From positions 310,001 to 374,000 of the forward strand of contig JAANOX010000271.1 in the NCBI GenBank assembly GCA_020184695.1: DNA of 64,000 bases. Reading direction: 5' to 3'. Below, piece by piece: positions 1 to 64,000 of this stretch; position 1 is the first letter of the stretch, and the number at the start of each line of letters is the position of its first letter. Below the pieces are notes generated by a model, which did no database searches, had not been told where the DNA came from, and worked only from the letters and a program-made list of their open reading frames with translations. The translations under genes and the position numbers were made by a program. The DNA comes from Histomonas meleagridis 2922-C6/04-290x (taxonomy: Eukaryota; Protista; Parabasalia).

Positions 1-72
1 TAATAATAATCCCAATGTGACTTTTTAATAAACTATTCAAATCAAATTAATCTTAAACGTCCGTTTTGAAGA

Positions 73-684
73 ATGGAAGTTGACTTTAAATCACAATTAT
101 TCCCAGGATTTCCATTATATATTATTTGGCTTGTTTTTCTATTTGCGCCAGTAGAATTTAATTTTGGATTTTTAATAATTTCAATTATTAATATGATACT
201 ATTTTTCACCAAATACAAAAAAAGACAACTTTTCTATTCAAGTCCTATTAACACAAAAAGAGTAATTATACAAAAGAAAGAAGCTGTAATTGATTCATCA
301 ATGAATTGGAAGAATCGATTTAAAAATTTCTTTTCCAAAAATTCATCACAAAACAAAAAAATCAATTACAAAGAACTAATGCAGTGGGATATTGATAGTA
401 CGCATCAAAGCATTTTTATTTTTCTATCTCCTGTTTCAGTTGTTTTTAGTTTTTTATCAAATTCCTTCTTTTTAACTTTACTCTTTTCAATAATATTTTC
501 TTTATTTATGTTTATTCTTATGCGTAAAATAAATACAGCAATAGAACACCAAAAAATATTATCACGAGAAATATATAAGGAACATAACCAAGCGCTCCAA
601 ACGCAACTAAAACAATATGGGCCAATTGATATTCAAAATAAATTAGCAAAAAGAAAAATATATGAAATCAATAATAGCAAATGA
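73..684 (+). CDS. Hypothetical membrane protein (about 4 hydrophobic segments); the frame stays open for 41 more codons after the TGA
   Basis: 203-aa ORF with two hydrophobic pairs; no family recognised. Confidence 0.6.
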   Translation: MEVDFKSQLFPGFPLYIIWLVFLFAPVEFNFGFLIISIINMILFFTKYKKRQLFYSSPINTKRVIIQKKEAVIDSSMNWKNRFKNFFSKNSSQNKKINYKELMQWDIDSTHQSIFIFLSPVSVVFSFLSNSFFLTLLFSIIFSLFMFILMRKINTAIEHQKILSREIYKEHNQALQTQLKQYGPIDIQNKLAKRKIYEINNSK

Positions 685-909
685 TTACCATCATGTAAAA
701 TTGAAAAACTCATGTTATTTAAAAAATTGATGCAAATAAATGAAAATACAAGAAATAATCAGCTCAAGATTTTAAATTTAACCAAAATTGAGCCAAACGG
801 TATTGAATAATTTCAGTGAATTCTATAATCATTCAATTTGCTTTTTTCGTGCTAATTCATATTGAATATCCGATAAATTTGAATTCGTAAACTCGTCTTA
901 ACATTAACT

Positions 910-915
910 TCACTT
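910..915 (+). promoter_or_regulatory. Parabasalid initiator (Inr) element TCACTT
   Basis: TCACTT ends 2 nt before the ATG at 918, matching the trichomonad Inr TCA(+1)YT/A. Confidence 0.65.
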
Positions 916-917
916 AA

Positions 918-1940
918 ATGGAAATCAAGCAAGAAGTCACGCTTCCAACAAGGATGCTCCGTGATCTTAAAGTTTCAGCCATTGGTTATGGTTCAATGGG
1001 TTTATCTCATGGCTATGGTGATCCAACTCCACACGATCAAGCAATTCATTTAATTCATGAAGCATATAGACAAGGCTGTACGTTTTTCGACACAGCAGAA
1101 GTTTATGCAATGGGTGAAAATGAAAAAATTGTTGGCGAAGCTTTAGAACCCATACGTGACAAAGTTGTTCTTTCATCAAAGTTCATGTTTTTTGGGCCAA
1201 TTGAAGAACCAGGACGTGAAGGAGTTCTTAAAGAGATCACTAAGCATCTTGATGCATCTCTAAAACGCCTTCGTACCACATGGCTCGATCTATATTATTG
1301 GCATCGTCCTACACATGCAAGTGTTGAAGATGTTGCTTGGGCTATGGGTGAAATTATCAAGACAGGAAAAGTCCGATGTTGGGGAATGTCTCAAGTAGAT
1401 GCTGATCAAATCCGACGTGCCCATGCTATTACTCCACTTACTGCTATTCAATGTGAATTTTCAATTATGGAGCGAATGTATGAAAAAGAAGTTATTCCAA
1501 CATGTAAAGAATTACGAATTGGATTTGTTCCATTTTCACCATTAGCCTCAGGATTCCTTAGTGGAAAGTACACTGCCGAAACTAAGTACACAGGTGATGA
1601 TGTTCGACGTGTCATTACTCGTTTCTCACAAGAAAACATTCAAAAGAATCAAGAATTACTTAATTACATCAAAGAAGTTGCAGCATCTAAACATGTAACA
1701 CCTGCGCAAATATCTTTAGCTTGGATTATGTGCAAAGGCGATTTCGTGGTTTCAATACCTGGAATGCGAACTGATGAACGTATCAAAGAAAACTTCGGCG
1801 CATCATTTGTCACATTAACGAAAGAAGAATATGAAAGCATCGAAGAAAGACTCAAAACAATTCCAATCAGCGGTAACCGCACAGATGCCGACATTGCTAA
1901 GCTTGCAGATGTAAAACTTGGCGATGCAAACCGAGAATAA
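918..1940 (+). CDS. Aldo-keto reductase, bacterial-type (AKR13-like)
   Basis: VSAIGYGSMGLS, FFDTAEVY (catalytic D/Y), SSKF, DLYYWHR, QCEFSI, PFSPLASGFL, SIPG..IKEN motifs. Confidence 0.93.
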   Translation: MEIKQEVTLPTRMLRDLKVSAIGYGSMGLSHGYGDPTPHDQAIHLIHEAYRQGCTFFDTAEVYAMGENEKIVGEALEPIRDKVVLSSKFMFFGPIEEPGREGVLKEITKHLDASLKRLRTTWLDLYYWHRPTHASVEDVAWAMGEIIKTGKVRCWGMSQVDADQIRRAHAITPLTAIQCEFSIMERMYEKEVIPTCKELRIGFVPFSPLASGFLSGKYTAETKYTGDDVRRVITRFSQENIQKNQELLNYIKEVAASKHVTPAQISLAWIMCKGDFVVSIPGMRTDERIKENFGASFVTLTKEEYESIEERLKTIPISGNRTDADIAKLADVKLGDANRE

Positions 1941-2625
1941 AAACAACTCGAAACCAATTTTTATAGTTAAATTTGTGTCACTATTTCATCACTTGAATCC
2001 AATTTCTTTTCTTTCTATGATCTCTAAATGTAAAACAGTAAATTCAAATCGATAATAAGACAACTCGTAACCATTTTTTATAGTTAAATTTGTGTCACTA
2101 TTTCATCACTTGAATCCAATTTCTTTTCTTTCTTTTCTCTCCAAATGTAAAACAGAAAATTCGAATCGATAATAAGACAACTCATAACCTATTTTTATTA
2201 TTAAATTTGTGTTACTGCTTTGTTACTTGAATCCAATTTATTTCCTTTCTCTAAAAGTAAAACAGAAAATTCGAATCGACAATGAAACAGCTCTAAACCA
2301 ATTTTTATTATTAAATTTGTGTTACTATTTAATCACTTGAATCCAATTTCTTTTTCCCCCTTTGCTCCCTATATGTGAATCTTGTAAATGCAAATCAATT
2401 ATAAGACAACTCGAAACCTATTTTTATTATTAAATTTGTGTCACTATTTAATCACTTGAATCCGATTTCTTTTCTTTCTTTTCTCTCCAAATGTAAAACA
2501 GAAAATTCGAATCGACAATGAAACAACTTGAAACCACTTTTATTAATCAAATTTGCGTTGCTGCTTCGTCAATCAAAGGCGTTTGTCTTTCGTCGCTTGA
2601 GTCCGATTTGTTTTCTTTCTTTTCC
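1909..2625. repeat. Tandem array of about 117-bp degenerate units made of the AKR 3' end, the intergenic spacer and the subtilase 3' end
   Basis: Anchor CAACTC/CAGCTC/CAACTT at 1944, 2061, 2178, 2288, 2407 and 2524 (periods 117, 117, 110, 119, 117). Confidence 0.9.
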
Positions 2626-5558
2626 TTCTTCAATTTCTTCTTCAGCACGAACATATACAGCAGCGCTGCTCCGCACGCTACGAGCAGCACCACAATCAAA
2701 ATGACCACCAACGCGACTGTGTTTTTCGCATTTCCTGATTTACCAGAAGGAGAAATTCGATTCAAAATCATTTTGAATCTCATATTGATTTTCGAGTGAT
2801 ATATCAATCGAATGCTCATGTAAATTGTTATGTCATGCAAATCGCCGGAGTCAGGAATTGGGATATCGACAGATGTTGTCAAAGATGGAACTTGTAATGG
2901 GACACCGCATACTACGTAATAATCAGACAAAGATTTAAATGGCTTATCAAGTGACAAACAAATTTGAAATGTACCATTAACATTTTCTTCTGATACAAAT
3001 TCAGTGCTAATTATTGGTACATATTGATCATAATCATCATCTAACTCAACTTTTAATAAGTTTAACATGTTCGGATTTGCAGTGAATTGTATTTCTTTAT
3101 CCGGTTTAATTGACTTGAATTCTGATTGACAATTAACACCGAAGTAATCATCTTTACATTTACATTTACCATTTTCACATTCGCCTTCATTTAAACATTC
3201 GAATTCACATTTTTCATCATTAATAACTTTCGGTAAAATTATTGGATTATTATTATAATCGGAATGATTAAAACAACCATTAATAACTAACGAATAAAAG
3301 ACTGATCCTAATAAAGAAGTTTCGAATTTATTCGATTGGACAATAATTATATATTCTCCAATTTCGACTTCTTCTTTCGGAATTATTATTCGTTCAATAG
3401 TATTCATTTGTTCTGTTTGATTATTCGCGATTCCATTACCAACATATAACTTCTTTGTTGGAGATATTATTAACAAATCCAAATTCGCAAACAAATATTG
3501 TGTTGATTCTTCAGAGACTGGTGGATCTAAATAAGCCATAGTAACTCTTAATGATTCGTTATTATTATTAACTTTTAATTTATATGTATGTTTATCATCA
3601 GAATTAATTTCAACATTATCAAGAACTCGTAAAGGTGCTAATAATGAATTCGATATATTTGGTATACCAAAACCTGTATAAATATTAGGGCCACTTAATT
3701 CAGAATCAATTGGTTTAGCAGAATTAATTATTATCGCTCGAAGTAATGATGATGTTGGATTTATTTTGTTTTGTAAATCTTTTTGTAAATGAGGATAATA
3801 ACCTTCTTCAAAGTATTGATGAATTAATGATGTTAAACCTGCTAATGATGGTGTAGCCATAGATGTACCACTTAATGTTAATAACGCTTCTTTTACATTT
3901 GTTGGACCTGGAACTTTTTTATCTGGTGATGAAGCACGTGAACTAACAATTTGATATCCAGGTAATGATATATCTGGTTTATAAATACCAGTATATGTTG
4001 GACCAACACTCGAGAAATACGCTCTTTCTATTTTTTGCGTATAATTATTAAGTGGATAAATTGATATGTTATTAAATGATGTAAAATTAATATCATTTAA
4101 TAAGGTAAATATTGGAATTGTAACTTTGTTACAATTATTTAGTGTTACTTCCGGAATTAGAAGTATAGCATTCGCGTTTTTATTTTCGATGTTTTTAATT
4201 ACATTACATATGTTTTCATTATTTTTTACAATTACAATTGTGTCATTATAATATTGTGTTGTTTCATTATAAATTAAAATCGAAATATTACAAAGTTTCT
4301 TCATTGGACTTGAAAGTGTAGTAACCCATGGATCATTACCATATGAATTAATATTCAAGTCATATTTTTCATTATTCGGCGTTTCTAATATCCATTTTCT
4401 GATATATTCTATTGTCGAAAGAGAAGTTGAAGTAGTAGCAGCAACTGATAATATGTTCTTACTATCAGAAGGACTACAAAGAGTAAATGTTAACTCATTA
4501 ATACCTTCATTACCTGCAGCAAATATAAGGAGTAAAGAGTTATATAAATATGAAATAGAATCAAATATTGTCGTTAATGGATTAATATATGCCGTGTAAT
4601 TAAATGGGCCTGCGTCAAAGCCCCATGAATTAGATGAAATACTGACGCCTGTCTTACTATACCCATTTAATATCTCCATGAGATCTAACGTCCCTGATAA
4701 TGTTCCACTATTATTATTATCGCCAATATCAACAAAAAATATTTTCGATTTTGGTGAAACACCATTATATAATGAAATGCCATCTTCTGGATTTAATGCT
4801 TCCCCTGATGCTATACCAGAAACATGTGTACCATGGCCATTTGCTCCATCTAAAATTTCAGCATAATTTATATAGCCAATAATTTTACGATGTGTTAACG
4901 GAAATACACCTTCAAGAACTGGATGCTCTGGATCATAAAAGAATTGATGATAATAATCAACACCAGTATCAATAATACCTATGACTTGATTTTCACCATT
5001 TAATCCAAGCTCAGAATTCAATGGACGATAGGAAACGAGGGAGCCGTTTACGATGGTGCCTGACTCAGAGCCTGTTTGGATGTATCCTGTTGAATATCGG
5101 CTCTTAAATGATGGGGGATGATATTCATCAATGGAAAGAATTCGATTATCTGAAATAAGTTTAGATTTATCACCAACAACAACATAGGTATCTGAATAGA
5201 ATTTTCGATATTTCATATTAGAATCAGTAGGTGTCCAATCGCTTGTGGATTTGATGATATATTTTCCATATTCAGAAGATTTAATTGATTTTGAATTATG
5301 TTGACAAGGTATTAGATTAATAGTCTTATCTTTAAGTATTAATGATACTTGTTTCTCAGTTAGATATAATTTATGAAGATATGGTGAAACTCTATTCGAA
5401 GTTGATAATGAAATGTTATATTTTGCTTGATAATCATTTAAAGTAACTGATGTAAGAGTAAGAAGAATTTGTAAGTAATACCAACCTGATGATACTTGAA
5501 GTATTCTTGAAGAAATATGATTTATGGGTAAAAGATGTGGTATATTATTGTACCCCAT
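2547..5558 (-). CDS. Subtilisin-like S8 serine protease with EGF-like domain and C-terminal TM anchor
   Basis: IIDTG (Asp), HGTHVSG (His), AAGN (oxyanion Asn), GTSMATP (Ser); CLNEGECENGKCKC EGF module; TM VALVVILIVVLLVACGAALLYMFVL. First ATG is at 5558 (the track start at 5561 is TTG). Confidence 0.92.
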   Translation of the reverse strand: MGYNNIPHLLPINHISSRILQVSSGWYYLQILLTLTSVTLNDYQAKYNISLSTSNRVSPYLHKLYLTEKQVSLILKDKTINLIPCQHNSKSIKSSEYGKYIIKSTSDWTPTDSNMKYRKFYSDTYVVVGDKSKLISDNRILSIDEYHPPSFKSRYSTGYIQTGSESGTIVNGSLVSYRPLNSELGLNGENQVIGIIDTGVDYYHQFFYDPEHPVLEGVFPLTHRKIIGYINYAEILDGANGHGTHVSGIASGEALNPEDGISLYNGVSPKSKIFFVDIGDNNNSGTLSGTLDLMEILNGYSKTGVSISSNSWGFDAGPFNYTAYINPLTTIFDSISYLYNSLLLIFAAGNEGINELTFTLCSPSDSKNILSVAATTSTSLSTIEYIRKWILETPNNEKYDLNINSYGNDPWVTTLSSPMKKLCNISILIYNETTQYYNDTIVIVKNNENICNVIKNIENKNANAILLIPEVTLNNCNKVTIPIFTLLNDINFTSFNNISIYPLNNYTQKIERAYFSSVGPTYTGIYKPDISLPGYQIVSSRASSPDKKVPGPTNVKEALLTLSGTSMATPSLAGLTSLIHQYFEEGYYPHLQKDLQNKINPTSSLLRAIIINSAKPIDSELSGPNIYTGFGIPNISNSLLAPLRVLDNVEINSDDKHTYKLKVNNNNESLRVTMAYLDPPVSEESTQYLFANLDLLIISPTKKLYVGNGIANNQTEQMNTIERIIIPKEEVEIGEYIIIVQSNKFETSLLGSVFYSLVINGCFNHSDYNNNPIILPKVINDEKCEFECLNEGECENGKCKCKDDYFGVNCQSEFKSIKPDKEIQFTANPNMLNLLKVELDDDYDQYVPIISTEFVSEENVNGTFQICLSLDKPFKSLSDYYVVCGVPLQVPSLTTSVDIPIPDSGDLHDITIYMSIRLIYHSKINMRFKMILNRISPSGKSGNAKNTVALVVILIVVLLVACGAALLYMFVLKKKLKKEKKENKSDSSDERQTPLIDEAATQI

Positions 5559-5624
5559 CAAACGTTATAGGTTTTGATAAGTTTACATAATACAGCGTCG
5601 AAACGAAATGTCATATGAAATCTA

Positions 5625-7742
5625 ATGGAAGAAAAAAGTTCATATGAGATACTTAAAAACTTATATTCTTTTGATACTGATAGGTTATCACAAGTATACA
5701 TAGACGAAGGTAAAGAAACATTTCATAAATTGGTATCACTTGCAAAATCATCTTCACTCATTTTATTTCGAAGTTTATATCCAAATGAAACATCAGTTGT
5801 AAAAGAGCTTTTTACATTCTCTAACAATCAGGATGATGACTGGAAAGTTAAAGTTTACTTAAATAATTTATTTGAAGTTGACTCAGAACCAAGAGATAAA
5901 TCACAACAAGATATAGCTACTATTCTTCAAAATGCTTATCAAGGTTTACCTTGGATAGTAGATTATTTTGTTTTAATTACTTTTCCAAGTATTTATGGTA
6001 GTTTTTGTTCTGAAGAATATGCACAATTAGGCTATAATTACATAATGAAAAACATAAGAGATCCTCTTGCTCCTAAACTTCTTGCATCTTATTTAGCAAA
6101 TAATTTCAAATTTAGAGATAGACTTCTTGAAAATTTAATACAAAAATTCGATCAAAATACTACATTTAAATATGATTCTATTAAAAGTATGTTTCTAGAA
6201 TCAATTCGATTTTGTTTATCGTTTTTAACTCAACATCAACTTAAACTAATTTCAGAACTTAACAAAATAAACCATGCAAATTTCGTATCGGCCATTAAAT
6301 ACTTTTTAGAAATCACAGTTAAAGTATGGAATTATTCATATATATCATCAACAAATACAATAATCACTACGTTCAAAGAAAATACTGGCGAAGTAGGATT
6401 TAATAATTTATTTTCTAAATACATTTTACATTCACCAAAAGAGTCAGAAATAGAAGAAGTTGCTCGAGTCTTCTTGCAAGAGCCATTAATGTATTCGGAA
6501 CTTCCACAAATTGGTGATATAATTTTCAAAGATGGGCAATTCTTAAGTTTAACAGAACTTGACTTTCAAATTATTTTACAGTTATATACTGTGATATTAA
6601 ACAAGAAAGTTACACCACCAAATCTTTCGACTGTCCTACAAGATGCATTTTCGATCAAACGGTTTTGTCATTTTACTTCTAAACGTATTCCGCCTGAAAA
6701 GAAGGAAAAGTCCGATGAAACGTACGGCAAATTGATTGAAAAAAAGGAGATACACGACTTTTTGTATGAAACCGCCGACAATTTCCCTGAATTTGAAGAG
6801 GCCATTGAATCCGTTAAGCACATTCTCACCTTAAGATTTAGACTTTATATAAATCAAATTACAATCCCTGATAATAAAACAGCTAAGGAATATGTAATGA
6901 CTCAAATCGGATTGTTTGCATTTTCATATTTTAAGTCATTTGTTAAAGGTGACTTAGTTAAATTCATATTAGAAACTGAAAAAGCAGCAACAATTGAAGA
7001 CGCTGAACTTGAAAACCTTACGAACTTAATCAAAGGGAAGAATCCATTTTCTGATTTTTCTGTTATTCCACAAGTTACAATTGATACGATCAATAAATGG
7101 AAAACATATTACAACACGGCCAAAGGAAAGAAATACAATGACTCTGTGATACCAAAGACCATGATCTCTCAGGTTAATTTCTTCATGAATGTAATGACCG
7201 AAATATATTTTTATTTAATATTCAAGAAACTTTCGAATTATCCATTTGTTCTTATCCCAAATGATGTTGACAATCCCAAACATTACATCAAAGAATTTGT
7301 TCGTATTAAATCTAAAGTCGAACCATTATTTGATGAGTCAACGACCAAATATAACATCATTCAAGATCCGATTTTATATCCAATAGCGATATCATCGCAA
7401 AAGTTACAATCTTTGATGATATTTACTGAGCGATCTTTTGAACGTGACATTAAGCAATCACTTGTTGATAACTTCATCGGTAACAAATTAATTCTTGTTC
7501 TCGAAATAGAGGAAATGTTACCGAAAATCGATGATTATGGTGGCAAACATCGGAAATTGTTGTCATATTTGTTTGACCATAAAGAGCCGTTCTACTTTAG
7601 GTTTATGCTCATTAAGTTCTACGAAATAATTTACACGCAAAAAATGGGAATCGAGGATTCGCCGTTTGGTGCTAAAATCAAAAAGAAAATCCAAAATTTG
7701 ATGAATTGGTTCGAGTTGGATACAAAACAAATGGGAAATTGA
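5625..7742 (+). CDS. Hypothetical protein, 705 aa
   Basis: Long uninterrupted ORF divergent from the subtilase across a gap of about 65 bp; no family confidently recognised. Confidence 0.8.
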   Translation: MEEKSSYEILKNLYSFDTDRLSQVYIDEGKETFHKLVSLAKSSSLILFRSLYPNETSVVKELFTFSNNQDDDWKVKVYLNNLFEVDSEPRDKSQQDIATILQNAYQGLPWIVDYFVLITFPSIYGSFCSEEYAQLGYNYIMKNIRDPLAPKLLASYLANNFKFRDRLLENLIQKFDQNTTFKYDSIKSMFLESIRFCLSFLTQHQLKLISELNKINHANFVSAIKYFLEITVKVWNYSYISSTNTIITTFKENTGEVGFNNLFSKYILHSPKESEIEEVARVFLQEPLMYSELPQIGDIIFKDGQFLSLTELDFQIILQLYTVILNKKVTPPNLSTVLQDAFSIKRFCHFTSKRIPPEKKEKSDETYGKLIEKKEIHDFLYETADNFPEFEEAIESVKHILTLRFRLYINQITIPDNKTAKEYVMTQIGLFAFSYFKSFVKGDLVKFILETEKAATIEDAELENLTNLIKGKNPFSDFSVIPQVTIDTINKWKTYYNTAKGKKYNDSVIPKTMISQVNFFMNVMTEIYFYLIFKKLSNYPFVLIPNDVDNPKHYIKEFVRIKSKVEPLFDESTTKYNIIQDPILYPIAISSQKLQSLMIFTERSFERDIKQSLVDNFIGNKLILVLEIEEMLPKIDDYGGKHRKLLSYLFDHKEPFYFRFMLIKFYEIIYTQKMGIEDSPFGAKIKKKIQNLMNWFELDTKQMGN

Positions 7743-8549
7743 GTTCGATTTATTAACTTTTCCATGGAATTTGTCAATAAATCTATTAATTTTAATGTAA
7801 TTTGTTTTTGGAAGTGAGAACAAAAAAAAAAAAAAAATATAAATTTCTCTGTGATTTTATAAAAATCTCTTGGAATATCTCTAATTAAAGATGATGAATT
7901 GTTTTAGTTCAATCGAACAATTTCTAATCGATACATTGTTATAACATGTAATTTATAAATTTTGGTTAATTTCCTTAGGTTATCTTTATACATCAAATTA
8001 AGAAATTGATAATTATGTGAAACAATTTTACATCTTTGACATTAGGATTTGTTTCTTTTTTAGTAGGGAATATAATTTATCTATATTTATGGTCCCCTCG
8101 CTAAGTTGCAAAGTTAATTTCTTACAAAACAAATTTCTTTAGCACTAACATTAATTCCTTCTTGTTCAAAACAAGTAAATATGTTAATCAGCTTCAAAAA
8201 ATATTCAGGACTGTTTACTTGATTCCTTTTCATAAAATTATAATGTTTTACCTTAACCCCAAAATCTAGTTTAATATTGAATTTAAATGCATATATAAAA
8301 ACAAAAAATTTTATCTCTTTAGGGACACAAATAAATTTTTTGTTCTTAGGCTGGCGATAATCCTTTGAAACTTTTCTAAAAAATGAGGTCCGATGATCAT
8401 TATTTCATTTTTTTTATTTTGGCAGAATGGCCTATCTTTTCTGAAAGTTATAACTGTCGTAAATGTCGCACTTTTTGTTGGAATTGAATGTTATCGTTTC
8501 AGATTTGAATGCTTTTTAGGTTTCAATTTCAAACGTCTTTCTGGCCTAT

Positions 8550-9596
8550 ATGATGGCGAAACGTTCCATCAGCCTTGATCACTGCTTATTTACACACAGC
8601 GTAGCAATCGATACAACATATGGCGAACATAATTACATCAAAAAAATTAACCAATACAAACTCCTCACTGAAATTGGAAAAGGTTCATATTCTAAAGTTT
8701 TTCTTGCACTCAATACCGAAACATCAGAACTATATGCAGCAAAGCGGATTCGAATTCGTCAATTAGCAAAGACAGCAATTGGTGTTTCTCTTCTTCAACG
8801 AGAAATTGGAATGATGAATAAGCTTCACCATAAAAATATTGTTGGTCTTCATGAAGTAATTTTTGTCAAAGAAAATCAATCAGTTTACCTCATTATGGAT
8901 TACGCTGATTGCGGGAATTTAACCAAACATAAATTCAATTCAAACGAGATTCGTTATATATTCAGTCAAATTGTAGAAGGTGTTTCTTACTTACATAAAA
9001 ATGGAGTTGTTCACCAAGATATAAAACCACAGAATATTCTTATGCGTCATGATGGAACTCCACTCATCACCGATTTCGGAATTGGTCACTCCTTTGAAAG
9101 CTGTGCACGAGTTGTTGGCACACCAGCCTATCAAGCTCCTGAAGTGATCGATCGGTCTCCAAATGATCAAGATTATGACCCTGGCAAAGAAGACATTTGG
9201 TCACTTGGCGTTACACTGTACGTTCTTTCCTTCGAAAAACTTCCATATCAGGGTGAAAGTGTTTTCGAAATTGTTCGATCAATTATCACAACTGAACTCA
9301 CACCTCCTAAGACATGTGACCCACTTCTGTGGGACATGATAATGCATATGCTTAAGCCTGATATCCATGACAGATATAATATCGATCAAGTAAGGAAGCA
9401 TCCATATGTAACAGGTGCACAGGCAGTGCGAATACAACTTAAACCACCAATAACTCCAAATGATAACCCATTGCTACCAGTCAGGGAAATCAGTGGTGAA
9501 GTTTGTGGTGAAGGATATGTATTTGCGGTTGGAACAAGAAAACTTAAGCAGCCGCGGTCAGAATCTATAATCCCAAAGTTTTCTTCGTTTGGGTGA
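8550..9596 (+). CDS. Ser/Thr protein kinase, CAMK group (CaMKK/LKB1-like), non-RD
   Basis: IGKGSYSKV, AAK, HQDIKPQN, DFG, GTPAYQAPE, DIWSLG. Confidence 0.93.
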   Translation: MMAKRSISLDHCLFTHSVAIDTTYGEHNYIKKINQYKLLTEIGKGSYSKVFLALNTETSELYAAKRIRIRQLAKTAIGVSLLQREIGMMNKLHHKNIVGLHEVIFVKENQSVYLIMDYADCGNLTKHKFNSNEIRYIFSQIVEGVSYLHKNGVVHQDIKPQNILMRHDGTPLITDFGIGHSFESCARVVGTPAYQAPEVIDRSPNDQDYDPGKEDIWSLGVTLYVLSFEKLPYQGESVFEIVRSIITTELTPPKTCDPLLWDMIMHMLKPDIHDRYNIDQVRKHPYVTGAQAVRIQLKPPITPNDNPLLPVREISGEVCGEGYVFAVGTRKLKQPRSESIIPKFSSFG

Positions 9597-9657
9597 TGTT
9601 TGATTTGCGGTGTTTGCTGTTTGTTCATTAAAATTGATTTTGATATTTGTTTTTTAT

Positions 9658-9906
9658 TCACAAAAGAAAACAAGATTTGGATTGCGTTTTTGGTGGCTGA
9701 GATTTAGTGTTAGGAGGAGAGCTGCGAGATGTGGCAAGTGGCGTTTGTTTTGTTGGAATTGAATCAGGTTCAGAATCTGTATCTTTGAAATTATCGGAAT
9801 CTGTAGGTATCCTTAGGTTGGCCTGAACGGCAGGATCAATTTCTAGTGGCGTTGTTTTGTCTTTTCTCCACTCTTGGGATTGAGCTGAGTTCTGTTGATT
9901 TTCCAT
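9658..9906 (-). CDS. Small hydrophilic protein with C-terminal CaaX motif (CFLL)
   Basis: ATG-initiated 82-aa ORF ending KSCFLL*, with TGA followed by ATAAA; AAAAGTGA and GCGGTT promoter-like motifs upstream on the minus strand. Confidence 0.55.
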   Translation of the reverse strand: MENQQNSAQSQEWRKDKTTPLEIDPAVQANLRIPTDSDNFKDTDSEPDSIPTKQTPLATSRSSPPNTKSQPPKTQSKSCFLL

Positions 9907-10245
9907 GTTGCGGACTTGTCCTTGATAAAGTACTCAAAAGCCCCTTGAAACCATAATCAAAAAGTTACTGATTTTTTAACACAACCGCTGCACAGGAAGT
10001 GGTCATTTCACTTTTGAACAATTCAAATCCATTTTCATCAAGCAATACACCATATTCATCAAAAATAAGTATTTTTATCAAATTCAAATTTCACAAAGTA
10101 TAATATTTTTCATTGGATTGTTGTGATATTTTTATTTCTTATTAATTCAATTGAATTGCTTAAGCAATTACGTTATAATAAATTGATTTTTATATTTATA
10201 AGTACGAAAAAGAATTATTGCAAATTAAAAATCTGATTTTATTTA

Positions 10246-11556
10246 CTAATTAACTTTTGTTTGTTTCACAACATTTTGCTTTGGCTTAAATATGTATCCG
10301 ATCAATATCATTATTGCCAATACTATATACGGTCCGAATTTCATTATCTTATAAAACCTAAAGTATGGCTCTGCCCAGTACAAGTCGAACGGCGCTCCCA
10401 TGAAGAAGTTCAGCATATGTGTCCAAGCGATATCGAAATAATACACATATTTCTCTCCAATATATTTCTCAAGGACTTTATCAAACCATTTTCTTCTTAA
10501 ATCATCGAAATATCCGAAAATCATTTCTTCAAATGCCAATATGTAATATCCGGGCAAGAAGCCATGCCAATATGCTGAGAACAAAAATGTGGCAGCACGT
10601 GCGACTACATATGGGAACCCTGCTGTCAATAAACGAACATGAATAAACTCCTTTAAAACAAAATGAACAGTATGATTCCATTCTCGTGAAAGTTCGGAAA
10701 TTGAACGTAAACGGAAAAAGACCGATAGCCGAATTGAACGGCAGTTCTCAAAATCGACAGTTTTAACGTGCTCCGCACCAAGAGCTCGAAATCCGGCTTC
10801 GCCTCCAAGCCATGCAAACATGTAGCGAGAGATGTGGAGGAAGCATTCAAGACAGCCTATGAACAGCTTTATAATGTATGGTAAACTTATGAACTTTTCG
10901 GAGATAATGAATTCGGCTGGAATTATTCGAATGCCAATTCCATATGTTAAACACATTATAAATGATTGTAGCCAAATAATTGAACTATCTTTGAAATCAC
11001 TCTTGGCACTGGCTTCATCATTACTCATTTGCATAATTTCATCAAATGTGGTAATTGGAATTACTGGACCTGAATATAAACCATTGTATGAAAATAAATA
11101 AGCAATATATAAAAGAAAAGATGGAGGACGAGAAATAGCTATATCTTTCCATTGTTTTCGTTTGATTTCTTTTTTGCGTCCATCTGCTAAATTGAATGCA
11201 ATTGTCCAAAATCTTAATGCATTAAACATGATAAGTCCAGAAATATCACTTCCCCATTCTCCAACATGCATGTATTTATATGCATGAATAATACCAAGTG
11301 AAACAAACGGGATAATTAAGGATAGTAAACAGTAACTACCAGGTAAGAAAAGCATAGCATATGTTACTAAGTAACTTGCAAGAACGAGTAAAAATTTTAA
11401 TCCGTACAAATATGAACAAATTAAGAAACCGAAAAATATATGGAAATATGGTCTTTTTTTTGGTGTTACATACCTTCTTATCAAGTATGAAAGAGGGCAC
11501 TCACAAAGGATTGTGAACGCGAACAATCCATTGTGGAATAATGTTGCTAACTTCAT
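10246..11556 (-). CDS. MBOAT-family lysophospholipid acyltransferase
   Basis: YLFSYNGLYSGP, EWNHTVHFVLK, FSAYWHGFLPGYY (catalytic His); multi-TM. Confidence 0.92.
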   Translation of the reverse strand: MKLATLFHNGLFAFTILCECPLSYLIRRYVTPKKRPYFHIFFGFLICSYLYGLKFLLVLASYLVTYAMLFLPGSYCLLSLIIPFVSLGIIHAYKYMHVGEWGSDISGLIMFNALRFWTIAFNLADGRKKEIKRKQWKDIAISRPPSFLLYIAYLFSYNGLYSGPVIPITTFDEIMQMSNDEASAKSDFKDSSIIWLQSFIMCLTYGIGIRIIPAEFIISEKFISLPYIIKLFIGCLECFLHISRYMFAWLGGEAGFRALGAEHVKTVDFENCRSIRLSVFFRLRSISELSREWNHTVHFVLKEFIHVRLLTAGFPYVVARAATFLFSAYWHGFLPGYYILAFEEMIFGYFDDLRRKWFDKVLEKYIGEKYVYYFDIAWTHMLNFFMGAPFDLYWAEPYFRFYKIMKFGPYIVLAIMILIGYIFKPKQNVVKQTKVN

Positions 11557-11803
11557 TAGAATTCATCTTTTTATAAACCATTCAAAATCAATGTATCTGA
11601 CATTTCACTTTTGAATTTCTGATCGTATCTGTTCACCTCATTTCTTTCGTCAAAACACGATAAAACTTTTTGAGATACAATTCAATTGAATTTGATCGTT
11701 TTCCTCAGTTTCTCCATTTTTTAAATTTTTTTCATTGATAATTTATTTCTTTTTAAAACATTTTCTGTATTTTGTTTTTTATTGTTAATTCAAGCAAATC
11801 AAT

Positions 11804-13606
11804 TTAAACATATTTATAAATAGTGTACTTATCATTAGCGTATAGCACATCTACAATTGTTCCGATCATTTGGTTTAGTCTTCCCTCCCATTCGTCCATT
11901 TTCCTTGCGATGAAGAAATTCGCGTTTAACTTTCCTTGTTTCGTATTCATGAACATTGTAATCCTATTAAAGTGATCATTATTATCATACAACGAAGAAT
12001 GTAATGCAGCGCTATTTTCATAAAATGATTGTCTTCCAGCAATGACAATCGCAGGAGACCAACCACATCCATAATGCGAAGCGCCCACGAAAACGTCAGT
12101 TTCATTTGTGTTGTTCATGATATATTCTGCTGTTTCATAGTCGACGTCATCCCAAATTGGCATTTTCTGTTGAATCTTTTGATATATTCCAATTATGGAT
12201 GATATACACATGAAAAATGTAATGAAGAATATCAATGTATGGAATATACTTCGATGTTCTTTCTTAAATAATTTAGTAAATGATATCATTCCTGAATATG
12301 ATAATGATATTATTAATGGAAGGATTGTTGATATAAGTTCAAAGAAGTTATAACGAATTTCATTATGAAGTGTTACAAATGTAAATAAATAAAAGATTAT
12401 TAAACTTATAATGGTTCGATATATAAGTTTCTTATTAAAGAAACTAAATGTTAAGACTGGAAATAGAAATCCAAATACAGATAAAGAGAATTTAACAGGA
12501 GGAAGTAAGGACTTACTATATGATTGAAAACTAAACATATATTGATTAGTAATTTTGGGTTTAAATCCAGTATAAATAATATATAAAACTGTTGGAATTA
12601 TGCAAATTGCTTTGATAAGAAGATGCTTAAGATTAAAGGTTGATGGAAAATAAAATAAATACATTATTGTTAATATAAAACCTGATTGAACACGAACAAT
12701 TGTGCAGAAAAGAACTAAAATCCCAGAAAATATAAGGCCGTTGGATTGAAGTAAATTGAGAACAGTGAGTGAAAGGGAGAACGTTAAAAGGGCTGGACGA
12801 GATGTAATAAAGCAGTGAAGTATGGGGTGCCCCCAAACATTGTAGCTATTCTTACCATAGTTGAAAACAAAATCAAGATTGGCATTGTACCTATCTTCAG
12901 TGTTGTTGATGAAATTGAGAAAGCCAAACCCACCAAGTAAGAAAGCAACAGGGACAGAAAGAACTGAGACAAACTCATTATTAGATATTTTATAGGTAAG
13001 ATAATATTGGAGAATAACAATAGAAGAAAAAAGTAGAACAGTTTGAATAAGTACGGCATGCTCAGTTAGAGAACCTGTGACTACCATCATTGCAGAATAA
13101 AATGATGGAAGATACTCTGTTTTGGCTTGGTTTTCTGAAAAGAGTGGAAGCTTAACACCATTGATAAAGTTGCTGTGTTTGTTTGTGCCATTGGCAAAAG
13201 AAGCTATATAAGCAAATTCTAAAAGACAATCATTTAATCCTGTAGAAATGATTTTTCCTTTTTCACCATATGCTATGTAAGAAATATAAGAAAGTAAAAC
13301 AATGTAAATAATAAGAATAATAATAGTGATTGTTTTTGGGAATTTCAAATAAATTGTTCGCTTTCTCCCAATCATAAAAAAAATTACGCCTAATGTAATA
13401 GCCCCCAATATTTGAGCAACAACAAATGATGAGGTAACACCAATGAAATTACTAAGCATTGAAATAATTGATGTTAATGTCATTCCAACTGGGAATGAAG
13501 CTCCTAAAATATCAAGACCTCCTCGCTTTGAAATACATTTAAGTAGTTGATAGCCTAAAAATGTTGAAGCAATTGGCAGCGCGTAGCCATATGGAACAGA
13601 TGCCAT
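11804..13606 (-). CDS. Multi-pass membrane protein, probable GT-C fold glycosyltransferase
   Basis: About 12 TM segments, first luminal loop DCLLEF..IASF..GTN, and a soluble C-terminal domain with AEYI..NT..TDVF and P..IAGRQ typical of GT-C-like enzymes (inference). Confidence 0.55.
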   Translation of the reverse strand: MASVPYGYALPIASTFLGYQLLKCISKRGGLDILGASFPVGMTLTSIISMLSNFIGVTSSFVVAQILGAITLGVIFFMIGRKRTIYLKFPKTITIIILIIYIVLLSYISYIAYGEKGKIISTGLNDCLLEFAYIASFANGTNKHSNFINGVKLPLFSENQAKTEYLPSFYSAMMVVTGSLTEHAVLIQTVLLFSSIVILQYYLTYKISNNEFVSVLSVPVAFLLGGFGFLNFINNTEDRYNANLDFVFNYGKNSYNVWGHPILHCFITSRPALLTFSLSLTVLNLLQSNGLIFSGILVLFCTIVRVQSGFILTIMYLFYFPSTFNLKHLLIKAICIIPTVLYIIYTGFKPKITNQYMFSFQSYSKSLLPPVKFSLSVFGFLFPVLTFSFFNKKLIYRTIISLIIFYLFTFVTLHNEIRYNFFELISTILPLIISLSYSGMISFTKLFKKEHRSIFHTLIFFITFFMCISSIIGIYQKIQQKMPIWDDVDYETAEYIMNNTNETDVFVGASHYGCGWSPAIVIAGRQSFYENSAALHSSLYDNNDHFNRITMFMNTKQGKLNANFFIARKMDEWEGRLNQMIGTIVDVLYANDKYTIYKYV

Positions 13607-13663
13607 TTTGTAACTAACGGTCTCATACGAACGTTAAAGAGACACAAACGGTCTTACATAAAA

Positions 13664-14326
13664 ATGAGTGAAAAATCAGCTGTTCTGAATCAATGTCAAA
13701 AGATCACAAGAGAATTTATAAACAATCCGCTCTGTATGCTTTTTGTTCATCCTCTTACTTTTGTTGACAAAAAAAGTCAACTTGAATATACATCTAAAAT
13801 TAAAGAACAAATGGATTTGCAAACAGTCAACAAAAAACTCAAAGACAACTGCTATTCTAACCTTCAAGAATGGGCATATGATATGTATCTCATTTTTAAT
13901 AATGCTATACTTTTTAATGATGAAACTTCTATTATTGGTGGTGCTGCTGTTTATTTGCGTAAAAGGCTTGACAAAAGAATACGTCAGTTGGAAGCAATGA
14001 ACTTACGGAATTATGAAGATCAATTAATTCAACTTGGTAAACGCCTTGAAAATATTTTAAAAGATCTTCCACTCGGATTAAATGTTGAACTTAGAGAAGA
14101 TCTTGGAACTAATGACAATGAAGATTTCACAATAAGTCGAATAACAGAACTTCAATCTGCACTGACTCAAATCGCTTCACAAGGCAGATCAAAAGAAATC
14201 ATTGCTGTGCTAAAGGAAGTGAATCCAGATGCAGAATATAGTGAGGTCGGAGAAATTGATCTTTCTCATTTAGGAAGAAATTCTTTACTTAAACTTGAAT
14301 CTTTTGTTCAGAACCAGAATAAATAA
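13664..14326 (+). CDS. Bromodomain-containing protein
   Basis: LFVHPL, Y..KIKEQMDLQTV..KL, Y.NLQEW..DM.LIFNNA..FN; C-terminal EIDLSHL ET-like segment. Confidence 0.9.
   Translation: MSEKSAVLNQCQKITREFINNPLCMLFVHPLTFVDKKSQLEYTSKIKEQMDLQTVNKKLKDNCYSNLQEWAYDMYLIFNNAILFNDETSIIGGAAVYLRKRLDKRIRQLEAMNLRNYEDQLIQLGKRLENILKDLPLGLNVELREDLGTNDNEDFTISRITELQSALTQIASQGRSKEIIAVLKEVNPDAEYSEVGEIDLSHLGRNSLLKLESFVQNQNK
14190..14316 (+). repeat. 127-bp direct repeat, copy 1 (3' part of the bromodomain CDS)
   Basis: Appears identical to 15145-15271 by eye. Confidence 0.93.
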
Positions 14327-14691
14327 ATGTAATAAATCAGATTTTTATATTATAATTTAAATTTAGTTCTAAAAAATTTAAAAATTATAAGGGAAAAAAT
14401 GTGTTATCAATAGTAAAGGTGTAAACGTGTTTTAATGGTTTTATTATTTTCTTTTAAAAGTAAATTCATCTTAAAATTTTTATTATTTAACTACTATAAA
14501 AGGGTACAATTTTTTTAATGATCAAATTAAGAATAAATGAATCTAAGAATTAATATTAAAATTTTATCCTTAATCAAAATGGGAAAGGGAACGAAAAATT
14601 TATACAAGATAACACAATTTTACCTATAAATCGAAAATTATTTTGAACAGGTACATCTAAAATATGATATTAAATCCCATACCCAAAAAAA

Positions 14692-14763
14692 TGGATGTGT
14701 GGGGGATCGAACCCCAGGCCTCTACAATGCAAATGTAGCGCTCTACCACTGAGCTACACACCC
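14692..14763 (-). tRNA. trnA-UGC: tRNA-Ala (anticodon UGC)
   Basis: Minus strand GGGTGTG..AGCTCAGTGGTAGAGCG..CTACA TTTGCAT TGTAG..GGGGTTCGATCCCC..CACATCCA: full cloverleaf, G3:U70 alanine determinant, followed by a T7 Pol III terminator. Confidence 0.97.
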
Positions 14764-15144
14764 TTACGTAAGTAAGAAATTATCATAATATAAAATTATA
14801 AAAATATACATGCAAATATTTAAAATTTTGATAGAAAATTTGTTTCAGAAATAATTATTATATCTTTTCCCAATTCAAAAATACTCAATATCAAGAACAA
14901 GTTAGAGAAATTCAATAACAATAAAATGTAATCACTTTTTTTTCTTTGTAACATTTGTAAACTTTACATTTCTAGAAGCAATGATATTGTTATTGTTCCT
15001 TTAAATTTCCTAACTTTCCGAGGCATACTTCAAATTCAAAGATTACTTCAACACAAGAACTTGCAGCCAAACTTCTGTATTTTATTCTAAAGCCCAAAAA
15101 AGCATTTTGAAATTTTGGAGATTGCTCATAAAAAAATAAGATAA

Positions 15145-15271
15145 CAAAAGAAATCATTGCTGTGCTAAAGGAAGTGAATCCAGATGCAGAATATAGTGAG
15201 GTCGGAGAAATTGATCTTTCTCATTTAGGAAGAAATTCTTTACTTAAACTTGAATCTTTTGTTCAGAACCA
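15145..15271 (+). repeat. 127-bp direct repeat, copy 2 (orphan copy of the bromodomain gene 3' end)
   Basis: Matches 14190-14316; in-frame TAA at 15137-15139 upstream, so it is not part of an ORF. Confidence 0.93.
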
Positions 15272-15896
15272 AATAAAATAAATTGACTTAAATAAAATTA
15301 TTTAAATTAACTTTTTCAATAATAGGTTCGTAAACACCCTCAATTTGAATTATAAATGTTTTACGATACACGAAATTGTGTGTTGTTTTGCTTTAATAAT
15401 TGACAATGTCTGTCTGTCATAAAAAACGATTACCCTATAAGTTTCATTTTCTTGGCATGTTTTTTTACTTTGCTATTTCAATGGAAGTTAATTTCCATGT
15501 TAAAATTCCCTCAATTTGATATATCATAATAAATATGAATATTGTCATATCTGAATGAATTACCAGATTTATACGAGATGACAAAATAGGATTTTTATTA
15601 TATTACATATATTTGGAATTTGAAATTACTACGCTGAAAAATGGTGGAAAAATGTCTCATGCATTGCTTGTCTTGATCAAGGTTAACGTGTAAAATTCAA
15701 TACCAGAAAACCGGTTTTTCACAGAAAAATAACCGCTGTTTCGGGGGTTAGCAAAAAAAATCAGTTAAAAACTTTTTAATGAAAATTCAATGTTATCAAT
15801 TTGGTGTAAATTTGATAAATTTATAAGGTTCTGTGCTTAAAAAGTCAATCTGAAATTCTTGTCGGTTCAATGTTATCAAAACTTTGAAAATATATT

Positions 15897-17036
15897 TTGA
15901 GTGAATTCACTTCACAATTTTTTCTTGTTATTCTCTTCCTTTTATTTGGATTAATTACAAGTTCGAACAAAACTGTCATTTACTATGGTGACATTACGGG
16001 CCCTCAATCAGATCTTCAGTATTTCGAACAAATTGAGACAGCAATCAATAAAGCTTATCCAGAACTTGGAAATGATACATAAATATTGGCCATTTCTTCC
16101 CAGGTTAAAAGTGATCTTAATAAAACCGAGACTCGTAAATTCCATAGCAATAATACAAATCCTGTTCTTTCAGAAATAGCTGGAAATTCTGACCTTATCT
16201 ATTTCTATACTTCAACTGACTATGCAATTTCTATCGACTTGTCTGGTATTTCTTGTGAAGGTATACTTGTTTACAATAATAATAACCAAAAAAGCTTGGA
16301 AATCAAAGGATCAGATCTTTCTTCTGTTGGTTTTGTAGGACTTATGGGTCGTGTGAATTCAAATAGCCCAATGACATTCAACAAATTCACAGCGATGTAT
16401 TATCAAGGTGAATATTCTTCAAATCTTTTCGTTGGATATGATTTTGAAACTGTTTCTCAAAGCACTGCTCCACTTGCTCTCTATTCTATTCAAACTGGAG
16501 ATCAGACACAACTTCAAATCACAGCATCCACAGATGGATTTTATGTTCCTTCAATTGGATCAACTCAAGGACGTGCTTTTCAGGATGGTAAATCACTTCT
16601 AATTAATCCATATATTAGTGCTGCTAAAAATATCGACATTTCATTAGGAGAAAATGTATCTGAACCACAAAACTTAGTGTTATATTTCGATGATCCAATT
16701 TACGCACCAATAGGTTACTTATCTGCTTCTGCTTTATCTTATTTCACAACTATTAAATCTAAAATAGAAAACTTTGCAATTCATATTAATTTTGTGGGTG
16801 AAAGCTGGCAAAATGTCCAAAACTTTGAACTAAAACTATGTATTGGTGATGGATTCAGAGATTTGATCGATACTTCTTCAGTCCCATCAAATATCAAAAT
16901 TGTCTTCGAAGAACCTAAATGTTACAGTATTTTTACAAGGATAACATGATTCCTTTCACATTTAAATATCCATTTTCTGTTGGATTGTCATCAAAGATAA
17001 GACAGGCTAATTGTAAATTCTCCGATGTATCATGAT
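15897..17036 (+). pseudogene. Disabled secreted/surface protein gene
   Basis: Inr (TTCACTTCACA) and signal-like FFLVILFLLFGL but no ATG; in-frame TAA at 16080-16082 joins two same-frame ORFs; probable frameshift near 16930. Confidence 0.65.
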
Positions 17037-17494
17037 ATGTTGTAAGTATTGACTTTCATAGTTTCATCTATTTTAATGATCATTATGAGTTCACATTAAT
17101 TTTCTAGGTTAATCGCAAACCTTAACTAATTCCATTTTTTTTAAAAAATTTCTTTAATGAATTGAGAATACATTTTTATATTTATGGACAATGATCATTA
17201 AAAATGTTAATCTTCATTTCGTTAAGCATCACTTCCTTGCTGTTCTCAAGAGAAACAAGACATCCTGCAAAACCAAAACACCGAAAATTTCTTTTACAAG
17301 TTATGCAAACAAAATATTTAACTTATTCTATAAATCGAATGATAAAAATATTTATTGAAAAATTTTGTGAGTTGTACTTACCTAAATTTATCATAAAAAA
17401 TGTTTATTTTGGATTTTTTACTTTAAAATCAAATTTTTAATAAATATATAAAAACATAATAATTTGTATTTGATTATAATAGAATATAACATTT

Positions 17495-17998
17495 TTAATG
17501 TTTTCCGCTTAAGCGTGATAACCTATTTCTTAGCTTTTGATTCTTATTTATAAGCTTTGTATATGTAGCAGAAAGTTGTGGAATTTCAGTATAATTTATT
17601 TGATATGTTTCTTTAACAATTTCTTCGATAGAATTTTTTTGAATAAATGGATCTTGTGCTTGAACAAAGTTATCTGCATCAATTACTCTTTTTTTGAGTT
17701 GATCTATATCTTCATTCTTTGGAATATATTTTTTGTTTAAATTTTGAATCTGAAATTTTAATCTTTGAATTTCTTGATCCATTTGTTCCAAAACGAGTTT
17801 TGTTGAAGGGTCAAAGTATAACTCATCTCCATAGTTAAAAGTCATTGAATATTCTGAATTTCTTTCATTAACTGCATTCAATGCCATTTTTCTTTCATGT
17901 TTCATTGTATCGATTTCTTTATAATTTTGAAAAATCTCAGTATTAAGTGGAACTGTTGTATCAATATCTGGAGGCTCAACAAAACTCATATATGACAA
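17495..17998 (-). CDS. Hypothetical coiled-coil protein
   Basis: 167-aa ATG ORF with heptad-like segments. Confidence 0.7.
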   Translation of the reverse strand: MSYMSFVEPPDIDTTVPLNTEIFQNYKEIDTMKHERKMALNAVNERNSEYSMTFNYGDELYFDPSTKLVLEQMDQEIQRLKFQIQNLNKKYIPKNEDIDQLKKRVIDADNFVQAQDPFIQKNSIEEIVKETYQINYTEIPQLSATYTKLINKNQKLRNRLSRLSGKH

Positions 17999-18169
17999 AA
18001 CAATAAGTTCTCAAATTAAATCGACATAAAGAAAAACTATGAAATCATGTCGAACGTTTATTTGTATGCAAGATTGGGCAGCTAAATTTTCATTGAATTT
18101 TCAGAGCTTCGGCCACTTATACACTGAAAAAATAGATGAACTGAATTTGGTTATCATTTTTATTTAAAG

Positions 18170-19315
18170 ATGGGAAAAGATTTTTATGCAATATTAGGTG
18201 TTCCACGTGATGCAGATGCTACCACACTAAAAAAAGCATACCGTAAATTAGCAATGAAATGGCATCCTGATAAAAACATTAATAATCAAGAAGTCGCACA
18301 AGCAAAGTTCCAAGAAATATCAGAAGCATATGATGTTCTTAGTGATCCAAAGAAACGTGAAATATATGATCAATATGGAGAAGAAGGTCTCAAAGTTGGA
18401 GGAAATCCAAATCCATCTGGTCCAAATATGGATGGATTCACAAGAGGTTCACCAAATGGTAACTTTAGATACGAATTTACACAACAACAAGCAGAAGACT
18501 TATTTAGAAATATATTTGGCGATCTTGGAGGTTTCGGATTCGGAAGAAGAATGGGTGGAAATCCAAATGTCCGAATAAATGGTCACCGCGTAGGTGGACA
18601 AAATGGAAACTTTAGAAGTTTCGATGATTTTGATATGTTCCAAGATCAAATGGGCGATAGTCCTTATAAAGGAAGAGGTCATAGAGTAGGCGGTGATGGT
18701 TTTGGAAATCATTTTGGATTTGGAAATATGAGCATGGATGATTCATTTGTCGATGATGGAAATCAAGGATATGGATTCTCAAGGCAACCACAAACAATCC
18801 CACCACTCAGAATAGAATTACCATGTACACTTGAACAATTGAATAACTGCGTTACAAGGAAGTTGAAGGTAAGAAGAAATGTATATGGAAAAGAAGAAGA
18901 AAAGATTCTTTTGGTCGAGTTGAAGCCATGGTGGAAGGATGGAACAAAGATTACATTCGAAGGTGAAGGTGATCGAAAACAAGGACTTCCACCACAAGAT
19001 GTTCAATTCATTGTGAAAGAAGTTCCACATAGTGTATTCAAACGTGTCAAAGATGATTTGTATTGCGAAGAAACTATTGGTTTAAAAGATGCACTTTGTG
19101 GATTCACATTCAGCAAGGTTGGTATTGATGGTCGTGTAATCAGATTAAATATTAACGATGTTATTCAGAATGGCTCTGAACGTAGAATCCGTGGAGAAGG
19201 TATGAGAACAAAGAATGGTCAACGTGGTGATTTAATAGTCAAATTTAATGTTCGATATCCAACATATTTATCACCTGACCAAAAAGCAAAATTAAGAGAA
19301 TATCTTCCAAATTAA
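18170..19315 (+). CDS. Hsp40/DnaJ class B chaperone
   Basis: J domain with HPD, G/F-rich linker, and C-terminal domain (LEQL, GTKITF.GEG, ALCG, GDL.V.F). Confidence 0.96.
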
Positions 19316-19458
19316 ATTGTATGAAACCTAGAATTGAAGTAAATATCAATTGTTTATAAATTCTTTTTTACCAAATGAGAATAATTGTGTCAAAATATTT
19401 GGATGTTTTGACATAAAAATATTTTTGAAATTATAATGATCGTTTCATTAACAAAACA

Positions 19459-19540
19459 AACGGTTTTAGTATTTTTGACTCTATAAAGAGGCCGTTTATA
19501 AAAATTGAGTCCAAGTGACATCACTTACCAAAATTCACTA
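19459..19540 (+). promoter_or_regulatory. Core promoter: M3-like AACGGTTT, M2-like AAGTGAC and two Inr elements
   Basis: AACGGTTT 19459-19466, AAGTGAC 19513-19519, TCACTT 19521-19526 and TCACTA 19535-19540; they resemble Trichomonas core promoter motifs. Confidence 0.55.
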
Positions 19541-19544
19541 AAAA

Positions 19545-22500
19545 AGGTTGATTTTCTCAAAATCTTCTTATCAACAAATAGCAAACATACCAAGGGGAAG
19601 AACTCAGTGTTCTCCAAGTTATTCAATTCCATCAACTTGTGATATTCATAAACTCGATATTTACATTGAACAAGAAAAATTAATTTCTAATAACATTTCA
19701 TCAATATTTGAAATCACAATCAATAACGAAGATCCATATAATGCATTTAAGATATTGGTTGATGATGTTAAAAAAAGAAATTTAAAAAATTCTATCAAAT
19801 CCATTACGTTATCACCAAATAGGCCCAATACAATAATTATTGAATCTAATGATAAAAGTTCTTTTATGAGTTTAATTCAACATAACTTTGATTTTTCTGA
19901 AAATTTTCTTAGAAATGCAATTGATTTTGGTTCCTCTATTCGTTTTTTGAAGTTTCCTCCTGGTACTATAGTTAGAATTTATGGGAAAGAAGCAGGTCAA
20001 GTTGTTACTTCTGATGCAACAACTCAAAAAATTCTGGTAAAATATCTTCCATGCATTGATTATGAACAGCTCAAAACGTCGGAAATAAAGAGTCAAAAAT
20101 ATATTAACATGAAAATGCCAAGTGATTACAAACCTAAGAAAATTTATTTTGTAAAAAATTTTTTTATACGCTATAAAATCAAACTTGATGAAGAAGAAAT
20201 TCCAATTCCATATGCACACAATGGCGTCGCAAAAGCAATCAAGTGGGATGGTGATTTGTTTATTGGGATATTTCAATATTCATATTTTTCAATGGAAGAT
20301 TTACAAATTCAAAACTTAAACATAACTAAAGAAGAATATTCCATATTCGAAAATAATAGAGCTGATTTTGAAGGTCATGACCCAATTTTTAATGAAAATA
20401 TGAGGAAAACTAAAAAAACTTTTGAACAAAATAATTTCTCTTTATTGAATACTAGAAACGATTCAGAAGAAAAAATGAATCAAAATGAAAGTCATATTTC
20501 CGAAGCAAAGATAAAAGTGAATGAAGAAAATATTATAAAACCAAATATATTATGGCACTCACAAAATAACCAAGGAAAACCTGTACGAATAGAAAATTAT
20601 ATTAAAAAAGAAACACAAAAAAGTTTTTCACAACAAACAGAATTTGAACCAAAAGAACAGCAAAAGCCTCAAGCTAGAGAAAAAATAAATGAGAACAAAG
20701 AACAACAAATATCTCAAACAAGAAAAATAACGAATGATAACAAAGAAAAACAAAGAGTTCAATCAGAAAAAATAAGTGAAAACAAAGAACAACAAATATC
20801 GCAAACAAGAAAAATAACGAATGATAACAAAGAAAAACAGAGAGTTCAATCAGAAAAAATAAGTGAAAACAAAGAACAACAAATTTCACAAATAAGAAAT
20901 GCAATAAATGAAAATAGAGAACAACAAATATCTCAAATAATCGAAACAACAAATGAAAATAAAGAACAACGAATATCTCAAATAATCGAAATAATAAATG
21001 AAGACAAAGAAAAGCAAAGAGTTCTATTAGAAAAAGTAAATGAAAACAAGGAACAACAAATATTTCAACCAAGAGAAACAAATGAAGATAATGAGCGAGA
21101 AATTTCACAACAACACAGAGAAGAGTACACTCTTTATCATGTTCAAGCAAAAGCAAATACACAACAAAGGCATCAATCAAATAAAAATAATCAATGGCAA
21201 CAAATACCACAAATATTACATTCAGAACAAGAAATATCAAAGGAACAAATGTTACAGAGGCCACAAGCAGTACAAGAAACAGTGCAGCCACAAATACAAC
21301 AAATTCAACAAAAACCACAATCAAATAAAGATAATCAACAGCAACAACAAATGCCACAACTTCAATCAGCACAAGAACTGACACAACAATCAATGCAACA
21401 AAGGAACAAAGATGTACCTGAACAACAAATTCAAAAGAGATTGCAAGAGACACGAGAAATTCCACAACAACATAGAGAAGAATACACTCTTTATCATGTT
21501 CAAGCAAAATCAAATACACAACAAAAGCCACAAATAAATAAAGATATTCCACAAAAGCAACCAATGCAACAGAGACGACAATTAACTCATGATAACCAGC
21601 AACAACAAATGCCACAACTTCTATCAGTACAAGAACTGACACAACAAAGAAACAAAGATATAACTGAACAACAAATTCAAAAGAGATCGCAAGAAACACG
21701 AGAAATGCCACAACAACATAGAGAAGAATACACTCTTTACCATGTTCAAGCAGAAGCAAATACACATAAACTACAACCAGTACAGGAAACAGTGCTGCCA
21801 CAAATACAGCAAAGGATACACTCAAATAAAGATAATCAACAACAACAAATATCACATACAGAACATAAAATATCACAGCGGCAAATGCCACAAAAGCAAC
21901 AATCAAATAAAGATAATCAACAACAACCAATGCCACAAACATGTGAAGATATTTTATATCAACAACAAATTTCGCACACACTGTCTGAAGCATTACAACA
22001 ATTTCAAATTAATTCAAATGAAGAAGATCAAGCAGAAACAAGTTCAGAGCAAGCTCTCGAGAAGCTTATTGAGTATTGCAAAAATTCGAAAGATATCACA
22101 AAGTTACGTCATATATATAAAATACTAGATGAAATGAAACAACAACACGAGACACCACAACAAGAACAACCAAAACAAACTGAATTAAGACAACCAAAGT
22201 ATTGGCCGTATGATTTAGTTCGACTAAATTCTAATTTAGTTGGAACTGTTATTAATATAACTGAAACAGATGACACAATAATTCTACAAAACAATAGAAT
22301 CGAAACTGTTACTGAAGATAAAATTGTCAAAAAATTGTCTCCTCAGCCAAAAGTTATTGATTGTCACAAAACGCAATTATTTATTGGAGATAGAGTAAAA
22401 TTTAACGAAACAAAAGAAGGAAAAATCATTCAAATGTATAATAAACATCTCTACGTAGAATTACCAGATAACTCATTCCAATGTGTTCCTGCAAGATTGG

Positions 22501-22736
22501 TAGAGTCTTTGTCTCCTAAAAACCGAAGTTGTTCTGTGATTGGTGAAAAAATTATTTACATAAAAGGAAAACACGTTTACTCGAAACCGTTAAAAATTAC
22601 GGATGTTACAACGAGAAAAGGATTAACAGTAACTGATAATAGAGGAAACGAACGAAGTTTCCCATTGGAACTTCATGGAAAAAAGTGGGTATACGAAAAC
22701 GAATTTCAGTCTCTTTTAGAAAGTGGAGCGTTATAA
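19545..22736 (+). CDS. Divergent Spt5-like (NGN/KOW) protein with a large Gln-rich repeat insert; no ATG at the expected start
   Basis: PGTIVRI..GQV...D..ILVKYLPCIDY resembles Spt5 KOW1 (MIPRIDY); YDLVRL..VGTVI and IDCH...IGDRVK..EGKI resemble later KOW segments; AGG at 19545 where ATG is expected. Confidence 0.62.
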   Translation, partial: RLIFSKSSYQQIANIPRGRTQCSPSYSIPSTCDIHKLDIYIEQEKLISNNISSIFEITINNEDPYNAFKILVDDVKKRNLKNSIKSITLSPNRPNTIIIESNDKSSFMSLIQHNFDFSENFLRNAIDFGSSIRFLKFPPGTIVRIYGKEAGQVVTSDATTQKILVKYLPCIDYEQLKTSEIKSQKYINMKMPSDYKPKKIYFVKNFFIRYKIKLDEEEIPIPYAHNGVAKAIKWDGDLFIGIFQYSYFSMEDLQIQNLNITKEEYSIFENNRADFEGHDPIFNENMRKTKKTFEQNNFSLLNTRNDSEEKMNQNESHISEAKIKVNEENIIKPNILWHSQNNQGKPVRIENYIKKETQKSFSQQTEFEPKEQQKPQAREKINENKEQQISQTRKITNDNKEKQRVQSEKISENKEQQISQTRKITNDNKEKQRVQSEKISENKEQQISQIRNAINENREQQISQIIETTNENKEQRISQIIEIINEDKEKQRVLLEKVNENKEQQIFQPRETNEDNEREISQQHREEYTLYHVQAKANTQQRHQSNKNNQWQQIPQILHSEQEISKEQMLQRPQAVQETVQPQIQQIQQKPQSNKDNQQQQQMPQLQSAQELTQQSMQQRNKDVPEQQIQKRLQETREIPQQHREEYTLYHVQAKSNTQQKPQINKDIPQKQPMQQRRQLTHDNQQQQMPQLLSVQELTQQRNKDITEQQIQKRSQETREMPQQHREEYTLYHVQAEANTHKLQPVQETVLPQIQQRIHSNKDNQQQQISHTEHKISQRQMPQKQQSNKDNQQQPMPQTCEDILYQQQISHTLSEALQQFQINSNEEDQAETSSEQALEKLIEYCKNSKDITKLRHIYKILDEMKQQHETPQQEQPKQTELRQPKYWPYDLVRLNSNLVGTVINITETDDTIILQNNRIETVTEDKIVKKLSPQPKVIDCHKTQLFIGDRVKFNETKEGKIIQMYNKHLYVELPDNSFQCVPARLVESLSPKNRSCSVIGEKIIYIKGKHVYSKPLKITDVTTRKGLTVTDNRGNERSFPLELHGKKWVYENEFQSLLESGAL
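20690..21960 (+). repeat. Coding repeats in the Spt5-like gene: 87-nt (29-aa) tandem units and three QQHREEYTLYHVQA blocks
   Basis: AACAAAGAACAACAAAT at 20694, 20781 and 20868; QQHREEYTLYHVQA occurs three times in the translation. Confidence 0.9.
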
Positions 22737-23213
22737 TATTTAATATTTTTTTTTTTTTAATAAACACTGTATGTATATAAATAAAATTATTAAAACTAAT
22801 ATACAAATGATGTTAAGCTTGAAATTATATTTTTACTAAGAAGATATTGATTATTTTCTCTTTTATTAGTAATTTATAATTTTTGTATGTCTAATACCCG
22901 AAACAATCTTGAACACTTCATTAATAAATTGAACTTTTAAATAATACAAATCAAAATTAATATTTTACTATTTCTATTTTGGACAAAGAAAGAACAAAAA
23001 TTTAAACGGTCATTTTTATTACAAGAAAAATTTAAATTCAGTTTGCGTGCAAACATTAAAACAATACCTTATATAGCTAATGAAATGGTAGTGCGTAAAC
23101 ATAATATGATTAAATTTATTCATTCTATACAAAGACAATCGATAATGAGATCTCAATCCCACAAAAAACAAATACAAAAGTCATTAATTTACACAGCTCA
23201 TTCATAAGGTGAT

Positions 23214-24830
23214 TTACTTAGCCTCGAAGATGTAGCATGTTAATGCATCACAGTCTAAATTGAATCCACCGTTACCACTATATTCTTTGCCTGTGATCAA
23301 TTCCTTGAAGCTTGAGCCACCACAGTTCACGTAGACAGTTGTTGGCAATGTTCCTGTGTTTACAACGAACACAATTTTAGTTTGGGTTTGGTCATCCCAT
23401 TTGACATTAATTAGTGCGCCATCCTTTGTAGACACACTATTAGAACCTCTATACATTGCTGGATAGCTCAGACGTATATTCATTAACTTAGCCGTATAAT
23501 CGTGTAAATCTTGTTCATTAGTATTAAATCCGGAAATATGGCCATCTGTTCTCGCTACGTTATCACTAGCTGTACCATCACCACAGCCATAAGATTGCCA
23601 GCAATCTGCTATATCACCAACTTCATCTCCATAGTAAATAGTAATTGGTCCAGTATAAGCGGCCAAACAACCCAATGCGATCTTATAACGCTTCCAATAT
23701 GCTTCGTTACTTCTATCATAGCCATACTTACTACGGATCAAATTACCAAATCTCCATACATCATGATTCGTGATGAAAAGATTAGGATAAACATCAGATG
23801 AATATCCTTTTTCACTTGGCGTCTTAAATACATTGGTAAGTGTGCTAACTCCATAGCCTCCAGCGCCACTTTCTTCTTGCGCAATAACTTGGACAAGGTT
23901 GTAACGCGCTGGGAAGTCGAAGGCAGACTTAAGGCCGTCCTGTGAATATGTTTGTGATTGGATTTCACTTGTGCCGCTCCAATGTTCACCGACCATGTAA
24001 CCGAGCGTACCCCATTGTTTGCCTTGGTTCTTGCGTTCGTTACAAAGATCTTGAACTGCGGTACGGATTTCATACCAATAGTTGTGGTTGTTTTGGAATA
24101 ATTGATAACATTGATCAAGACGCCAACCATCAATTTCATACTCACGGATCCAATATAAGGCAACTTCCTTGTAAAATTCAAGGCTGCCTGGATAAGAAAC
24201 TGGATTACTGCTTCCTTGCGGATAATTGCCATTTGGTGATGCTTTAACATTGCCACCATGATGGCCGAAAACACCATCAAGGAAGATGTACATGCCACGG
24301 TCATGACAGCCTTTGATAAGATTACGAAGATCATCGTTGGTACCAAACTTTGGATCAACATTGAAATAATCAGTGGCAAAGTAACCTGTGGATTGAAGTT
24401 TTTCACCACCACTGCCGCCAGTGGAGTCGAAAACTGGTGTAAGCCAAAGAGCATTGACATTAAGACCTTTGATGTAATCAAGTGCATTAATAATACCCTT
24501 GAGATTTCCTTTGTGACTGCTTGGTCCATAACCAGTGCAATAGCATGTTGAACCATCGCCTTGGAATGATGAAACCATAACTTGGTAAATTGTAATTGAA
24601 TTAAAATCAGTGTTTAATCCATTTGATACTGAATTTGAGGAAGTACCAACTGTGTTAGTTGTTGTTGTGGTTGTTGATGTTTTATTGCTTCTAAATGAAA
24701 CAAAACCTATAACCATTCCAACGACTAAACCTATGCCAACACATAATGCAGCAATCCAATGCATCCTCCTACCCTTCTTTTTATCTTCTTGGTTTCTGGG
24801 AAGGAGAGGTTCGTTCTGGAACTCTTCCAT
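23214..24830 (-). CDS. GH13 alpha-amylase-family glycosidase, type II membrane-anchored
   Basis: GNLKGIINALDYIK, LWLTP, GY...DYFNVDPKFGT, DGVFGH, GWRLDQ, GEHW, ITNHD; N-terminal TM and Thr-rich stalk. Confidence 0.92.
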   Translation of the reverse strand: MEEFQNEPLLPRNQEDKKKGRRMHWIAALCVGIGLVVGMVIGFVSFRSNKTSTTTTTTNTVGTSSNSVSNGLNTDFNSITIYQVMVSSFQGDGSTCYCTGYGPSSHKGNLKGIINALDYIKGLNVNALWLTPVFDSTGGSGGEKLQSTGYFATDYFNVDPKFGTNDDLRNLIKGCHDRGMYIFLDGVFGHHGGNVKASPNGNYPQGSSNPVSYPGSLEFYKEVALYWIREYEIDGWRLDQCYQLFQNNHNYWYEIRTAVQDLCNERKNQGKQWGTLGYMVGEHWSGTSEIQSQTYSQDGLKSAFDFPARYNLVQVIAQEESGAGGYGVSTLTNVFKTPSEKGYSSDVYPNLFITNHDVWRFGNLIRSKYGYDRSNEAYWKRYKIALGCLAAYTGPITIYYGDEVGDIADCWQSYGCGDGTASDNVARTDGHISGFNTNEQDLHDYTAKLMNIRLSYPAMYRGSNSVSTKDGALINVKWDDQTQTKIVFVVNTGTLPTTVYVNCGGSSFKELITGKEYSGNGGFNLDCDALTCYIFEAK

Positions 24831-25593
24831 AAAATGAGCACCTGAATTGCATTCAAAACCTAAACTCCCCTTCAGAAATTTTCGAACGATAGCTGTACAA
24901 AATAATAATCATCGTAACTAAGGTTATTATCGAATGCATTCAATATATTCTTTGAAACAAATTTGTTTAAAACATACTAAGAAACAGGTTGTGTATTGTT
25001 GCTTAGTTGTTACAATTAAATATCGTTACTTTGAATAAAATTTCTCAATTTAAATATAAGATTTAGATATGCTATCGTAGTTGTAAATACAAATTATTTA
25101 CATATAAATTTTATTTATGCTTAAATACCATTTGATTATCACTACATGCAAATATATTTTTTATATTTTTTCCTGATAGCAATTAACAATAACAACAGCT
25201 ACAACAATAGGATCAGCTGCTACAGCAGTACTAATGTAATTACACTACCAGCAGTACTAATGCAATTCCAAAAATTTGTTACTTTTATAAAATTATTCTT
25301 GTGATTTTTTAACACTTTCACTAGAGAACATATCTAGTGCAATATCTATTACATCTTTGTATTACTTAAAAAAATTCTAAATAAACAATATTGGTCTTAA
25401 TATATTTCCAAACGTCAACTAATCACTCTGTACATCGATGTAGTGGAATTACATAATGCAAAAAGATTAATAACTTATTGGGATATCGTTCTTGTGTTTC
25501 CATCTGATTTTGTTTGATCAATTGGTCAATGATCGCACGCCCTTGATTTGAATTGACTAAGTTTGTCTAAAGATTTGGAAGATAAAACTTTCA

Positions 25594-26301
25594 ATGTTAC
25601 GATTGTTTTTCTTTCAAAAATTGGTTCACTCGAAAGCTAATTTGCAAATGAAATCACATGAACAAAAATATGGCATTTTTCTTTCTCAAATTGAATTAGG
25701 TGCACTTGGAACTAACTGCTACTGTTTTCCAATAGAAGGTGGTTGTGTAGTTATTGATCCAGCAATTCAATCTCCTATTTTAACTAATTGGATTTCAGCG
25801 AATATTAAAGGTGGAAAACTTCATATTTATCTAACTCATGGCCATTTTGACCATATTGGTGGCGTTAATTCTCTTCTAGATTCTTTTCCAAATTCACAAG
25901 TGTATATTTATTCACCTGACTTTGAATTCTTATCAGATCCTAGTCTCAACCTATCAGCACTTGGCGGCCTAGTTATTAATGTTAAAGATCTCACAAAAGT
26001 TCAAAAGGTTAATAATAATGAAAGTATTATTAATGGCAAATTAAAGGTTCTTGCACTACCTGGTCACACCCCTGGATGCTCTGGTCTGTATGATGAACAA
26101 AATGGTCTTATATTTGAAGGAGATACTCTTTTTAATGGAGGAATTGGGCGAACAGATTTTCCAAAAGGTAATCATGAAGAAATTCAAAAAAGCATTAAAA
26201 ATGTCTTATTTAAGCTTCCTCCATCAACTGTTGTGTTCCCTGGTCATGGGCCGTCAACGACTATAGCAGCTGAATCAGCAAATAATTCATTATTTTATTA
26301 A
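25594..26301 (+). CDS. Metallo-beta-lactamase-fold hydrolase (glyoxalase II/YcbL-like)
   Basis: THGHFDHIGG, PGHTPG, GDTLF.GGIGRTDFP, PGHGP.TTI. Confidence 0.93.
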   Translation: MLRLFFFQKLVHSKANLQMKSHEQKYGIFLSQIELGALGTNCYCFPIEGGCVVIDPAIQSPILTNWISANIKGGKLHIYLTHGHFDHIGGVNSLLDSFPNSQVYIYSPDFEFLSDPSLNLSALGGLVINVKDLTKVQKVNNNESIINGKLKVLALPGHTPGCSGLYDEQNGLIFEGDTLFNGGIGRTDFPKGNHEEIQKSIKNVLFKLPPSTVVFPGHGPSTTIAAESANNSLFY

Positions 26302-26447
26302 ACATTTGAGTAAAATTACAAAAGAAATTTCTTAAACAGGATAAAATATGTCTTAAGTACTTCTTGCAAAAATATTTTTTATTGATGAAAAAAAAAAATA
26401 ATTTCTTAAAAATTTATGAAGGCATAAAGATGGAGTTTTTACGTAAT

Positions 26448-26759
26448 TTAATCAAAGAGATCATCGAAGCCACCAGTCATTTCAACTACTTCTTCTTCTT
26501 CCTTCTTTTCTTCTTCCTTAACTTCTGCAGTAGTGGCAGCAGCAGCTGGAGCAGCACCTCCACCAACAACGGAGAGTTTTGAAGATCCTTCTTTGATAAG
26601 TTCTTCGATGTTCTTGCCATTTAATTTTTCAAGAAGAGCATCAATTGCCTTTGCATCAACTTGAATTCCAACACTTTCGAGAATTGCTGTGATCTTTTCT
26701 TTTGATGGGGAAGCATCACCACCAGCTTGTGCAAGAAGATAAGCAGCAATGTATTTCAT
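26448..26759 (-). CDS. RPLP2: 60S acidic ribosomal protein P2
   Basis: [17 protein letters not shown], Ala-rich hinge, acidic tail ending LFD. Confidence 0.95.
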
Positions 26760-26765
26760 ATTTGA

Positions 26766-26790
26766 AAAGGTCAGCCATGGCTGACGGTTA
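26766..26790 (-). promoter_or_regulatory. Ribosomal-protein promoter: M5-like CCTTT, 16-bp palindrome and M3-like site
   Basis: CCTTT (minus strand) 26766-26770; GTCAGCCATGGCTGAC 26770-26785; GACGGTTA 26783-26790 on the plus strand. Confidence 0.55.
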
Positions 26791-26983
26791 ATCGTTTAAA
26801 AAGTGGAAATTTGTTGCATTTCGTTCATTTTTATAGCTGCATTATTAATATCCACATATTTAACAATAACACATTTCAAGTCCTCAAATAAACTATTAAT
26901 ATCCGTATATGTGGTTTATTCTATATATTTACATTGATTGGAAAATATTTTTAGCAAATTGTTAATTATGCTTCATAAAGATT

Positions 26984-27571
26984 CTACTTGTATTGATTAT
27001 TACAGTTGTTAATTGGATTTTTTGAAAAAATTTCAGGTTCTTGAGGCATACCATAGTTTGTCTTTAATATTAATATTAAAAATATTAAAAATAATACATG
27101 AGTAAACACGTAATATGGAAACAAAAGGGAAATATTTCGTCCAGCTTCAAAACATCCCCCAATTACATTATTTCTAAGATCTTCCGAAATATTGAAAATT
27201 TCAACGCAGGTTTTGGTCGACGTTTGAATTATAGATATAATCTGTACTACAACTGAAACGATGGTATTTAGGACATTTAACCAGACAAAAGGTCTAATGT
27301 CTTTAAAATGACATGAGCTAAAATGTATACATAAAGAAATAAATGAAAACAATATTTCAAGTGCAGTGGTAACAAGTAAAATTATTGTGCAAGGTTCAAA
27401 ATTTTTTTTATAGTAAGCTACTCCTTCTTTTGAATAATATGTAAAATTAGGTGAATTGCTTTCCCATAATGCCAAAATAATAATTGACCATATCAAACTA
27501 GTAAAATAAAGAAAAGCATGTAATACATTTTTGATATTTATTCGATTAAGATTCATATTTTCATCAAACAT
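26984..27571 (-). CDS. Hypothetical membrane protein (about 4 TM)
   Basis: 195-aa ATG ORF with hydrophobic helices. Confidence 0.7.
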   Translation of the reverse strand: MFDENMNLNRINIKNVLHAFLYFTSLIWSIIILALWESNSPNFTYYSKEGVAYYKKNFEPCTIILLVTTALEILFSFISLCIHFSSCHFKDIRPFVWLNVLNTIVSVVVQIISIIQTSTKTCVEIFNISEDLRNNVIGGCFEAGRNISLLFPYYVFTHVLFLIFLILILKTNYGMPQEPEIFSKNPINNCNNQYK

Positions 27572-28042
27572 GAAGTATGATGATGTTAGGTTCTTAGTTG
27601 GACGGCTTTATTCACAAAATTGGTGCAGTAGATGATCGGAATGCATTCAAATTAACCGGGACATCTATAGAATTATAGCGGTTGAAAATTGGTTTTTTTG
27701 TTTTCAAAGTAATTTGTTGTAACAATGTATACATTTGCTGTATAATTACTGTCAAATAATTTTATGAAACGCTAAACAGGATTAAACATGTAGCATACAT
27801 TTTATTTTGCAATTTGTTAAATAAGATTTATACATTTTTTTCTGATATTTTAAGTTACCTTATATCTTTAATTTGAATATAAATTAATATTAATTAATTA
27901 ATCAAAAAACTTATTATTTTTTTATTAATCTGATGTTTGCACAGTATTTTCGTTAAAAATGTGTTAGCTTCAGCTTTATGTAATAAAAAATCTATTCGAC
28001 CAGTTATAAAAGTGCTGCAAATTATTCCAACACAAGTAATCG

Positions 28043-31000
28043 ATGGATTCTTTGCTTAATTCTCTTGAATTAATCACAAAATCCAAGATAGTACTCCAGC
28101 CAAATCAAACAATTCAAACTCAACTTTTACCTCTTCATAAAGAATTATTAAATCAACAAGATCATCAAATATTATCCAGAGCAGAACAAATCCTTCTTTC
28201 GTTACTCAATGTAAACGGAGGTGATCTTACACCACAATGTTCCACATATATTGGAGAACTTTTAGTTTCTATTTATCAACATGATCAAAACAAACATTTA
28301 TGGAATTTAATATCATTAGTTTCTGATAAGCCAAATAAAGCAAACATATATGCACTTAAACGTGTTGTTGGAAAAATCGGCAAATATTCCAAATCCTCTC
28401 TTACTCAAGTAACCAAATCATTAATTTCCATCAAACGACAAAATCTTCAATATCCATCACTTTTAGCCTTACGCACCTTATTTAAGGTCTGTGGTGATGT
28501 ACTTAAAGATTATTCTAACTCTGCCTTTAATTTTTCGAAATCACAAATCCAATCATCAGATGAAGCAACACAAATTGCATCCATTCGTCTTGTCCAAACA
28601 TTAATTAGTCTCTTCAAACTTGATCAAAAGAAAGTCATTTCATACATACAACTTGCATTTACACATTCCAAAAGCATTTTTGTTACTTGCGCCGCATCAC
28701 AACTTGTCTCAATTTTGTCAACTTTACACATTACAAAAGGCAAAAGTGGTTTAATCACAGATTCAGACAATCCATCCACCATTGATTTTGTTATTACCAA
28801 AGAAAAGACGAAAGACACATCTTTAGATCGAGCATTTGATATCATATTACAATTTAAAGATCATTTTTCATTAATTTTTGAACGATTTTTGGATTATTGT
28901 CCACCGCAATATATATATTCAAATGCAAATCGAATTTTCCAATATCTTTTAACACATTCGCCAACTGATTTCCCTAAACTTACATCATTTTTCTCGAAGG
29001 ATGTTCGCTTAACCTTTTTTAAGTCATTATATGATCAAAAACATGTAAACTTAAAGATGTTAATGTTAGCGACATATGATGATGATACAGCACGTGAAGC
29101 GACGCGAATTTTTAATGATATGATATGGAATGAAAAAGGTGAAAAGCGTAAAGATTCACGTTCATTCTTTTTGAACTTAGCACAATCATATCCAAGTTTA
29201 GCATTTGAAACATTACATGTTTCGATTCATTTCCTCGCAATGCCACCTGATGGAGAACCGACAGTAATGCAACAAATGAAAGGAATGGGCACAATTGTAA
29301 ACATATTATTTTCTGTGACGAAATTTGAGTTACCAGAAACAGATATTAAATTATTACGGAAATTTATCGAAACTTCAATTGAACAATGCGCTAATGATCA
29401 AACATATTTGATTCCATTATTATTAGTTATTGAAGCTGTGCCAAAACATTATTATGAAAATATTGATGTCAAACCCATTTTAGAAAAATATGCAAAATTT
29501 TATATGGAAACAAATTATAAAAAATCGAAAACACAATTCCCAATTAATTATATTGAATCATTATTAATATATTTATCAACTGATTCGGATTATCCTTTTG
29601 TTAATCAATATTTAGAATTTTGTTTTAATAATGTAACAAATAATTTATCTGTTTCAGGTTTAATTGCATTATTAAAACTTGCTTTAAAAATCGAATTAAC
29701 TTCATCATTTATTTTATCATTATTAACATTTTATCTTAATAAAATTTCATCGTTAAGTGTTTCTAATAAAATTGTTCGACAAAGAATTCCAACATTAATG
29801 AAAACACAAGAAGAAATATTTGAAAAACCAAATCAACTTACAAATACACAATATTCGACATTTTATATTCCACAATCGATGTTACTTCAACTTTCATGTG
29901 AATATATACCAAAAATATTTGTGAAACTTGATAAAGGCAACAAGAAAACATTTATTAATTTAATCCAACAATTATTAAATAATAAATCAATACAATATAT
30001 ATTATTAACATTATATCAGAATAAAGAATCACTTGAGAAAATACCAAAAGATTTACATCTAAATTTATTAAATCATCTTAATCAAAACAATGATTTATCA
30101 TTACAAATGATATGTGAATGTATTGGAATTCATATATCGAAATATAATAATTCTACACCAATTTATAAATATATACAACAAAATAATAATGTTTCATCAT
30201 GTTTTATCGAAGCATCAATCATTCGTAATAATAATTTAAGTGAAAGAGAATTAGCTGATTATCTTGTAGGTGCAGCAATTCGTCTAACAAATCCAACAAT
30301 AGCAAAGTATGGACTTTATGAATTATCAGTAATATATGAAACTAAATCAGTACAAATTGTATCAATGATGATTGGAGAACAACAACTTCAACAAATTTTA
30401 ACTTATTCTTATCAAAATCAAGAACAATCTGTTTATCAATATTATTTAATATATTCATGTTTCGAAAAATTAATTCCGATTTTATTCCCAAGTATACAAT
30501 CAATTAGTACGACAAATTTATTAACTTTATCATTACAATTATTATTATTTTCACAAATTCCATTTTGTAAAAAATTCTTTTTAGATTTATATCGTGGAGT
30601 TGCAGCATTTTCGAAAGATATTTTAATACATTTCGATATTAAAATTCCTATTTCTTTATATCAAGAAACTTCGATTAAACTTTCAGCTTGTGGTGCATTA
30701 TCTGATCGATTAAAAGTTACTCCATGTTCAGAAGATTTATTAAAATATATTCCATCATTCTTTTTATTATTACAAAAAACTCAAGATCAACGAGTTCATA
30801 ATTTTATAATTTCAGCTGCAAAATTATTTACAGAGAAACCAATTAATGAAATTACATCCGAAGAATTAAATCATTGGTTTAATTTAACGAAACGAATTTT
30901 ATCAAATAATTCTATGTTTGGTTTTGGTACATTTATAGTTGAACCAAATCCATCTGTTAAAAAATGTTCATTAGAATTAATAGTTATTTTATTTCCAATT

Positions 31001-32701
31001 CTTGTAAAATATGAACCATTACAAGTTTCATGTTTAGATGATATAATGACATCTGTTATTCGTTCGATTGAAACTAATCGTATTGATTTACAAGAGATTT
31101 CATATCCAATAATATCGAAAGTATTTAGTAACTTTCCAAATTATAAAACAGAAAATGGTATTCGTTTATTATCACTTTATGAATCACAATTTTCAGTTGC
31201 TTCACGTTTTGCATTTCCTAATTCTGTTGAAATATCATCTGATTTCTTAGTGAATTATTTAGATTTTAGTTTCGAAGAATATAATAAAAATCCTGAAGCA
31301 TGTGAAATGATTGTTGAGAATTATACTAAAGGTTTACGAATGATGAAGAATAAAACTACTGGATTTTATAAAATCGCTTCTAATTTATGTCGAATATCAA
31401 TGAATAATGATGAAATATTTAATACATTTAAAGATTTTTATAAATCATTACCGGAATCATTTTGTTCATTAATCATTGATTCTATTAAATTAAGAACATC
31501 ACAAACAGATTGGAAACAAATCACTGAATATCGAAAACAAATTTCACCATTTTATACAAATCTTTTAACTTCTTATATTTGGTTAAAGAAGAAATTTGAT
31601 ATTAATGATATCATTGATTATGTCAGTTTTTCATCATTTTTATTATATGAATTAACATCATCATCTGAAAGTTGGAGAACATTTGCAGCGTTTTCATCAT
31701 TAACAGAGATATTACGTTATTATGGTCATCAATTAATCCCAGAATTAAATGAATTAATTACAAGTTCAATGGTAAATTCATGTAAACAAAACTCATTACT
31801 TTTAAGTTCATTAGTTTCGGACTTTTTATTATGTTCTTGTCGAACTACAAAAGAAAACTCTAAACTTTGGAGTTCATTAGCATTCACAGCACTTAATTAT
31901 CGATGTAATGCTGAATCGATTGGATTAATCTTAAAGAATTGTTCGAAAGAAATTATTATTCCAACTATATGTAAATTTGTTGATTTTATCATACTTGAAT
32001 TATATGAAAAGATTATAAATGTAAATGAAGCATTAGCTTTAATGACAATAATATATGAAATATCAAATGATGCAATTCCTTCAGTGATTTATCATTTGTT
32101 CGAATCCGAACATAAAATTGAGCCAAAGTTTAAAATAATTGCTTATAAAAGAGCGATTTTAAGAAACCAATCATTTGTTTCCATTAATAAAGTCGCTTCA
32201 TTCTTCATGAATAATTTAAGTAATGAAGTTTTATGTATTATTGGAAACATAATATTAAAAGCACCAAAAATTGGTATCGAATTATTAAAAAGAGGAATTC
32301 TAAATAAAGTGTTAAATGGAATCGAAGGAATAGATTGCATTAATTACCTTTATTTCTTGGAATTAATTGTGAATAATTTCAAAGATAATAAAGAGGTAAT
32401 TAAAGAAGTTGCAATTTCTTCATTAAAAATGTTACGCACATTTGGTAATGATAGAAATAGAGGTAAAAACGTCGCATCAATTGTCGTCAACTTAATGATA
32501 AAATGCGAAGAAACTTTTAATGGAATTGCCGAAGCAGTTTTTAATGAAAATGATATAGAAAGGAAAAACGAAATCAACAAAATCCTACAAAAATTCGCTT
32601 CACATAAAACTGTGAAGAGAGTTTCACTTAAAACTTTCTCTTCTAACGTTAGAAGAAAACAAGAAGATGAAGGAGAATGGCAATCATTAGAAATAGAATG
32701 A
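28043..32701 (+). CDS. Large alpha-solenoid protein, HEATR5/Laa1-like
   Basis: 1552 aa, helical; the N-terminal P.CSTYIGELLVSIY and C-terminal KRVSLKTF resemble HEATR5 termini (recognition by eye). Confidence 0.55.
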   Translation: MDSLLNSLELITKSKIVLQPNQTIQTQLLPLHKELLNQQDHQILSRAEQILLSLLNVNGGDLTPQCSTYIGELLVSIYQHDQNKHLWNLISLVSDKPNKANIYALKRVVGKIGKYSKSSLTQVTKSLISIKRQNLQYPSLLALRTLFKVCGDVLKDYSNSAFNFSKSQIQSSDEATQIASIRLVQTLISLFKLDQKKVISYIQLAFTHSKSIFVTCAASQLVSILSTLHITKGKSGLITDSDNPSTIDFVITKEKTKDTSLDRAFDIILQFKDHFSLIFERFLDYCPPQYIYSNANRIFQYLLTHSPTDFPKLTSFFSKDVRLTFFKSLYDQKHVNLKMLMLATYDDDTAREATRIFNDMIWNEKGEKRKDSRSFFLNLAQSYPSLAFETLHVSIHFLAMPPDGEPTVMQQMKGMGTIVNILFSVTKFELPETDIKLLRKFIETSIEQCANDQTYLIPLLLVIEAVPKHYYENIDVKPILEKYAKFYMETNYKKSKTQFPINYIESLLIYLSTDSDYPFVNQYLEFCFNNVTNNLSVSGLIALLKLALKIELTSSFILSLLTFYLNKISSLSVSNKIVRQRIPTLMKTQEEIFEKPNQLTNTQYSTFYIPQSMLLQLSCEYIPKIFVKLDKGNKKTFINLIQQLLNNKSIQYILLTLYQNKESLEKIPKDLHLNLLNHLNQNNDLSLQMICECIGIHISKYNNSTPIYKYIQQNNNVSSCFIEASIIRNNNLSERELADYLVGAAIRLTNPTIAKYGLYELSVIYETKSVQIVSMMIGEQQLQQILTYSYQNQEQSVYQYYLIYSCFEKLIPILFPSIQSISTTNLLTLSLQLLLFSQIPFCKKFFLDLYRGVAAFSKDILIHFDIKIPISLYQETSIKLSACGALSDRLKVTPCSEDLLKYIPSFFLLLQKTQDQRVHNFIISAAKLFTEKPINEITSEELNHWFNLTKRILSNNSMFGFGTFIVEPNPSVKKCSLELIVILFPILVKYEPLQVSCLDDIMTSVIRSIETNRIDLQEISYPIISKVFSNFPNYKTENGIRLLSLYESQFSVASRFAFPNSVEISSDFLVNYLDFSFEEYNKNPEACEMIVENYTKGLRMMKNKTTGFYKIASNLCRISMNNDEIFNTFKDFYKSLPESFCSLIIDSIKLRTSQTDWKQITEYRKQISPFYTNLLTSYIWLKKKFDINDIIDYVSFSSFLLYELTSSSESWRTFAAFSSLTEILRYYGHQLIPELNELITSSMVNSCKQNSLLLSSLVSDFLLCSCRTTKENSKLWSSLAFTALNYRCNAESIGLILKNCSKEIIIPTICKFVDFIILELYEKIINVNEALALMTIIYEISNDAIPSVIYHLFESEHKIEPKFKIIAYKRAILRNQSFVSINKVASFFMNNLSNEVLCIIGNIILKAPKIGIELLKRGILNKVLNGIEGIDCINYLYFLELIVNNFKDNKEVIKEVAISSLKMLRTFGNDRNRGKNVASIVVNLMIKCEETFNGIAEAVFNENDIERKNEINKILQKFASHKTVKRVSLKTFSSNVRRKQEDEGEWQSLEIE

Positions 32702-32962
32702 TATAATAACGTTATTTAAAAAAAACGAATTTCGATTTAAAAAGTGGATTTTTTGAGAGGTCGTTATGTGTTTTTGAATGGATTTGGGATTTCGGTTTCT
32801 TGCGATAAATCAGATTTTTGAATGAGGCTTAAATTTTTGCCACTCAAAAAAAGGAGGATTGACATTCAAATTTTGGCCGTGCACATTGAAATTAAAAAAA
32901 AGAAATTGGTCGAATGATTGTTTAATCTTCTATTTTAATCTATCTAAAGTACGCATTTCACC

Positions 32963-33376
32963 TTAGAACAACGAGATACTAGAGGTTCTAACATCATAGA
33001 TAATTCCGGGAAAATTTCCTCTTCTCACTATATCAAATACACTGGGGGCCGCTTCAGAGCGCTCTGAAATCGGTGAGGGCTGCGGAAGCGTTGGAGGTGG
33101 TGATATTGATGTGTTTGAAAAGAGCATTTGAGGCTGAATTTGCTTCGGCTCAGCTGATTTTGAAGTAAAACGAGGCTGGTATGTTATTTCGTTTTGTTGT
33201 TGCATTCCTTGAGGTCCTATGCAGAGCCGAGCAACTCTGAAATGTTTGGATTTGCGTGGAATACGGAATCCATTTGATTGTTGTGGGTAGGAATTTACAA
33301 ACATTCCTGGAACCCATATACCATTTGACGCTTGCTGGGATGAAGAAGGAAGGGATGACGGGTGTGAAACCTTCAT
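32963..33376 (-). CDS. Hypothetical low-complexity protein (probable start MKVSHP)
   Basis: First ATG in the track ORF is at 33376; higher GC than the flanks; S/P/Q-rich. Confidence 0.6.
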   Translation of the reverse strand: MKVSHPSSLPSSSQQASNGIWVPGMFVNSYPQQSNGFRIPRKSKHFRVARLCIGPQGMQQQNEITYQPRFTSKSAEPKQIQPQMLFSNTSISPPPTLPQPSPISERSEAAPSVFDIVRRGNFPGIIYDVRTSSISLF

Positions 33377-34759
33377 CTTCTGGGTGACTTGTTGCTTTTT
33401 GTTGGGACTCCCGTTCAATTTTTTTCTGTGGGGTGTTTCCTTTTTTTTAATTCTTGAATTTTGCGGTAAATAAATATATTTGTTAATTATAATCAAGGAT
33501 TAATTTCGAATATATAATGTGTATTATTATATTCATTTGAATTGATTTTTTATGAATTATATGTGGAGATAAAAATACACGAATTTTTACCAATTTTACG
33601 ATAGCTCTCAATTTGTGTGTCATTCAAATAATCTGGCAAGCCCTGAAAATTTGTGTTTTGCTAAATTTCCAAATTATTCTTGGCGCTTTGTTTTTTGAAC
33701 CGCGAAAAACTTTAACGATTAATATCTACATGAGTGTGACCATATAAGAAATTATCTTTTAGCTTAACACAAAAACAATACTTTTACTCTCTACCAGGGA
33801 GAAAAAAAAATTTTACCCAGAAGTCAAATCGCTATGGTTCTAACAAATTTGAATGCGTATCGTTGTCGGATGTCGGAATTTGTATTTCATATGATCGTGC
33901 AATATGCGGTTTTTTCACTGTTTTGCTCAAACTATTTCAATGCAATTGAATTGTAATAAAAAATCATCAATGGCAGAAAAATGCCCAGTTATGGGTGTAA
34001 AGTATCCAAATTTGTTTGTAACAACTCAATTTTTGCGGGTGATCTGTCAAACAAAACTGTACTAAGAAATCATATGTGAAATTTTTTTAAACCTCCAATT
34101 TCTCATTATGTTCGAACTCGCCTCGAGCCAACCTTTAGCTTCCAACAAAGATCCCAATGGAAACCTTTTCATCTTTGAAAAATTTGTTTTAAAACCAAGA
34201 ATGTCCATGGCTTTTAAATGATTTATTCAAATGTGTTTTCTGAGAGTAAATTTTCAATGAAAAGTGGTGATTATTTTAAGTAAAGTTATGAAATATTACA
34301 ACTTTCGATGAATGACAAATTCCCTTAACCAAAAGCAATGTTCCCGCTAAGTCATAGCAAAAACTAAAAAACATTCGCTGGCACTCTCAATAAGATTACA
34401 ATGCTTATAAACACATTATAGAAACAAGTTATGAATAATACTTGAAAGTCATACATCATTAATTTAGGTTTGAACTATCTCCAGCCACACGAAACAAATT
34501 TGTATGATCAAAGAAACCGATGATTTAATTTAGGAAATGGGAAATTTATGATTAAAGCATAGGAAAAAATGACATATAGTTTTATGTTTCCAATATTTTA
34601 CAAAGTGATTTTCATTTTGCCGTGAGATTTTGTAGATAGTTGTCGTAACAATTTTTTAATTTAATGTGACCTCAGCGGTGCGTTTATTTAAATAGCAAAC
34701 ATTTGTATTTTTATTTACAAAGCATCCAAGTGAAATTTATATCTCTGCAAACATATTTA

Positions 34760-35250
34760 TTGGATTATATAACCCATCGAATATATGTTGTGATTACTTT
34801 GGCTCATGGCGTGCGATGGAAAAATTATATGAAGCCAATTGACCTTCTTCTTGACCTTTGCATGCATGTAAAGATTGTAATACAAGTTAATCAAATTGAA
34901 GCTAAACCATTTAATCACCAAATCAAACTTTTCGAACTCGTAAACGAATACAAGTTTTATGCTATGGGATTGGGCTCTCTTGCTGAAGGTATCTTCCAAA
35001 ATGAAATGCTTAAGAAGATTTGCGATGCACATGGAAAAAAACAATTGCTCAAGTTGCATTAAGATGGGAAACACTGAGAAACATTTGTGGAATTCGAAAT
35101 GAGCGCATTATCGAGAACTTTAACATTTGGGACTTCAAAATCACTGATGAAGAAATGAACGAAAATGCTAAATTAGATAAAATACATTGGGAAATTTGGA
35201 ATTGGAGTGATTTTAGAATTATGCTCAACCATGTTGAGGAGAATGTATAA
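34760..35250 (+). pseudogene. Aldo-keto reductase (AKR5/2,5-DKG reductase type) pseudogene
   Basis: Three frames give DYFGSWRAMEKLYEA*, VNQIEAKPF..LAEGIFQNEMLKKI..AHG and KTIAQVALRW..RIIENFNIWDF; frameshifts and internal deletions. Confidence 0.88.
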
Positions 35251-35544
35251 GGTAGTAAACCATTAGTTAACTTCATTAACACCTCAAAAGGTTTTCGATT
35301 TGTGATAAATTGCCACAAATAATCGTTGCTGAATGGGAATTTGTTGCAAGTTTATTATTTGAACCGAGTGAATATATCGTTTGTTCTTTTTATAAGGTTC
35401 CTGTAAAATTTGGACGACTTATTGTAGAAGAGGAATCTGAATTAAATTTTTCGTTTGTACTTTATATTTTTTTCACGAAGTAAATTTACTATTTCTATGT
35501 AACCTTTTTGCTGTGCAATTTGAGTCGCAGTAAAATATTGCTAA

Positions 35545-35740
35545 AACATATTTCAAATTATTAAAACATATTCCAAATTATTCAAATAAATAGTTTCTGC
35601 ATTAACATTAATTCCTCTTTATCTAAAAGTAATTTTGCTATTTCTATATTATTATTTTTAACTGCTATATGAAGTGCTGTTTCAAATTAAAAAAACATAT
35701 TACAAATTATTAAAACATATAAAAAATTATTAAAATAATT
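35545..35740 (-). pseudogene. Isolated ankyrin module (35592-35683, 1-nt deletion) flanked by 20-bp minisatellite spacers
   Basis: Minus strand ETALHIAVKNNNIEIAKLLLDK..; near-copy of 36591-36683. Confidence 0.8.
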
Positions 35741-36297
35741 TTTTTTTATATTCCGAGTTAAACTCACTGTCATCAGTAACTTCAAGTACTCCCTGAAAAC
35801 GTTTCATTTGAAGAAACAAACATATAATTTAATTATTTCTTTTTACTACACGTTAGACTTGTTTGGATATTATTAAGCAACATCGTAATAATAACAGAGA
35901 TTCATATTTCATACATATAGATTTTTCTCTATGGTTTTTTTACAACAAGAAATTACCCTTTGTCCGATCAAAAATCAATCAAAATCTATCGGGGAAGACG
36001 ATACATTCAATTCCTTTCAAATATTGATCGTTCATTTCTGATTGCCCAAAAATATATATGGATAAAAAAAGTGAAATTTAGAACACCATGAAACAAATTT
36101 TAAAATTTGCTTGCATTTCCAGACATATTCAAACAAAGGGTAATTAAATCATATATGTAATTTTTTATAAACTCGATTATTCATTGAGATGAAGTGGATC
36201 ATTTGGATTTAGGTTCAAACATTAATCAAACAAATTTTTACAACTGAATGTTAAATAAAAATCAATAAAACTTTTATGAAAGTTAGAATATGTAATG

Positions 36298-36298
<1 letters not shown>

Positions 36299-36342
<44 letters not shown>
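36299..36342. repeat. (TA)22 microsatellite
   Basis: Direct reading. Confidence 0.97.
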
Positions 36343-36345
<3 letters not shown>

Positions 36346-36481
36346 TTCCGGAAATTACTTTTTGTCCTTGGAAATAAATTAGGTAATGAGAAATTTTGAA
36401 TTTTTTCCAAAAAATCTTCGATTTTTTCAAGTAAACCTCAGAAAAACTAACGTACAAAATTTAACGATTCGAGTATATATT

Positions 36482-36590
36482 GAAAAATATTCTAAATTAT
36501 TAAAACATATTCCAAATTATTAAAACATATTTCAAATTATTAAAACATATTTCAAATTATTAAAACATATTTCAAATTATTAAAATGAAT
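36482..36590. repeat. 20-bp minisatellite (TTCAAATTATTAAAACATAT)n inside an ankyrin spacer
   Basis: About 5 tandem copies with minor variants. Confidence 0.9.
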
Positions 36591-37915
36591 AGTTTTTGCA
36601 TTAACATCAATTCCTTCTTTATCTAAAAGTAATTTTACTATTTCTATATTATTATTTCTAACTGCTATATGAAGTGCTGTTTCAAATTATTAAAACATAT
36701 TTCAAATTATTAAAATGAATAGTTTTTGCATTAACATCAATTCCTTTATCTAAAAGTAATTTTACTATTTCTATATTATTATTTCTAACTGCTATATGAA
36801 GTGCTGGATTATATTTTATAATAAAAATTTAAATCGTATTTTAAAATATCAAATTGTTTTAATGAAATTTCAATAAAATTTTCAAACACTTCTCTTTAAA
36901 TTAATATATTTATGATTAATAAGGTAGTTAAAAAATTCTTCCTTAATAGAAATCTCTGAAATCTCCAAAAAATTTAGTGAAATTTTATTATTTCCGAGGA
37001 AATATAAAAAAATAAAAATATTTCCTGTTTTAATAGAATTGATGATATGATTCTTATTGATAATCATTCCTTCTTCTTTTAAAAATGAAAGAAGATCAAA
37101 ATTATCATGTAAAATACATTCTTTTCCTAATTCTTCTAAATTATTATCAGGATTAATTTTATTTTCATAAAGGTATTTAAAGATATCATTTCGATGAAAC
37201 ATAATTGCTGTTTCATATGCATTTTCAAATGATGAATGATTTTGTTCACATAAATGAATGATTTCTTCATTCCCACCTGCAACAGCATATTTACCTGTGT
37301 TTATTACATTTGCTCCATTCATAAGTAAATATTTAAAACATTTAACTGAAGAAAAAAATGCTGCATAATCAATTAATGTAACATTTGGTTTGTTAATAAA
37401 TGAATATCTTTCATAAAGTGATGGTTCAATTATTTGATTAAAATTAAAATTTGTTTGTGATGACATTTCTTGAAGTTTTTTTACTTCATCATTACGAATT
37501 ATTGATGCGATTTTATTTGGATTGTGCCCATTCTTAACATATTTCTTATGAAGTTCAAAATTTTCAGAAAGATCTTTGAAATTATTTTTATTTTTGAATT
37601 TAATCCTTTGAGATTGCAGTTTTATGAATTCTTCTTCTGAAACATAATGTATATAAAAAGGATTATTTTTATTTTGAATAATTTTTTTGATTAGATTAAT
37701 TTACTTTCAATCATTTTTTCAAGAAGATAATTTGATTCTTCGTTATTAATTGATAACAAAAATTGAGTAACAACATTAATTAAGGTATTATTCGATTTTA
37801 TTTCTGCTTTCTGTAAATACTTGATGCATAATTTTTCAAATCCTTTAAAAACAAAATATGAATAAATAATTCGTGAAAAACCTGTACACAGACAACAAAA
37901 ATTCAGATAAATCAT
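36591..37915 (-). pseudogene. DUF3447/ankyrin gene, frameshifted near 37690, followed by spacer-separated ankyrin modules
   Basis: IEPSLYERYSFIN..TLIDYAAFFSSVKCFKYLLMN (DUF3447-type); upstream part in another frame; modules at 36721-36810 and 36591-36683. Confidence 0.8.
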
Positions 37916-38392
37916 AAATTTTTATACAGTTTGTTAGTAAATAGAAATTTTAACATATATTCAGTTTCAAAAATATGAATTAATTAAAATATGTAAGAAA
38001 ATTGAGAAAAAAGATTTTTTCATTTTAACATCCTCTTTAGTGAAGTGAGTTAAAAATCGGAATATTGCAAAAATTACAAAATTAAATTGAAAAAAATTAT
38101 TAAATATATATTACTAAATATGTTCTCTATGAATAATGCTACAGTGTAGGCGTGGATTATATTAAGGTGTCATTCTACAGGTTTTTTACTGCTGTGATTT
38201 TATATAAAATCTAGGAAAACCCTTAGTTAAAGGTTTTTAACCCTGCTCTTCATGTAAAAATTATTTGTTCAAAGCATTCACTCATAATTGTAACTTGTTT
38301 TTTAATTGAACGTAAAGAAAAAAAAAAAATACATTTATAACTTACCAAACACAGCTATAAAAATTGGATAAATTAAGTTATTTTTAAAAAAA

Positions 38393-39490
38393 TTAGAGTT
38401 CGTTTTCTATTTTAACTAAAATGTCCCCAAAAGTCGCAGCACCAATTGATGTAACTTCTTTCGGGTTAATGTTTTTTAATATTTCTTTTCCATGGAAATA
38501 TTCTTGCACAATTTCTTGTGCTTGCGGAATAAGCGATGAGCCGCCTGCCAAAACAACTTTGTCGATTTCGTTCTTTTCGATTTTTGCATCATTCAAAATA
38601 TCTTTAATTGGATCAAGTAACTTTTGGAAGATGTCTTTGTTGAGTTCTTCAAATTGTTCGCGTGTAATTGTTTCGATAAAATTTTCTTCATCAATTTTGA
38701 TTATTGTTTCATTTGAAAATGAAAGTTCACATTTCGCTCTTTCAATGTCACTACTTAATTTTGATGTCATTGTTAAGTTCTTTCCGGTCTTTTTTTGGTA
38801 TTTATTCGAAATGTATTCGAAAATACAATTATTGATATCATCACCTCCAATTTGTAAGTCGCTAAAAGAGAGAAGATCAAGGTACCGAAAATCGTTTTCG
38901 AGGAGCGCTACGCTTAATGTAGTACTACCAAAGTCAAAAATCAATATTTTGCTCATATCGTATTTAAGGTTATTAAGGTCATAAGCAATCGCAATGGAAA
39001 CTGGTTTGTAGAGAAGTCTAATGATGTTTAAACCTGATAAGGTGCCCAAATTGATTATTGATTTACGTTGAAAATCATTGAAATAGGCTGGAATAGTGAT
39101 AACGGTATCTCTGACTTCATGGCCAAGATGTTTTTCTGCAATTTTCTTTAGTATCCTAAGAATAATGATGATTTCTTCGGGAGAAAAATGCTGCTGGATT
39201 TCAACATATGAATGATGTCTTGCATAAAAGTTATCAAAAGAAGTATCATTTTTAGCTAACGAAGTAAATTTTTGACCTGTTTCAACAAATTGTGTGGTTG
39301 GCGATATAATTGTAGAAAGTTGTTTATATGCGATAATGTCGACTTTACCATTTTGGAATGCAGTAATACAACAATACTTAGTTCCAATGTCTATTCCAAG
39401 CACTTGGCCTTGGGAGAAGATAAAAAAGAAGGGAAAAAACATTTTGGTCTGATGGTTGTGTTCCAAGCAGATACATTCAAAAGATGTCAC
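38393..39490 (-). CDS. Truncated Hsp70-family protein (nucleotide-binding domain only), possible signal peptide
   Basis: GIDIGTKYC, VITIPAYFNDFQR, FDFGSTT, VLAGGSSLIP; ends before the substrate-binding domain; likely start MFFPFFFIFS. Confidence 0.85.
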   Translation of the reverse strand: MTSFECICLEHNHQTKMFFPFFFIFSQGQVLGIDIGTKYCCITAFQNGKVDIIAYKQLSTIISPTTQFVETGQKFTSLAKNDTSFDNFYARHHSYVEIQQHFSPEEIIIILRILKKIAEKHLGHEVRDTVITIPAYFNDFQRKSIINLGTLSGLNIIRLLYKPVSIAIAYDLNNLKYDMSKILIFDFGSTTLSVALLENDFRYLDLLSFSDLQIGGDDINNCIFEYISNKYQKKTGKNLTMTSKLSSDIERAKCELSFSNETIIKIDEENFIETITREQFEELNKDIFQKLLDPIKDILNDAKIEKNEIDKVVLAGGSSLIPQAQEIVQEYFHGKEILKNINPKEVTSIGAATFGDILVKIENEL

Positions 39491-40973
39491 TTTTTATTAT
39501 TCGAATGGATTTTTGAAAACCAATGATAAACTATCTAGAGCTACAAATTTTTTAAATTTTATTTGAACATTAGATTCTGTACAGTTTTCACATACCTGAA
39601 TATTATATATTTAGTAATATTTTCAAGTTTATGTAGTATATTTACTTCTTGTACACATCATCAACTATTATTCAAGTTAAATGTGATTGATATAATAAAC
39701 CATAGTAAGCTTTACTTGATATTATTGATAATTTCAGATGATATGTAAAGTTTTTTGGTGTCGACACATCATTTTCATTTTCGAATAACTGTTATAATAC
39801 AAAAATTAATATTATTCTTAAACGTGAAACCTTTGGTTAAAAAAAAATTAAAATTAAATAAAATTTTGGTTATATTTACGAAATTATTAAAATAATGTTT
39901 TGAACATTAATTTTCATCTTGCATTTTTGTTTTAAAAATGATTCACTTTCTTTATCTTTTGCCAATTGATCTTCTTCAATATTAGATAAATTCATAATTT
40001 TGTACAATGAGACAACAACATTTTCATTTAGTGAACTTTCTTCTGTTGTTTTTTCTTCTTTTTATGAATAACAATTGAAATTGAAGAGACTGAATTTGCA
40101 CTTGTAATGTTTTGTATTGATGAGTATATTGAGAACGCACCACATCCGAATAAATATAATATTGTTCCAACTAAAAAATATCTATAATTCCTGATGGGTA
40201 TGATATAAAGTAATTTAATGAAGATCAGCCCATTAAAAGATCAAGCATTTCCATTTTAAAACTTAGAACAGGCTTAATCTAAAATTGAACTGAGGTATGA
40301 AATACATTTCCATATAAAAAATTCAAAAACAGCTAAGATGCAATAAGAAATGATTAAACTATTATTTTTTTTTTGTTAATATATTTTTATTTATAAATTT
40401 TGTCATGACTAATTAAAATGTTTTTAGATATATTTTACTATTTCTCCAGACAAATAATCGTCGGCCAACTTTTCCAATCTTTCTTCCGACAAAAATATTT
40501 CGAAACCATTTTCGAAATGTATATTTTCATTTCCAAGTAAATCCAAGTACACTGTTGGCACATTACAAATATAAACTTTTGCATTATTTCTTCTTTTATA
40601 TATCAAACTAATTTTCGAGTGTTCCACATTTAAATCCATCACAAGGTGTAAATCCTCATTTGAATGTTTATAATGTTTTTCCACAGAATTACATATTAAT
40701 TCTCCGTTATACAGATTTATGTAATAATTTTTATCAGAAGATAAAATCTCATCATAATAACCATATGGTTCTTTAGCTAAAAACAAGAAATTCTTTGGTA
40801 ATTTCATTAATTCAAATTTATCAAATATATATTCGTTTGCATTATATTTTATATTATATCTTTCACATAAATTTTTATTTGTTAATTCCATTTCCCAATT
40901 AATATTTTCTTCTTTGCCTAAAATGAAATATTCACTTAATCTTATTCGTCTTAAAAATAAATTTAATTCTTTA

Positions 40974-41478
40974 TCTACTAAAAGTAAAATTTTAAAATGT
41001 TCATTATTTTTCGATAAAGCTTCGATTTCTCTATTTGTTATGCCACAATTATTATTAAAATCTTTATTAATACAAGCACAAAATAACATTAAAATGATAA
41101 TAAGTAAAACTTTTAATAAAAATTTCGACAATTTTTGGTTATTAACTTCTGTAAATCCTCAACGAATTTTATTAGCAATGGATTTAAATGATCATCAAAT
41201 GTTACGAGGTTGTTTTGGATTAAAGATCTTTTTAACTGAAAAGAAAGATGAAATATTTTCACATTTATTTGTATTAATGCAATTATGTCTTGGATTTATC
41301 GAAAATAAAGATCAAATGATTAATATGATTGCTAACACAATTGGTATTTTTGATTTAGAACAAAACAATAAATTAATATATTTCATATTTATTCATTTTA
41401 TTTCAACGTTAATCTTTGATCGCATAGAAATTTATAATAATACAACAGAAAAAATTAATCAAAAATTAATATCGAATT
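40974..41478 (+). repeat. 505-bp inverted repeat, left arm
   Basis: Reverse complement of 41822-42326; the two ORF translations are identical over this span. Confidence 0.93.
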
Positions 41479-41821
41479 TCTTTCGATTAATATACAATAT
41501 TCAATAGCTAATAATGTTGGAGAACATAAACAAGAATGTAAATCCATTCCATATGGCTCAGCAATAAATGGTTGAAAAGGCATTAATTCATTTGGATATT
41601 TCGAAATGTATTTAGAATATTTTGATAATATATCATTTGAATTATAAATTGGTGTTAATGGATACCATAAATTTTTCGATTTTAATTTATAGATTATACC
41701 ATTTTTTGATGAAGAAGATATTGAAATTGCATCTAAATGAGTTTTAATGATTTTTATATCTGTAATTCGTTTTTCCCTAAAAACTTTATTAAATGATTTA
41801 TATAATTTTGGCTTAAATAAT

Positions 41822-42326
41822 AATTCGATATTAATTTTTGATTAATTTTTTCTGTTGTATTATTATAAATTTCTATGCGATCAAAGATTAACGTTGAAAT
41901 AAAATGAATAAATATGAAATATATTAATTTATTGTTTTGTTCTAAATCAAAAATACCAATTGTGTTAGCAATCATATTAATCATTTGATCTTTATTTTCG
42001 ATAAATCCAAGACATAATTGCATTAATACAAATAAATGTGAAAATATTTCATCTTTCTTTTCAGTTAAAAAGATCTTTAATCCAAAACAACCTCGTAACA
42101 TTTGATGATCATTTAAATCCATTGCTAATAAAATTCGTTGAGGATTTACAGAAGTTAATAACCAAAAATTGTCGAAATTTTTATTAAAAGTTTTACTTAT
42201 TATCATTTTAATGTTATTTTGTGCTTGTATTAATAAAGATTTTAATAATAATTGTGGCATAACAAATAGAGAAATCGAAGCTTTATCGAAAAATAATGAA
42301 CATTTTAAAATTTTACTTTTAGTAGA
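41822..42326 (-). repeat. 505-bp inverted repeat, right arm (native UBR coding segment)
   Basis: Reverse complement of 40974-41478; 343-bp spacer between the arms. Confidence 0.93.
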
Positions 42327-43559
42327 ATCAGTTAAGATACCATCAGTATAAATATCTTTAAAATATTTTTCACATATAAGAAGTGTATTTGTAATATCCA
42401 AATTTATTTTTATGTTTTCAACAATTTCATTATAATCTCTTGAAAATGATTTAAAATAATAAATATATGAAACAAATTCATTTTCTTGTGAACTTTGAAA
42501 TATATTAGTGAATAAAATTGCATGCGTATCTAAATAGATATCAACTAATCCATCTATTAAACGTTGATAATCATTACTAAAATAATCACATGATAAGAAA
42601 TTTTTTAATCCTTGTGTAACGTATGAATAAAAGAATACAATGCCTTTGCTTCTTAAGTTTGGATCAAGTGAAAATGATAGTTGATATTTTTGATATGCTT
42701 TCATATCATTCAAATGTTAACAAAAATCAAAATTATATTTTTTATTAATTTCAATCATTGCATATTGTTTAAAAAATTGAAAATGTAAATCAACTAAAGA
42801 ATAAATTTTGTTTTTTCGTTGTTTTACTCTTATGTCATATACATGTTTATATATATCAAAAATTTTATTAAGATATACATAACCAAAATCAACTTTGAAT
42901 TGAATATCATTAACAAAGTGCTGAAGCAAATCATTAATAACAGAAATAACATCTTTACTTGACTGTAAATAACTATCAATAATACCACCAAATATTTCGT
43001 TTTTGCTCATGGATGAAATAATTAAATTTCGATATTTATCACCAATTTCACAAAATCGAAGAAGCCATTTTAACAACTGAATCGCTTTGGATGGCTCATT
43101 GTTAATAAGATTTAGCAGTTGTGCCGATGCAATATCAAAAATTTTAGGAAGGAGTTCTGAGATTGGAAAAGGAATTTCATTTCCTTGTTGGGGCTTATGA
43201 AGTTGACAAGATGATTTCCATTGATATTGGTCACCACAGTCACAATTTCCAATGAGGGTAGTATCTATAAAAATTGAATGTCCATCATGATTGCTATTTA
43301 AATAACACTTTAAACAAATACAATTAGAATCATCATGTGAACATTCCTTGCAATCAAATGATATTTGGGGAACTGACCATGCCTCCTGGCATTTGGAAAT
43401 ATTAGAAATTGAAAGAAGATATTGGATAAAACTATCAAAATTGGGAAACTTTAGGTACTGACAAAGAAAAGATTCCCATGATTGAATTGTATCGCCTATA
43501 TTCATATTCATGAAGGCAGCAAAAAAAAGTTTTAGGGGGGATAGTATTTTGGGTAAAAC

Positions 43560-43990
43560 CTGTATAAAAAATCCATTTTGCGAAGCTTTCATAAATGATG
43601 TTCTAAATAATTTAATTTATTTCCAAATATTTGGAAATTGATATTTCAAATATATAAAATAATTATCAAATAAAAAATTCGAATATCTTTTGAATCAACA
43701 TCAATTCCTTTTTGATTATAAGGTAATTTTTTCCTTTTTTTTTTTACAATCTCAAATTAAGAATACAAATTCCAAATACTGTTCCATTTTTTATACGAAT
43801 ATCAACTTGTTCAAGCAAAAAGTCAAATATTTCGAAATTGAAATCTATTGGAAAAAAACAATTCGATAAATTCAATAGAATTTTTCATTTTTTTTTGATT
43901 TTATTCAAATAAATATAATAAAAGATATAATTTCATGAAATTCATTTGCAGTTTCATATGCAAAATGAAATGTGTTTAACTGTTTTTGAT
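43560..43990 (-). pseudogene. Degenerate DUF3447/ankyrin remnant with two spacers
   Basis: Minus strand fragments AYETA.EFH, FEIFDFLLEQVD, NQKGIDVDSKD and RTSFMKASQNG; spacer 43605-43684. Confidence 0.72.
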
Positions 43991-44357
43991 GAAAACAATT
44001 TTCTTCAATCATTTTTTTCCTAGTAGAAAATTCACTCATATGATTCTTGCAAGTTTATATTCAGAAGAAAATTTTAAACAGAAATCACACTTTTTGAAAC
44101 AAATGCTGGAATTGATCAATCGATTGAATCGTTGTAAAAACACGATATGCATTCAAATTATTCACATCACCTCATATTTCTTCATTCAGGGAAAAAAAAT
44201 TTGATTTAAATTTTTTACTAATTTTTATTTATAAATTTTAGTTTAAACTTTTTTTGCCAATAATAATCCAATTTTTGGTTCATTATAATGCTTCAACATT
44301 CACTTTAAATAACACTTATAATTTTATTTTTATTAAAAAAAACAATTTTTTTTTGTT

Positions 44358-47300
44358 TTACACCCACACGAAACTACCGAACCGTCCCATATTACAATTA
44401 TCGCAATTTTCTATCAGATGATTTACCAATTCGAACGGGAAATAGTTATCCATTTTATCAGTATCTTCTCCTACGTCTACCGCCAATTTTGTGATTTTCT
44501 CATCGAAAGAACTTTCGTCGATTTCCAAAGCCTTTAAATGTAATACGAATTCATTTTTCTTTTGGAACAATGCGTTTGCGATTGTATTCCACGTTGCAGT
44601 GAACGCTCCGTTCATTACGAACAAAGGCAAAAAAGCTTTAAATTGTGGAATCAAAGGCATATAACCATTCGCAATTCCATTTTTTATAAATCCTGGAAAA
44701 CAAAATCGTTTTCTATCTTTCATAATCATGAAATTAGAATATTGATACAAAACATTTTTGTTTTGACCGAAAATCAAATTAAATATTGAAGAAGAACTTA
44801 AATGTGATGCGAAACTTTGTCGCATGAATAAGAAATCTGTTTTATTACCATTACAACCTTTAATGAACCAATTAATAAAGAGATTTCTTGGTGAATCGAT
44901 TAAATGTTTCTCATAAAATGATTTTGGTGAGATATCTTTTGTTAATGAATCATCAAATGCATTTTTTAATAATGAATTTATATCAAAAGGTTTTATAATG
45001 TTTTGTAATGATTTTATTGGTGGTGAAAACATCATTAAAATCGAAGGATGAATTAAAAATGATTTAGGATAAAATACAAATGGATTCCTCGTGATAGAAC
45101 TTGGGAATTTCTTAAGACAATGATCAATAATATTTGCTAATAAATATTCATTTTGTGCATATTGATATAATTTAGATGAAACTAAATTATAAATTTGGAA
45201 TTTCCCAGTCGAAAAAAAACATTTCATTTTAGCTTCTTTAGTACCATCTGCAATTAAATATGATTTTATAATTCGATTTGATGATTTAGGCATATTAATA
45301 CCATTTAATGAGAAATATTTTTCATTTTTACTAATTTTATATTCGGTCATAAAATAGGGTGGGTTTGCCTGGCAGAATTCGTAAAGTTCTGAATTTTCGA
45401 TGTTATTATAAATCGAATTATAATATTGAATAATAGCATCGACTGAATTATCAAGTTTTTGGATATCATTTTTACATTTATTTATGAAACTAAAGAATAT
45501 TTCGAATTCTTTTTGTATATTAGAGTTAATATTTAAGATTATATTATTAATTTCTTTAATTACGTTTAAATTTTGTTGATTATTTTTTATCATTTGATTC
45601 CGAATATGATTAAAAGTTAATAAAAACAAAGTTGGATTTGACTTAAAAATGTTTTGGATGAAAGTTGTTGGTATTTCTAATGAAGCGTTTAATATATATT
45701 TAATCCACGGTATTAATATATATTTATTTGTTTTATTTAAATGATTTAATTGTGAACAAAACGTGTTCGCAAATAATGGATTCTTTCGAATTAATATTAA
45801 TATCATTGATATATAAATGTTATCATATTTCGATGTCGTATCATTTAATTCATCTAAAAGATATAAAATGATTTTAGTTTGATCATGTTCAATAATATCT
45901 TCTTCTTTTAATTGTATTAATATAGTTAGCCATTGTTTTTTAGTGAATTTATTATTAGAAAGTTCATAAGCATATTGATAATTACATAAAAATATCGATA
46001 AGTTAATACGTAATAAATTATATAAATTTGAATTTTCGGGTTTTTTTAAGAATTTATATATTCGTTTTAATGATATATTATTAATTGGAATTGTTTTATA
46101 TTCTTTTGTTGACTTTTGATATTGGATTAAACCTTCTTTAATACATCCAACTTGTATTAAAAGTTTTGACATTAAATTTTGATTTTGTTGAATCATTTCA
46201 TTAATTTCAGGTTTTAATAAGTTTAAAACTTGATTATTATTGATTAACATATAATCATTAAATATTTTATTTTGTAATATAATTCTCGATAAAATAATTT
46301 CATTTTTATCAAGAGTTTTCATTAATTGAAATTTATTTTTATGTATAATATCTTTAATATTAATGTTTTGTTGATTATAAACTTTTATCATATCTAAAAT
46401 TTCAGTATTAATAATTTGTTTGTTTACTATAGGTAAAAAAGTTTGAGAAACAAATGATGTTAATTGACTATTTGATTTAGAAGGTATATCATGAGAAATA
46501 GGTAATAACACTTGTGTAATATTTGATTTCGGATGTTCAAATATTAATTCATTTATGTTATCATATATCGAAAGTTCTTGATTATTTACTATGTTTCGAA
46601 GTTTTAATAATATTAAAAAATATATATCTTCATCATAAAGATTATCAAAGTAATACCCTTTCGATATAGAATAATTAGAAATTTGATGAAATAAAACGGC
46701 GTTTGTTAAATTCGGATGTTCTGTTTTAAAGATACCTAAGGAATCTTCCCATAAGTTTAAGTCTTCAAGATATTTCATGTTTTTATATAAGTTTAATTGT
46801 GGATATGGGACTTGATTTATATATTCAGGAAAATTAGTAAAACAATCAGAAAGTGTTGAATTTGGAAATTGATGAATATAATAATTGACAAAATTATTTA
46901 TATTCATATTAACCAAATAACTTAAATTTAATGTTATGAATTTCTTTAAATTTTGTTCATCGATATCATATAATAAAAAATGTATTGTTTCGGGTAAAAA
47001 AAGTTTTAAAAAGATATGTGAATGAATTCGTTCTGGTTGAGAAAACCAATCGAAAGTAAATAAATCATTTATTATATTATTACTTGTAGTAATTGTTAAT
47101 ATTTTTGTGATGGAATAATTTGATAATAATTCTTTATTGGTATAATTCATTAAAATTTTATGTATATATTTATTCATAGGAAATTTAATATGATTTAAAT
47201 CTAAAATAATTTCTTCTTCATTAAATGGAAAAAATGCTTCAAGAATTATTAAAATTTTATTAATGATTTTAAACTCATATTCATTCTCATTTAACCAATT

Positions 47301-50300
47301 TGATAAAGTAGCTAATGATGAAGAAGTTATAATATTACTTAATTCTTTATTATTTTCATCTTTAAAATATGACTTTAAATCTTTTAAAATTATATTTGAA
47401 AAATAAAATCGATTTAAATTTATGATAATTTTTAATGAGTTTTTATATTCTTCATTAAATTCTTCTGTTATATTCGATTTAAAAAAATTAGAAGGTAATA
47501 TAAGTGATGGAATAAAAGGTTTTAATTGTTGAAAAAAAGGTTTTAATAACAAAATAATTTTAATAAGAATTTCAGTTTTAATTTGTATTATTGGTTGTTT
47601 ATCATTAAATTTTTCTTCTAACTTCTCTATTAATTGTTTAATAATATCAAAAAATATATTATAATCTTCTTCTTTAATTATTACTAATAATTTCTTTATA
47701 ATTAAAGGAATGTTTTTCATTAAAATTAATATGTCAATATCAGATTGATTAAAAAAACTAATTAAAATTTTCAAAAATATTTCAAATAATTTATAATTAG
47801 TTTTAATATTATTATTATTTTCTGGTTGATATTTATCAAATATATTAAAAAACAATGAAATTATTTGTTTTTGATATTTAATTTTTAAAGATTTATTTAA
47901 AAACATTTTTACATAAATATTAATTAAATATTTTAAAAAGTCATTAACTGTTTTATATGTTAATAATTCCAATATATTTAATGTTTGTTTCATAAAATAT
48001 GGTCTATTAACTAATAAATTTATTAAAGTTTCTTTCATTTGTAAAGGGAATTCAACATTTGTAAAGTTAATTATATGTTTTGATATATTACAATATCGAA
48101 TAATACTTTGTACACCAGAAATTGAAGTAATTCCATAAAATAAACTTAACGCACTTGCTTTAGATGATGAAAAGATTAATGGCGAAGCATTTAAGTCAGA
48201 AACAACTACATTTTTATTATATCCTAAACTAGCCGATAAATAATGTATTACAAAATCAGTAAAAATATCACTTCGATGATATTTAGTAAAACCAGTTTGA
48301 AAATCGATTTTTTCTTTTGGTGGAAATTTCTTAAATCGTTCATTAAATATATTTAAGATAAATATTCTTGTAGATACTGATATTGTATCTAATAATAAAT
48401 TCGACTTTAATAAGTCATAAATTTTATTAATTTTATCAGTCTCTAACATAGATATAAATAAAATAAAATGTTTAATGAATTCGGGATAATTAAATAAGTT
48501 GTTTGAATGTAATAATATTGTTAAAAGTTCATTATAAAGATAACCAAAAAGATCATTATCTAAATTAAATAAATCATAATAATTTAATGGTAATAATGAA
48601 TTAGAAATATCATTTAATAAACTTGGCTTATATATAGTACGAATATTTTTCCTAAAAATTAATAAAAACTTTTTAACTAAATTATATAAATTATTAAAAT
48701 CAAATTCATTTCGATTTAAGTTATTTAAAATAGTTGAAAAAATCGAAAAAAATCCGGATAATATAAAATCGAAATATTGATTTTTTAAATCCAAATTTAA
48801 TTCTTGTTCTAAAAGATGTTTTATAAAGATGTTTCTAAATTGAATACATTCTGGATGAGTAATAATTTTTTTTAATAATATTAATAAATCGTTTGAAAAA
48901 TCTAATTTTATTCTATTAAAAAATACTTCATATAATTCATTTGGTGCTATTACACCTATTATATAAATTGGAACATCTAATAACAATGGAATTTGCATAA
49001 TTTTTAAATGGAAATCAATAATTGTTAAACATAATTGATGTAATTCAATGTTTTGATCTTTTTTATGTATAATTTTGATGATTTTATATAAAATTGTAAT
49101 ACATTTTTGTATAATAGTTCTAGAAACTCTTGAATTTCTAAATTGTTCATATATCATATTAATAGTTTTAATGACCCATTCTATATGTTTTATATATTTA
49201 TCAGAATAAGTTGATTTAATAATGAATTTTAATATTAATAAATCTTCAGGCGGTATCATTTGTAATGAATTATCTAAAAATACTTCATACTTTATAGCAA
49301 ATTCTTGTGGTATTGAAGGATAACCTAAAAATTCTTTTTCCTTCTTAAGTTTTTTTAAAAAATATGGAACAAATTGAAACATTTTTTCTTGATGAAGTTT
49401 AGCCATAATATTACCCCATAATTGATTTGATTCATTCGGTAAAAAAATTAATAATTTCGAAAATAATTTTAAGATAAATTTAATTGTGAAATATGAATTT
49501 AATTTAGGATCATAAAAATCTGAAAGTTTTATAAATTGTTGAATTTCTTCGGAATAAATTGATACTTGTAAACTCGTCATTAATTTTAATAATTGTGTAA
49601 TTAATAATGTAGGATCACCAATATCATTAAATGATTGTATAAATAAAAACTCATATTTAAAACTTGGAAATTTGGTTAATATTTTTGGTAATTGTGGAAT
49701 TATTGATTTCCGTGTTTCTTCAAAATCACTTTTAACTCCACAATTTACTTCGCAAAATTTTATTGTCTTTAATGCTATATGTCGAATAGTTCTTTGAGGA
49801 GAAATTGCTAATTTAACAAATGCTCTATAAATTTTTTGTACTGTTTTTTTATTATAATTCCTATTAAATATATGTCTTTTAAATATATCTAATACAAATT
49901 CATAATATGTTTGACAATAAAATGTTAAAGTTTTTAATAAATGTATAAATATTATACAATTTGTAGATACTTTATCAATACAAAATTCGATTGTTTGTAA
50001 TACAGAATATATTAATCTTGGATGAAATGACATCGTTTTAGTTATATATTTCATGAAATTAATGATATCTATATCTTCAATATTTTCGATGATTGAAGTT
50101 CCATATTTTTGTTTTATTAATAAAAATGCATATTGTTGTGGTGGGTTTGTAAATTTAATTGATTCATTTAGAAATGAATCATCGAAATTATTTAAATATC
50201 TAAAAATTTTTATAACATATTCATCGTTAACTAATTTCTCGAATTTATATTTCGTAATATAATTCATAATATAATGAAAAAAACTTTTTAATTGTTCTAT

Positions 50301-51734
50301 TGTTGGGTTTTCTATTCTTTTAATTGCACGAAATAATATCTCTATATCTATATTTAAGTTTTCATTTTCTGGTTGAATCTCTTCATATATATTTAAATGT
50401 GATACATTATCAATTGTCGTTAAAGGATATTTAACAAATAAATCAGGACATTTATCAATTAAAGGTTTTTTTACACTTGTTTTCTCTTTTAATACCGCAA
50501 CAACAAATCTTTTTTTTATAGGTTCTTTAAGTAAATAAATCCCTTGAAAAAACTCTGCAGGAAATTCACTTAAAAGTTGTATTGTTGCATATTTATAACG
50601 TGGTGATTCAAGTATCGGAAAAAACAAATTTATCCAAATTTTTATTGATTCGTTTTTATGTTTAAATAATTGATAAAAACGTATAGCAATAAATGATATA
50701 CTTGAAGTTAAAAATTGTATTTTAATTAATGATTGGAAAATATTTGATAAAGAAAATGATAAATTCTCTAATGCATTAACTAAATCTTTAGACTGATGTA
50801 AATTAGCATGAATTTTCAAAAAAAGTCTTAAAATAAAATAATCCAATAAATTAAAACTTTTTGTTTTAAAACATAACATTATTAACTTAACTAAATATGG
50901 AACAAATTCTTGTGGAATCGCATTATATTTCTTATAAACTTCTTGAACAATAAATAACATTAAATTCCCAATGATTTCAATAGCTTCAAATTTCATCATC
51001 GAATCGAATTCTTCAGTAATTATTTTAAAAAAATTTAGAAAATATATTTGACTTGGAATCATTTTAATTAATAAATTATTAATATGTGAATGATATACTT
51101 GATTTTTATCTTGTGGAAACAATAATTTAAAATTCGAAATCAATAAAAAATTAATAACTTCAGGTTTTTGTTGTGAGAAAACAGAAGAAACAAAAATTTG
51201 TATGAAATTAAGGATTTTCCGATGAAACAAATTATTATCAATGTTTTCTTGTATATAACAAACCAATTTATCTGTTGAATCATTTGATTTCCGGACATTT
51301 CCTGCTATATCTAATATATATGATATATATTTAATTAATCGTTCAATTATTTCATTTTCTTTATGTAAAGATGAAATATTTGGATAATTGTTATTGCCAG
51401 GATTTAAAATCCATTGTATTATCTTTAATAATGTTATGTTATTATCTATCCATGTTTCAATATTAAATCCTTTTTCTAAATCAATTTCTTCTAATTCATT
51501 TTTCATGTTCTCAAAACATCGAACAAATTGTTCAAATAATTCTAATTGTAATATACAACATTGTTGATAAACAATTCCATTTACAAAATGTTTATACGCT
51601 TCGAATATGCAATTAAAAATTCGAGGAGGCTGTTTAAAGTCACTTAAAAATGCACAAAAATTGGGTGAAATAGATTTAAAAAAAATATGTGGTGAATCAG
51701 GATTAGTTATTAAGATTTTAACAAATGATTCCAT
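44358..51734 (-). CDS. TRRAP/Tra1-like PIKK pseudokinase (main ORF)
   Basis: 2458-aa helical solenoid ending in a PIKK-like domain (FLFMRQSFASHL) without DxxxxN/DFG, and a FATC-like tail ending FVWV. Confidence 0.68.
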   Translation of the reverse strand: MESFVKILITNPDSPHIFFKSISPNFCAFLSDFKQPPRIFNCIFEAYKHFVNGIVYQQCCILQLELFEQFVRCFENMKNELEEIDLEKGFNIETWIDNNITLLKIIQWILNPGNNNYPNISSLHKENEIIERLIKYISYILDIAGNVRKSNDSTDKLVCYIQENIDNNLFHRKILNFIQIFVSSVFSQQKPEVINFLLISNFKLLFPQDKNQVYHSHINNLLIKMIPSQIYFLNFFKIITEEFDSMMKFEAIEIIGNLMLFIVQEVYKKYNAIPQEFVPYLVKLIMLCFKTKSFNLLDYFILRLFLKIHANLHQSKDLVNALENLSFSLSNIFQSLIKIQFLTSSISFIAIRFYQLFKHKNESIKIWINLFFPILESPRYKYATIQLLSEFPAEFFQGIYLLKEPIKKRFVVAVLKEKTSVKKPLIDKCPDLFVKYPLTTIDNVSHLNIYEEIQPENENLNIDIEILFRAIKRIENPTIEQLKSFFHYIMNYITKYKFEKLVNDEYVIKIFRYLNNFDDSFLNESIKFTNPPQQYAFLLIKQKYGTSIIENIEDIDIINFMKYITKTMSFHPRLIYSVLQTIEFCIDKVSTNCIIFIHLLKTLTFYCQTYYEFVLDIFKRHIFNRNYNKKTVQKIYRAFVKLAISPQRTIRHIALKTIKFCEVNCGVKSDFEETRKSIIPQLPKILTKFPSFKYEFLFIQSFNDIGDPTLLITQLLKLMTSLQVSIYSEEIQQFIKLSDFYDPKLNSYFTIKFILKLFSKLLIFLPNESNQLWGNIMAKLHQEKMFQFVPYFLKKLKKEKEFLGYPSIPQEFAIKYEVFLDNSLQMIPPEDLLILKFIIKSTYSDKYIKHIEWVIKTINMIYEQFRNSRVSRTIIQKCITILYKIIKIIHKKDQNIELHQLCLTIIDFHLKIMQIPLLLDVPIYIIGVIAPNELYEVFFNRIKLDFSNDLLILLKKIITHPECIQFRNIFIKHLLEQELNLDLKNQYFDFILSGFFSIFSTILNNLNRNEFDFNNLYNLVKKFLLIFRKNIRTIYKPSLLNDISNSLLPLNYYDLFNLDNDLFGYLYNELLTILLHSNNLFNYPEFIKHFILFISMLETDKINKIYDLLKSNLLLDTISVSTRIFILNIFNERFKKFPPKEKIDFQTGFTKYHRSDIFTDFVIHYLSASLGYNKNVVVSDLNASPLIFSSSKASALSLFYGITSISGVQSIIRYCNISKHIINFTNVEFPLQMKETLINLLVNRPYFMKQTLNILELLTYKTVNDFLKYLINIYVKMFLNKSLKIKYQKQIISLFFNIFDKYQPENNNNIKTNYKLFEIFLKILISFFNQSDIDILILMKNIPLIIKKLLVIIKEEDYNIFFDIIKQLIEKLEEKFNDKQPIIQIKTEILIKIILLLKPFFQQLKPFIPSLILPSNFFKSNITEEFNEEYKNSLKIIINLNRFYFSNIILKDLKSYFKDENNKELSNIITSSSLATLSNWLNENEYEFKIINKILIILEAFFPFNEEEIILDLNHIKFPMNKYIHKILMNYTNKELLSNYSITKILTITTSNNIINDLFTFDWFSQPERIHSHIFLKLFLPETIHFLLYDIDEQNLKKFITLNLSYLVNMNINNFVNYYIHQFPNSTLSDCFTNFPEYINQVPYPQLNLYKNMKYLEDLNLWEDSLGIFKTEHPNLTNAVLFHQISNYSISKGYYFDNLYDEDIYFLILLKLRNIVNNQELSIYDNINELIFEHPKSNITQVLLPISHDIPSKSNSQLTSFVSQTFLPIVNKQIINTEILDMIKVYNQQNINIKDIIHKNKFQLMKTLDKNEIILSRIILQNKIFNDYMLINNNQVLNLLKPEINEMIQQNQNLMSKLLIQVGCIKEGLIQYQKSTKEYKTIPINNISLKRIYKFLKKPENSNLYNLLRINLSIFLCNYQYAYELSNNKFTKKQWLTILIQLKEEDIIEHDQTKIILYLLDELNDTTSKYDNIYISMILILIRKNPLFANTFCSQLNHLNKTNKYILIPWIKYILNASLEIPTTFIQNIFKSNPTLFLLTFNHIRNQMIKNNQQNLNVIKEINNIILNINSNIQKEFEIFFSFINKCKNDIQKLDNSVDAIIQYYNSIYNNIENSELYEFCQANPPYFMTEYKISKNEKYFSLNGINMPKSSNRIIKSYLIADGTKEAKMKCFFSTGKFQIYNLVSSKLYQYAQNEYLLANIIDHCLKKFPSSITRNPFVFYPKSFLIHPSILMMFSPPIKSLQNIIKPFDINSLLKNAFDDSLTKDISPKSFYEKHLIDSPRNLFINWFIKGCNGNKTDFLFMRQSFASHLSSSSIFNLIFGQNKNVLYQYSNFMIMKDRKRFCFPGFIKNGIANGYMPLIPQFKAFLPLFVMNGAFTATWNTIANALFQKKNEFVLHLKALEIDESSFDEKITKLAVDVGEDTDKMDNYFPFELVNHLIENCDNCNMGRFGSFVWV

Positions 51735-52644
51735 TAATAAAATCGTTCGCTTCTTTTGAACAAATGGATCTAAATAAAAATATTGATATATGGATAAAAG
51801 TCTTCCTAAAATATTGGCTATTAATGGATCGTTTATATGAAATATTTGGGATTTTCATGATTGAACATATACAACGATAATAATTTTGTATAATATGTAT
51901 GAACCTTAAATCTTCTGGAATTGATTTCTGAACTTTACCCAAAAGTGACGTTTGAAGTGGAGTTGTTTGACGGTTTTTCGTGATGAGCTTCGAGATTAAT
52001 TTTAATGATTTGGAAATAATTATCTCTGTTTTTTGAAATATTGTGACATCGTTTTTAAATTGAAGACCTCCAAGTGAAATATAAAGGAAAACATCGATTA
52101 AATTAGATATATAATCAAATGTAGCATTTGAAATATGATATGGAATAATTCTTATAAGAAGTAATATAAGCTGTAAATCAGAGGCCTGAATCGACTTTGA
52201 AGATTCTCGTAAAAAAAGAAGGATTTGATTTAAAAATTTTGGATAAAGATTTGGTTCGCCATGTGTTGATGTTAAAAAATGATCACTGAGAAATATAAAA
52301 GCTTGAATACGAGTAGCCCAATGTCTTGAAGTTAAGAAATTAAAGACAAGTGGCTCTAAAACGCTTGAAGTTTGAACATTAAAAAAACTTGGTCGAAGAA
52401 AACGCATGGAATAAATAAGATGCGACTGCAGTACTAACTCAACTTCCGATAGTATGTTATGATTTTGGACATATCGAGTAAGATAAGTATTATATAAAGA
52501 AAAGATGTTTGGATAATGTCCTAATAATTGTGATTCCAAACTAAAAACTAACAAATCTTCCATATTTTTTATCAAATCATTGGTGAGAATTGGTAGTTCA
52601 TTGCTCTCAAATAAACGAAAAACTTGATTACCATTTAGTTCCAT
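51718..52644 (-). CDS. Probable N-terminal part of the TRRAP-like gene, separated by one frameshift
   Basis: 308-aa helical ORF overlapping the next ATG; the downstream frame is open from about 51854. Confidence 0.6.
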   Translation of the reverse strand: MELNGNQVFRLFESNELPILTNDLIKNMEDLLVFSLESQLLGHYPNIFSLYNTYLTRYVQNHNILSEVELVLQSHLIYSMRFLRPSFFNVQTSSVLEPLVFNFLTSRHWATRIQAFIFLSDHFLTSTHGEPNLYPKFLNQILLFLRESSKSIQASDLQLILLLIRIIPYHISNATFDYISNLIDVFLYISLGGLQFKNDVTIFQKTEIIISKSLKLISKLITKNRQTTPLQTSLLGKVQKSIPEDLRFIHIIQNYYRCICSIMKIPNISYKRSINSQYFRKTFIHISIFLFRSICSKEANDFINGIIC

Positions 52645-53344
52645 TTGGAATGAAAACCGTTTATTTTTTATTCACTTTTTTGGAGAAACTTTTCTCCATA
52701 AATTGAAACGTGTTTAGGCTGAAGCTTGAATGATTTCTGCAAATAAAAAATTTTGTCATAAAAACCTTCGACTCTAACTTTTAAAAAATGATTTTAGAAA
52801 ATAATTTTTATGAAAAAGTTGAAATATCTAATGGGACATTATCTTCTTTCGCCTGAACAACGAGAAAATTGGTATTTATGCATTAATAATGATATCAACA
52901 GAATATACAGATTTACAACAAATTGGAACTCTAGCAAATGAATATGGTGATGATTGTTTCAAGAATCATATGTTATACGGAATTCCTTGCAAACATTTAT
53001 TAATTAAGAGAACGTAAGAAGATAAAATTCCTTAGTTAACATTGAATGACTCTCACCCTAGATGGATCAGTTCTATTAATACTTTTATCAACACTAAAAA
53101 CACAATTGAAATAATTAAAAAACAAAAAATAGATTCGAACGACTGGAGCTATTCTTCATGTATAGATAAACCCGAAAGGAATTTTACCTTTGTTGCTCGA
53201 TCCCAAATAATCATTATTCTTCGAAGAATCTTAAGTGGAGCTCTGAATACTTTAAATTGTGTAGAATACGAATCTGGAATGAACGAAGATATTTTACCTC
53301 TTTCAACATTTTTAATCACAGGAACGCCAAATCTCACCCAAGAA

Positions 53345-54463
53345 GAAATGATATCTTTCATTATATTTATGAGAATAAAATTATTATACTAAATAATATA
53401 GAAGAACTAGGAAAAAGATGTATCTTAAATTATAAGAATGAAATTCTTTCATTTCTCGAAAAAGAAGGTATGAAAATAAACAAATTTTTTATTAATAAGT
53501 TAATGGAAACTGGAAACACATTCCTTTTACAATATTTCCTTGAAAAAAGTACAGATTCATATGATTTTTGGGATATTTCAACCATTTCTATAAATGATGA
53601 ACCATTTAAATACTTGGTTGATGAAAAAATTATTAAAACTAATAAAAAAGTGATGATTTAATATATTTCGCATTTATTTTTTTGATTTCCTATTTCAACA
53701 TAATATTTGGTATTTATTTTAAACATTTAAAACACTAATTATGTATGCATTCGAAAAAGGAATAACCAAATTAGTTGAATTACTTCTCGAACAAGAAGGA
53801 ATTGATGTTAATGTAAAAGATATATATTTGTTCTGTTTCAAATTTGTTTTAAATATTTTGGTTCTCAAAATAATATTTGGTAATTGTTTAAATGATTTAA
53901 TACGGCACTTATTTTGGCATCAGAAAGAAATCGTCCAGAAATAGTTAAATTGCTTCTTAAACAAAAAGGTATTAATATTAATGCTAAAGATTTTTATTAA
54001 ATGCAATTAAAATTTATCATAATATTTTGATATTTTTAAGTAATTACTGGAAATTATTTGAATTGTTTTATACAGCTCTCATATATGCATCTGAAAAAGG
54101 TTTCACATAAATAGCTAAATTGCTTCTTGATCATGAAGGAATTGATGTTGATGCAAAAAATATTTATTTATTATAGTTAATATTTATTTGAATAGTTCAA
54201 AATTTCAAAATAATATTTGGAATTTATATATGTTATTTATTACAGCACTTATATATGCAACTAAGTATTGTAATAAAGAAATATTTAAATTACTTCTTAA
54301 GTGTAAAGGTATTAATTTTAATTGTAAGAAATAATTGTTTATTTCATTTAAAATACATTTTAATAACTTGATTTTTCAAAATAATATATGGAAATAATTC
54401 AAATTATTTAGAACAGCACTTTTTTATGCATCCGAGAATGGTTACACAGAATTTGTCAAATGA
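53345..54463 (+). pseudogene. DUF3447/ankyrin gene fragment plus an array of five ankyrin modules with 77-79-nt spacers
   Basis: RNDIFHYIYEN..ELGK..EGMKIN matches the paralogs; modules start at 53729, 53899, 54069, 54239 and 54410; stops at 54108 and 54461. Confidence 0.85.
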
Positions 54464-55093
54464 CTTCATATGTAAAAAAGAAAATGATCATATACGAAGG
54501 GCAGGAACGTTTTTATTTGTGTTTCTTTGAAAACGAATCACTATAATAAAATGCATCAAAAAATTTGAAATTTATTTTTGATCAAAATTGATGAAACCTT
54601 TTTTTGGAATTAAATATATATTTCTAATGATCATACATGATATATTTGGCACTAAAGCTAAACAAATATGTTCTTTTTGAATTGAAATGCAAATTAGTGT
54701 TACATTTTTTTTAATTAATTTTTTATGCATGCTATTTACTAACTCATTCTCGAAATCAAAAATTTACTGACATAAAAAAATGCTTTGCTGATCTTTTTAT
54801 ATCTCATTGAGAAGAAAAAAACGTTTTGATTTTTTGGAACGTTCCAAAGAACGTTGGCAACGTTGTTAGGGGGGGGGTATCCAACGATATCGAATTCAAT
54901 GCATCTCTATTCAATTCCTTTTGTTAAAATTCTGACAATTGAATTTTGAGATCAACAGGAAATAATTTCATTTTTGAATGGCTTTTTTCAATATAGATTC
55001 CCGGTTCTGGATTATCAGTTCGGCCAAACTCCCCTCAGAAAAAACGCTATAATTTGCATTCAATTTTTCAATTCAAACATATCATTAGGATTT

Positions 55094-55681
55094 ATGAGCG
55101 GAGGCAAGTCACAATGCAGATGTAAATGCGGGAATATATCAATATCAGGGATAAAACTACCAAAAGGTGCATTTCCAAATATACCTAATCCAGAAAAAAA
55201 GCATTGTGAATCTTGTATTCAAATATTTAAAGTCAATAACAGAGTCAATATAAACGATAACTCAAAGGTTCTCACCAAAAACAGAAGCAAAGGATGCATG
55301 GATATTACATGTCTTAATTGTAATACAACACTTCGCTTTTTCCATAACAAAAATCCAACATATGTCGGAATTACTCGTCAGCATCGAAATAGCAACACCG
55401 AACAACTTAACCCCAGAAATATTCAACTTAAAAAGATACAGCCATCATATTCTTTTGATATAAAAGAAAAATTCAACTTATGCATCAACCCAGAACCGAT
55501 TGTACAAAACGAAAAACAGAACATCTTTGGTGAATTTCAAGAAGACGAAGATTTTGAGTTGATGTTTGGAAACAAAAACACACCAATTGTCGGCTCATTT
55601 GAGCAAAACATATATCAGCCATATTCAGAAGAAGCTTTTCATGCTTTTAGGAGCAATGGCTTGCCCAAAAGTTGCGCGTAA
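55094..55681 (+). CDS. Hypothetical Cys-rich (Zn-ribbon-like) protein
   Basis: First ATG at 55094 after TCATTA; CRCKC, C..C and C..C motifs. Confidence 0.65.
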   Translation: MSGGKSQCRCKCGNISISGIKLPKGAFPNIPNPEKKHCESCIQIFKVNNRVNINDNSKVLTKNRSKGCMDITCLNCNTTLRFFHNKNPTYVGITRQHRNSNTEQLNPRNIQLKKIQPSYSFDIKEKFNLCINPEPIVQNEKQNIFGEFQEDEDFELMFGNKNTPIVGSFEQNIYQPYSEEAFHAFRSNGLPKSCA

Positions 55682-55774
55682 AATTACTATGTAAACTATA
55701 CAAACCATGATTTTGATTGAATTTTTGCTTTTGTTAACTTTACTTTTGAGGTTCCAACGTTAAAAGCCGTTGAG

Positions 55775-56695
55775 ATGGGAGGTTATATCGAAATGGATGA
55801 TTTAATTCGTCGCTATTTTATTGGAACACAATATCATCCAAACAGTTACCAACAAATTGTGATATTAGTGAATGATCTAAAAGCACGTTTCCCGAGTATG
55901 AAAGATTGTAAAACAAAAAATGCTAATAAAATATCAAATATTATTGTATCTGGAGAAATTCCATTGACTTACTTGACTTCTGATATTCATTATCTTTGTC
56001 CTGTTATGTTTTATTTACCAGATAAATTTCCTTCTTGTCCTCCTGTTTTACAAGTATTAGCAAAACCAATTCGGTGCTCAAAGCATCTCAACACAAAAGG
56101 TACTCTTGACTTCAATGGTCTTTATACATGGAATCAAAACACATCAACTTTAATAGAAATTCTTGATGTTGCAATTCGTTATCTTTCTAATTTCCCACCA
56201 ATTAATCCCGACAAGCTTGCAGAAATGCCCAAGTGCGACCCATCAAATCCACAGCCATATAATCGTCCAGAGCCAGTTAATCCTTCACCACAACAAAACA
56301 ATGCAAACTACTTACGCGCCCTTACACAACAATCTGCTCAAGAGATTGCGATGGTAAACTCACAAATCGTTAATTCCTTCAAAAATGTAATTGATTATAA
56401 TTTATATCTCACCGCTGACATGACTGCAGAAAATGTCAAAGTTGAAGCGTCTACTCTTATATCCAATCTCACTACACAAATTGAGCAGGGAGATATCCCA
56501 AGTTATGAGGTCCCACATTGGACGATGCAAATTGCAAATTTGAAGGCCGAACATCAAACATTCAAAGATGTGATCGAAACATTACGAGGACTATATAGGA
56601 AAAACAAGATAACGCTACAGGAGTTCATATCAAAGACACGAGAAATTTCTCGAAAGCACTTTAAAGAAGTAATTTACCCAGAAATTGCGCTATAA
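55775..56695 (+). CDS. TSG101: ESCRT-I subunit TSG101/Vps23
   Basis: UEV domain (SGEIP..Y, CPVMFYLPDKFPSCPP), Pro-rich linker, coiled coil, C-terminal steadiness box (ITLQEFISKTREISRKHF). Confidence 0.85.
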   Translation: MGGYIEMDDLIRRYFIGTQYHPNSYQQIVILVNDLKARFPSMKDCKTKNANKISNIIVSGEIPLTYLTSDIHYLCPVMFYLPDKFPSCPPVLQVLAKPIRCSKHLNTKGTLDFNGLYTWNQNTSTLIEILDVAIRYLSNFPPINPDKLAEMPKCDPSNPQPYNRPEPVNPSPQQNNANYLRALTQQSAQEIAMVNSQIVNSFKNVIDYNLYLTADMTAENVKVEASTLISNLTTQIEQGDIPSYEVPHWTMQIANLKAEHQTFKDVIETLRGLYRKNKITLQEFISKTREISRKHFKEVIYPEIAL

Positions 56696-58697
56696 AACAA
56701 TTCTTTATAATTGATTTTTGTCGTTTTATTAATGAGAAAATTCGTTTCGTATCCTTCAAAATTTGTGTTATGGATAATGAAGGAATTGCATTATTGAGAA
56801 TGAAACATGAATAAGAAATATTTATTACATAGTAAGGAAATGCTTAACATTTTTACTTTAGAATTATTTAAAGATCTGATTTTGACGATTTTTATTAAAC
56901 ATCCCATATTGCTTTGAGTTCAATGAAAATTGTAGATTGTTATGAACATGGGTTCACACATTTTGCGTGTCAGGATATACTGAGCTTAAAATTGTACTGA
57001 GAAAAAAATAAAAAAAATAGATAAATAAATTTTGAAAATAAGTACAATAATTAATTACATGAATGGATCATAAGATTTCATTTAATGCAATTAAATTGAA
57101 AATACTTTTATAGTATTAAAATAAAAACTTGTCTATAAAAAAAAATTAAAACCACATTTCAAGCAGGAATTTAAACTCTATGAATATTCCCAGTTGATAG
57201 TAAAATCATTGATATGATCAAACAATAGATTAATAAATTTCTTCTCATAAATAAGCAAATACAAAAATATCTAAAAACACTTAAAATGGACAAACCCTTC
57301 TCCCGCTTCGTCATATTCATTGCGTGTTATAAGCATTTGTTGGAATGTCGGAAGTGAAGTGAATCTCGGTGAATTTTAGGGTTCACACTTGCTTAAAATT
57401 AACAAAGAATAAAATAATCTATGTTCAAGAAATAACTATGAGTTGTTTTTAAATTATGAAATAATTGTGATTACTTTGATATAAGTAAAATTTCAAAAAT
57501 CTGACTCGACAACATCTTTAAGGTTAAATAAGCTTTCAAAATGATCCTAAAGTTTATGATTTTGAAAAATATATCACATTCATTTCTTGAATTAATTTGA
57601 TAGCTTTTATCTGAAATTAAATGGTTTACACGGTGTCAGGGTGGCTAAAATTAGATAACTTCTGTCACTTTTGATTCAATTTTGCTCAAAAATTTGTGGG
57701 GAAGAGATCCTTTAGTCACAGGATTAATTCCTATCCGGCAGAAAAACCCTTATCCCTATTTCTTGGAAAGTAAAACATAAAAAATCACCAAGATTCACAA
57801 AGTTTAATAAAAATATCAACCAAAATTGCATTGCTTGACTATTTGAGTTTATTTATATTGCATTTTTTTGGACTATATGAGTAATCTTAAGATCATAATC
57901 AATTTATCATTTTACAAATTTGTTAAATGATCACTAAGTTAATCTCACTGTGAAGTAGTAGTATGTGTGTGTTGTTATGAGCTTATTCTGCCTCTTTTTC
58001 TTACATCACGAGGTTTGGCCTTTGGAAAGCATCTGACTCTACTTTCTAAGTGTATAAAATTAAAATATCTTAATCGCTTATTTAATTCTGTTCCATTTTA
58101 TAGAAAATTGGTTTGACTATTTTGTTATTAATATATTTCCAGAATGATAGTCTTATGTTATTTTTTTCCAAAAATAATCAAACTTTCTGAAAACGTATAT
58201 TTTATGATCATAGTCCAAGATATTTACCAAAAAACATCAACTTTATAAAATATTGCAATATTATGTAAAATTATAAGAAAGGGATATCCGAAGCGGTTTT
58301 ATCAGAACGGTTCCTCTTCTAATTGTCTTATAAATTTATAAAGCAAATTTTCAAATATTATATTCATTATTAAATAACATATCACATGTTCATATGGTCT
58401 GTTTTATTTATCCTTTTTATTTTAAAGTATTTAACTATACAATTTCTTTGATAATGATTTTGAAATTAAAATCTAAAGCTAAACATATCCATTATATGCG
58501 CAATGATTATATATTCACAAAATGGTTAATTAACTGTTATAAATGTAAGAAATGACAGATAAATCAAAACTTTGTAAAAGTTTCACTAAACCAATAAAAT
58601 GTCACTTCTTACATTCTTATAAATAAAGGGTATTTTACTGATTTTTATATTTATAAATTATTTATCCAACTAAAGTAATTTGTACAAAATAAGTACT

Positions 58698-61142
58698 TTA
58701 ATTGTATTTCTGACGTTTCTTTCCTCCCTTTTGTTGTTGCTTGTTCTTATCTTCCACTGGTTTAATATGTGTGCGCCTTAATTCCACTGGAAGCTTATGT
58801 ACATCCTTCGAGTCATCATATGGTCCTCCGGTGACCACGGCCCATGGCGATGATTGCTTCTGCTCTTCGACACTATTTGTTGCTGCTTCTTCTTCAGTTG
58901 CAACTTGTTCTTCTTCGGCAACAACTGTTTCTGTCACTGCTGGTGTTTGTGGTGCAACTTCTTTCTTTTGTTGCTGCTGTTGCTGTTTCTTGTTCTTCTT
59001 TTGTTTCTTGTCTTCTTCAATTGGCTTTGCATGTGTGCGACGTAATTCAACTGGAAGTTTGTGTACGTCTTTGGAATCGTCGTATGGTTCGCCGGTGATG
59101 ACTGCCCATGGTGTGACTGTTGGCTGCTGGCTTTCAACATTTGGCTGTGGCTCTTCAACAACTTCTTCGGCTTGAATTTGTTCTTTTTCTTCATTAGCAA
59201 CTACTGATTCTTTAACTGGTGTTTCTTTCTTTTGTTGCTTTTGTTGCTTAGCATTTTGCTGCTTCTTCTTGTTCTTCTTTTGTTTCTTGTCTTCTTCAAT
59301 TGGCTTTACATGTGTGCGACGTAATTCAACTGGAAGTTTATGTACGTCTTTGGAATCGTCATATGGTTCGCCAGTGATGACAACCCATGGTGTTGCTACT
59401 GGTTGTTGTTCATTTTCAACTGTTTGATGAGGTTCTTCAACAACTTCTTCAGCTTTGACTGGTGCCTTTTCCTCTTCAACAGTAACAATTTCCTTAGCAG
59501 GTGCTTCTTTCTTTTGTTGTTTATGTTGCTTTGGCTTTTTGTTTGGCTTTTGTTGTTTTGGTTGCTTTTGTTGCTTTGGCTGTTGTTGTTGTTGTTGTGG
59601 CTTCTTATTCTTTTGCTTCTTGTCTTCTTCAATCGGCTTTACATGTGTGCGACGTAATTCAACTGGAAGTTTATGTACATCTTTGGAATCATCGTATGGT
59701 TCTCCATTGATTACTGCCCATGGTGTTGTTGCAACATGTTTTTGTTCATTTTCAATTGTTGGCTGAGGTACTTCAACAACTTCTTCAGCATGAACCGGTG
59801 CTTTTTCTTCTTCTTTAACAACAACTGGTTCTTTAACTGGCGCTGGCTTTGCCTCCTTCTTTGGCTGCTTCTTCACGTCCTCTGGTTGCATTTGAAGAAG
59901 TGATTCTGTTATTTGTGTCCATGGTGTGTTGGGTTTCTTTGGTTCTTCTTTGTGTGGTGGAGAAGTCTTCTTTTGTTTGTTTTGTTGTGCCTTCTTAGTT
60001 TGTTTTGGCTTTGTTTGATTCTTTGGTGCTTGTTTTTGATTTTCATTCTGTTTGTTTTGTTGCTTCTGTTGTGGCTGTTGTTGCTGTTGATTATTTGTTC
60101 GCTTTTCTTTTTCTTCAGTTGGCTTAAGATGTGTACGACGGAGTTCAACAGGAATTCTGTGGACAAATTTGGAGTCATCGTATGGCTCTTCTGATATAAC
60201 TGCCCATGGCTTTTGCTGTGGAACAGATTGTGGTTGGGATACTGTTTCAACAGGTTCAGTAACTTCTTCCTTTGGAGCTTCTGGTGCTGGTGATTGCTTC
60301 GTTTGTTGTTTTGGCTGTTTTGGTTGCTTAGGTTGCTTTTGCTGATTATTATTTTGCTTCTTATTCTTGTTTTTGTCCATTTCTTCAATTTGTTTGATAT
60401 GAGTACGACGAAGTTCAGGTGGAAGTTTGTGTACATCTTTGGAATCATCATATACATCTTCTTCTGATATGTTGGCCCATACTGAATTAGGTTTAACTGG
60501 TTGGGTTGGTTGCGTTGGTTGAACTTGTTGTGATTGTTGGGTTTGTGTTGTTCGTGGTTTACGTTGTTTGGGTGGTGATTTCTTGGGCTTAGAATCTTTT
60601 TGTGGTTGTGGTTTTGTCTTTTGTTCTTCTGTGGTTTGAGTGGCTTTGGGATTGTTGTGTGTACGACGTAATTCTGGAGGAGTTCTTCGAACTGCATGTG
60701 TATCATCATAAGGTGTAGATTGATTATTTAAGAGTGCTTGAATTGCTGTCCAATTTGAATTCTTCTCTGCAGTAGATTTGGATACTGTTGAACTAGGATT
60801 GGCTTCAGGCTTTGGTGTTTGTTTTATTATTTTTGGTTGTTGATGATTTTGATTTTGTTGAAGTTCTTGTGAGTTAAAGTTGTTTGTGAAATCAGACCAT
60901 GGAGTTTGTACAGTTTGTGGTTGTGGTTCTGTCTTCTGTTGGTTAATTTTATTGTTCGCTTGATTTACTCTTGGATGTGGAGTTGGCTTTCTAATAGGTT
61001 TCTTAGTTTGCTCTATATGTTCATTTTCGGTAAGCTTAACATCGCTCCATGTTGGTGCCTTTTTGGCTTGCATTGTCGAGAGTGGCCTCCACCATTCAAT
61101 TATTTCGGTTTGTCGGTTTGGCCAGACAGCATAAAATGTCAT
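58698..61142 (-). CDS. Low-complexity K/Q/E/P-rich protein with seven YDD..VH.LP.ELRRTH repeats
   Basis: 814-aa ATG ORF; repeats counted in the translation. Confidence 0.85.
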   Translation of the reverse strand: MTFYAVWPNRQTEIIEWWRPLSTMQAKKAPTWSDVKLTENEHIEQTKKPIRKPTPHPRVNQANNKINQQKTEPQPQTVQTPWSDFTNNFNSQELQQNQNHQQPKIIKQTPKPEANPSSTVSKSTAEKNSNWTAIQALLNNQSTPYDDTHAVRRTPPELRRTHNNPKATQTTEEQKTKPQPQKDSKPKKSPPKQRKPRTTQTQQSQQVQPTQPTQPVKPNSVWANISEEDVYDDSKDVHKLPPELRRTHIKQIEEMDKNKNKKQNNNQQKQPKQPKQPKQQTKQSPAPEAPKEEVTEPVETVSQPQSVPQQKPWAVISEEPYDDSKFVHRIPVELRRTHLKPTEEKEKRTNNQQQQQPQQKQQNKQNENQKQAPKNQTKPKQTKKAQQNKQKKTSPPHKEEPKKPNTPWTQITESLLQMQPEDVKKQPKKEAKPAPVKEPVVVKEEEKAPVHAEEVVEVPQPTIENEQKHVATTPWAVINGEPYDDSKDVHKLPVELRRTHVKPIEEDKKQKNKKPQQQQQQPKQQKQPKQQKPNKKPKQHKQQKKEAPAKEIVTVEEEKAPVKAEEVVEEPHQTVENEQQPVATPWVVITGEPYDDSKDVHKLPVELRRTHVKPIEEDKKQKKNKKKQQNAKQQKQQKKETPVKESVVANEEKEQIQAEEVVEEPQPNVESQQPTVTPWAVITGEPYDDSKDVHKLPVELRRTHAKPIEEDKKQKKNKKQQQQQQKKEVAPQTPAVTETVVAEEEQVATEEEAATNSVEEQKQSSPWAVVTGGPYDDSKDVHKLPVELRRTHIKPVEDKNKQQQKGGKKRQKYN

Positions 61143-61274
61143 TTTAGTTCATAATAATTTAAATGGAAATTTTGGTTAAAATGTACAATATTTTTGGTTG
61201 ACAATTTTTATTGAGAGGAAAAAATTGGCATTTAATATTTGCTAAGAATCATTGTGTACGTTTATTTTTACCAA

Positions 61275-62330
61275 ATGTGGAAACAAATTTTTCGTCTTCA
61301 AAAGCATTTTAAACCAATTACAGCAGTTTCAATAAGATGCGATGAAAAGGTTTTTGTTACTGCATCAAAAGATGAATCCGTTGGTGTATATTATTTTGAT
61401 TCAAAAGATTTCAAGTATTTAAGAGCACATTCAAGTTCTGTTACCGACGTTGCTTTTTCATCAAACGGGGATGTTTTTGCAAGTACAGATTATGAAGGAT
61501 CAATAATTTTATGGAGTTCTAATAATCTCGAAAAAAAGACAAAAATTACACAAAACAATAAATCACCAATTACAGGCATTTCTTGGTCGGAAAGTTATGA
61601 AAATTTTGTTGTTGGATTCCAACAGTCAGCAATAATTTGGTCTATAAATAATCTTGAGCCATATTTTACAATTTCAAATCTACAAGGAAACGTCCGTTCA
61701 TTACAATGGCATGACAATTTGATCGCAATTGCAGGTGACTTTTCGAATATTTTAATTTTCGATTATCGTTCAGGAACAATTGTCCAATCTTTTCAAGGAA
61801 AAAAATTTAATTGTGTTTCTTTCAACAACGATGGGACATTTCTTGCTGGTAGTGAGTATGATAAAATTAAAATTTGGGATCTTCGAAATTGCTCAAATCT
61901 TAACACGTTATATGAGCATTCTGATTTGATTACTAAAATAGGATTCAACCCAAAAACTAATGATATTTTAAGCATTAGTAAGAATGGTACTAGTCGAATC
62001 TGGAATGTTTTTTCAGAAGAACCAATGCGTTCATTTCACCATAAGAAGGCAGTTAATGGATTTTGTTGGTATCCGAAGTCATATGGATTCATTACTGTTG
62101 GCGATGAGAAGAAAATTCGAGGCTATAAATACAAGTTTCCAGATGAAATAGATTTTGGTGGCGAGGAATTTATGAGCAGTATTTATCAGATGCAAAGGAC
62201 TCTTGGAAACATAACAAAAACAATGAAATCATTGGATGAGAGATTAATCCTGCAAGAAGAAAGAGTGATGCGTCTTAAAGATACGAATTTGCGAATTACA
62301 AAAGCGTACAAGAAATCATTAGAAAAGTAA
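61275..62330 (+). CDS. POC1: WD40 protein with C-terminal coiled coil, POC1-like
   Basis: About 7 WD repeats followed by TLGNITKTMKSLDERLILQEERV, resembling the POC1 coiled coil; first ATG at 61275. Confidence 0.72.
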   Translation: MWKQIFRLQKHFKPITAVSIRCDEKVFVTASKDESVGVYYFDSKDFKYLRAHSSSVTDVAFSSNGDVFASTDYEGSIILWSSNNLEKKTKITQNNKSPITGISWSESYENFVVGFQQSAIIWSINNLEPYFTISNLQGNVRSLQWHDNLIAIAGDFSNILIFDYRSGTIVQSFQGKKFNCVSFNNDGTFLAGSEYDKIKIWDLRNCSNLNTLYEHSDLITKIGFNPKTNDILSISKNGTSRIWNVFSEEPMRSFHHKKAVNGFCWYPKSYGFITVGDEKKIRGYKYKFPDEIDFGGEEFMSSIYQMQRTLGNITKTMKSLDERLILQEERVMRLKDTNLRITKAYKKSLEK

Positions 62331-62663
62331 TAAACTGTTTTTAAATTAAAAGTTTTCTTTTAATTTGTAAAATTTATTAATGATTTAATCTTCAACATGA
62401 TTTTTCTTTGAAAATTATTATCAAATTTCTTATGTATGAATTTTTTTTCAATCAAGAATAGCTTTTTAATAGATCGTCCAAAAAAAAACATATCTATATC
62501 GAAAGAGCCATTAAAATAACTCAGATAAAAAGTTAAGGTGGGTTTTATGAAGATTTGCTTATTCTAAAAAATTAAAATTGATCCAACCATGCTTTGACAA
62601 TTTTTAAGATGAAAGATATAACTTTTTATATATTCTGAATTTTTTTTGTAACAAAGCAGAAAA

Positions 62664-63833
62664 ATGATAAACCAGAATCAGGATGAATGGGAAACATTTT
62701 TATCAATCAGACAAATAATTTTTAATTTAAACTCAAAAAATCTTGTTCAATCAATTAATTCCATAGCTAATAAATTTGACAATATTTATCCATTATCTTT
62801 TAATACAGTTATCATTCAAATGATATATATCAAACTTGTTACGAACATTAATGATATTGATATATACTTAGAATTTCTTAAAGGAATTGAAGCATTTGAA
62901 GAAAACCATAAAATCGAATCAAAAATCCTTCGAATGTTTTCACGTTTTCTTGATAAAAAGTCCTCATACGAATCATTTTATATCATGAATAAGATGAATG
63001 AACAAAATATTCTTGATTCAAAATATATTAAAAATTTGATCAAACCTAAAAATCCTTATTATTATGATTCTTTTTATGTAAAAATTGTAGAAAATGATTT
63101 TGAGCTTCATAAAAAATATGTTAAAGAAGGACATAATCCAAATAAAATTGCACAAATTATTCGAAATGATGAAATAGAAAAACTTCAAGAAATATTATCA
63201 CAAAATGGTTTTGATATCAATCAGACTATCAAACCATCACTTTATGAAAGATGTTCATTTATTAACCATTCGAATGTCTCGTTAATTGATTATGCAGCAT
63301 TTTTTTCAGCAGTTAAATGTTTTAGATATTTACTTATGAATAATGCTAATATAAAAAACACAGGAAAATATGCAATTGCAGGTGGAAATTTAGAGATAAT
63401 TCATTTATGTGAACAAAATCATTTATCATTTGAAGAAGCATCTGAAACTGCAATTCAATTTCATAAAAATGATATCTTTTATTATCTTTATGAAAACAAT
63501 ATCAAAGAAATTAAAACATTAGAAAAATTAGGAAGTAAATGTGTTTTATATTATAACTATGAAATTTTAACATTTTTAAAAGAGAAGGGAATGCAGATTA
63601 ATGATGAAATCATTAATTCATCAGCACAACTTGGAAATTTATATCTTACGAAACATTTCCTTCAAAACAAACAAATCCCAAAAAATATATTATATTACTC
63701 ATTCGATTCTAAAAACATTGAATTTTTTAAATATATTTTGAAACAAGAAGGAATTGATATTAATGCTGAAACTATTTATTTGAAATATATGAAATTTATT
63801 TTAATAATTTGGTTTGAATATAATTTATTTTGA
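62664..63833 (+). CDS. DUF3447-type ankyrin-repeat protein; the ORF runs into a spacer and stops
   Basis: GHNPNKIAQIIRNDEI, IKPSLYERCSFIN, SLIDYAAFFSAVKCFRYLL, QEGIDINA. Confidence 0.88.
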   Translation: MINQNQDEWETFLSIRQIIFNLNSKNLVQSINSIANKFDNIYPLSFNTVIIQMIYIKLVTNINDIDIYLEFLKGIEAFEENHKIESKILRMFSRFLDKKSSYESFYIMNKMNEQNILDSKYIKNLIKPKNPYYYDSFYVKIVENDFELHKKYVKEGHNPNKIAQIIRNDEIEKLQEILSQNGFDINQTIKPSLYERCSFINHSNVSLIDYAAFFSAVKCFRYLLMNNANIKNTGKYAIAGGNLEIIHLCEQNHLSFEEASETAIQFHKNDIFYYLYENNIKEIKTLEKLGSKCVLYYNYEILTFLKEKGMQINDEIINSSAQLGNLYLTKHFLQNKQIPKNILYYSFDSKNIEFFKYILKQEGIDINAETIYLKYMKFILIIWFEYNLF

Positions 63834-63879
63834 TGTTTTGATGTTTTAAAATAATATTTGGAAATTATTAAAATTATTT

Positions 63880-63972
63880 AAAACAGCACTTATGAAAGCT
63901 TCTATAAATGGTGATACAAAAATAGTCAAATTACTTCTTGAACAAGAAGGAATTGATATTAATCATAAAAAT
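63880..63972 (+). other. Out-of-frame ankyrin module between two spacers
   Basis: KTALMKASINGDTKIVKLLLEQEGIDINHKN (31 codons); the next spacer starts at 63973 and is cut by the window edge. Confidence 0.85.
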
Positions 63973-64000
63973 ATTTATTTGTTTTATTTAATATTGATTT

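Follow-up and report, generated by a model that had tools for sequence, protein, structure and literature searches.

Ultrashort introns are known from Stentor, where they measure 15-16 nt, and from the chlorarachniophyte nucleomorph, with 18-21 nt. In U12-type introns the 3′ cut is chosen by its distance from the branch site and non-AG ends are tolerated, and in animal recursive splicing and around 3-nt microexons the first excision leaves a new donor immediately behind a very short exon. The non-conventional introns of euglenids rely on pairing between their two ends, and those of Fritillaria are likewise non-canonical. Inserts can also be passed over by the ribosome: translational bypass, as in phage T4 gene 60 and the Magnusiomyces mitochondrial byps, requires a hairpin as well as take-off and landing codons that match, its inserts being 27-55 nt long.

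Within the Parabasalia, the type B introns of trichomonads are 23-28 nt in length with a 5′ GTWYWD and a 3′ TCTAACH(1-2)AACAG motif (PMC12316389, PMC6260720). In the Histomonas genome 5.2-5.7% of the genes have at most one predicted intron (PMC8529796). The papers on Trichomonas introns report canonical introns only, and the pipeline used for T. vaginalis drops junctions without canonical motifs (PMC12316389), so that elements of the 17-nt kind described below would have gone unseen. We found no description of their 17+3 layout in the literature on Histomonas, Tritrichomonas, Dientamoeba, parabasalid introns, ultrashort introns or microexons.

We have analysed a stretch of 64,000 nt of the Histomonas meleagridis genome (the window), which is AT-rich (17-35% GC) and contains long uninterrupted ORFs. 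The alpha-amylase gene at 23214-24830 has a product with 85% identity to an H. meleagridis protein and 59-65% identity to Trichomonas and Tritrichomonas proteins. Our interest was in the interrupted ankyrin array at 53341-54470; an initial annotation of this array did not describe the internal 20-nt (17+3) periodicity of its spacers or two further genes of the window.

The ankyrin linkers consist of 17-nt elements and single codons

A repeat search returned five copies in the array with start-to-start spacings of 170, 170, 170 and 171 nt and identities of 62-71%. Each period of 170 nt holds an ankyrin module of 90 nt. The initial annotation had seen modules of 93 nt separated by spacers of 77, 77, 77 and 78 nt in its own convention, and the modules do translate as given there; if the count runs from the last D/N codon up to the TAL threonine codon, the same spacers measure 80, 80, 80 and 81 nt. 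The fourth is one nucleotide longer because of a surplus base near the 3′ end of module 4, and when 54332-54412 is taken as 81 nt it has no parse into elements and codons. Pfam Ank (PF00023) is matched by 31 of 31 modules from the window and related loci (best E = 6.5e-9), and covers each module at profile positions 4-32 of 33, from which it follows that four residues are absent per repeat.

Printed in 20-nt blocks, the spacers resolve into tandem units that each start with RTTTRT. The spacer is a series of four tandem 20-nt units, each composed of a 17-nt T-rich element (RTTTRTTTWAATWATTT) and then one codon in phase 0. In other words, the 4-residue beta-turn linker (x-x-G-x) between the ankyrin repeats is present as four single codons, each after a 17-nt element, and the kept bases of the 80-nt stretch are nt 18-20, 38-40, 58-60 and 78-80 (Table 1). 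Read in this way, the spacers of the window give QWGN, KDGY, NKGI and KDGR, those of other Histomonas genes NLGQ, KSDQ, KIDS and NNGK, and one metagenome contig (L001, ENA) HDGS; in linker 2 of the array (53992-54071) a score-based parse also permits K-T-G-Y. None of the kept triplets in 98 units is a stop, while 43 of 98 are stops at the neighbouring offset, and the 18 kept triplets that begin with T are all sense codons (TAT, TGG, TTT or TCN). Linkers of unrelated ankyrin proteins (306 in all) were made into a scoring matrix, and the four triplets were scored with it at each of 18 offsets: the score is +140.5 bits at offset 18 and -81.7 bits or lower at all others. At linker position 3, glycine is found in 12 of 19 spacers, compared with 1 of 57 cases at the other positions (Fisher p = 2e-8), and it is encoded by the synonymous codons GGA, GGT and GGG. 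The four kept codons fill the Pfam positions absent from the module, with the Gly at its expected place, and 4-residue linkers are also what generic ankyrins of the LLxxxGIDVN type possess.

This arrangement changes the meaning of two features pointed out initially. The TGG reported 21 nt before each 93-nt module is indeed found at four sites (starting at 53878, 54048, 54218 and 54389). Neither it nor the conserved motif is a recognition signal within an intron: they represent the end of one element together with the Gly codon of the ankyrin beta-turn, the TGG being the last T of the element joined to that codon. The motif TCAAAATAATATTTGGAA has nine matches at up to three mismatches, where 1.63 are expected; of these, four fall within the array and one lies in a second gene, at 63846. 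The proposal that one unit of 68-77 nt is removed while ATT TAT..TTT (I Y / F) is kept had to be abandoned, as those bases fall inside the inserts and what is kept is four single codons. We also tried to keep a contiguous stretch of 9 or 12 bases at the ends of the spacers (I+Fx, I+[LIM]Fx), but many spacers have a TAA at -9..-7, and one spacer of 26 nt contains a stop within its last 6 nt.

An alignment of sixteen spacers with their flanks, from the window, other Histomonas loci and two metagenome contigs, spans 100 columns with zero gaps, the sequences themselves being diverged; the conservation of spacer length is far beyond chance. A length rule L = 17m + 3c, with m elements and c codons, fits linkers of 12, 23, 26, 40, 60, 63, 80, 83, 100, 140, 180 and 280 nt, 80 nt being by far the commonest. 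Junctions of 81 and 64 nt fit poorly, and one of 97 nt parses only with poor element scores. Linkers of 2, 3, 4, 5, 7, 9 and 14 units were seen, which corresponds to loops with 2 to 14 residues. Parsing by dynamic programming into 17-nt elements and codons recovered extra whole modules missed by the pattern search, flanked by linkers such as RLGK, KDGC, NSGN and NHGK. With its head-to-tail copies and varying copy number, the 20-nt unit is a minisatellite, a label that covers how the units multiply and not their removal. Modules diverge from each other by 0.40, 0.22 and 0.46 at codon positions 1, 2 and 3; they are under coding constraint, and the protein-level conservation noted initially is thus borne out.

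Across 98 element copies the consensus reads R T T T R T T T W A A T W A T T T. Purines prevail at position 1, with 57 A and 34 G against 7 T, and this base shows no significant identity with the first base of the next codon (p = 0.1). Hardly any C or G occurs past position 5, positions 9-17 reading WAATWATTT with C at 5% or less; T makes up 81-93% of the last three positions and 93% of the final base, and G is never found at the last two. Among these copies none has GT-AG ends, their consensus holds no CTAAC-like branch motif, and the elements carry neither RCTAACACAYAG nor TCTAACH(1-2)AACAG as a branch/3′ motif. The initial statement that no GT..AG pair restores the frame stands, since trials with GT..AG, AT..AC and shifted boundaries gave canonical ends in no register. 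RNAalifold predicted 0 consensus pairs across the 16 aligned spacers with flanks, no Rfam family matches the element, and the flanking codons lack duplications of the kind left as direct-repeat or target-site-duplication footprints. The boundaries are RT...T, in contrast to the TA...TA of ciliate-type internal eliminated sequences, and every assembly seen contains the elements. Clusters of element pairs in 20-nt phase are restricted to the ankyrin arrays and, at the two Histomonas loci, to the coding strand; other long ORFs have no excess of junctions that could be mended by removal of 17 nt. The ORFs 51718-52644 and 44358-51734 overlap by 17 nt in a frame relation that is wrong for one element.

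Table 1. Features of the interrupted ankyrin array and of the two related genes (positions within the window)
Feature	Position	Strand	Description
Array, N-terminal (DUF3447-type) domain remnant	53341..53655	+	tblastn of the 62664-63833 product against the window; ORF list
Array, first linker, degenerate	53650..53731	+	82 nt instead of 80, out of register; dynamic-programming parse with element matrix
Array, ankyrin module 1	53732..53821	+	30 codons, TLIMYAFEKG...DVNVKD
Array, interleaved linker 1	53822..53901	+	Elements 53822-53838, 53842-53858, 53862-53878, 53882-53898; kept codons CAA 53839-41, TGG 53859-61, GGT 53879-81, AAT 53899-901 (Q W G N)
Array, ankyrin module 2	53902..53991	+	TALILASERNRPEIVKLLLKQKGININAKD; Pfam Ank positions 4-32 of 33
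Array, interleaved linker 2	53992..54071	+	Elements 53992-54008, 54012-54028, 54032-54048, 54052-54068; kept codons AAA 54009-11, GAT 54029-31, GGA 54049-51, TAT 54069-71 (K D G Y)
Array, ankyrin module 3	54072..54161	+	Interrupted by in-frame TAA 54108-54110
Array, interleaved linker 3	54162..54241	+	Elements 54162-54178, 54182-54198, 54202-54218, 54222-54238; kept codons AAT 54179-81, AAA 54199-201, GGA 54219-21, ATT 54239-41 (N K G I)
Array, ankyrin module 4	54242..54332	+	One surplus base near the 3′ end (frame break)
Array, interleaved linker 4	54333..54412	+	Elements 54333-54349, 54353-54369, 54373-54389, 54393-54409; kept codons AAA 54350-52, GAT 54370-72, GGA 54390-92, AGA 54410-12 (K D G R)
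Array, ankyrin module 5	54413..54470	+	Truncated; TGA 54461-54463, family similarity stops a few bases further on
62664 paralog, apparently intact, N-terminal ORF	62664..63773	+	DUF3447 and first ankyrin-like repeat, ends ...GIDINAET
62664 paralog, first interleaved linker	63774..63882	+	109 nt = 5 elements + 8 codons (E G L N I D G K)
62664 paralog, module and start of next linker	63883..64000	+	Intact module 63883-63972; element 63973-63989, AAT 63990-92
Minus-strand paralog, first linker	36808..36887	-	80 nt; kept codons K D K N
Minus-strand paralog, modules and 20-nt units	36470..36807	-	Near-identical modules 36807-36721 and 36680-36591; 40-nt linker (2 units, E E); five near-identical 20-nt units
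Minus-strand paralog, distal part	35442..35740	-	20-nt units, module 35680-35592, 60-nt linker (3 units), terminal capping ankyrin repeat, stop 35444-35442

The decaying array and its relatives

The array at 53650-54463 is a 5′-truncated, decaying member (pseudogene) of a DUF3447-ankyrin family of parabasalids. Its N-terminal remnant matches only residues 267-371 (the last ~105) of the intact paralog at 62664, and the copy must therefore have lost its 5′ part. This loss, the out-of-register first spacer, the surplus base in module 4 and the two stops within modules 3 and 5 identify a decaying fragment, as had been supposed initially from the stops at 54108 and 54461. In the degenerate first linker one strong 17-nt element is left (53712-53728), preceded by GGT (53709-53711) and followed by AAA (53729-53731).

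Two further genes of the window share the build of this array, one on the minus strand (~37.8-35.4 kb) and one from 62664 to the window end and beyond; the 62664-63833 product of the latter matches PF11929 (E = 4e-9). TRF reports repeats with a period of 20 (95%) and of 127 (97%) in the minus-strand gene, the former as 5.4 copies at 95% identity in 36478-36585. The run of five units at ~36.5 kb has arisen by recent expansion of the element-plus-codon unit.

The N-terminal ORF has its homologs in H. meleagridis proteins named 'caskin' and in ~20 proteins from ENA metagenomes, and nearly all of the predicted products stop at ...GIDINAKDI*, i.e. in the first spacer. The same 17+3 layout is found in three H. 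meleagridis genes and in ENA metagenome contigs. In the first of these genes a 506-codon N-terminal ORF is followed by three full modules and a fourth repeat, all spaced by exactly 80 nt, and the last repeat runs in frame into a 505-codon ORF annotated as a separate gene. The second, which is unannotated, has linkers of 280, 180, 140, 100 and ~63 nt and a capping repeat at its end. The third consists of a 475-codon N-terminal ORF and then at least 20 modules without a stop, the linkers being 60, 81, 80, 26, 83, 80, 80, 80, 80, 26, 83, 63, 80 ... 80 and 23 nt. Intact arrays of H. meleagridis lie around 1688438-1709958 and 1435204-1456469 of WSYJ01000186.1. In the existing Histomonas annotation the models end at the first element, one gene is split into two models and two genes are unmodelled. 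Two ENA metagenome contigs have spacers of 80 and 83 nt, and in contig L001 one junction is without any element and contains a plain 12-nt linker, as would be expected if the elements had been lost by way of a processed copy.

More distant, parabasalid-like contigs in the JGI metagenomes have linkers of 12 nt (59 junctions), 29 nt (29 junctions) and 46 nt (3 junctions), that is 12+17m; after removal of duplicates 58 junctions of 12 nt and 28 of 29 nt were retained. A likelihood scan places the 17-nt insert of these contigs between linker codons 2 and 3, directly before the Gly codon. This is the site of the third element in the Histomonas-type linker, which suggests an old shared position that would later have spread by duplication of the unit. 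In T. foetus the arrays are interrupted by T-rich spacers which could not be parsed as 17+3. A profile search with the module alignment returned generic giant ankyrins only, and homolog searches in protein databases found no spliced products.

Proposed removal of the elements and the alternatives

The spacers frequently have stops in all usable frames. Even when one frameshift is allowed, 21 of the 39 Histomonas-type spacers are unreadable, in line with the initial view that the spacers are untranslatable as they stand; this also disposes of a single frameshift per spacer. The modules on either side are constrained, and the unreadable spacers contrast with Histomonas genes having at least 20 stop-free modules or an in-frame 505-codon C-terminal ORF. 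The spacers must therefore be removed or skipped. Three mechanisms had been put forward initially, of which non-canonical RNA excision is the best candidate. Ribosome bypassing finds neither matched take-off and landing triplets nor a conserved hairpin. Nothing suggests a DNA cassette assembly like that of the VLR genes: an N-terminal ORF precedes the arrays, and a normal C-terminal end is reached by two of the three Histomonas arrays and by the minus-strand copy in the window.

Judging from the sequences, we see about an even chance that the elements are non-canonical micro-introns of 17 nt in a DUF3447-ankyrin family, excised individually and separated by one-codon exons. Each element would be cut out of the pre-mRNA, and the likeliest agent would be a machinery derived from the spliceosome, with the 3′ cut set by distance and not by an AG, which would explain the rigid length of 17 nt. 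A putative donor lies at the 5′ end of the element, which resembles the GTWYWD of the trichomonad type B introns, and the exons between the elements would be a single codon. Since removal would leave exactly 3 nt of each 20-nt unit, the gain or loss of units by slippage should stay in frame, and such frame-neutral changes would make the length of the loop evolvable. Four units would be commonest because four give the canonical four-residue turn, and the same 17+3 design would explain the loops of 2-14 residues as well as the young five-unit run at 36.5 kb. Should single and joint removal of elements both occur, one gene might yield several loop variants. On the other hand, we know of no spliceosome that removes introns lacking both GT and AG at a length of 17 nt, one-codon exons between 17-nt introns are without precedent, and it is unusual for introns that the elements are confined to ankyrin linkers. 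With their TAAA-like strings, the T-rich elements could also serve as polyadenylation signals, by analogy with Trichomonas. A broader version, a mode of gene expression not seen before, in which the Histomonas lineage and at least one distant lineage excise or skip the 17-nt elements by a length-measuring mechanism other than the standard spliceosome, with one-codon exons and the 20-nt minisatellite acting as a frame-neutral generator of loop length on the ankyrin binding face, is rather unlikely in our estimate.

The spacer could instead be one non-canonical intron of ~68-77 nt whose inner triplets are untranslated splicing signals or relics. One-codon exons would then not be needed, and the conserved spacer ends (RTTTRT at the start, TTT at the end) and the predominance of 80 nt would be accounted for. 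We consider this very unlikely, as codons on which selection at the protein level plainly acts would be lost with it: the inner triplets fit the ankyrin-linker profile at one offset only, without stops and with synonymous Gly codons, and removal of 77 nt would produce a 31-residue repeat whereas the Pfam profile calls for four more residues per repeat. Spacers of 23 and 26 nt exist in addition, and relatives have a lone 17-nt insert with two ordinary codons on each side. A different kind of removal, by a length-measuring but non-spliceosomal process (endonuclease and ligase, or deletion-type editing) or by programmed DNA elimination, would agree with the exact length, the very restricted location and the lack of GT-AG ends and of a branch motif, and is unlikely in our estimate. 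The spacers have no conserved structure for an enzyme of the BHB or IRE1 type, and the elements are not pure U tracts. As to elimination from DNA, neither this nor nuclear dimorphism is known in parabasalids, and the elements are present in independent short-read metagenome contigs as well as in a genome assembly from long and short reads.

If the elements stayed in the mRNA, the ribosome would have to make a -1 frameshift at each of them or hop over 17 nt. Both 17 and 20 are 2 mod 3, so that one -1 slip per element restores the frame; such a slip suffices for 90 of 98 elements, and many end in AAT TTR, which looks like a slippery site. This readability is, however, what chance predicts (89.8 of 98), and the eight unreadable elements sit in otherwise intact genes. 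In a gene of at least 20 modules, ~60 or more slips would be obligatory, and read-through would put 28 hydrophobic residues into each loop. For hopping, matched take-off and landing triplets are lacking since the elements end in TTT whatever the preceding codon, and a conserved hairpin is absent as well (0 predicted pairs in 16 aligned spacers). Decoding of this sort is thus highly improbable; stop-triggered +1 shifting as in Euplotes, followed by hand through one Histomonas spacer, gave the wrong net shift. Equally improbable is that the arrays are unexpressed beyond the first element, with only the N-terminal domain being made and the modules serving as debris or as a gene-conversion reservoir. 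Public gene models do end at ...KDI*, the window copy first described is decaying, and the T-rich elements might terminate transcripts. But ~30 Histomonas modules are free of stops where at this composition ~7% per module would be expected to be open by chance, codon position 2 is the most conserved, the linker codons are conserved as ankyrin linkers, and the arrays finish in proper capping repeats or in the in-frame 505-codon ORF.

Individual excision of the 17-nt elements would have several consequences. For the layout of the intact family members we found no known precedent. If removed from RNA, the elements would be among the shortest intervening sequences known, near the 15-16 nt of Stentor but without GT-AG, and the first to be separated by one-codon exons. 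The recognition range of the reduced parabasalid spliceosome, or of some other machinery, would need revision, and a large gene family would be truncated or split in current annotations. Gaps of less than ~21 nt count as deletions in common aligners, and standard RNA-seq pipelines would be blind by design to elements of 17 nt. By the 17+3 arithmetic, these gut and tissue parasites could vary the length of their ankyrin loops rapidly and in frame, in a simple way that is open to testing.

Comparison with known systems

Among recoding events, the bypass elements are similar in that they are short inserts of non-3n length within ORFs and are absent from the protein; the 17-nt elements differ by having neither matched codons, nor a hairpin, nor variable insert length. 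Programmed -1 frameshifting is a poor match too, 8 of 98 elements being unreadable and no conserved downstream structure being predicted. Splicing by the BHB/tRNA endonuclease or by IRE1 is not suggested by RNAalifold, which gave no consensus pair. Euglenid and Fritillaria introns are, like the elements, nuclear intervening sequences without GT-AG, but they are of variable and much greater length, and the end pairing of the euglenid introns has no predicted counterpart in the spacers.

In recursive splicing and microexons a donor directly follows a very short exon, as it would here, yet only long introns and canonical sites are involved, not tandem 17-nt units. Ultrashort introns show the same narrow spread of length near the physical minimum of splicing, while they keep GT-AG, occur across all genes and have ordinary exons between them. 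With the U12-type (AT-AC) introns the elements share an A or G at +1. They are shorter than any of these, however, and in place of the RTATCCTT donor and the TCCTTRAC branch site they have a consensus of RTTTRTTT... in which C is nearly absent.

Trichomonad introns differ from the elements in several respects: the canonical ones are 23-196 nt long against 17 nt, and Trichomonas is without multiple introns per transcript, whereas the elements stand in tandem, four per linker and dozens per gene, and only in ankyrin linkers. At +1 the elements have A more often than G, and they contain no AG and no CTAAC. Nevertheless, the type B introns belong to the same phylum and are likewise very short, constrained in length and AT-rich. 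Their donor fits positions 2-6 of the element (TTTRT), which are followed by T at +7 and +8, and at the site of their branch motif the elements have an A-rich stretch ~6 nt before the 3′ end.

Public annotation of the Histomonas arrays

In one H. meleagridis gene carrying an ankyrin array, the public model ends at the first 17-nt T-rich element, and the last linker of the same gene holds an ATG at which the annotation opens a separate 'gene' of 505 residues. Two other array-bearing genes have no public gene model at all.

Coordinates of array loci and other sequence features
Feature	Location	Strand	Source or remark
Array-bearing genes	L003 10001-13614, L003 4323-6706, L004 16222-21266		H. meleagridis GCA_020186115.1, WSYJ01000186.1
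(TA)22 run	window 36299-36342
Five near-identical 20-nt units	window 36478-36585
2458-codon ORF	window 44358-51734	-
308-codon ORF	window 51718-52644	-
Imperfect tandem repeats (periods 45, 87, 132, 177 nt)	window 20652-21081		inside ORF 19548-22736
Further ankyrin modules	L031 11696-12860		Tritrichomonas foetus MLAK01000907.1, downstream of TRFO_31612
Large contigs (up to 178 kb, 33% GC)	L005-L030		JGI Ga0074193, Ga0209639

Other sequences in the window

The minus-strand ankyrin gene is interrupted by ~700 nt of unrelated sequence, which suggests that this copy underwent an insertion or rearrangement. The (TA)22 run adjoins the five near-identical units, each an element plus one codon. Downstream of the truncated fifth module of the array at 53650-54463, positions 54470-54900 bear no relation to the ankyrin family and include a G9 run near 54863.

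The 2458- and 308-codon ORFs overlap by 17 nt in differing frames of the same strand, and they look as if a single very large gene had been split. A single 17-nt element does not account for this overlap, since the frame relation requires a deletion of 1 mod 3. Neither the 2458-codon ORF nor the repeat-containing ORF (1062 codons) had a Pfam match.

Arrays in other organisms

Between the T. foetus modules lie T-rich spacers, 32-250 nt long and beginning with GTTTT-type sequence, for which the Histomonas-type matrix gave no convincing parse into element plus codon (17+3). The metagenome contigs derive from a parabasalid-like eukaryote, in which about one third of the ankyrin junctions contain a 17-nt insert and three contain 34 inserted nucleotides.

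Follow-up and report, generated by a model that had tools for sequence, protein, structure and literature searches.

The DUF3447/ankyrin gene at the end of the window

The window, by which we mean the whole 64,000-nt stretch of Histomonas meleagridis DNA analyzed here, is gene-dense, has a G+C content of 20-35% and uses the standard code. Near its right end, on the forward strand, an ORF of 389 aa runs without interruption from 62664 to 63833 and reaches ...QEGIDINAET at 63773. The exon-like, stop-free part of this ORF up to that point (62664-63773, 370 codons, ending ...GIDINAET) encodes an N-terminal DUF3447/ankyrin region. The N-terminal domain aligns over its full length with homologues, and the ORF matches the DUF3447 profile (PF11929) across residues 231-302 with 36.7 bits (cut-off 26.9, E=4e-9). 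What follows is a 106-nt sequence (63774-63879, +), referred to below as intervening sequence 1, that begins with ATTTATTTG and ends with ATTT; it equals a 109-nt spacer without its last triplet, and corresponds to the common 77-nt form enlarged by ~29 nt of additional 20-nt units. If this spacer were retained, the ORF would end at a TGA (63831-63833, +) after the addition of 19 hydrophobic residues. Its conserved internal block, AAAATAATATTTGGAAATT (63848-63866, +), occupies the most information-rich columns of an alignment of 80-nt spacers, and the TGG of this block (63859-63861) lies 21 nt upstream of 63880, where the codon predicted to be retained begins. Module 1 (63880-63972, +) is composed of that polar codon, AAA, and a 30-codon ankyrin repeat (translation, KTALMKASINGDTKIVKLLLEQEGIDINHKN), and scores 30.5 bits against Pfam Ank (PF00023; cut-off 21.1, E=3.9e-7) and 27.5 bits against Ank_2 (PF12796; cut-off 27.3). 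The first nucleotides of intervening sequence 2, which also begins with ATTTATTTG, occupy 63973-64000 (+).

These data agree with an earlier note on this DNA that had described the uninterrupted ORF, the 106-nt spacer, the start of the second spacer and the AAAATAATATTTGGAAATT block with TGG at -21. The same note had delimited a stop-free 93-nt module at 63880-63972; the module is indeed stop-free and an ankyrin repeat, but its left boundary is not defined by a stop, the frame being open from 63850. Position 63880 coincides with a boundary that was inferred independently (the spacer minus its last 3 nt). By itself, the 9-mer ATTTATTTG is weak evidence (15 copies in the window versus 7.8 expected); the whole grammar of modules and spacers is not chance.

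The DUF3447 gene is absent from the called genes of assembly GCA_020184695.1, the annotation of which skips it; the adjoining gene, encoding a WD40 protein, is at 361275-362330 of JAANOX010000271.1 in that assembly. In the numbering of this record, the analysis placed the window at 300001-364000. The same region, spacers included, is present in the assembly of a second strain (GCA_020186115.1), and both assemblies were derived from whole cultures.

The rest of the array is contained in a locus, L007, whose overlap with the window shows no differences and which continues for 8.3 kb beyond the window end. In it, the DUF3447 ORF is followed by nine stop-free ankyrin modules of 31 codons, eight of them past module 1, and intervening sequence 2 is a full 80-nt spacer. 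The modules are spaced mostly at 170 nt, with one interval of 167 and one of 150, such that their Thr codons start at window-equivalent positions 63883, 64053, 64223, 64393, 64563, 64730, 64880, 65050 and 65220. The spacers measure, in order, 109, 80, 80, 80, 80, 80, 60, 80 and 80 nt (the length of the sixth was corrected because module 5 has 29 codons). The last module ends ...GIDINVI and is followed by a TAA within TAAA (window-equivalent 65307-65309), and the next annotated gene, encoding a proteasome ATPase, starts ~650 nt after this stop.

Spacer anatomy and boundaries

The spacers are 8-13% G+C (8.5-13%) and contain many stops, compared with 27-28% G+C for the modules. Their lengths are mostly not multiples of three, with a mode of 80 nt, and spacers of 80 or 83 nt shift the reading frame. 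Over 43 junctions in intact-looking genes, we counted lengths of 80 nt (23 junctions), 83 nt (6), 60-63 nt (4) and 23-26 nt (3), and a few that were longer; the 80- and 83-nt forms account for 29/43 junctions in these genes versus 11/25 in decayed arrays, in which lengths are more scattered. Features common to the spacers are a 5' [A/G]TTTAT, a TATTTGG block whose TGG stands 21 nt upstream of the module, and a 3' ATTT followed by one polar codon. When 27 of the 80-nt spacers were aligned without gaps, they resolved into four 20-nt units of the form [A/G]TTT[A/G]T ... ATTT plus three bases, each unit repeating the 5' and 3' motifs of the spacer, with the highest information at TTTGG in unit 3. 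Self-matching of spacers peaks at lags of 20 and 40 (0.52 versus a background of ~0.38). A profile built solely from 24 spacers located outside the window and searched against the 64 kb matched intervening sequence 1 (63823-63881, E=7e-7), and all other matches with E<0.1 were at ankyrin-module junctions of three other copies of the family.

Several observations constrain where the spacers might begin and end. The triplet preceding the Thr/Asn codon is a stop at 0/43 junctions; most often it encodes Lys, Tyr, Glu, Arg, Asn, Gln or Trp. Of triplets drawn at random with the base composition of the spacers, ~9% would be stops (P ~0.02 for 0/43). The penultimate spacer triplet is TTT at 33 of the 43 junctions and TAA at one. 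At the 5' end, codon 2 of the spacer is a stop at several junctions. According to an enumeration, retaining between 0 and 9 nt would introduce no stop. At position 13349 of locus L005, a junction in the array that we call array a (see below) has 9 nt (K-V-R), compared with 26 nt at three paralogous junctions; the 17-nt difference starts ATTTATTT, and the flanking codons, K-V/I-R, are kept. With the most parsimonious boundaries, the removed piece would measure 17 + 20n nt (17, 37, 57 or, most commonly, 77). The simplest rule would be removal from the first spacer base through ATTT with one codon kept; this rule is inferred, and up to 9 nt may be retained, but it reproduces the division into 63774-63879 and 63880-63972. 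One junction in a second array (array b) and a close homologue (P0144) have 63-nt spacers that are in frame and stop-free, and some short in-frame forms might be tolerated unremoved. More distant homologues have ordinary contiguous 33-residue repeats.

Paralogues and metagenome relatives

Four paralogues, as well as relatives from metagenomes, follow the same grammar, and one gene can contain as many as 20 spacers. Unlike the window-end gene, the three further family copies within the window are decayed or truncated. A decayed paralogue (53341-54460, +) retains the last ~100 residues of the N-terminal domain and five modules 170 nt apart, the third and fifth of which contain stops. A 5'-truncated paralogue (35442-37577, -) has spacers of 40 and 60 nt, corresponding to exact 20-nt units, and a last module with its own stop, and it is interrupted by an insertion of ~0.9 kb and has lost 1 nt from one module. 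The fourth copy is a relic (43572-43774, -) in which only the end of one module, a TATTTGG-containing spacer and the beginning of a module remain. The ~0.9 kb between two modules of the truncated paralogue is unrelated sequence (35760-36480), and a (TA)22 microsatellite is located at 36299-36342.

Two further loci, L002 and L005, are located on H. meleagridis contig WSYJ01000186.1. L002 includes two family genes; in one of these, a run of three modules leads into an ORF of 505 codons whose start coincides exactly with that of a module. Annotated genes of 506 and 505 aa are present at 6001-9614 of this locus, with three modules and four 80-nt spacers between them; judging from this layout, the two annotated genes are probably one. 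L005 contains two arrays of ~21 modules each. The N-terminal domain of a gene annotated as 'caskin' (P0018) is interrupted by a transposon (L005 11266-12500) that has terminal inverted repeats and encloses a transposase-like ORF of 249 codons; the annotated 421-aa protein ends within the insertion.

Evidence from outside the H. meleagridis record comes from ENA metagenome contigs, for which the organism is unidentified. N-terminal domains encoded by L001, L003/L004 and L010 are 42-45% identical to that of the window-end gene, and these loci are arranged in the same way, down to spacers of 80 nt and a final module that carries its own stop. A scan of JGI metagenomes yielded one distant locus only. 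The L003 scaffold, which carries a family member, also contains an IS1595-type DDE transposase ORF (4380-5279).

Coding behavior of the modules

Array b (L005 17533-20744) stands behind an intact N-terminal ORF of 475 codons and contains 19 modules with 64% mutual identity, a median dN/dS of 0.52 and dS near saturation. Its 570 in-frame module codons include no stops, versus 60 and 89 in the other frames, and there is no frameshift; second codon positions vary least (0.25 versus 0.43 and 0.46). The spacers of array b are 61% identical to one another and the modules 64%, and since the spacers are as diverged as the modules, they must date back as far as the divergence of the modules and have coexisted with selection on the modules. 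The adjoining array a has six in-frame stops, frameshifts and irregular spacer lengths, and the N-terminal ORF of its gene is split by a transposon with its own transposase ORF. Array a is a natural control, in which the modules decay once the N-terminus is broken.

The window-end gene has no stops in 270 module codons. Its variable sites cluster in codons 5, 8, 9, 11 and 28 (permutation p<0.0002), codons 8 and 9 corresponding to positions that are randomized in designed ankyrin binders, whereas no clustering is seen in the spacers (p=0.23). For this array, dN and dS are similar (0.146 and 0.153), and identity is 0.867 among modules and 0.862 among spacers. The repeats of this gene are, by this measure, young, and the same pattern would be expected for a recently homogenized non-coding tandem repeat.

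Together, these patterns argue that the modules are expressed as protein, and they lend support to the suggestion of the earlier note, which had also advised inspecting the DNA beyond the window for further modules and a final stop, that the window-end gene is a live member of the system. The additional modules and the TAA are present in L007; all nine modules are stop-free, the N-terminal domain is full-length, and the other copies in the window are degraded. Both inferences depend on sequence integrity and the pattern of variation, in the absence of RNA, transcript, peptide or protein data. If the modules are translated, the spacers must be removed, since their stops and frame-shifting lengths would otherwise interrupt the reading frame. 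In the broad sense of the term, non-coding inserts between coding segments of one reading unit, the spacers meet the definition of intervening sequences.

Known mechanisms and competing explanations

At 35 junctions, we enumerated all donor and acceptor positions in the spacer plus 15 nt of flanking exon. An in-frame, stop-free GT..AG solution was found at 9/35 junctions, at inconsistent positions, and at none of the other 26. Several spacers contain no AG at all, and AG ends only 2/43. The 5' dinucleotide of the 43 spacers is AT in 28, GT in 8 and another in 7. CTAAC was found in 0/43 spacers and CTAA in the last 20 nt of 0/43. A canonical U2-type trichomonad intron was rejected because it fails both on GT/AG and on the fused branch/3' motif (RCTAACACAYAG or TCTAACH(1-2)AACAG). 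The best fixed pair of terminal dinucleotides at fixed offsets, TT..AC (23/35), is an artifact of the Thr codon. AT-AC (U12-like) boundaries break the frame, and no TCCTTAAC-like branch site was found. Structure-guided excision was not supported, as spacer folding (mean z -0.39) does not go beyond that of shuffled sequences; pairing between adjacent exons is marginal (-6.1 versus -5.5 kcal/mol, p=0.027). TA-bounded excision was discarded, a TA at the 5' boundary not being universal, as was translational bypass of the T4 gene 60 type, for which take-off and landing codons are unmatched (GAT, AAT or ACT before the gap, TTT before the resumed frame). Non-triplet indels and stops are incompatible with the spacer as a degenerate coding repeat. 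A snoRNA or other known RNA was also rejected, with no Rfam match at E<=1 over the whole array and only one tRNA in the window. Exact look-ups and word-indexed and exhaustive HMMER searches of protein databases found neither a spliced-length product nor a database protein with the sequence of this gene.

We consider it probable that the spacers are intervening sequences without GT-AG ends that are removed from RNA, although there is no transcript, cDNA or peptide evidence that they are. We observe the anatomy, its conservation and the coding behavior of the modules; removal, its exact boundaries and the machinery are inferred. On this model, the spacers would be removed from the transcript and the N-terminal DUF3447 domain would be joined to ankyrin exons of one repeat each. 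Removal would start right after module codon 30, at [A/G]TTTAT, and end after the conserved ATTT, so that a single polar codon is left in front of the Thr/Asn with which the next repeat begins. For the window-end gene, exon 1 and nine 31-codon exons would give a predicted product of 647 aa, and the distance from ATG to stop, 2,646 nt in the DNA, would shrink to ~1,944 nt on removal of all nine pieces. The inferred junctions produce repeats of 31 residues rather than the canonical 33, which counts against removal. The machinery cannot be recognition of canonical trichomonad GT...ACTAAC...AG signals. Either an undescribed kind of intron leaves the RNA, or just the first part of the gene is made.

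The latter is the main rival explanation, which we regard as unlikely but serious: the N-terminal ORF alone would be expressed, to the first stop in spacer 1, and the array would be an untranslated, ankyrin-derived tandem repeat of 170 nt, homogenized by unequal crossing-over or gene conversion. This would account for the fact that every close homologue stops a few codons at most from the first spacer, for dN resembling dS in the window-end array with spacers conserved like modules, for the absence of usable splice signals, and for an annotation that splits parts of these genes into separate ones or ignores them. It is difficult to reconcile with array b, which at 64% identity has no stop or frameshift in 570 codons while the array behind the transposon-broken N-terminus has six, or with codon-structured variation, arrays that close with terminal repeats and their own stops or with long C-terminal ORFs, and spacer lengths that are tightly held in intact genes (80/83 nt, 29/43 versus 11/25 in decayed arrays).

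Alternatively, the spacers could be ordinary spliceosomal introns whose boundaries we have misplaced, with cryptic GT..AG sites that vary by junction or a lineage-specific splice-site rule read by a normal spliceosome. Eight of 43 spacers do start with GT, one of them with GTATGT, the 5' [A/G]TTTAT resembles a degenerate trichomonad GTWYWD, and lengths of 17-23 and 77 nt are near, if not identical to, those of trichomonad type B (23-28 nt) and type A (56-196 nt) introns. We nevertheless judge this explanation quite improbable: 26/35 junctions lack an in-frame, stop-free GT..AG and several spacers lack AG, the fused branch/3' motif of all 63 validated Trichomonas introns is absent, and the +1 base is A in 28 spacers but G in only 8, a 3.5-fold excess of A. 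The idea that the spacers stay in the mRNA or DNA and are skipped otherwise, by ribosomal bypassing or by DNA-level excision or copy-number switching of the 20-nt units, seems to us barely credible. A fixed gap length like that of the phage T4 gene 60 bypass, the 20-nt length periodicity, and spacers of 60 and 63 nt that are in frame, some of them stop-free, fit such skipping, but take-off and landing codons do not match, up to 20 gaps per gene would be required, not every boundary is TA, and both whole-culture strain assemblies contain the spacers.

Beyond removal as such, we put at somewhat less than even odds the proposal that H. meleagridis and related parabasalids have an unrecognized class of intervening sequence of 17 + 20n nt, running from [A/G]TTTAT to ATTT with TATTTGG inside and lacking GT..AG and a branch motif, that occurs up to 20 times per gene and would be excised from mRNA by a recognition process unlike that of all validated trichomonad introns.

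Relation to known intervening sequences

Parabasalids are textbook examples of intron-poor eukaryotes. The introns of Trichomonas vaginalis and T. stableri fall into type A (56-196 nt) and type B (23-28 nt) (PMC12316389). All 63 validated T. vaginalis introns have GT/AG ends, a 5' GYAYGY/GTWYWD and the 12-nt 3' motif RCTAACACAYAG; no T. vaginalis transcript is reported to have multiple introns, and T. stableri genes are reported to have at most two (PMC12316389). According to the H. meleagridis genome paper, which does not mention ankyrin genes, the genome is 28.7% G+C, and ~5% of genes contain an intron, none of them more than one. Full-text literature searches on DUF3447 and on non-canonical Trichomonas introns returned no description of the arrangement reported here. 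Like trichomonad introns, the spacers are short and AT-rich, fall into narrow length classes, have motifs at a fixed distance from the 3' boundary and occur in parabasalid repeat-domain genes, among others. They differ in having A more often than G at +1, generally no AG at the 3' end, no CTAAC (absent in 43/43) and 4 to 20 copies per gene.

Resemblances to other systems are also partial. Euglenid nonconventional introns, which interrupt nuclear protein-coding genes, lack GT..AG and have variable borders, as the spacers do; the ends of euglenid introns are thought to pair, whereas the spacers have no folding signal above shuffles but have a conserved sequence block and a 20-nt repeat. Animal ankyrin genes can have one exon per repeat, with the insert at the same position and phase of every repeat, as here, an arrangement consistent in both cases with growth by tandem duplication of exon plus intron. 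Animal ankyrin introns, however, are canonical and long, and the spacers form a homologous sequence family of fixed length. Introner-like families likewise comprise many near-identical inserts per genome, but introners have canonical splice sites and enter unrelated genes, and in the 64 kb examined the spacers are found only at ankyrin junctions of one gene family. The internal eliminated sequences of Paramecium are, like the spacers, short AT-rich interruptions of coding sequence with periodic lengths; they are bounded by TA and are eliminated from the somatic DNA of an organism that has two types of nuclei, while the spacers are not uniformly TA-bounded and no nuclear dualism is known in Histomonas.

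If the spacers are removed, genes with 4-20 motif-less intervening sequences would alter the intron-poor picture of parabasalids. The T. vaginalis pipeline explicitly drops junctions without canonical motifs (PMC12316389), and since current intron pipelines discard such junctions, introns of this kind would be invisible to them; a blind spot in motif-filtered intron discovery would be exposed. It would also raise the question of what machinery recognizes an A/U-only element by its length and an internal block, and it would mean that an ankyrin family of a poultry pathogen is mis-annotated, its genes being truncated, split or missing.

Other features of the window

Several unrelated features of the window were recorded. 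On the reverse strand at 44358-52644, ORFs of 2458 and 308 codons overlap by 17 nt in different frames, with the junction near 51718-51734, the pair resembling a single, very large frameshifted gene of ~2770 codons; the 2458-codon ORF has no Pfam match. At 41754-43592 (-), ORFs of 291 codons (with a UBR-box zinc finger) and 319 codons share a frame and are separated by a single stop at 42717-42719. A Q/K/P-rich ORF of 814 codons (58698-61142, -), for which the annotated product has 791 residues, has no significant Pfam match; a motif resembling PYDDSKDVHKLPVELRRTH recurs in it approximately seven times. Between an aldo/keto reductase gene and a 1004-codon ORF, 5.4 copies of a 117-nt unit are repeated in tandem (1927-2566). 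The window also encodes an alpha-amylase for which the protein collection contains a 100% match.
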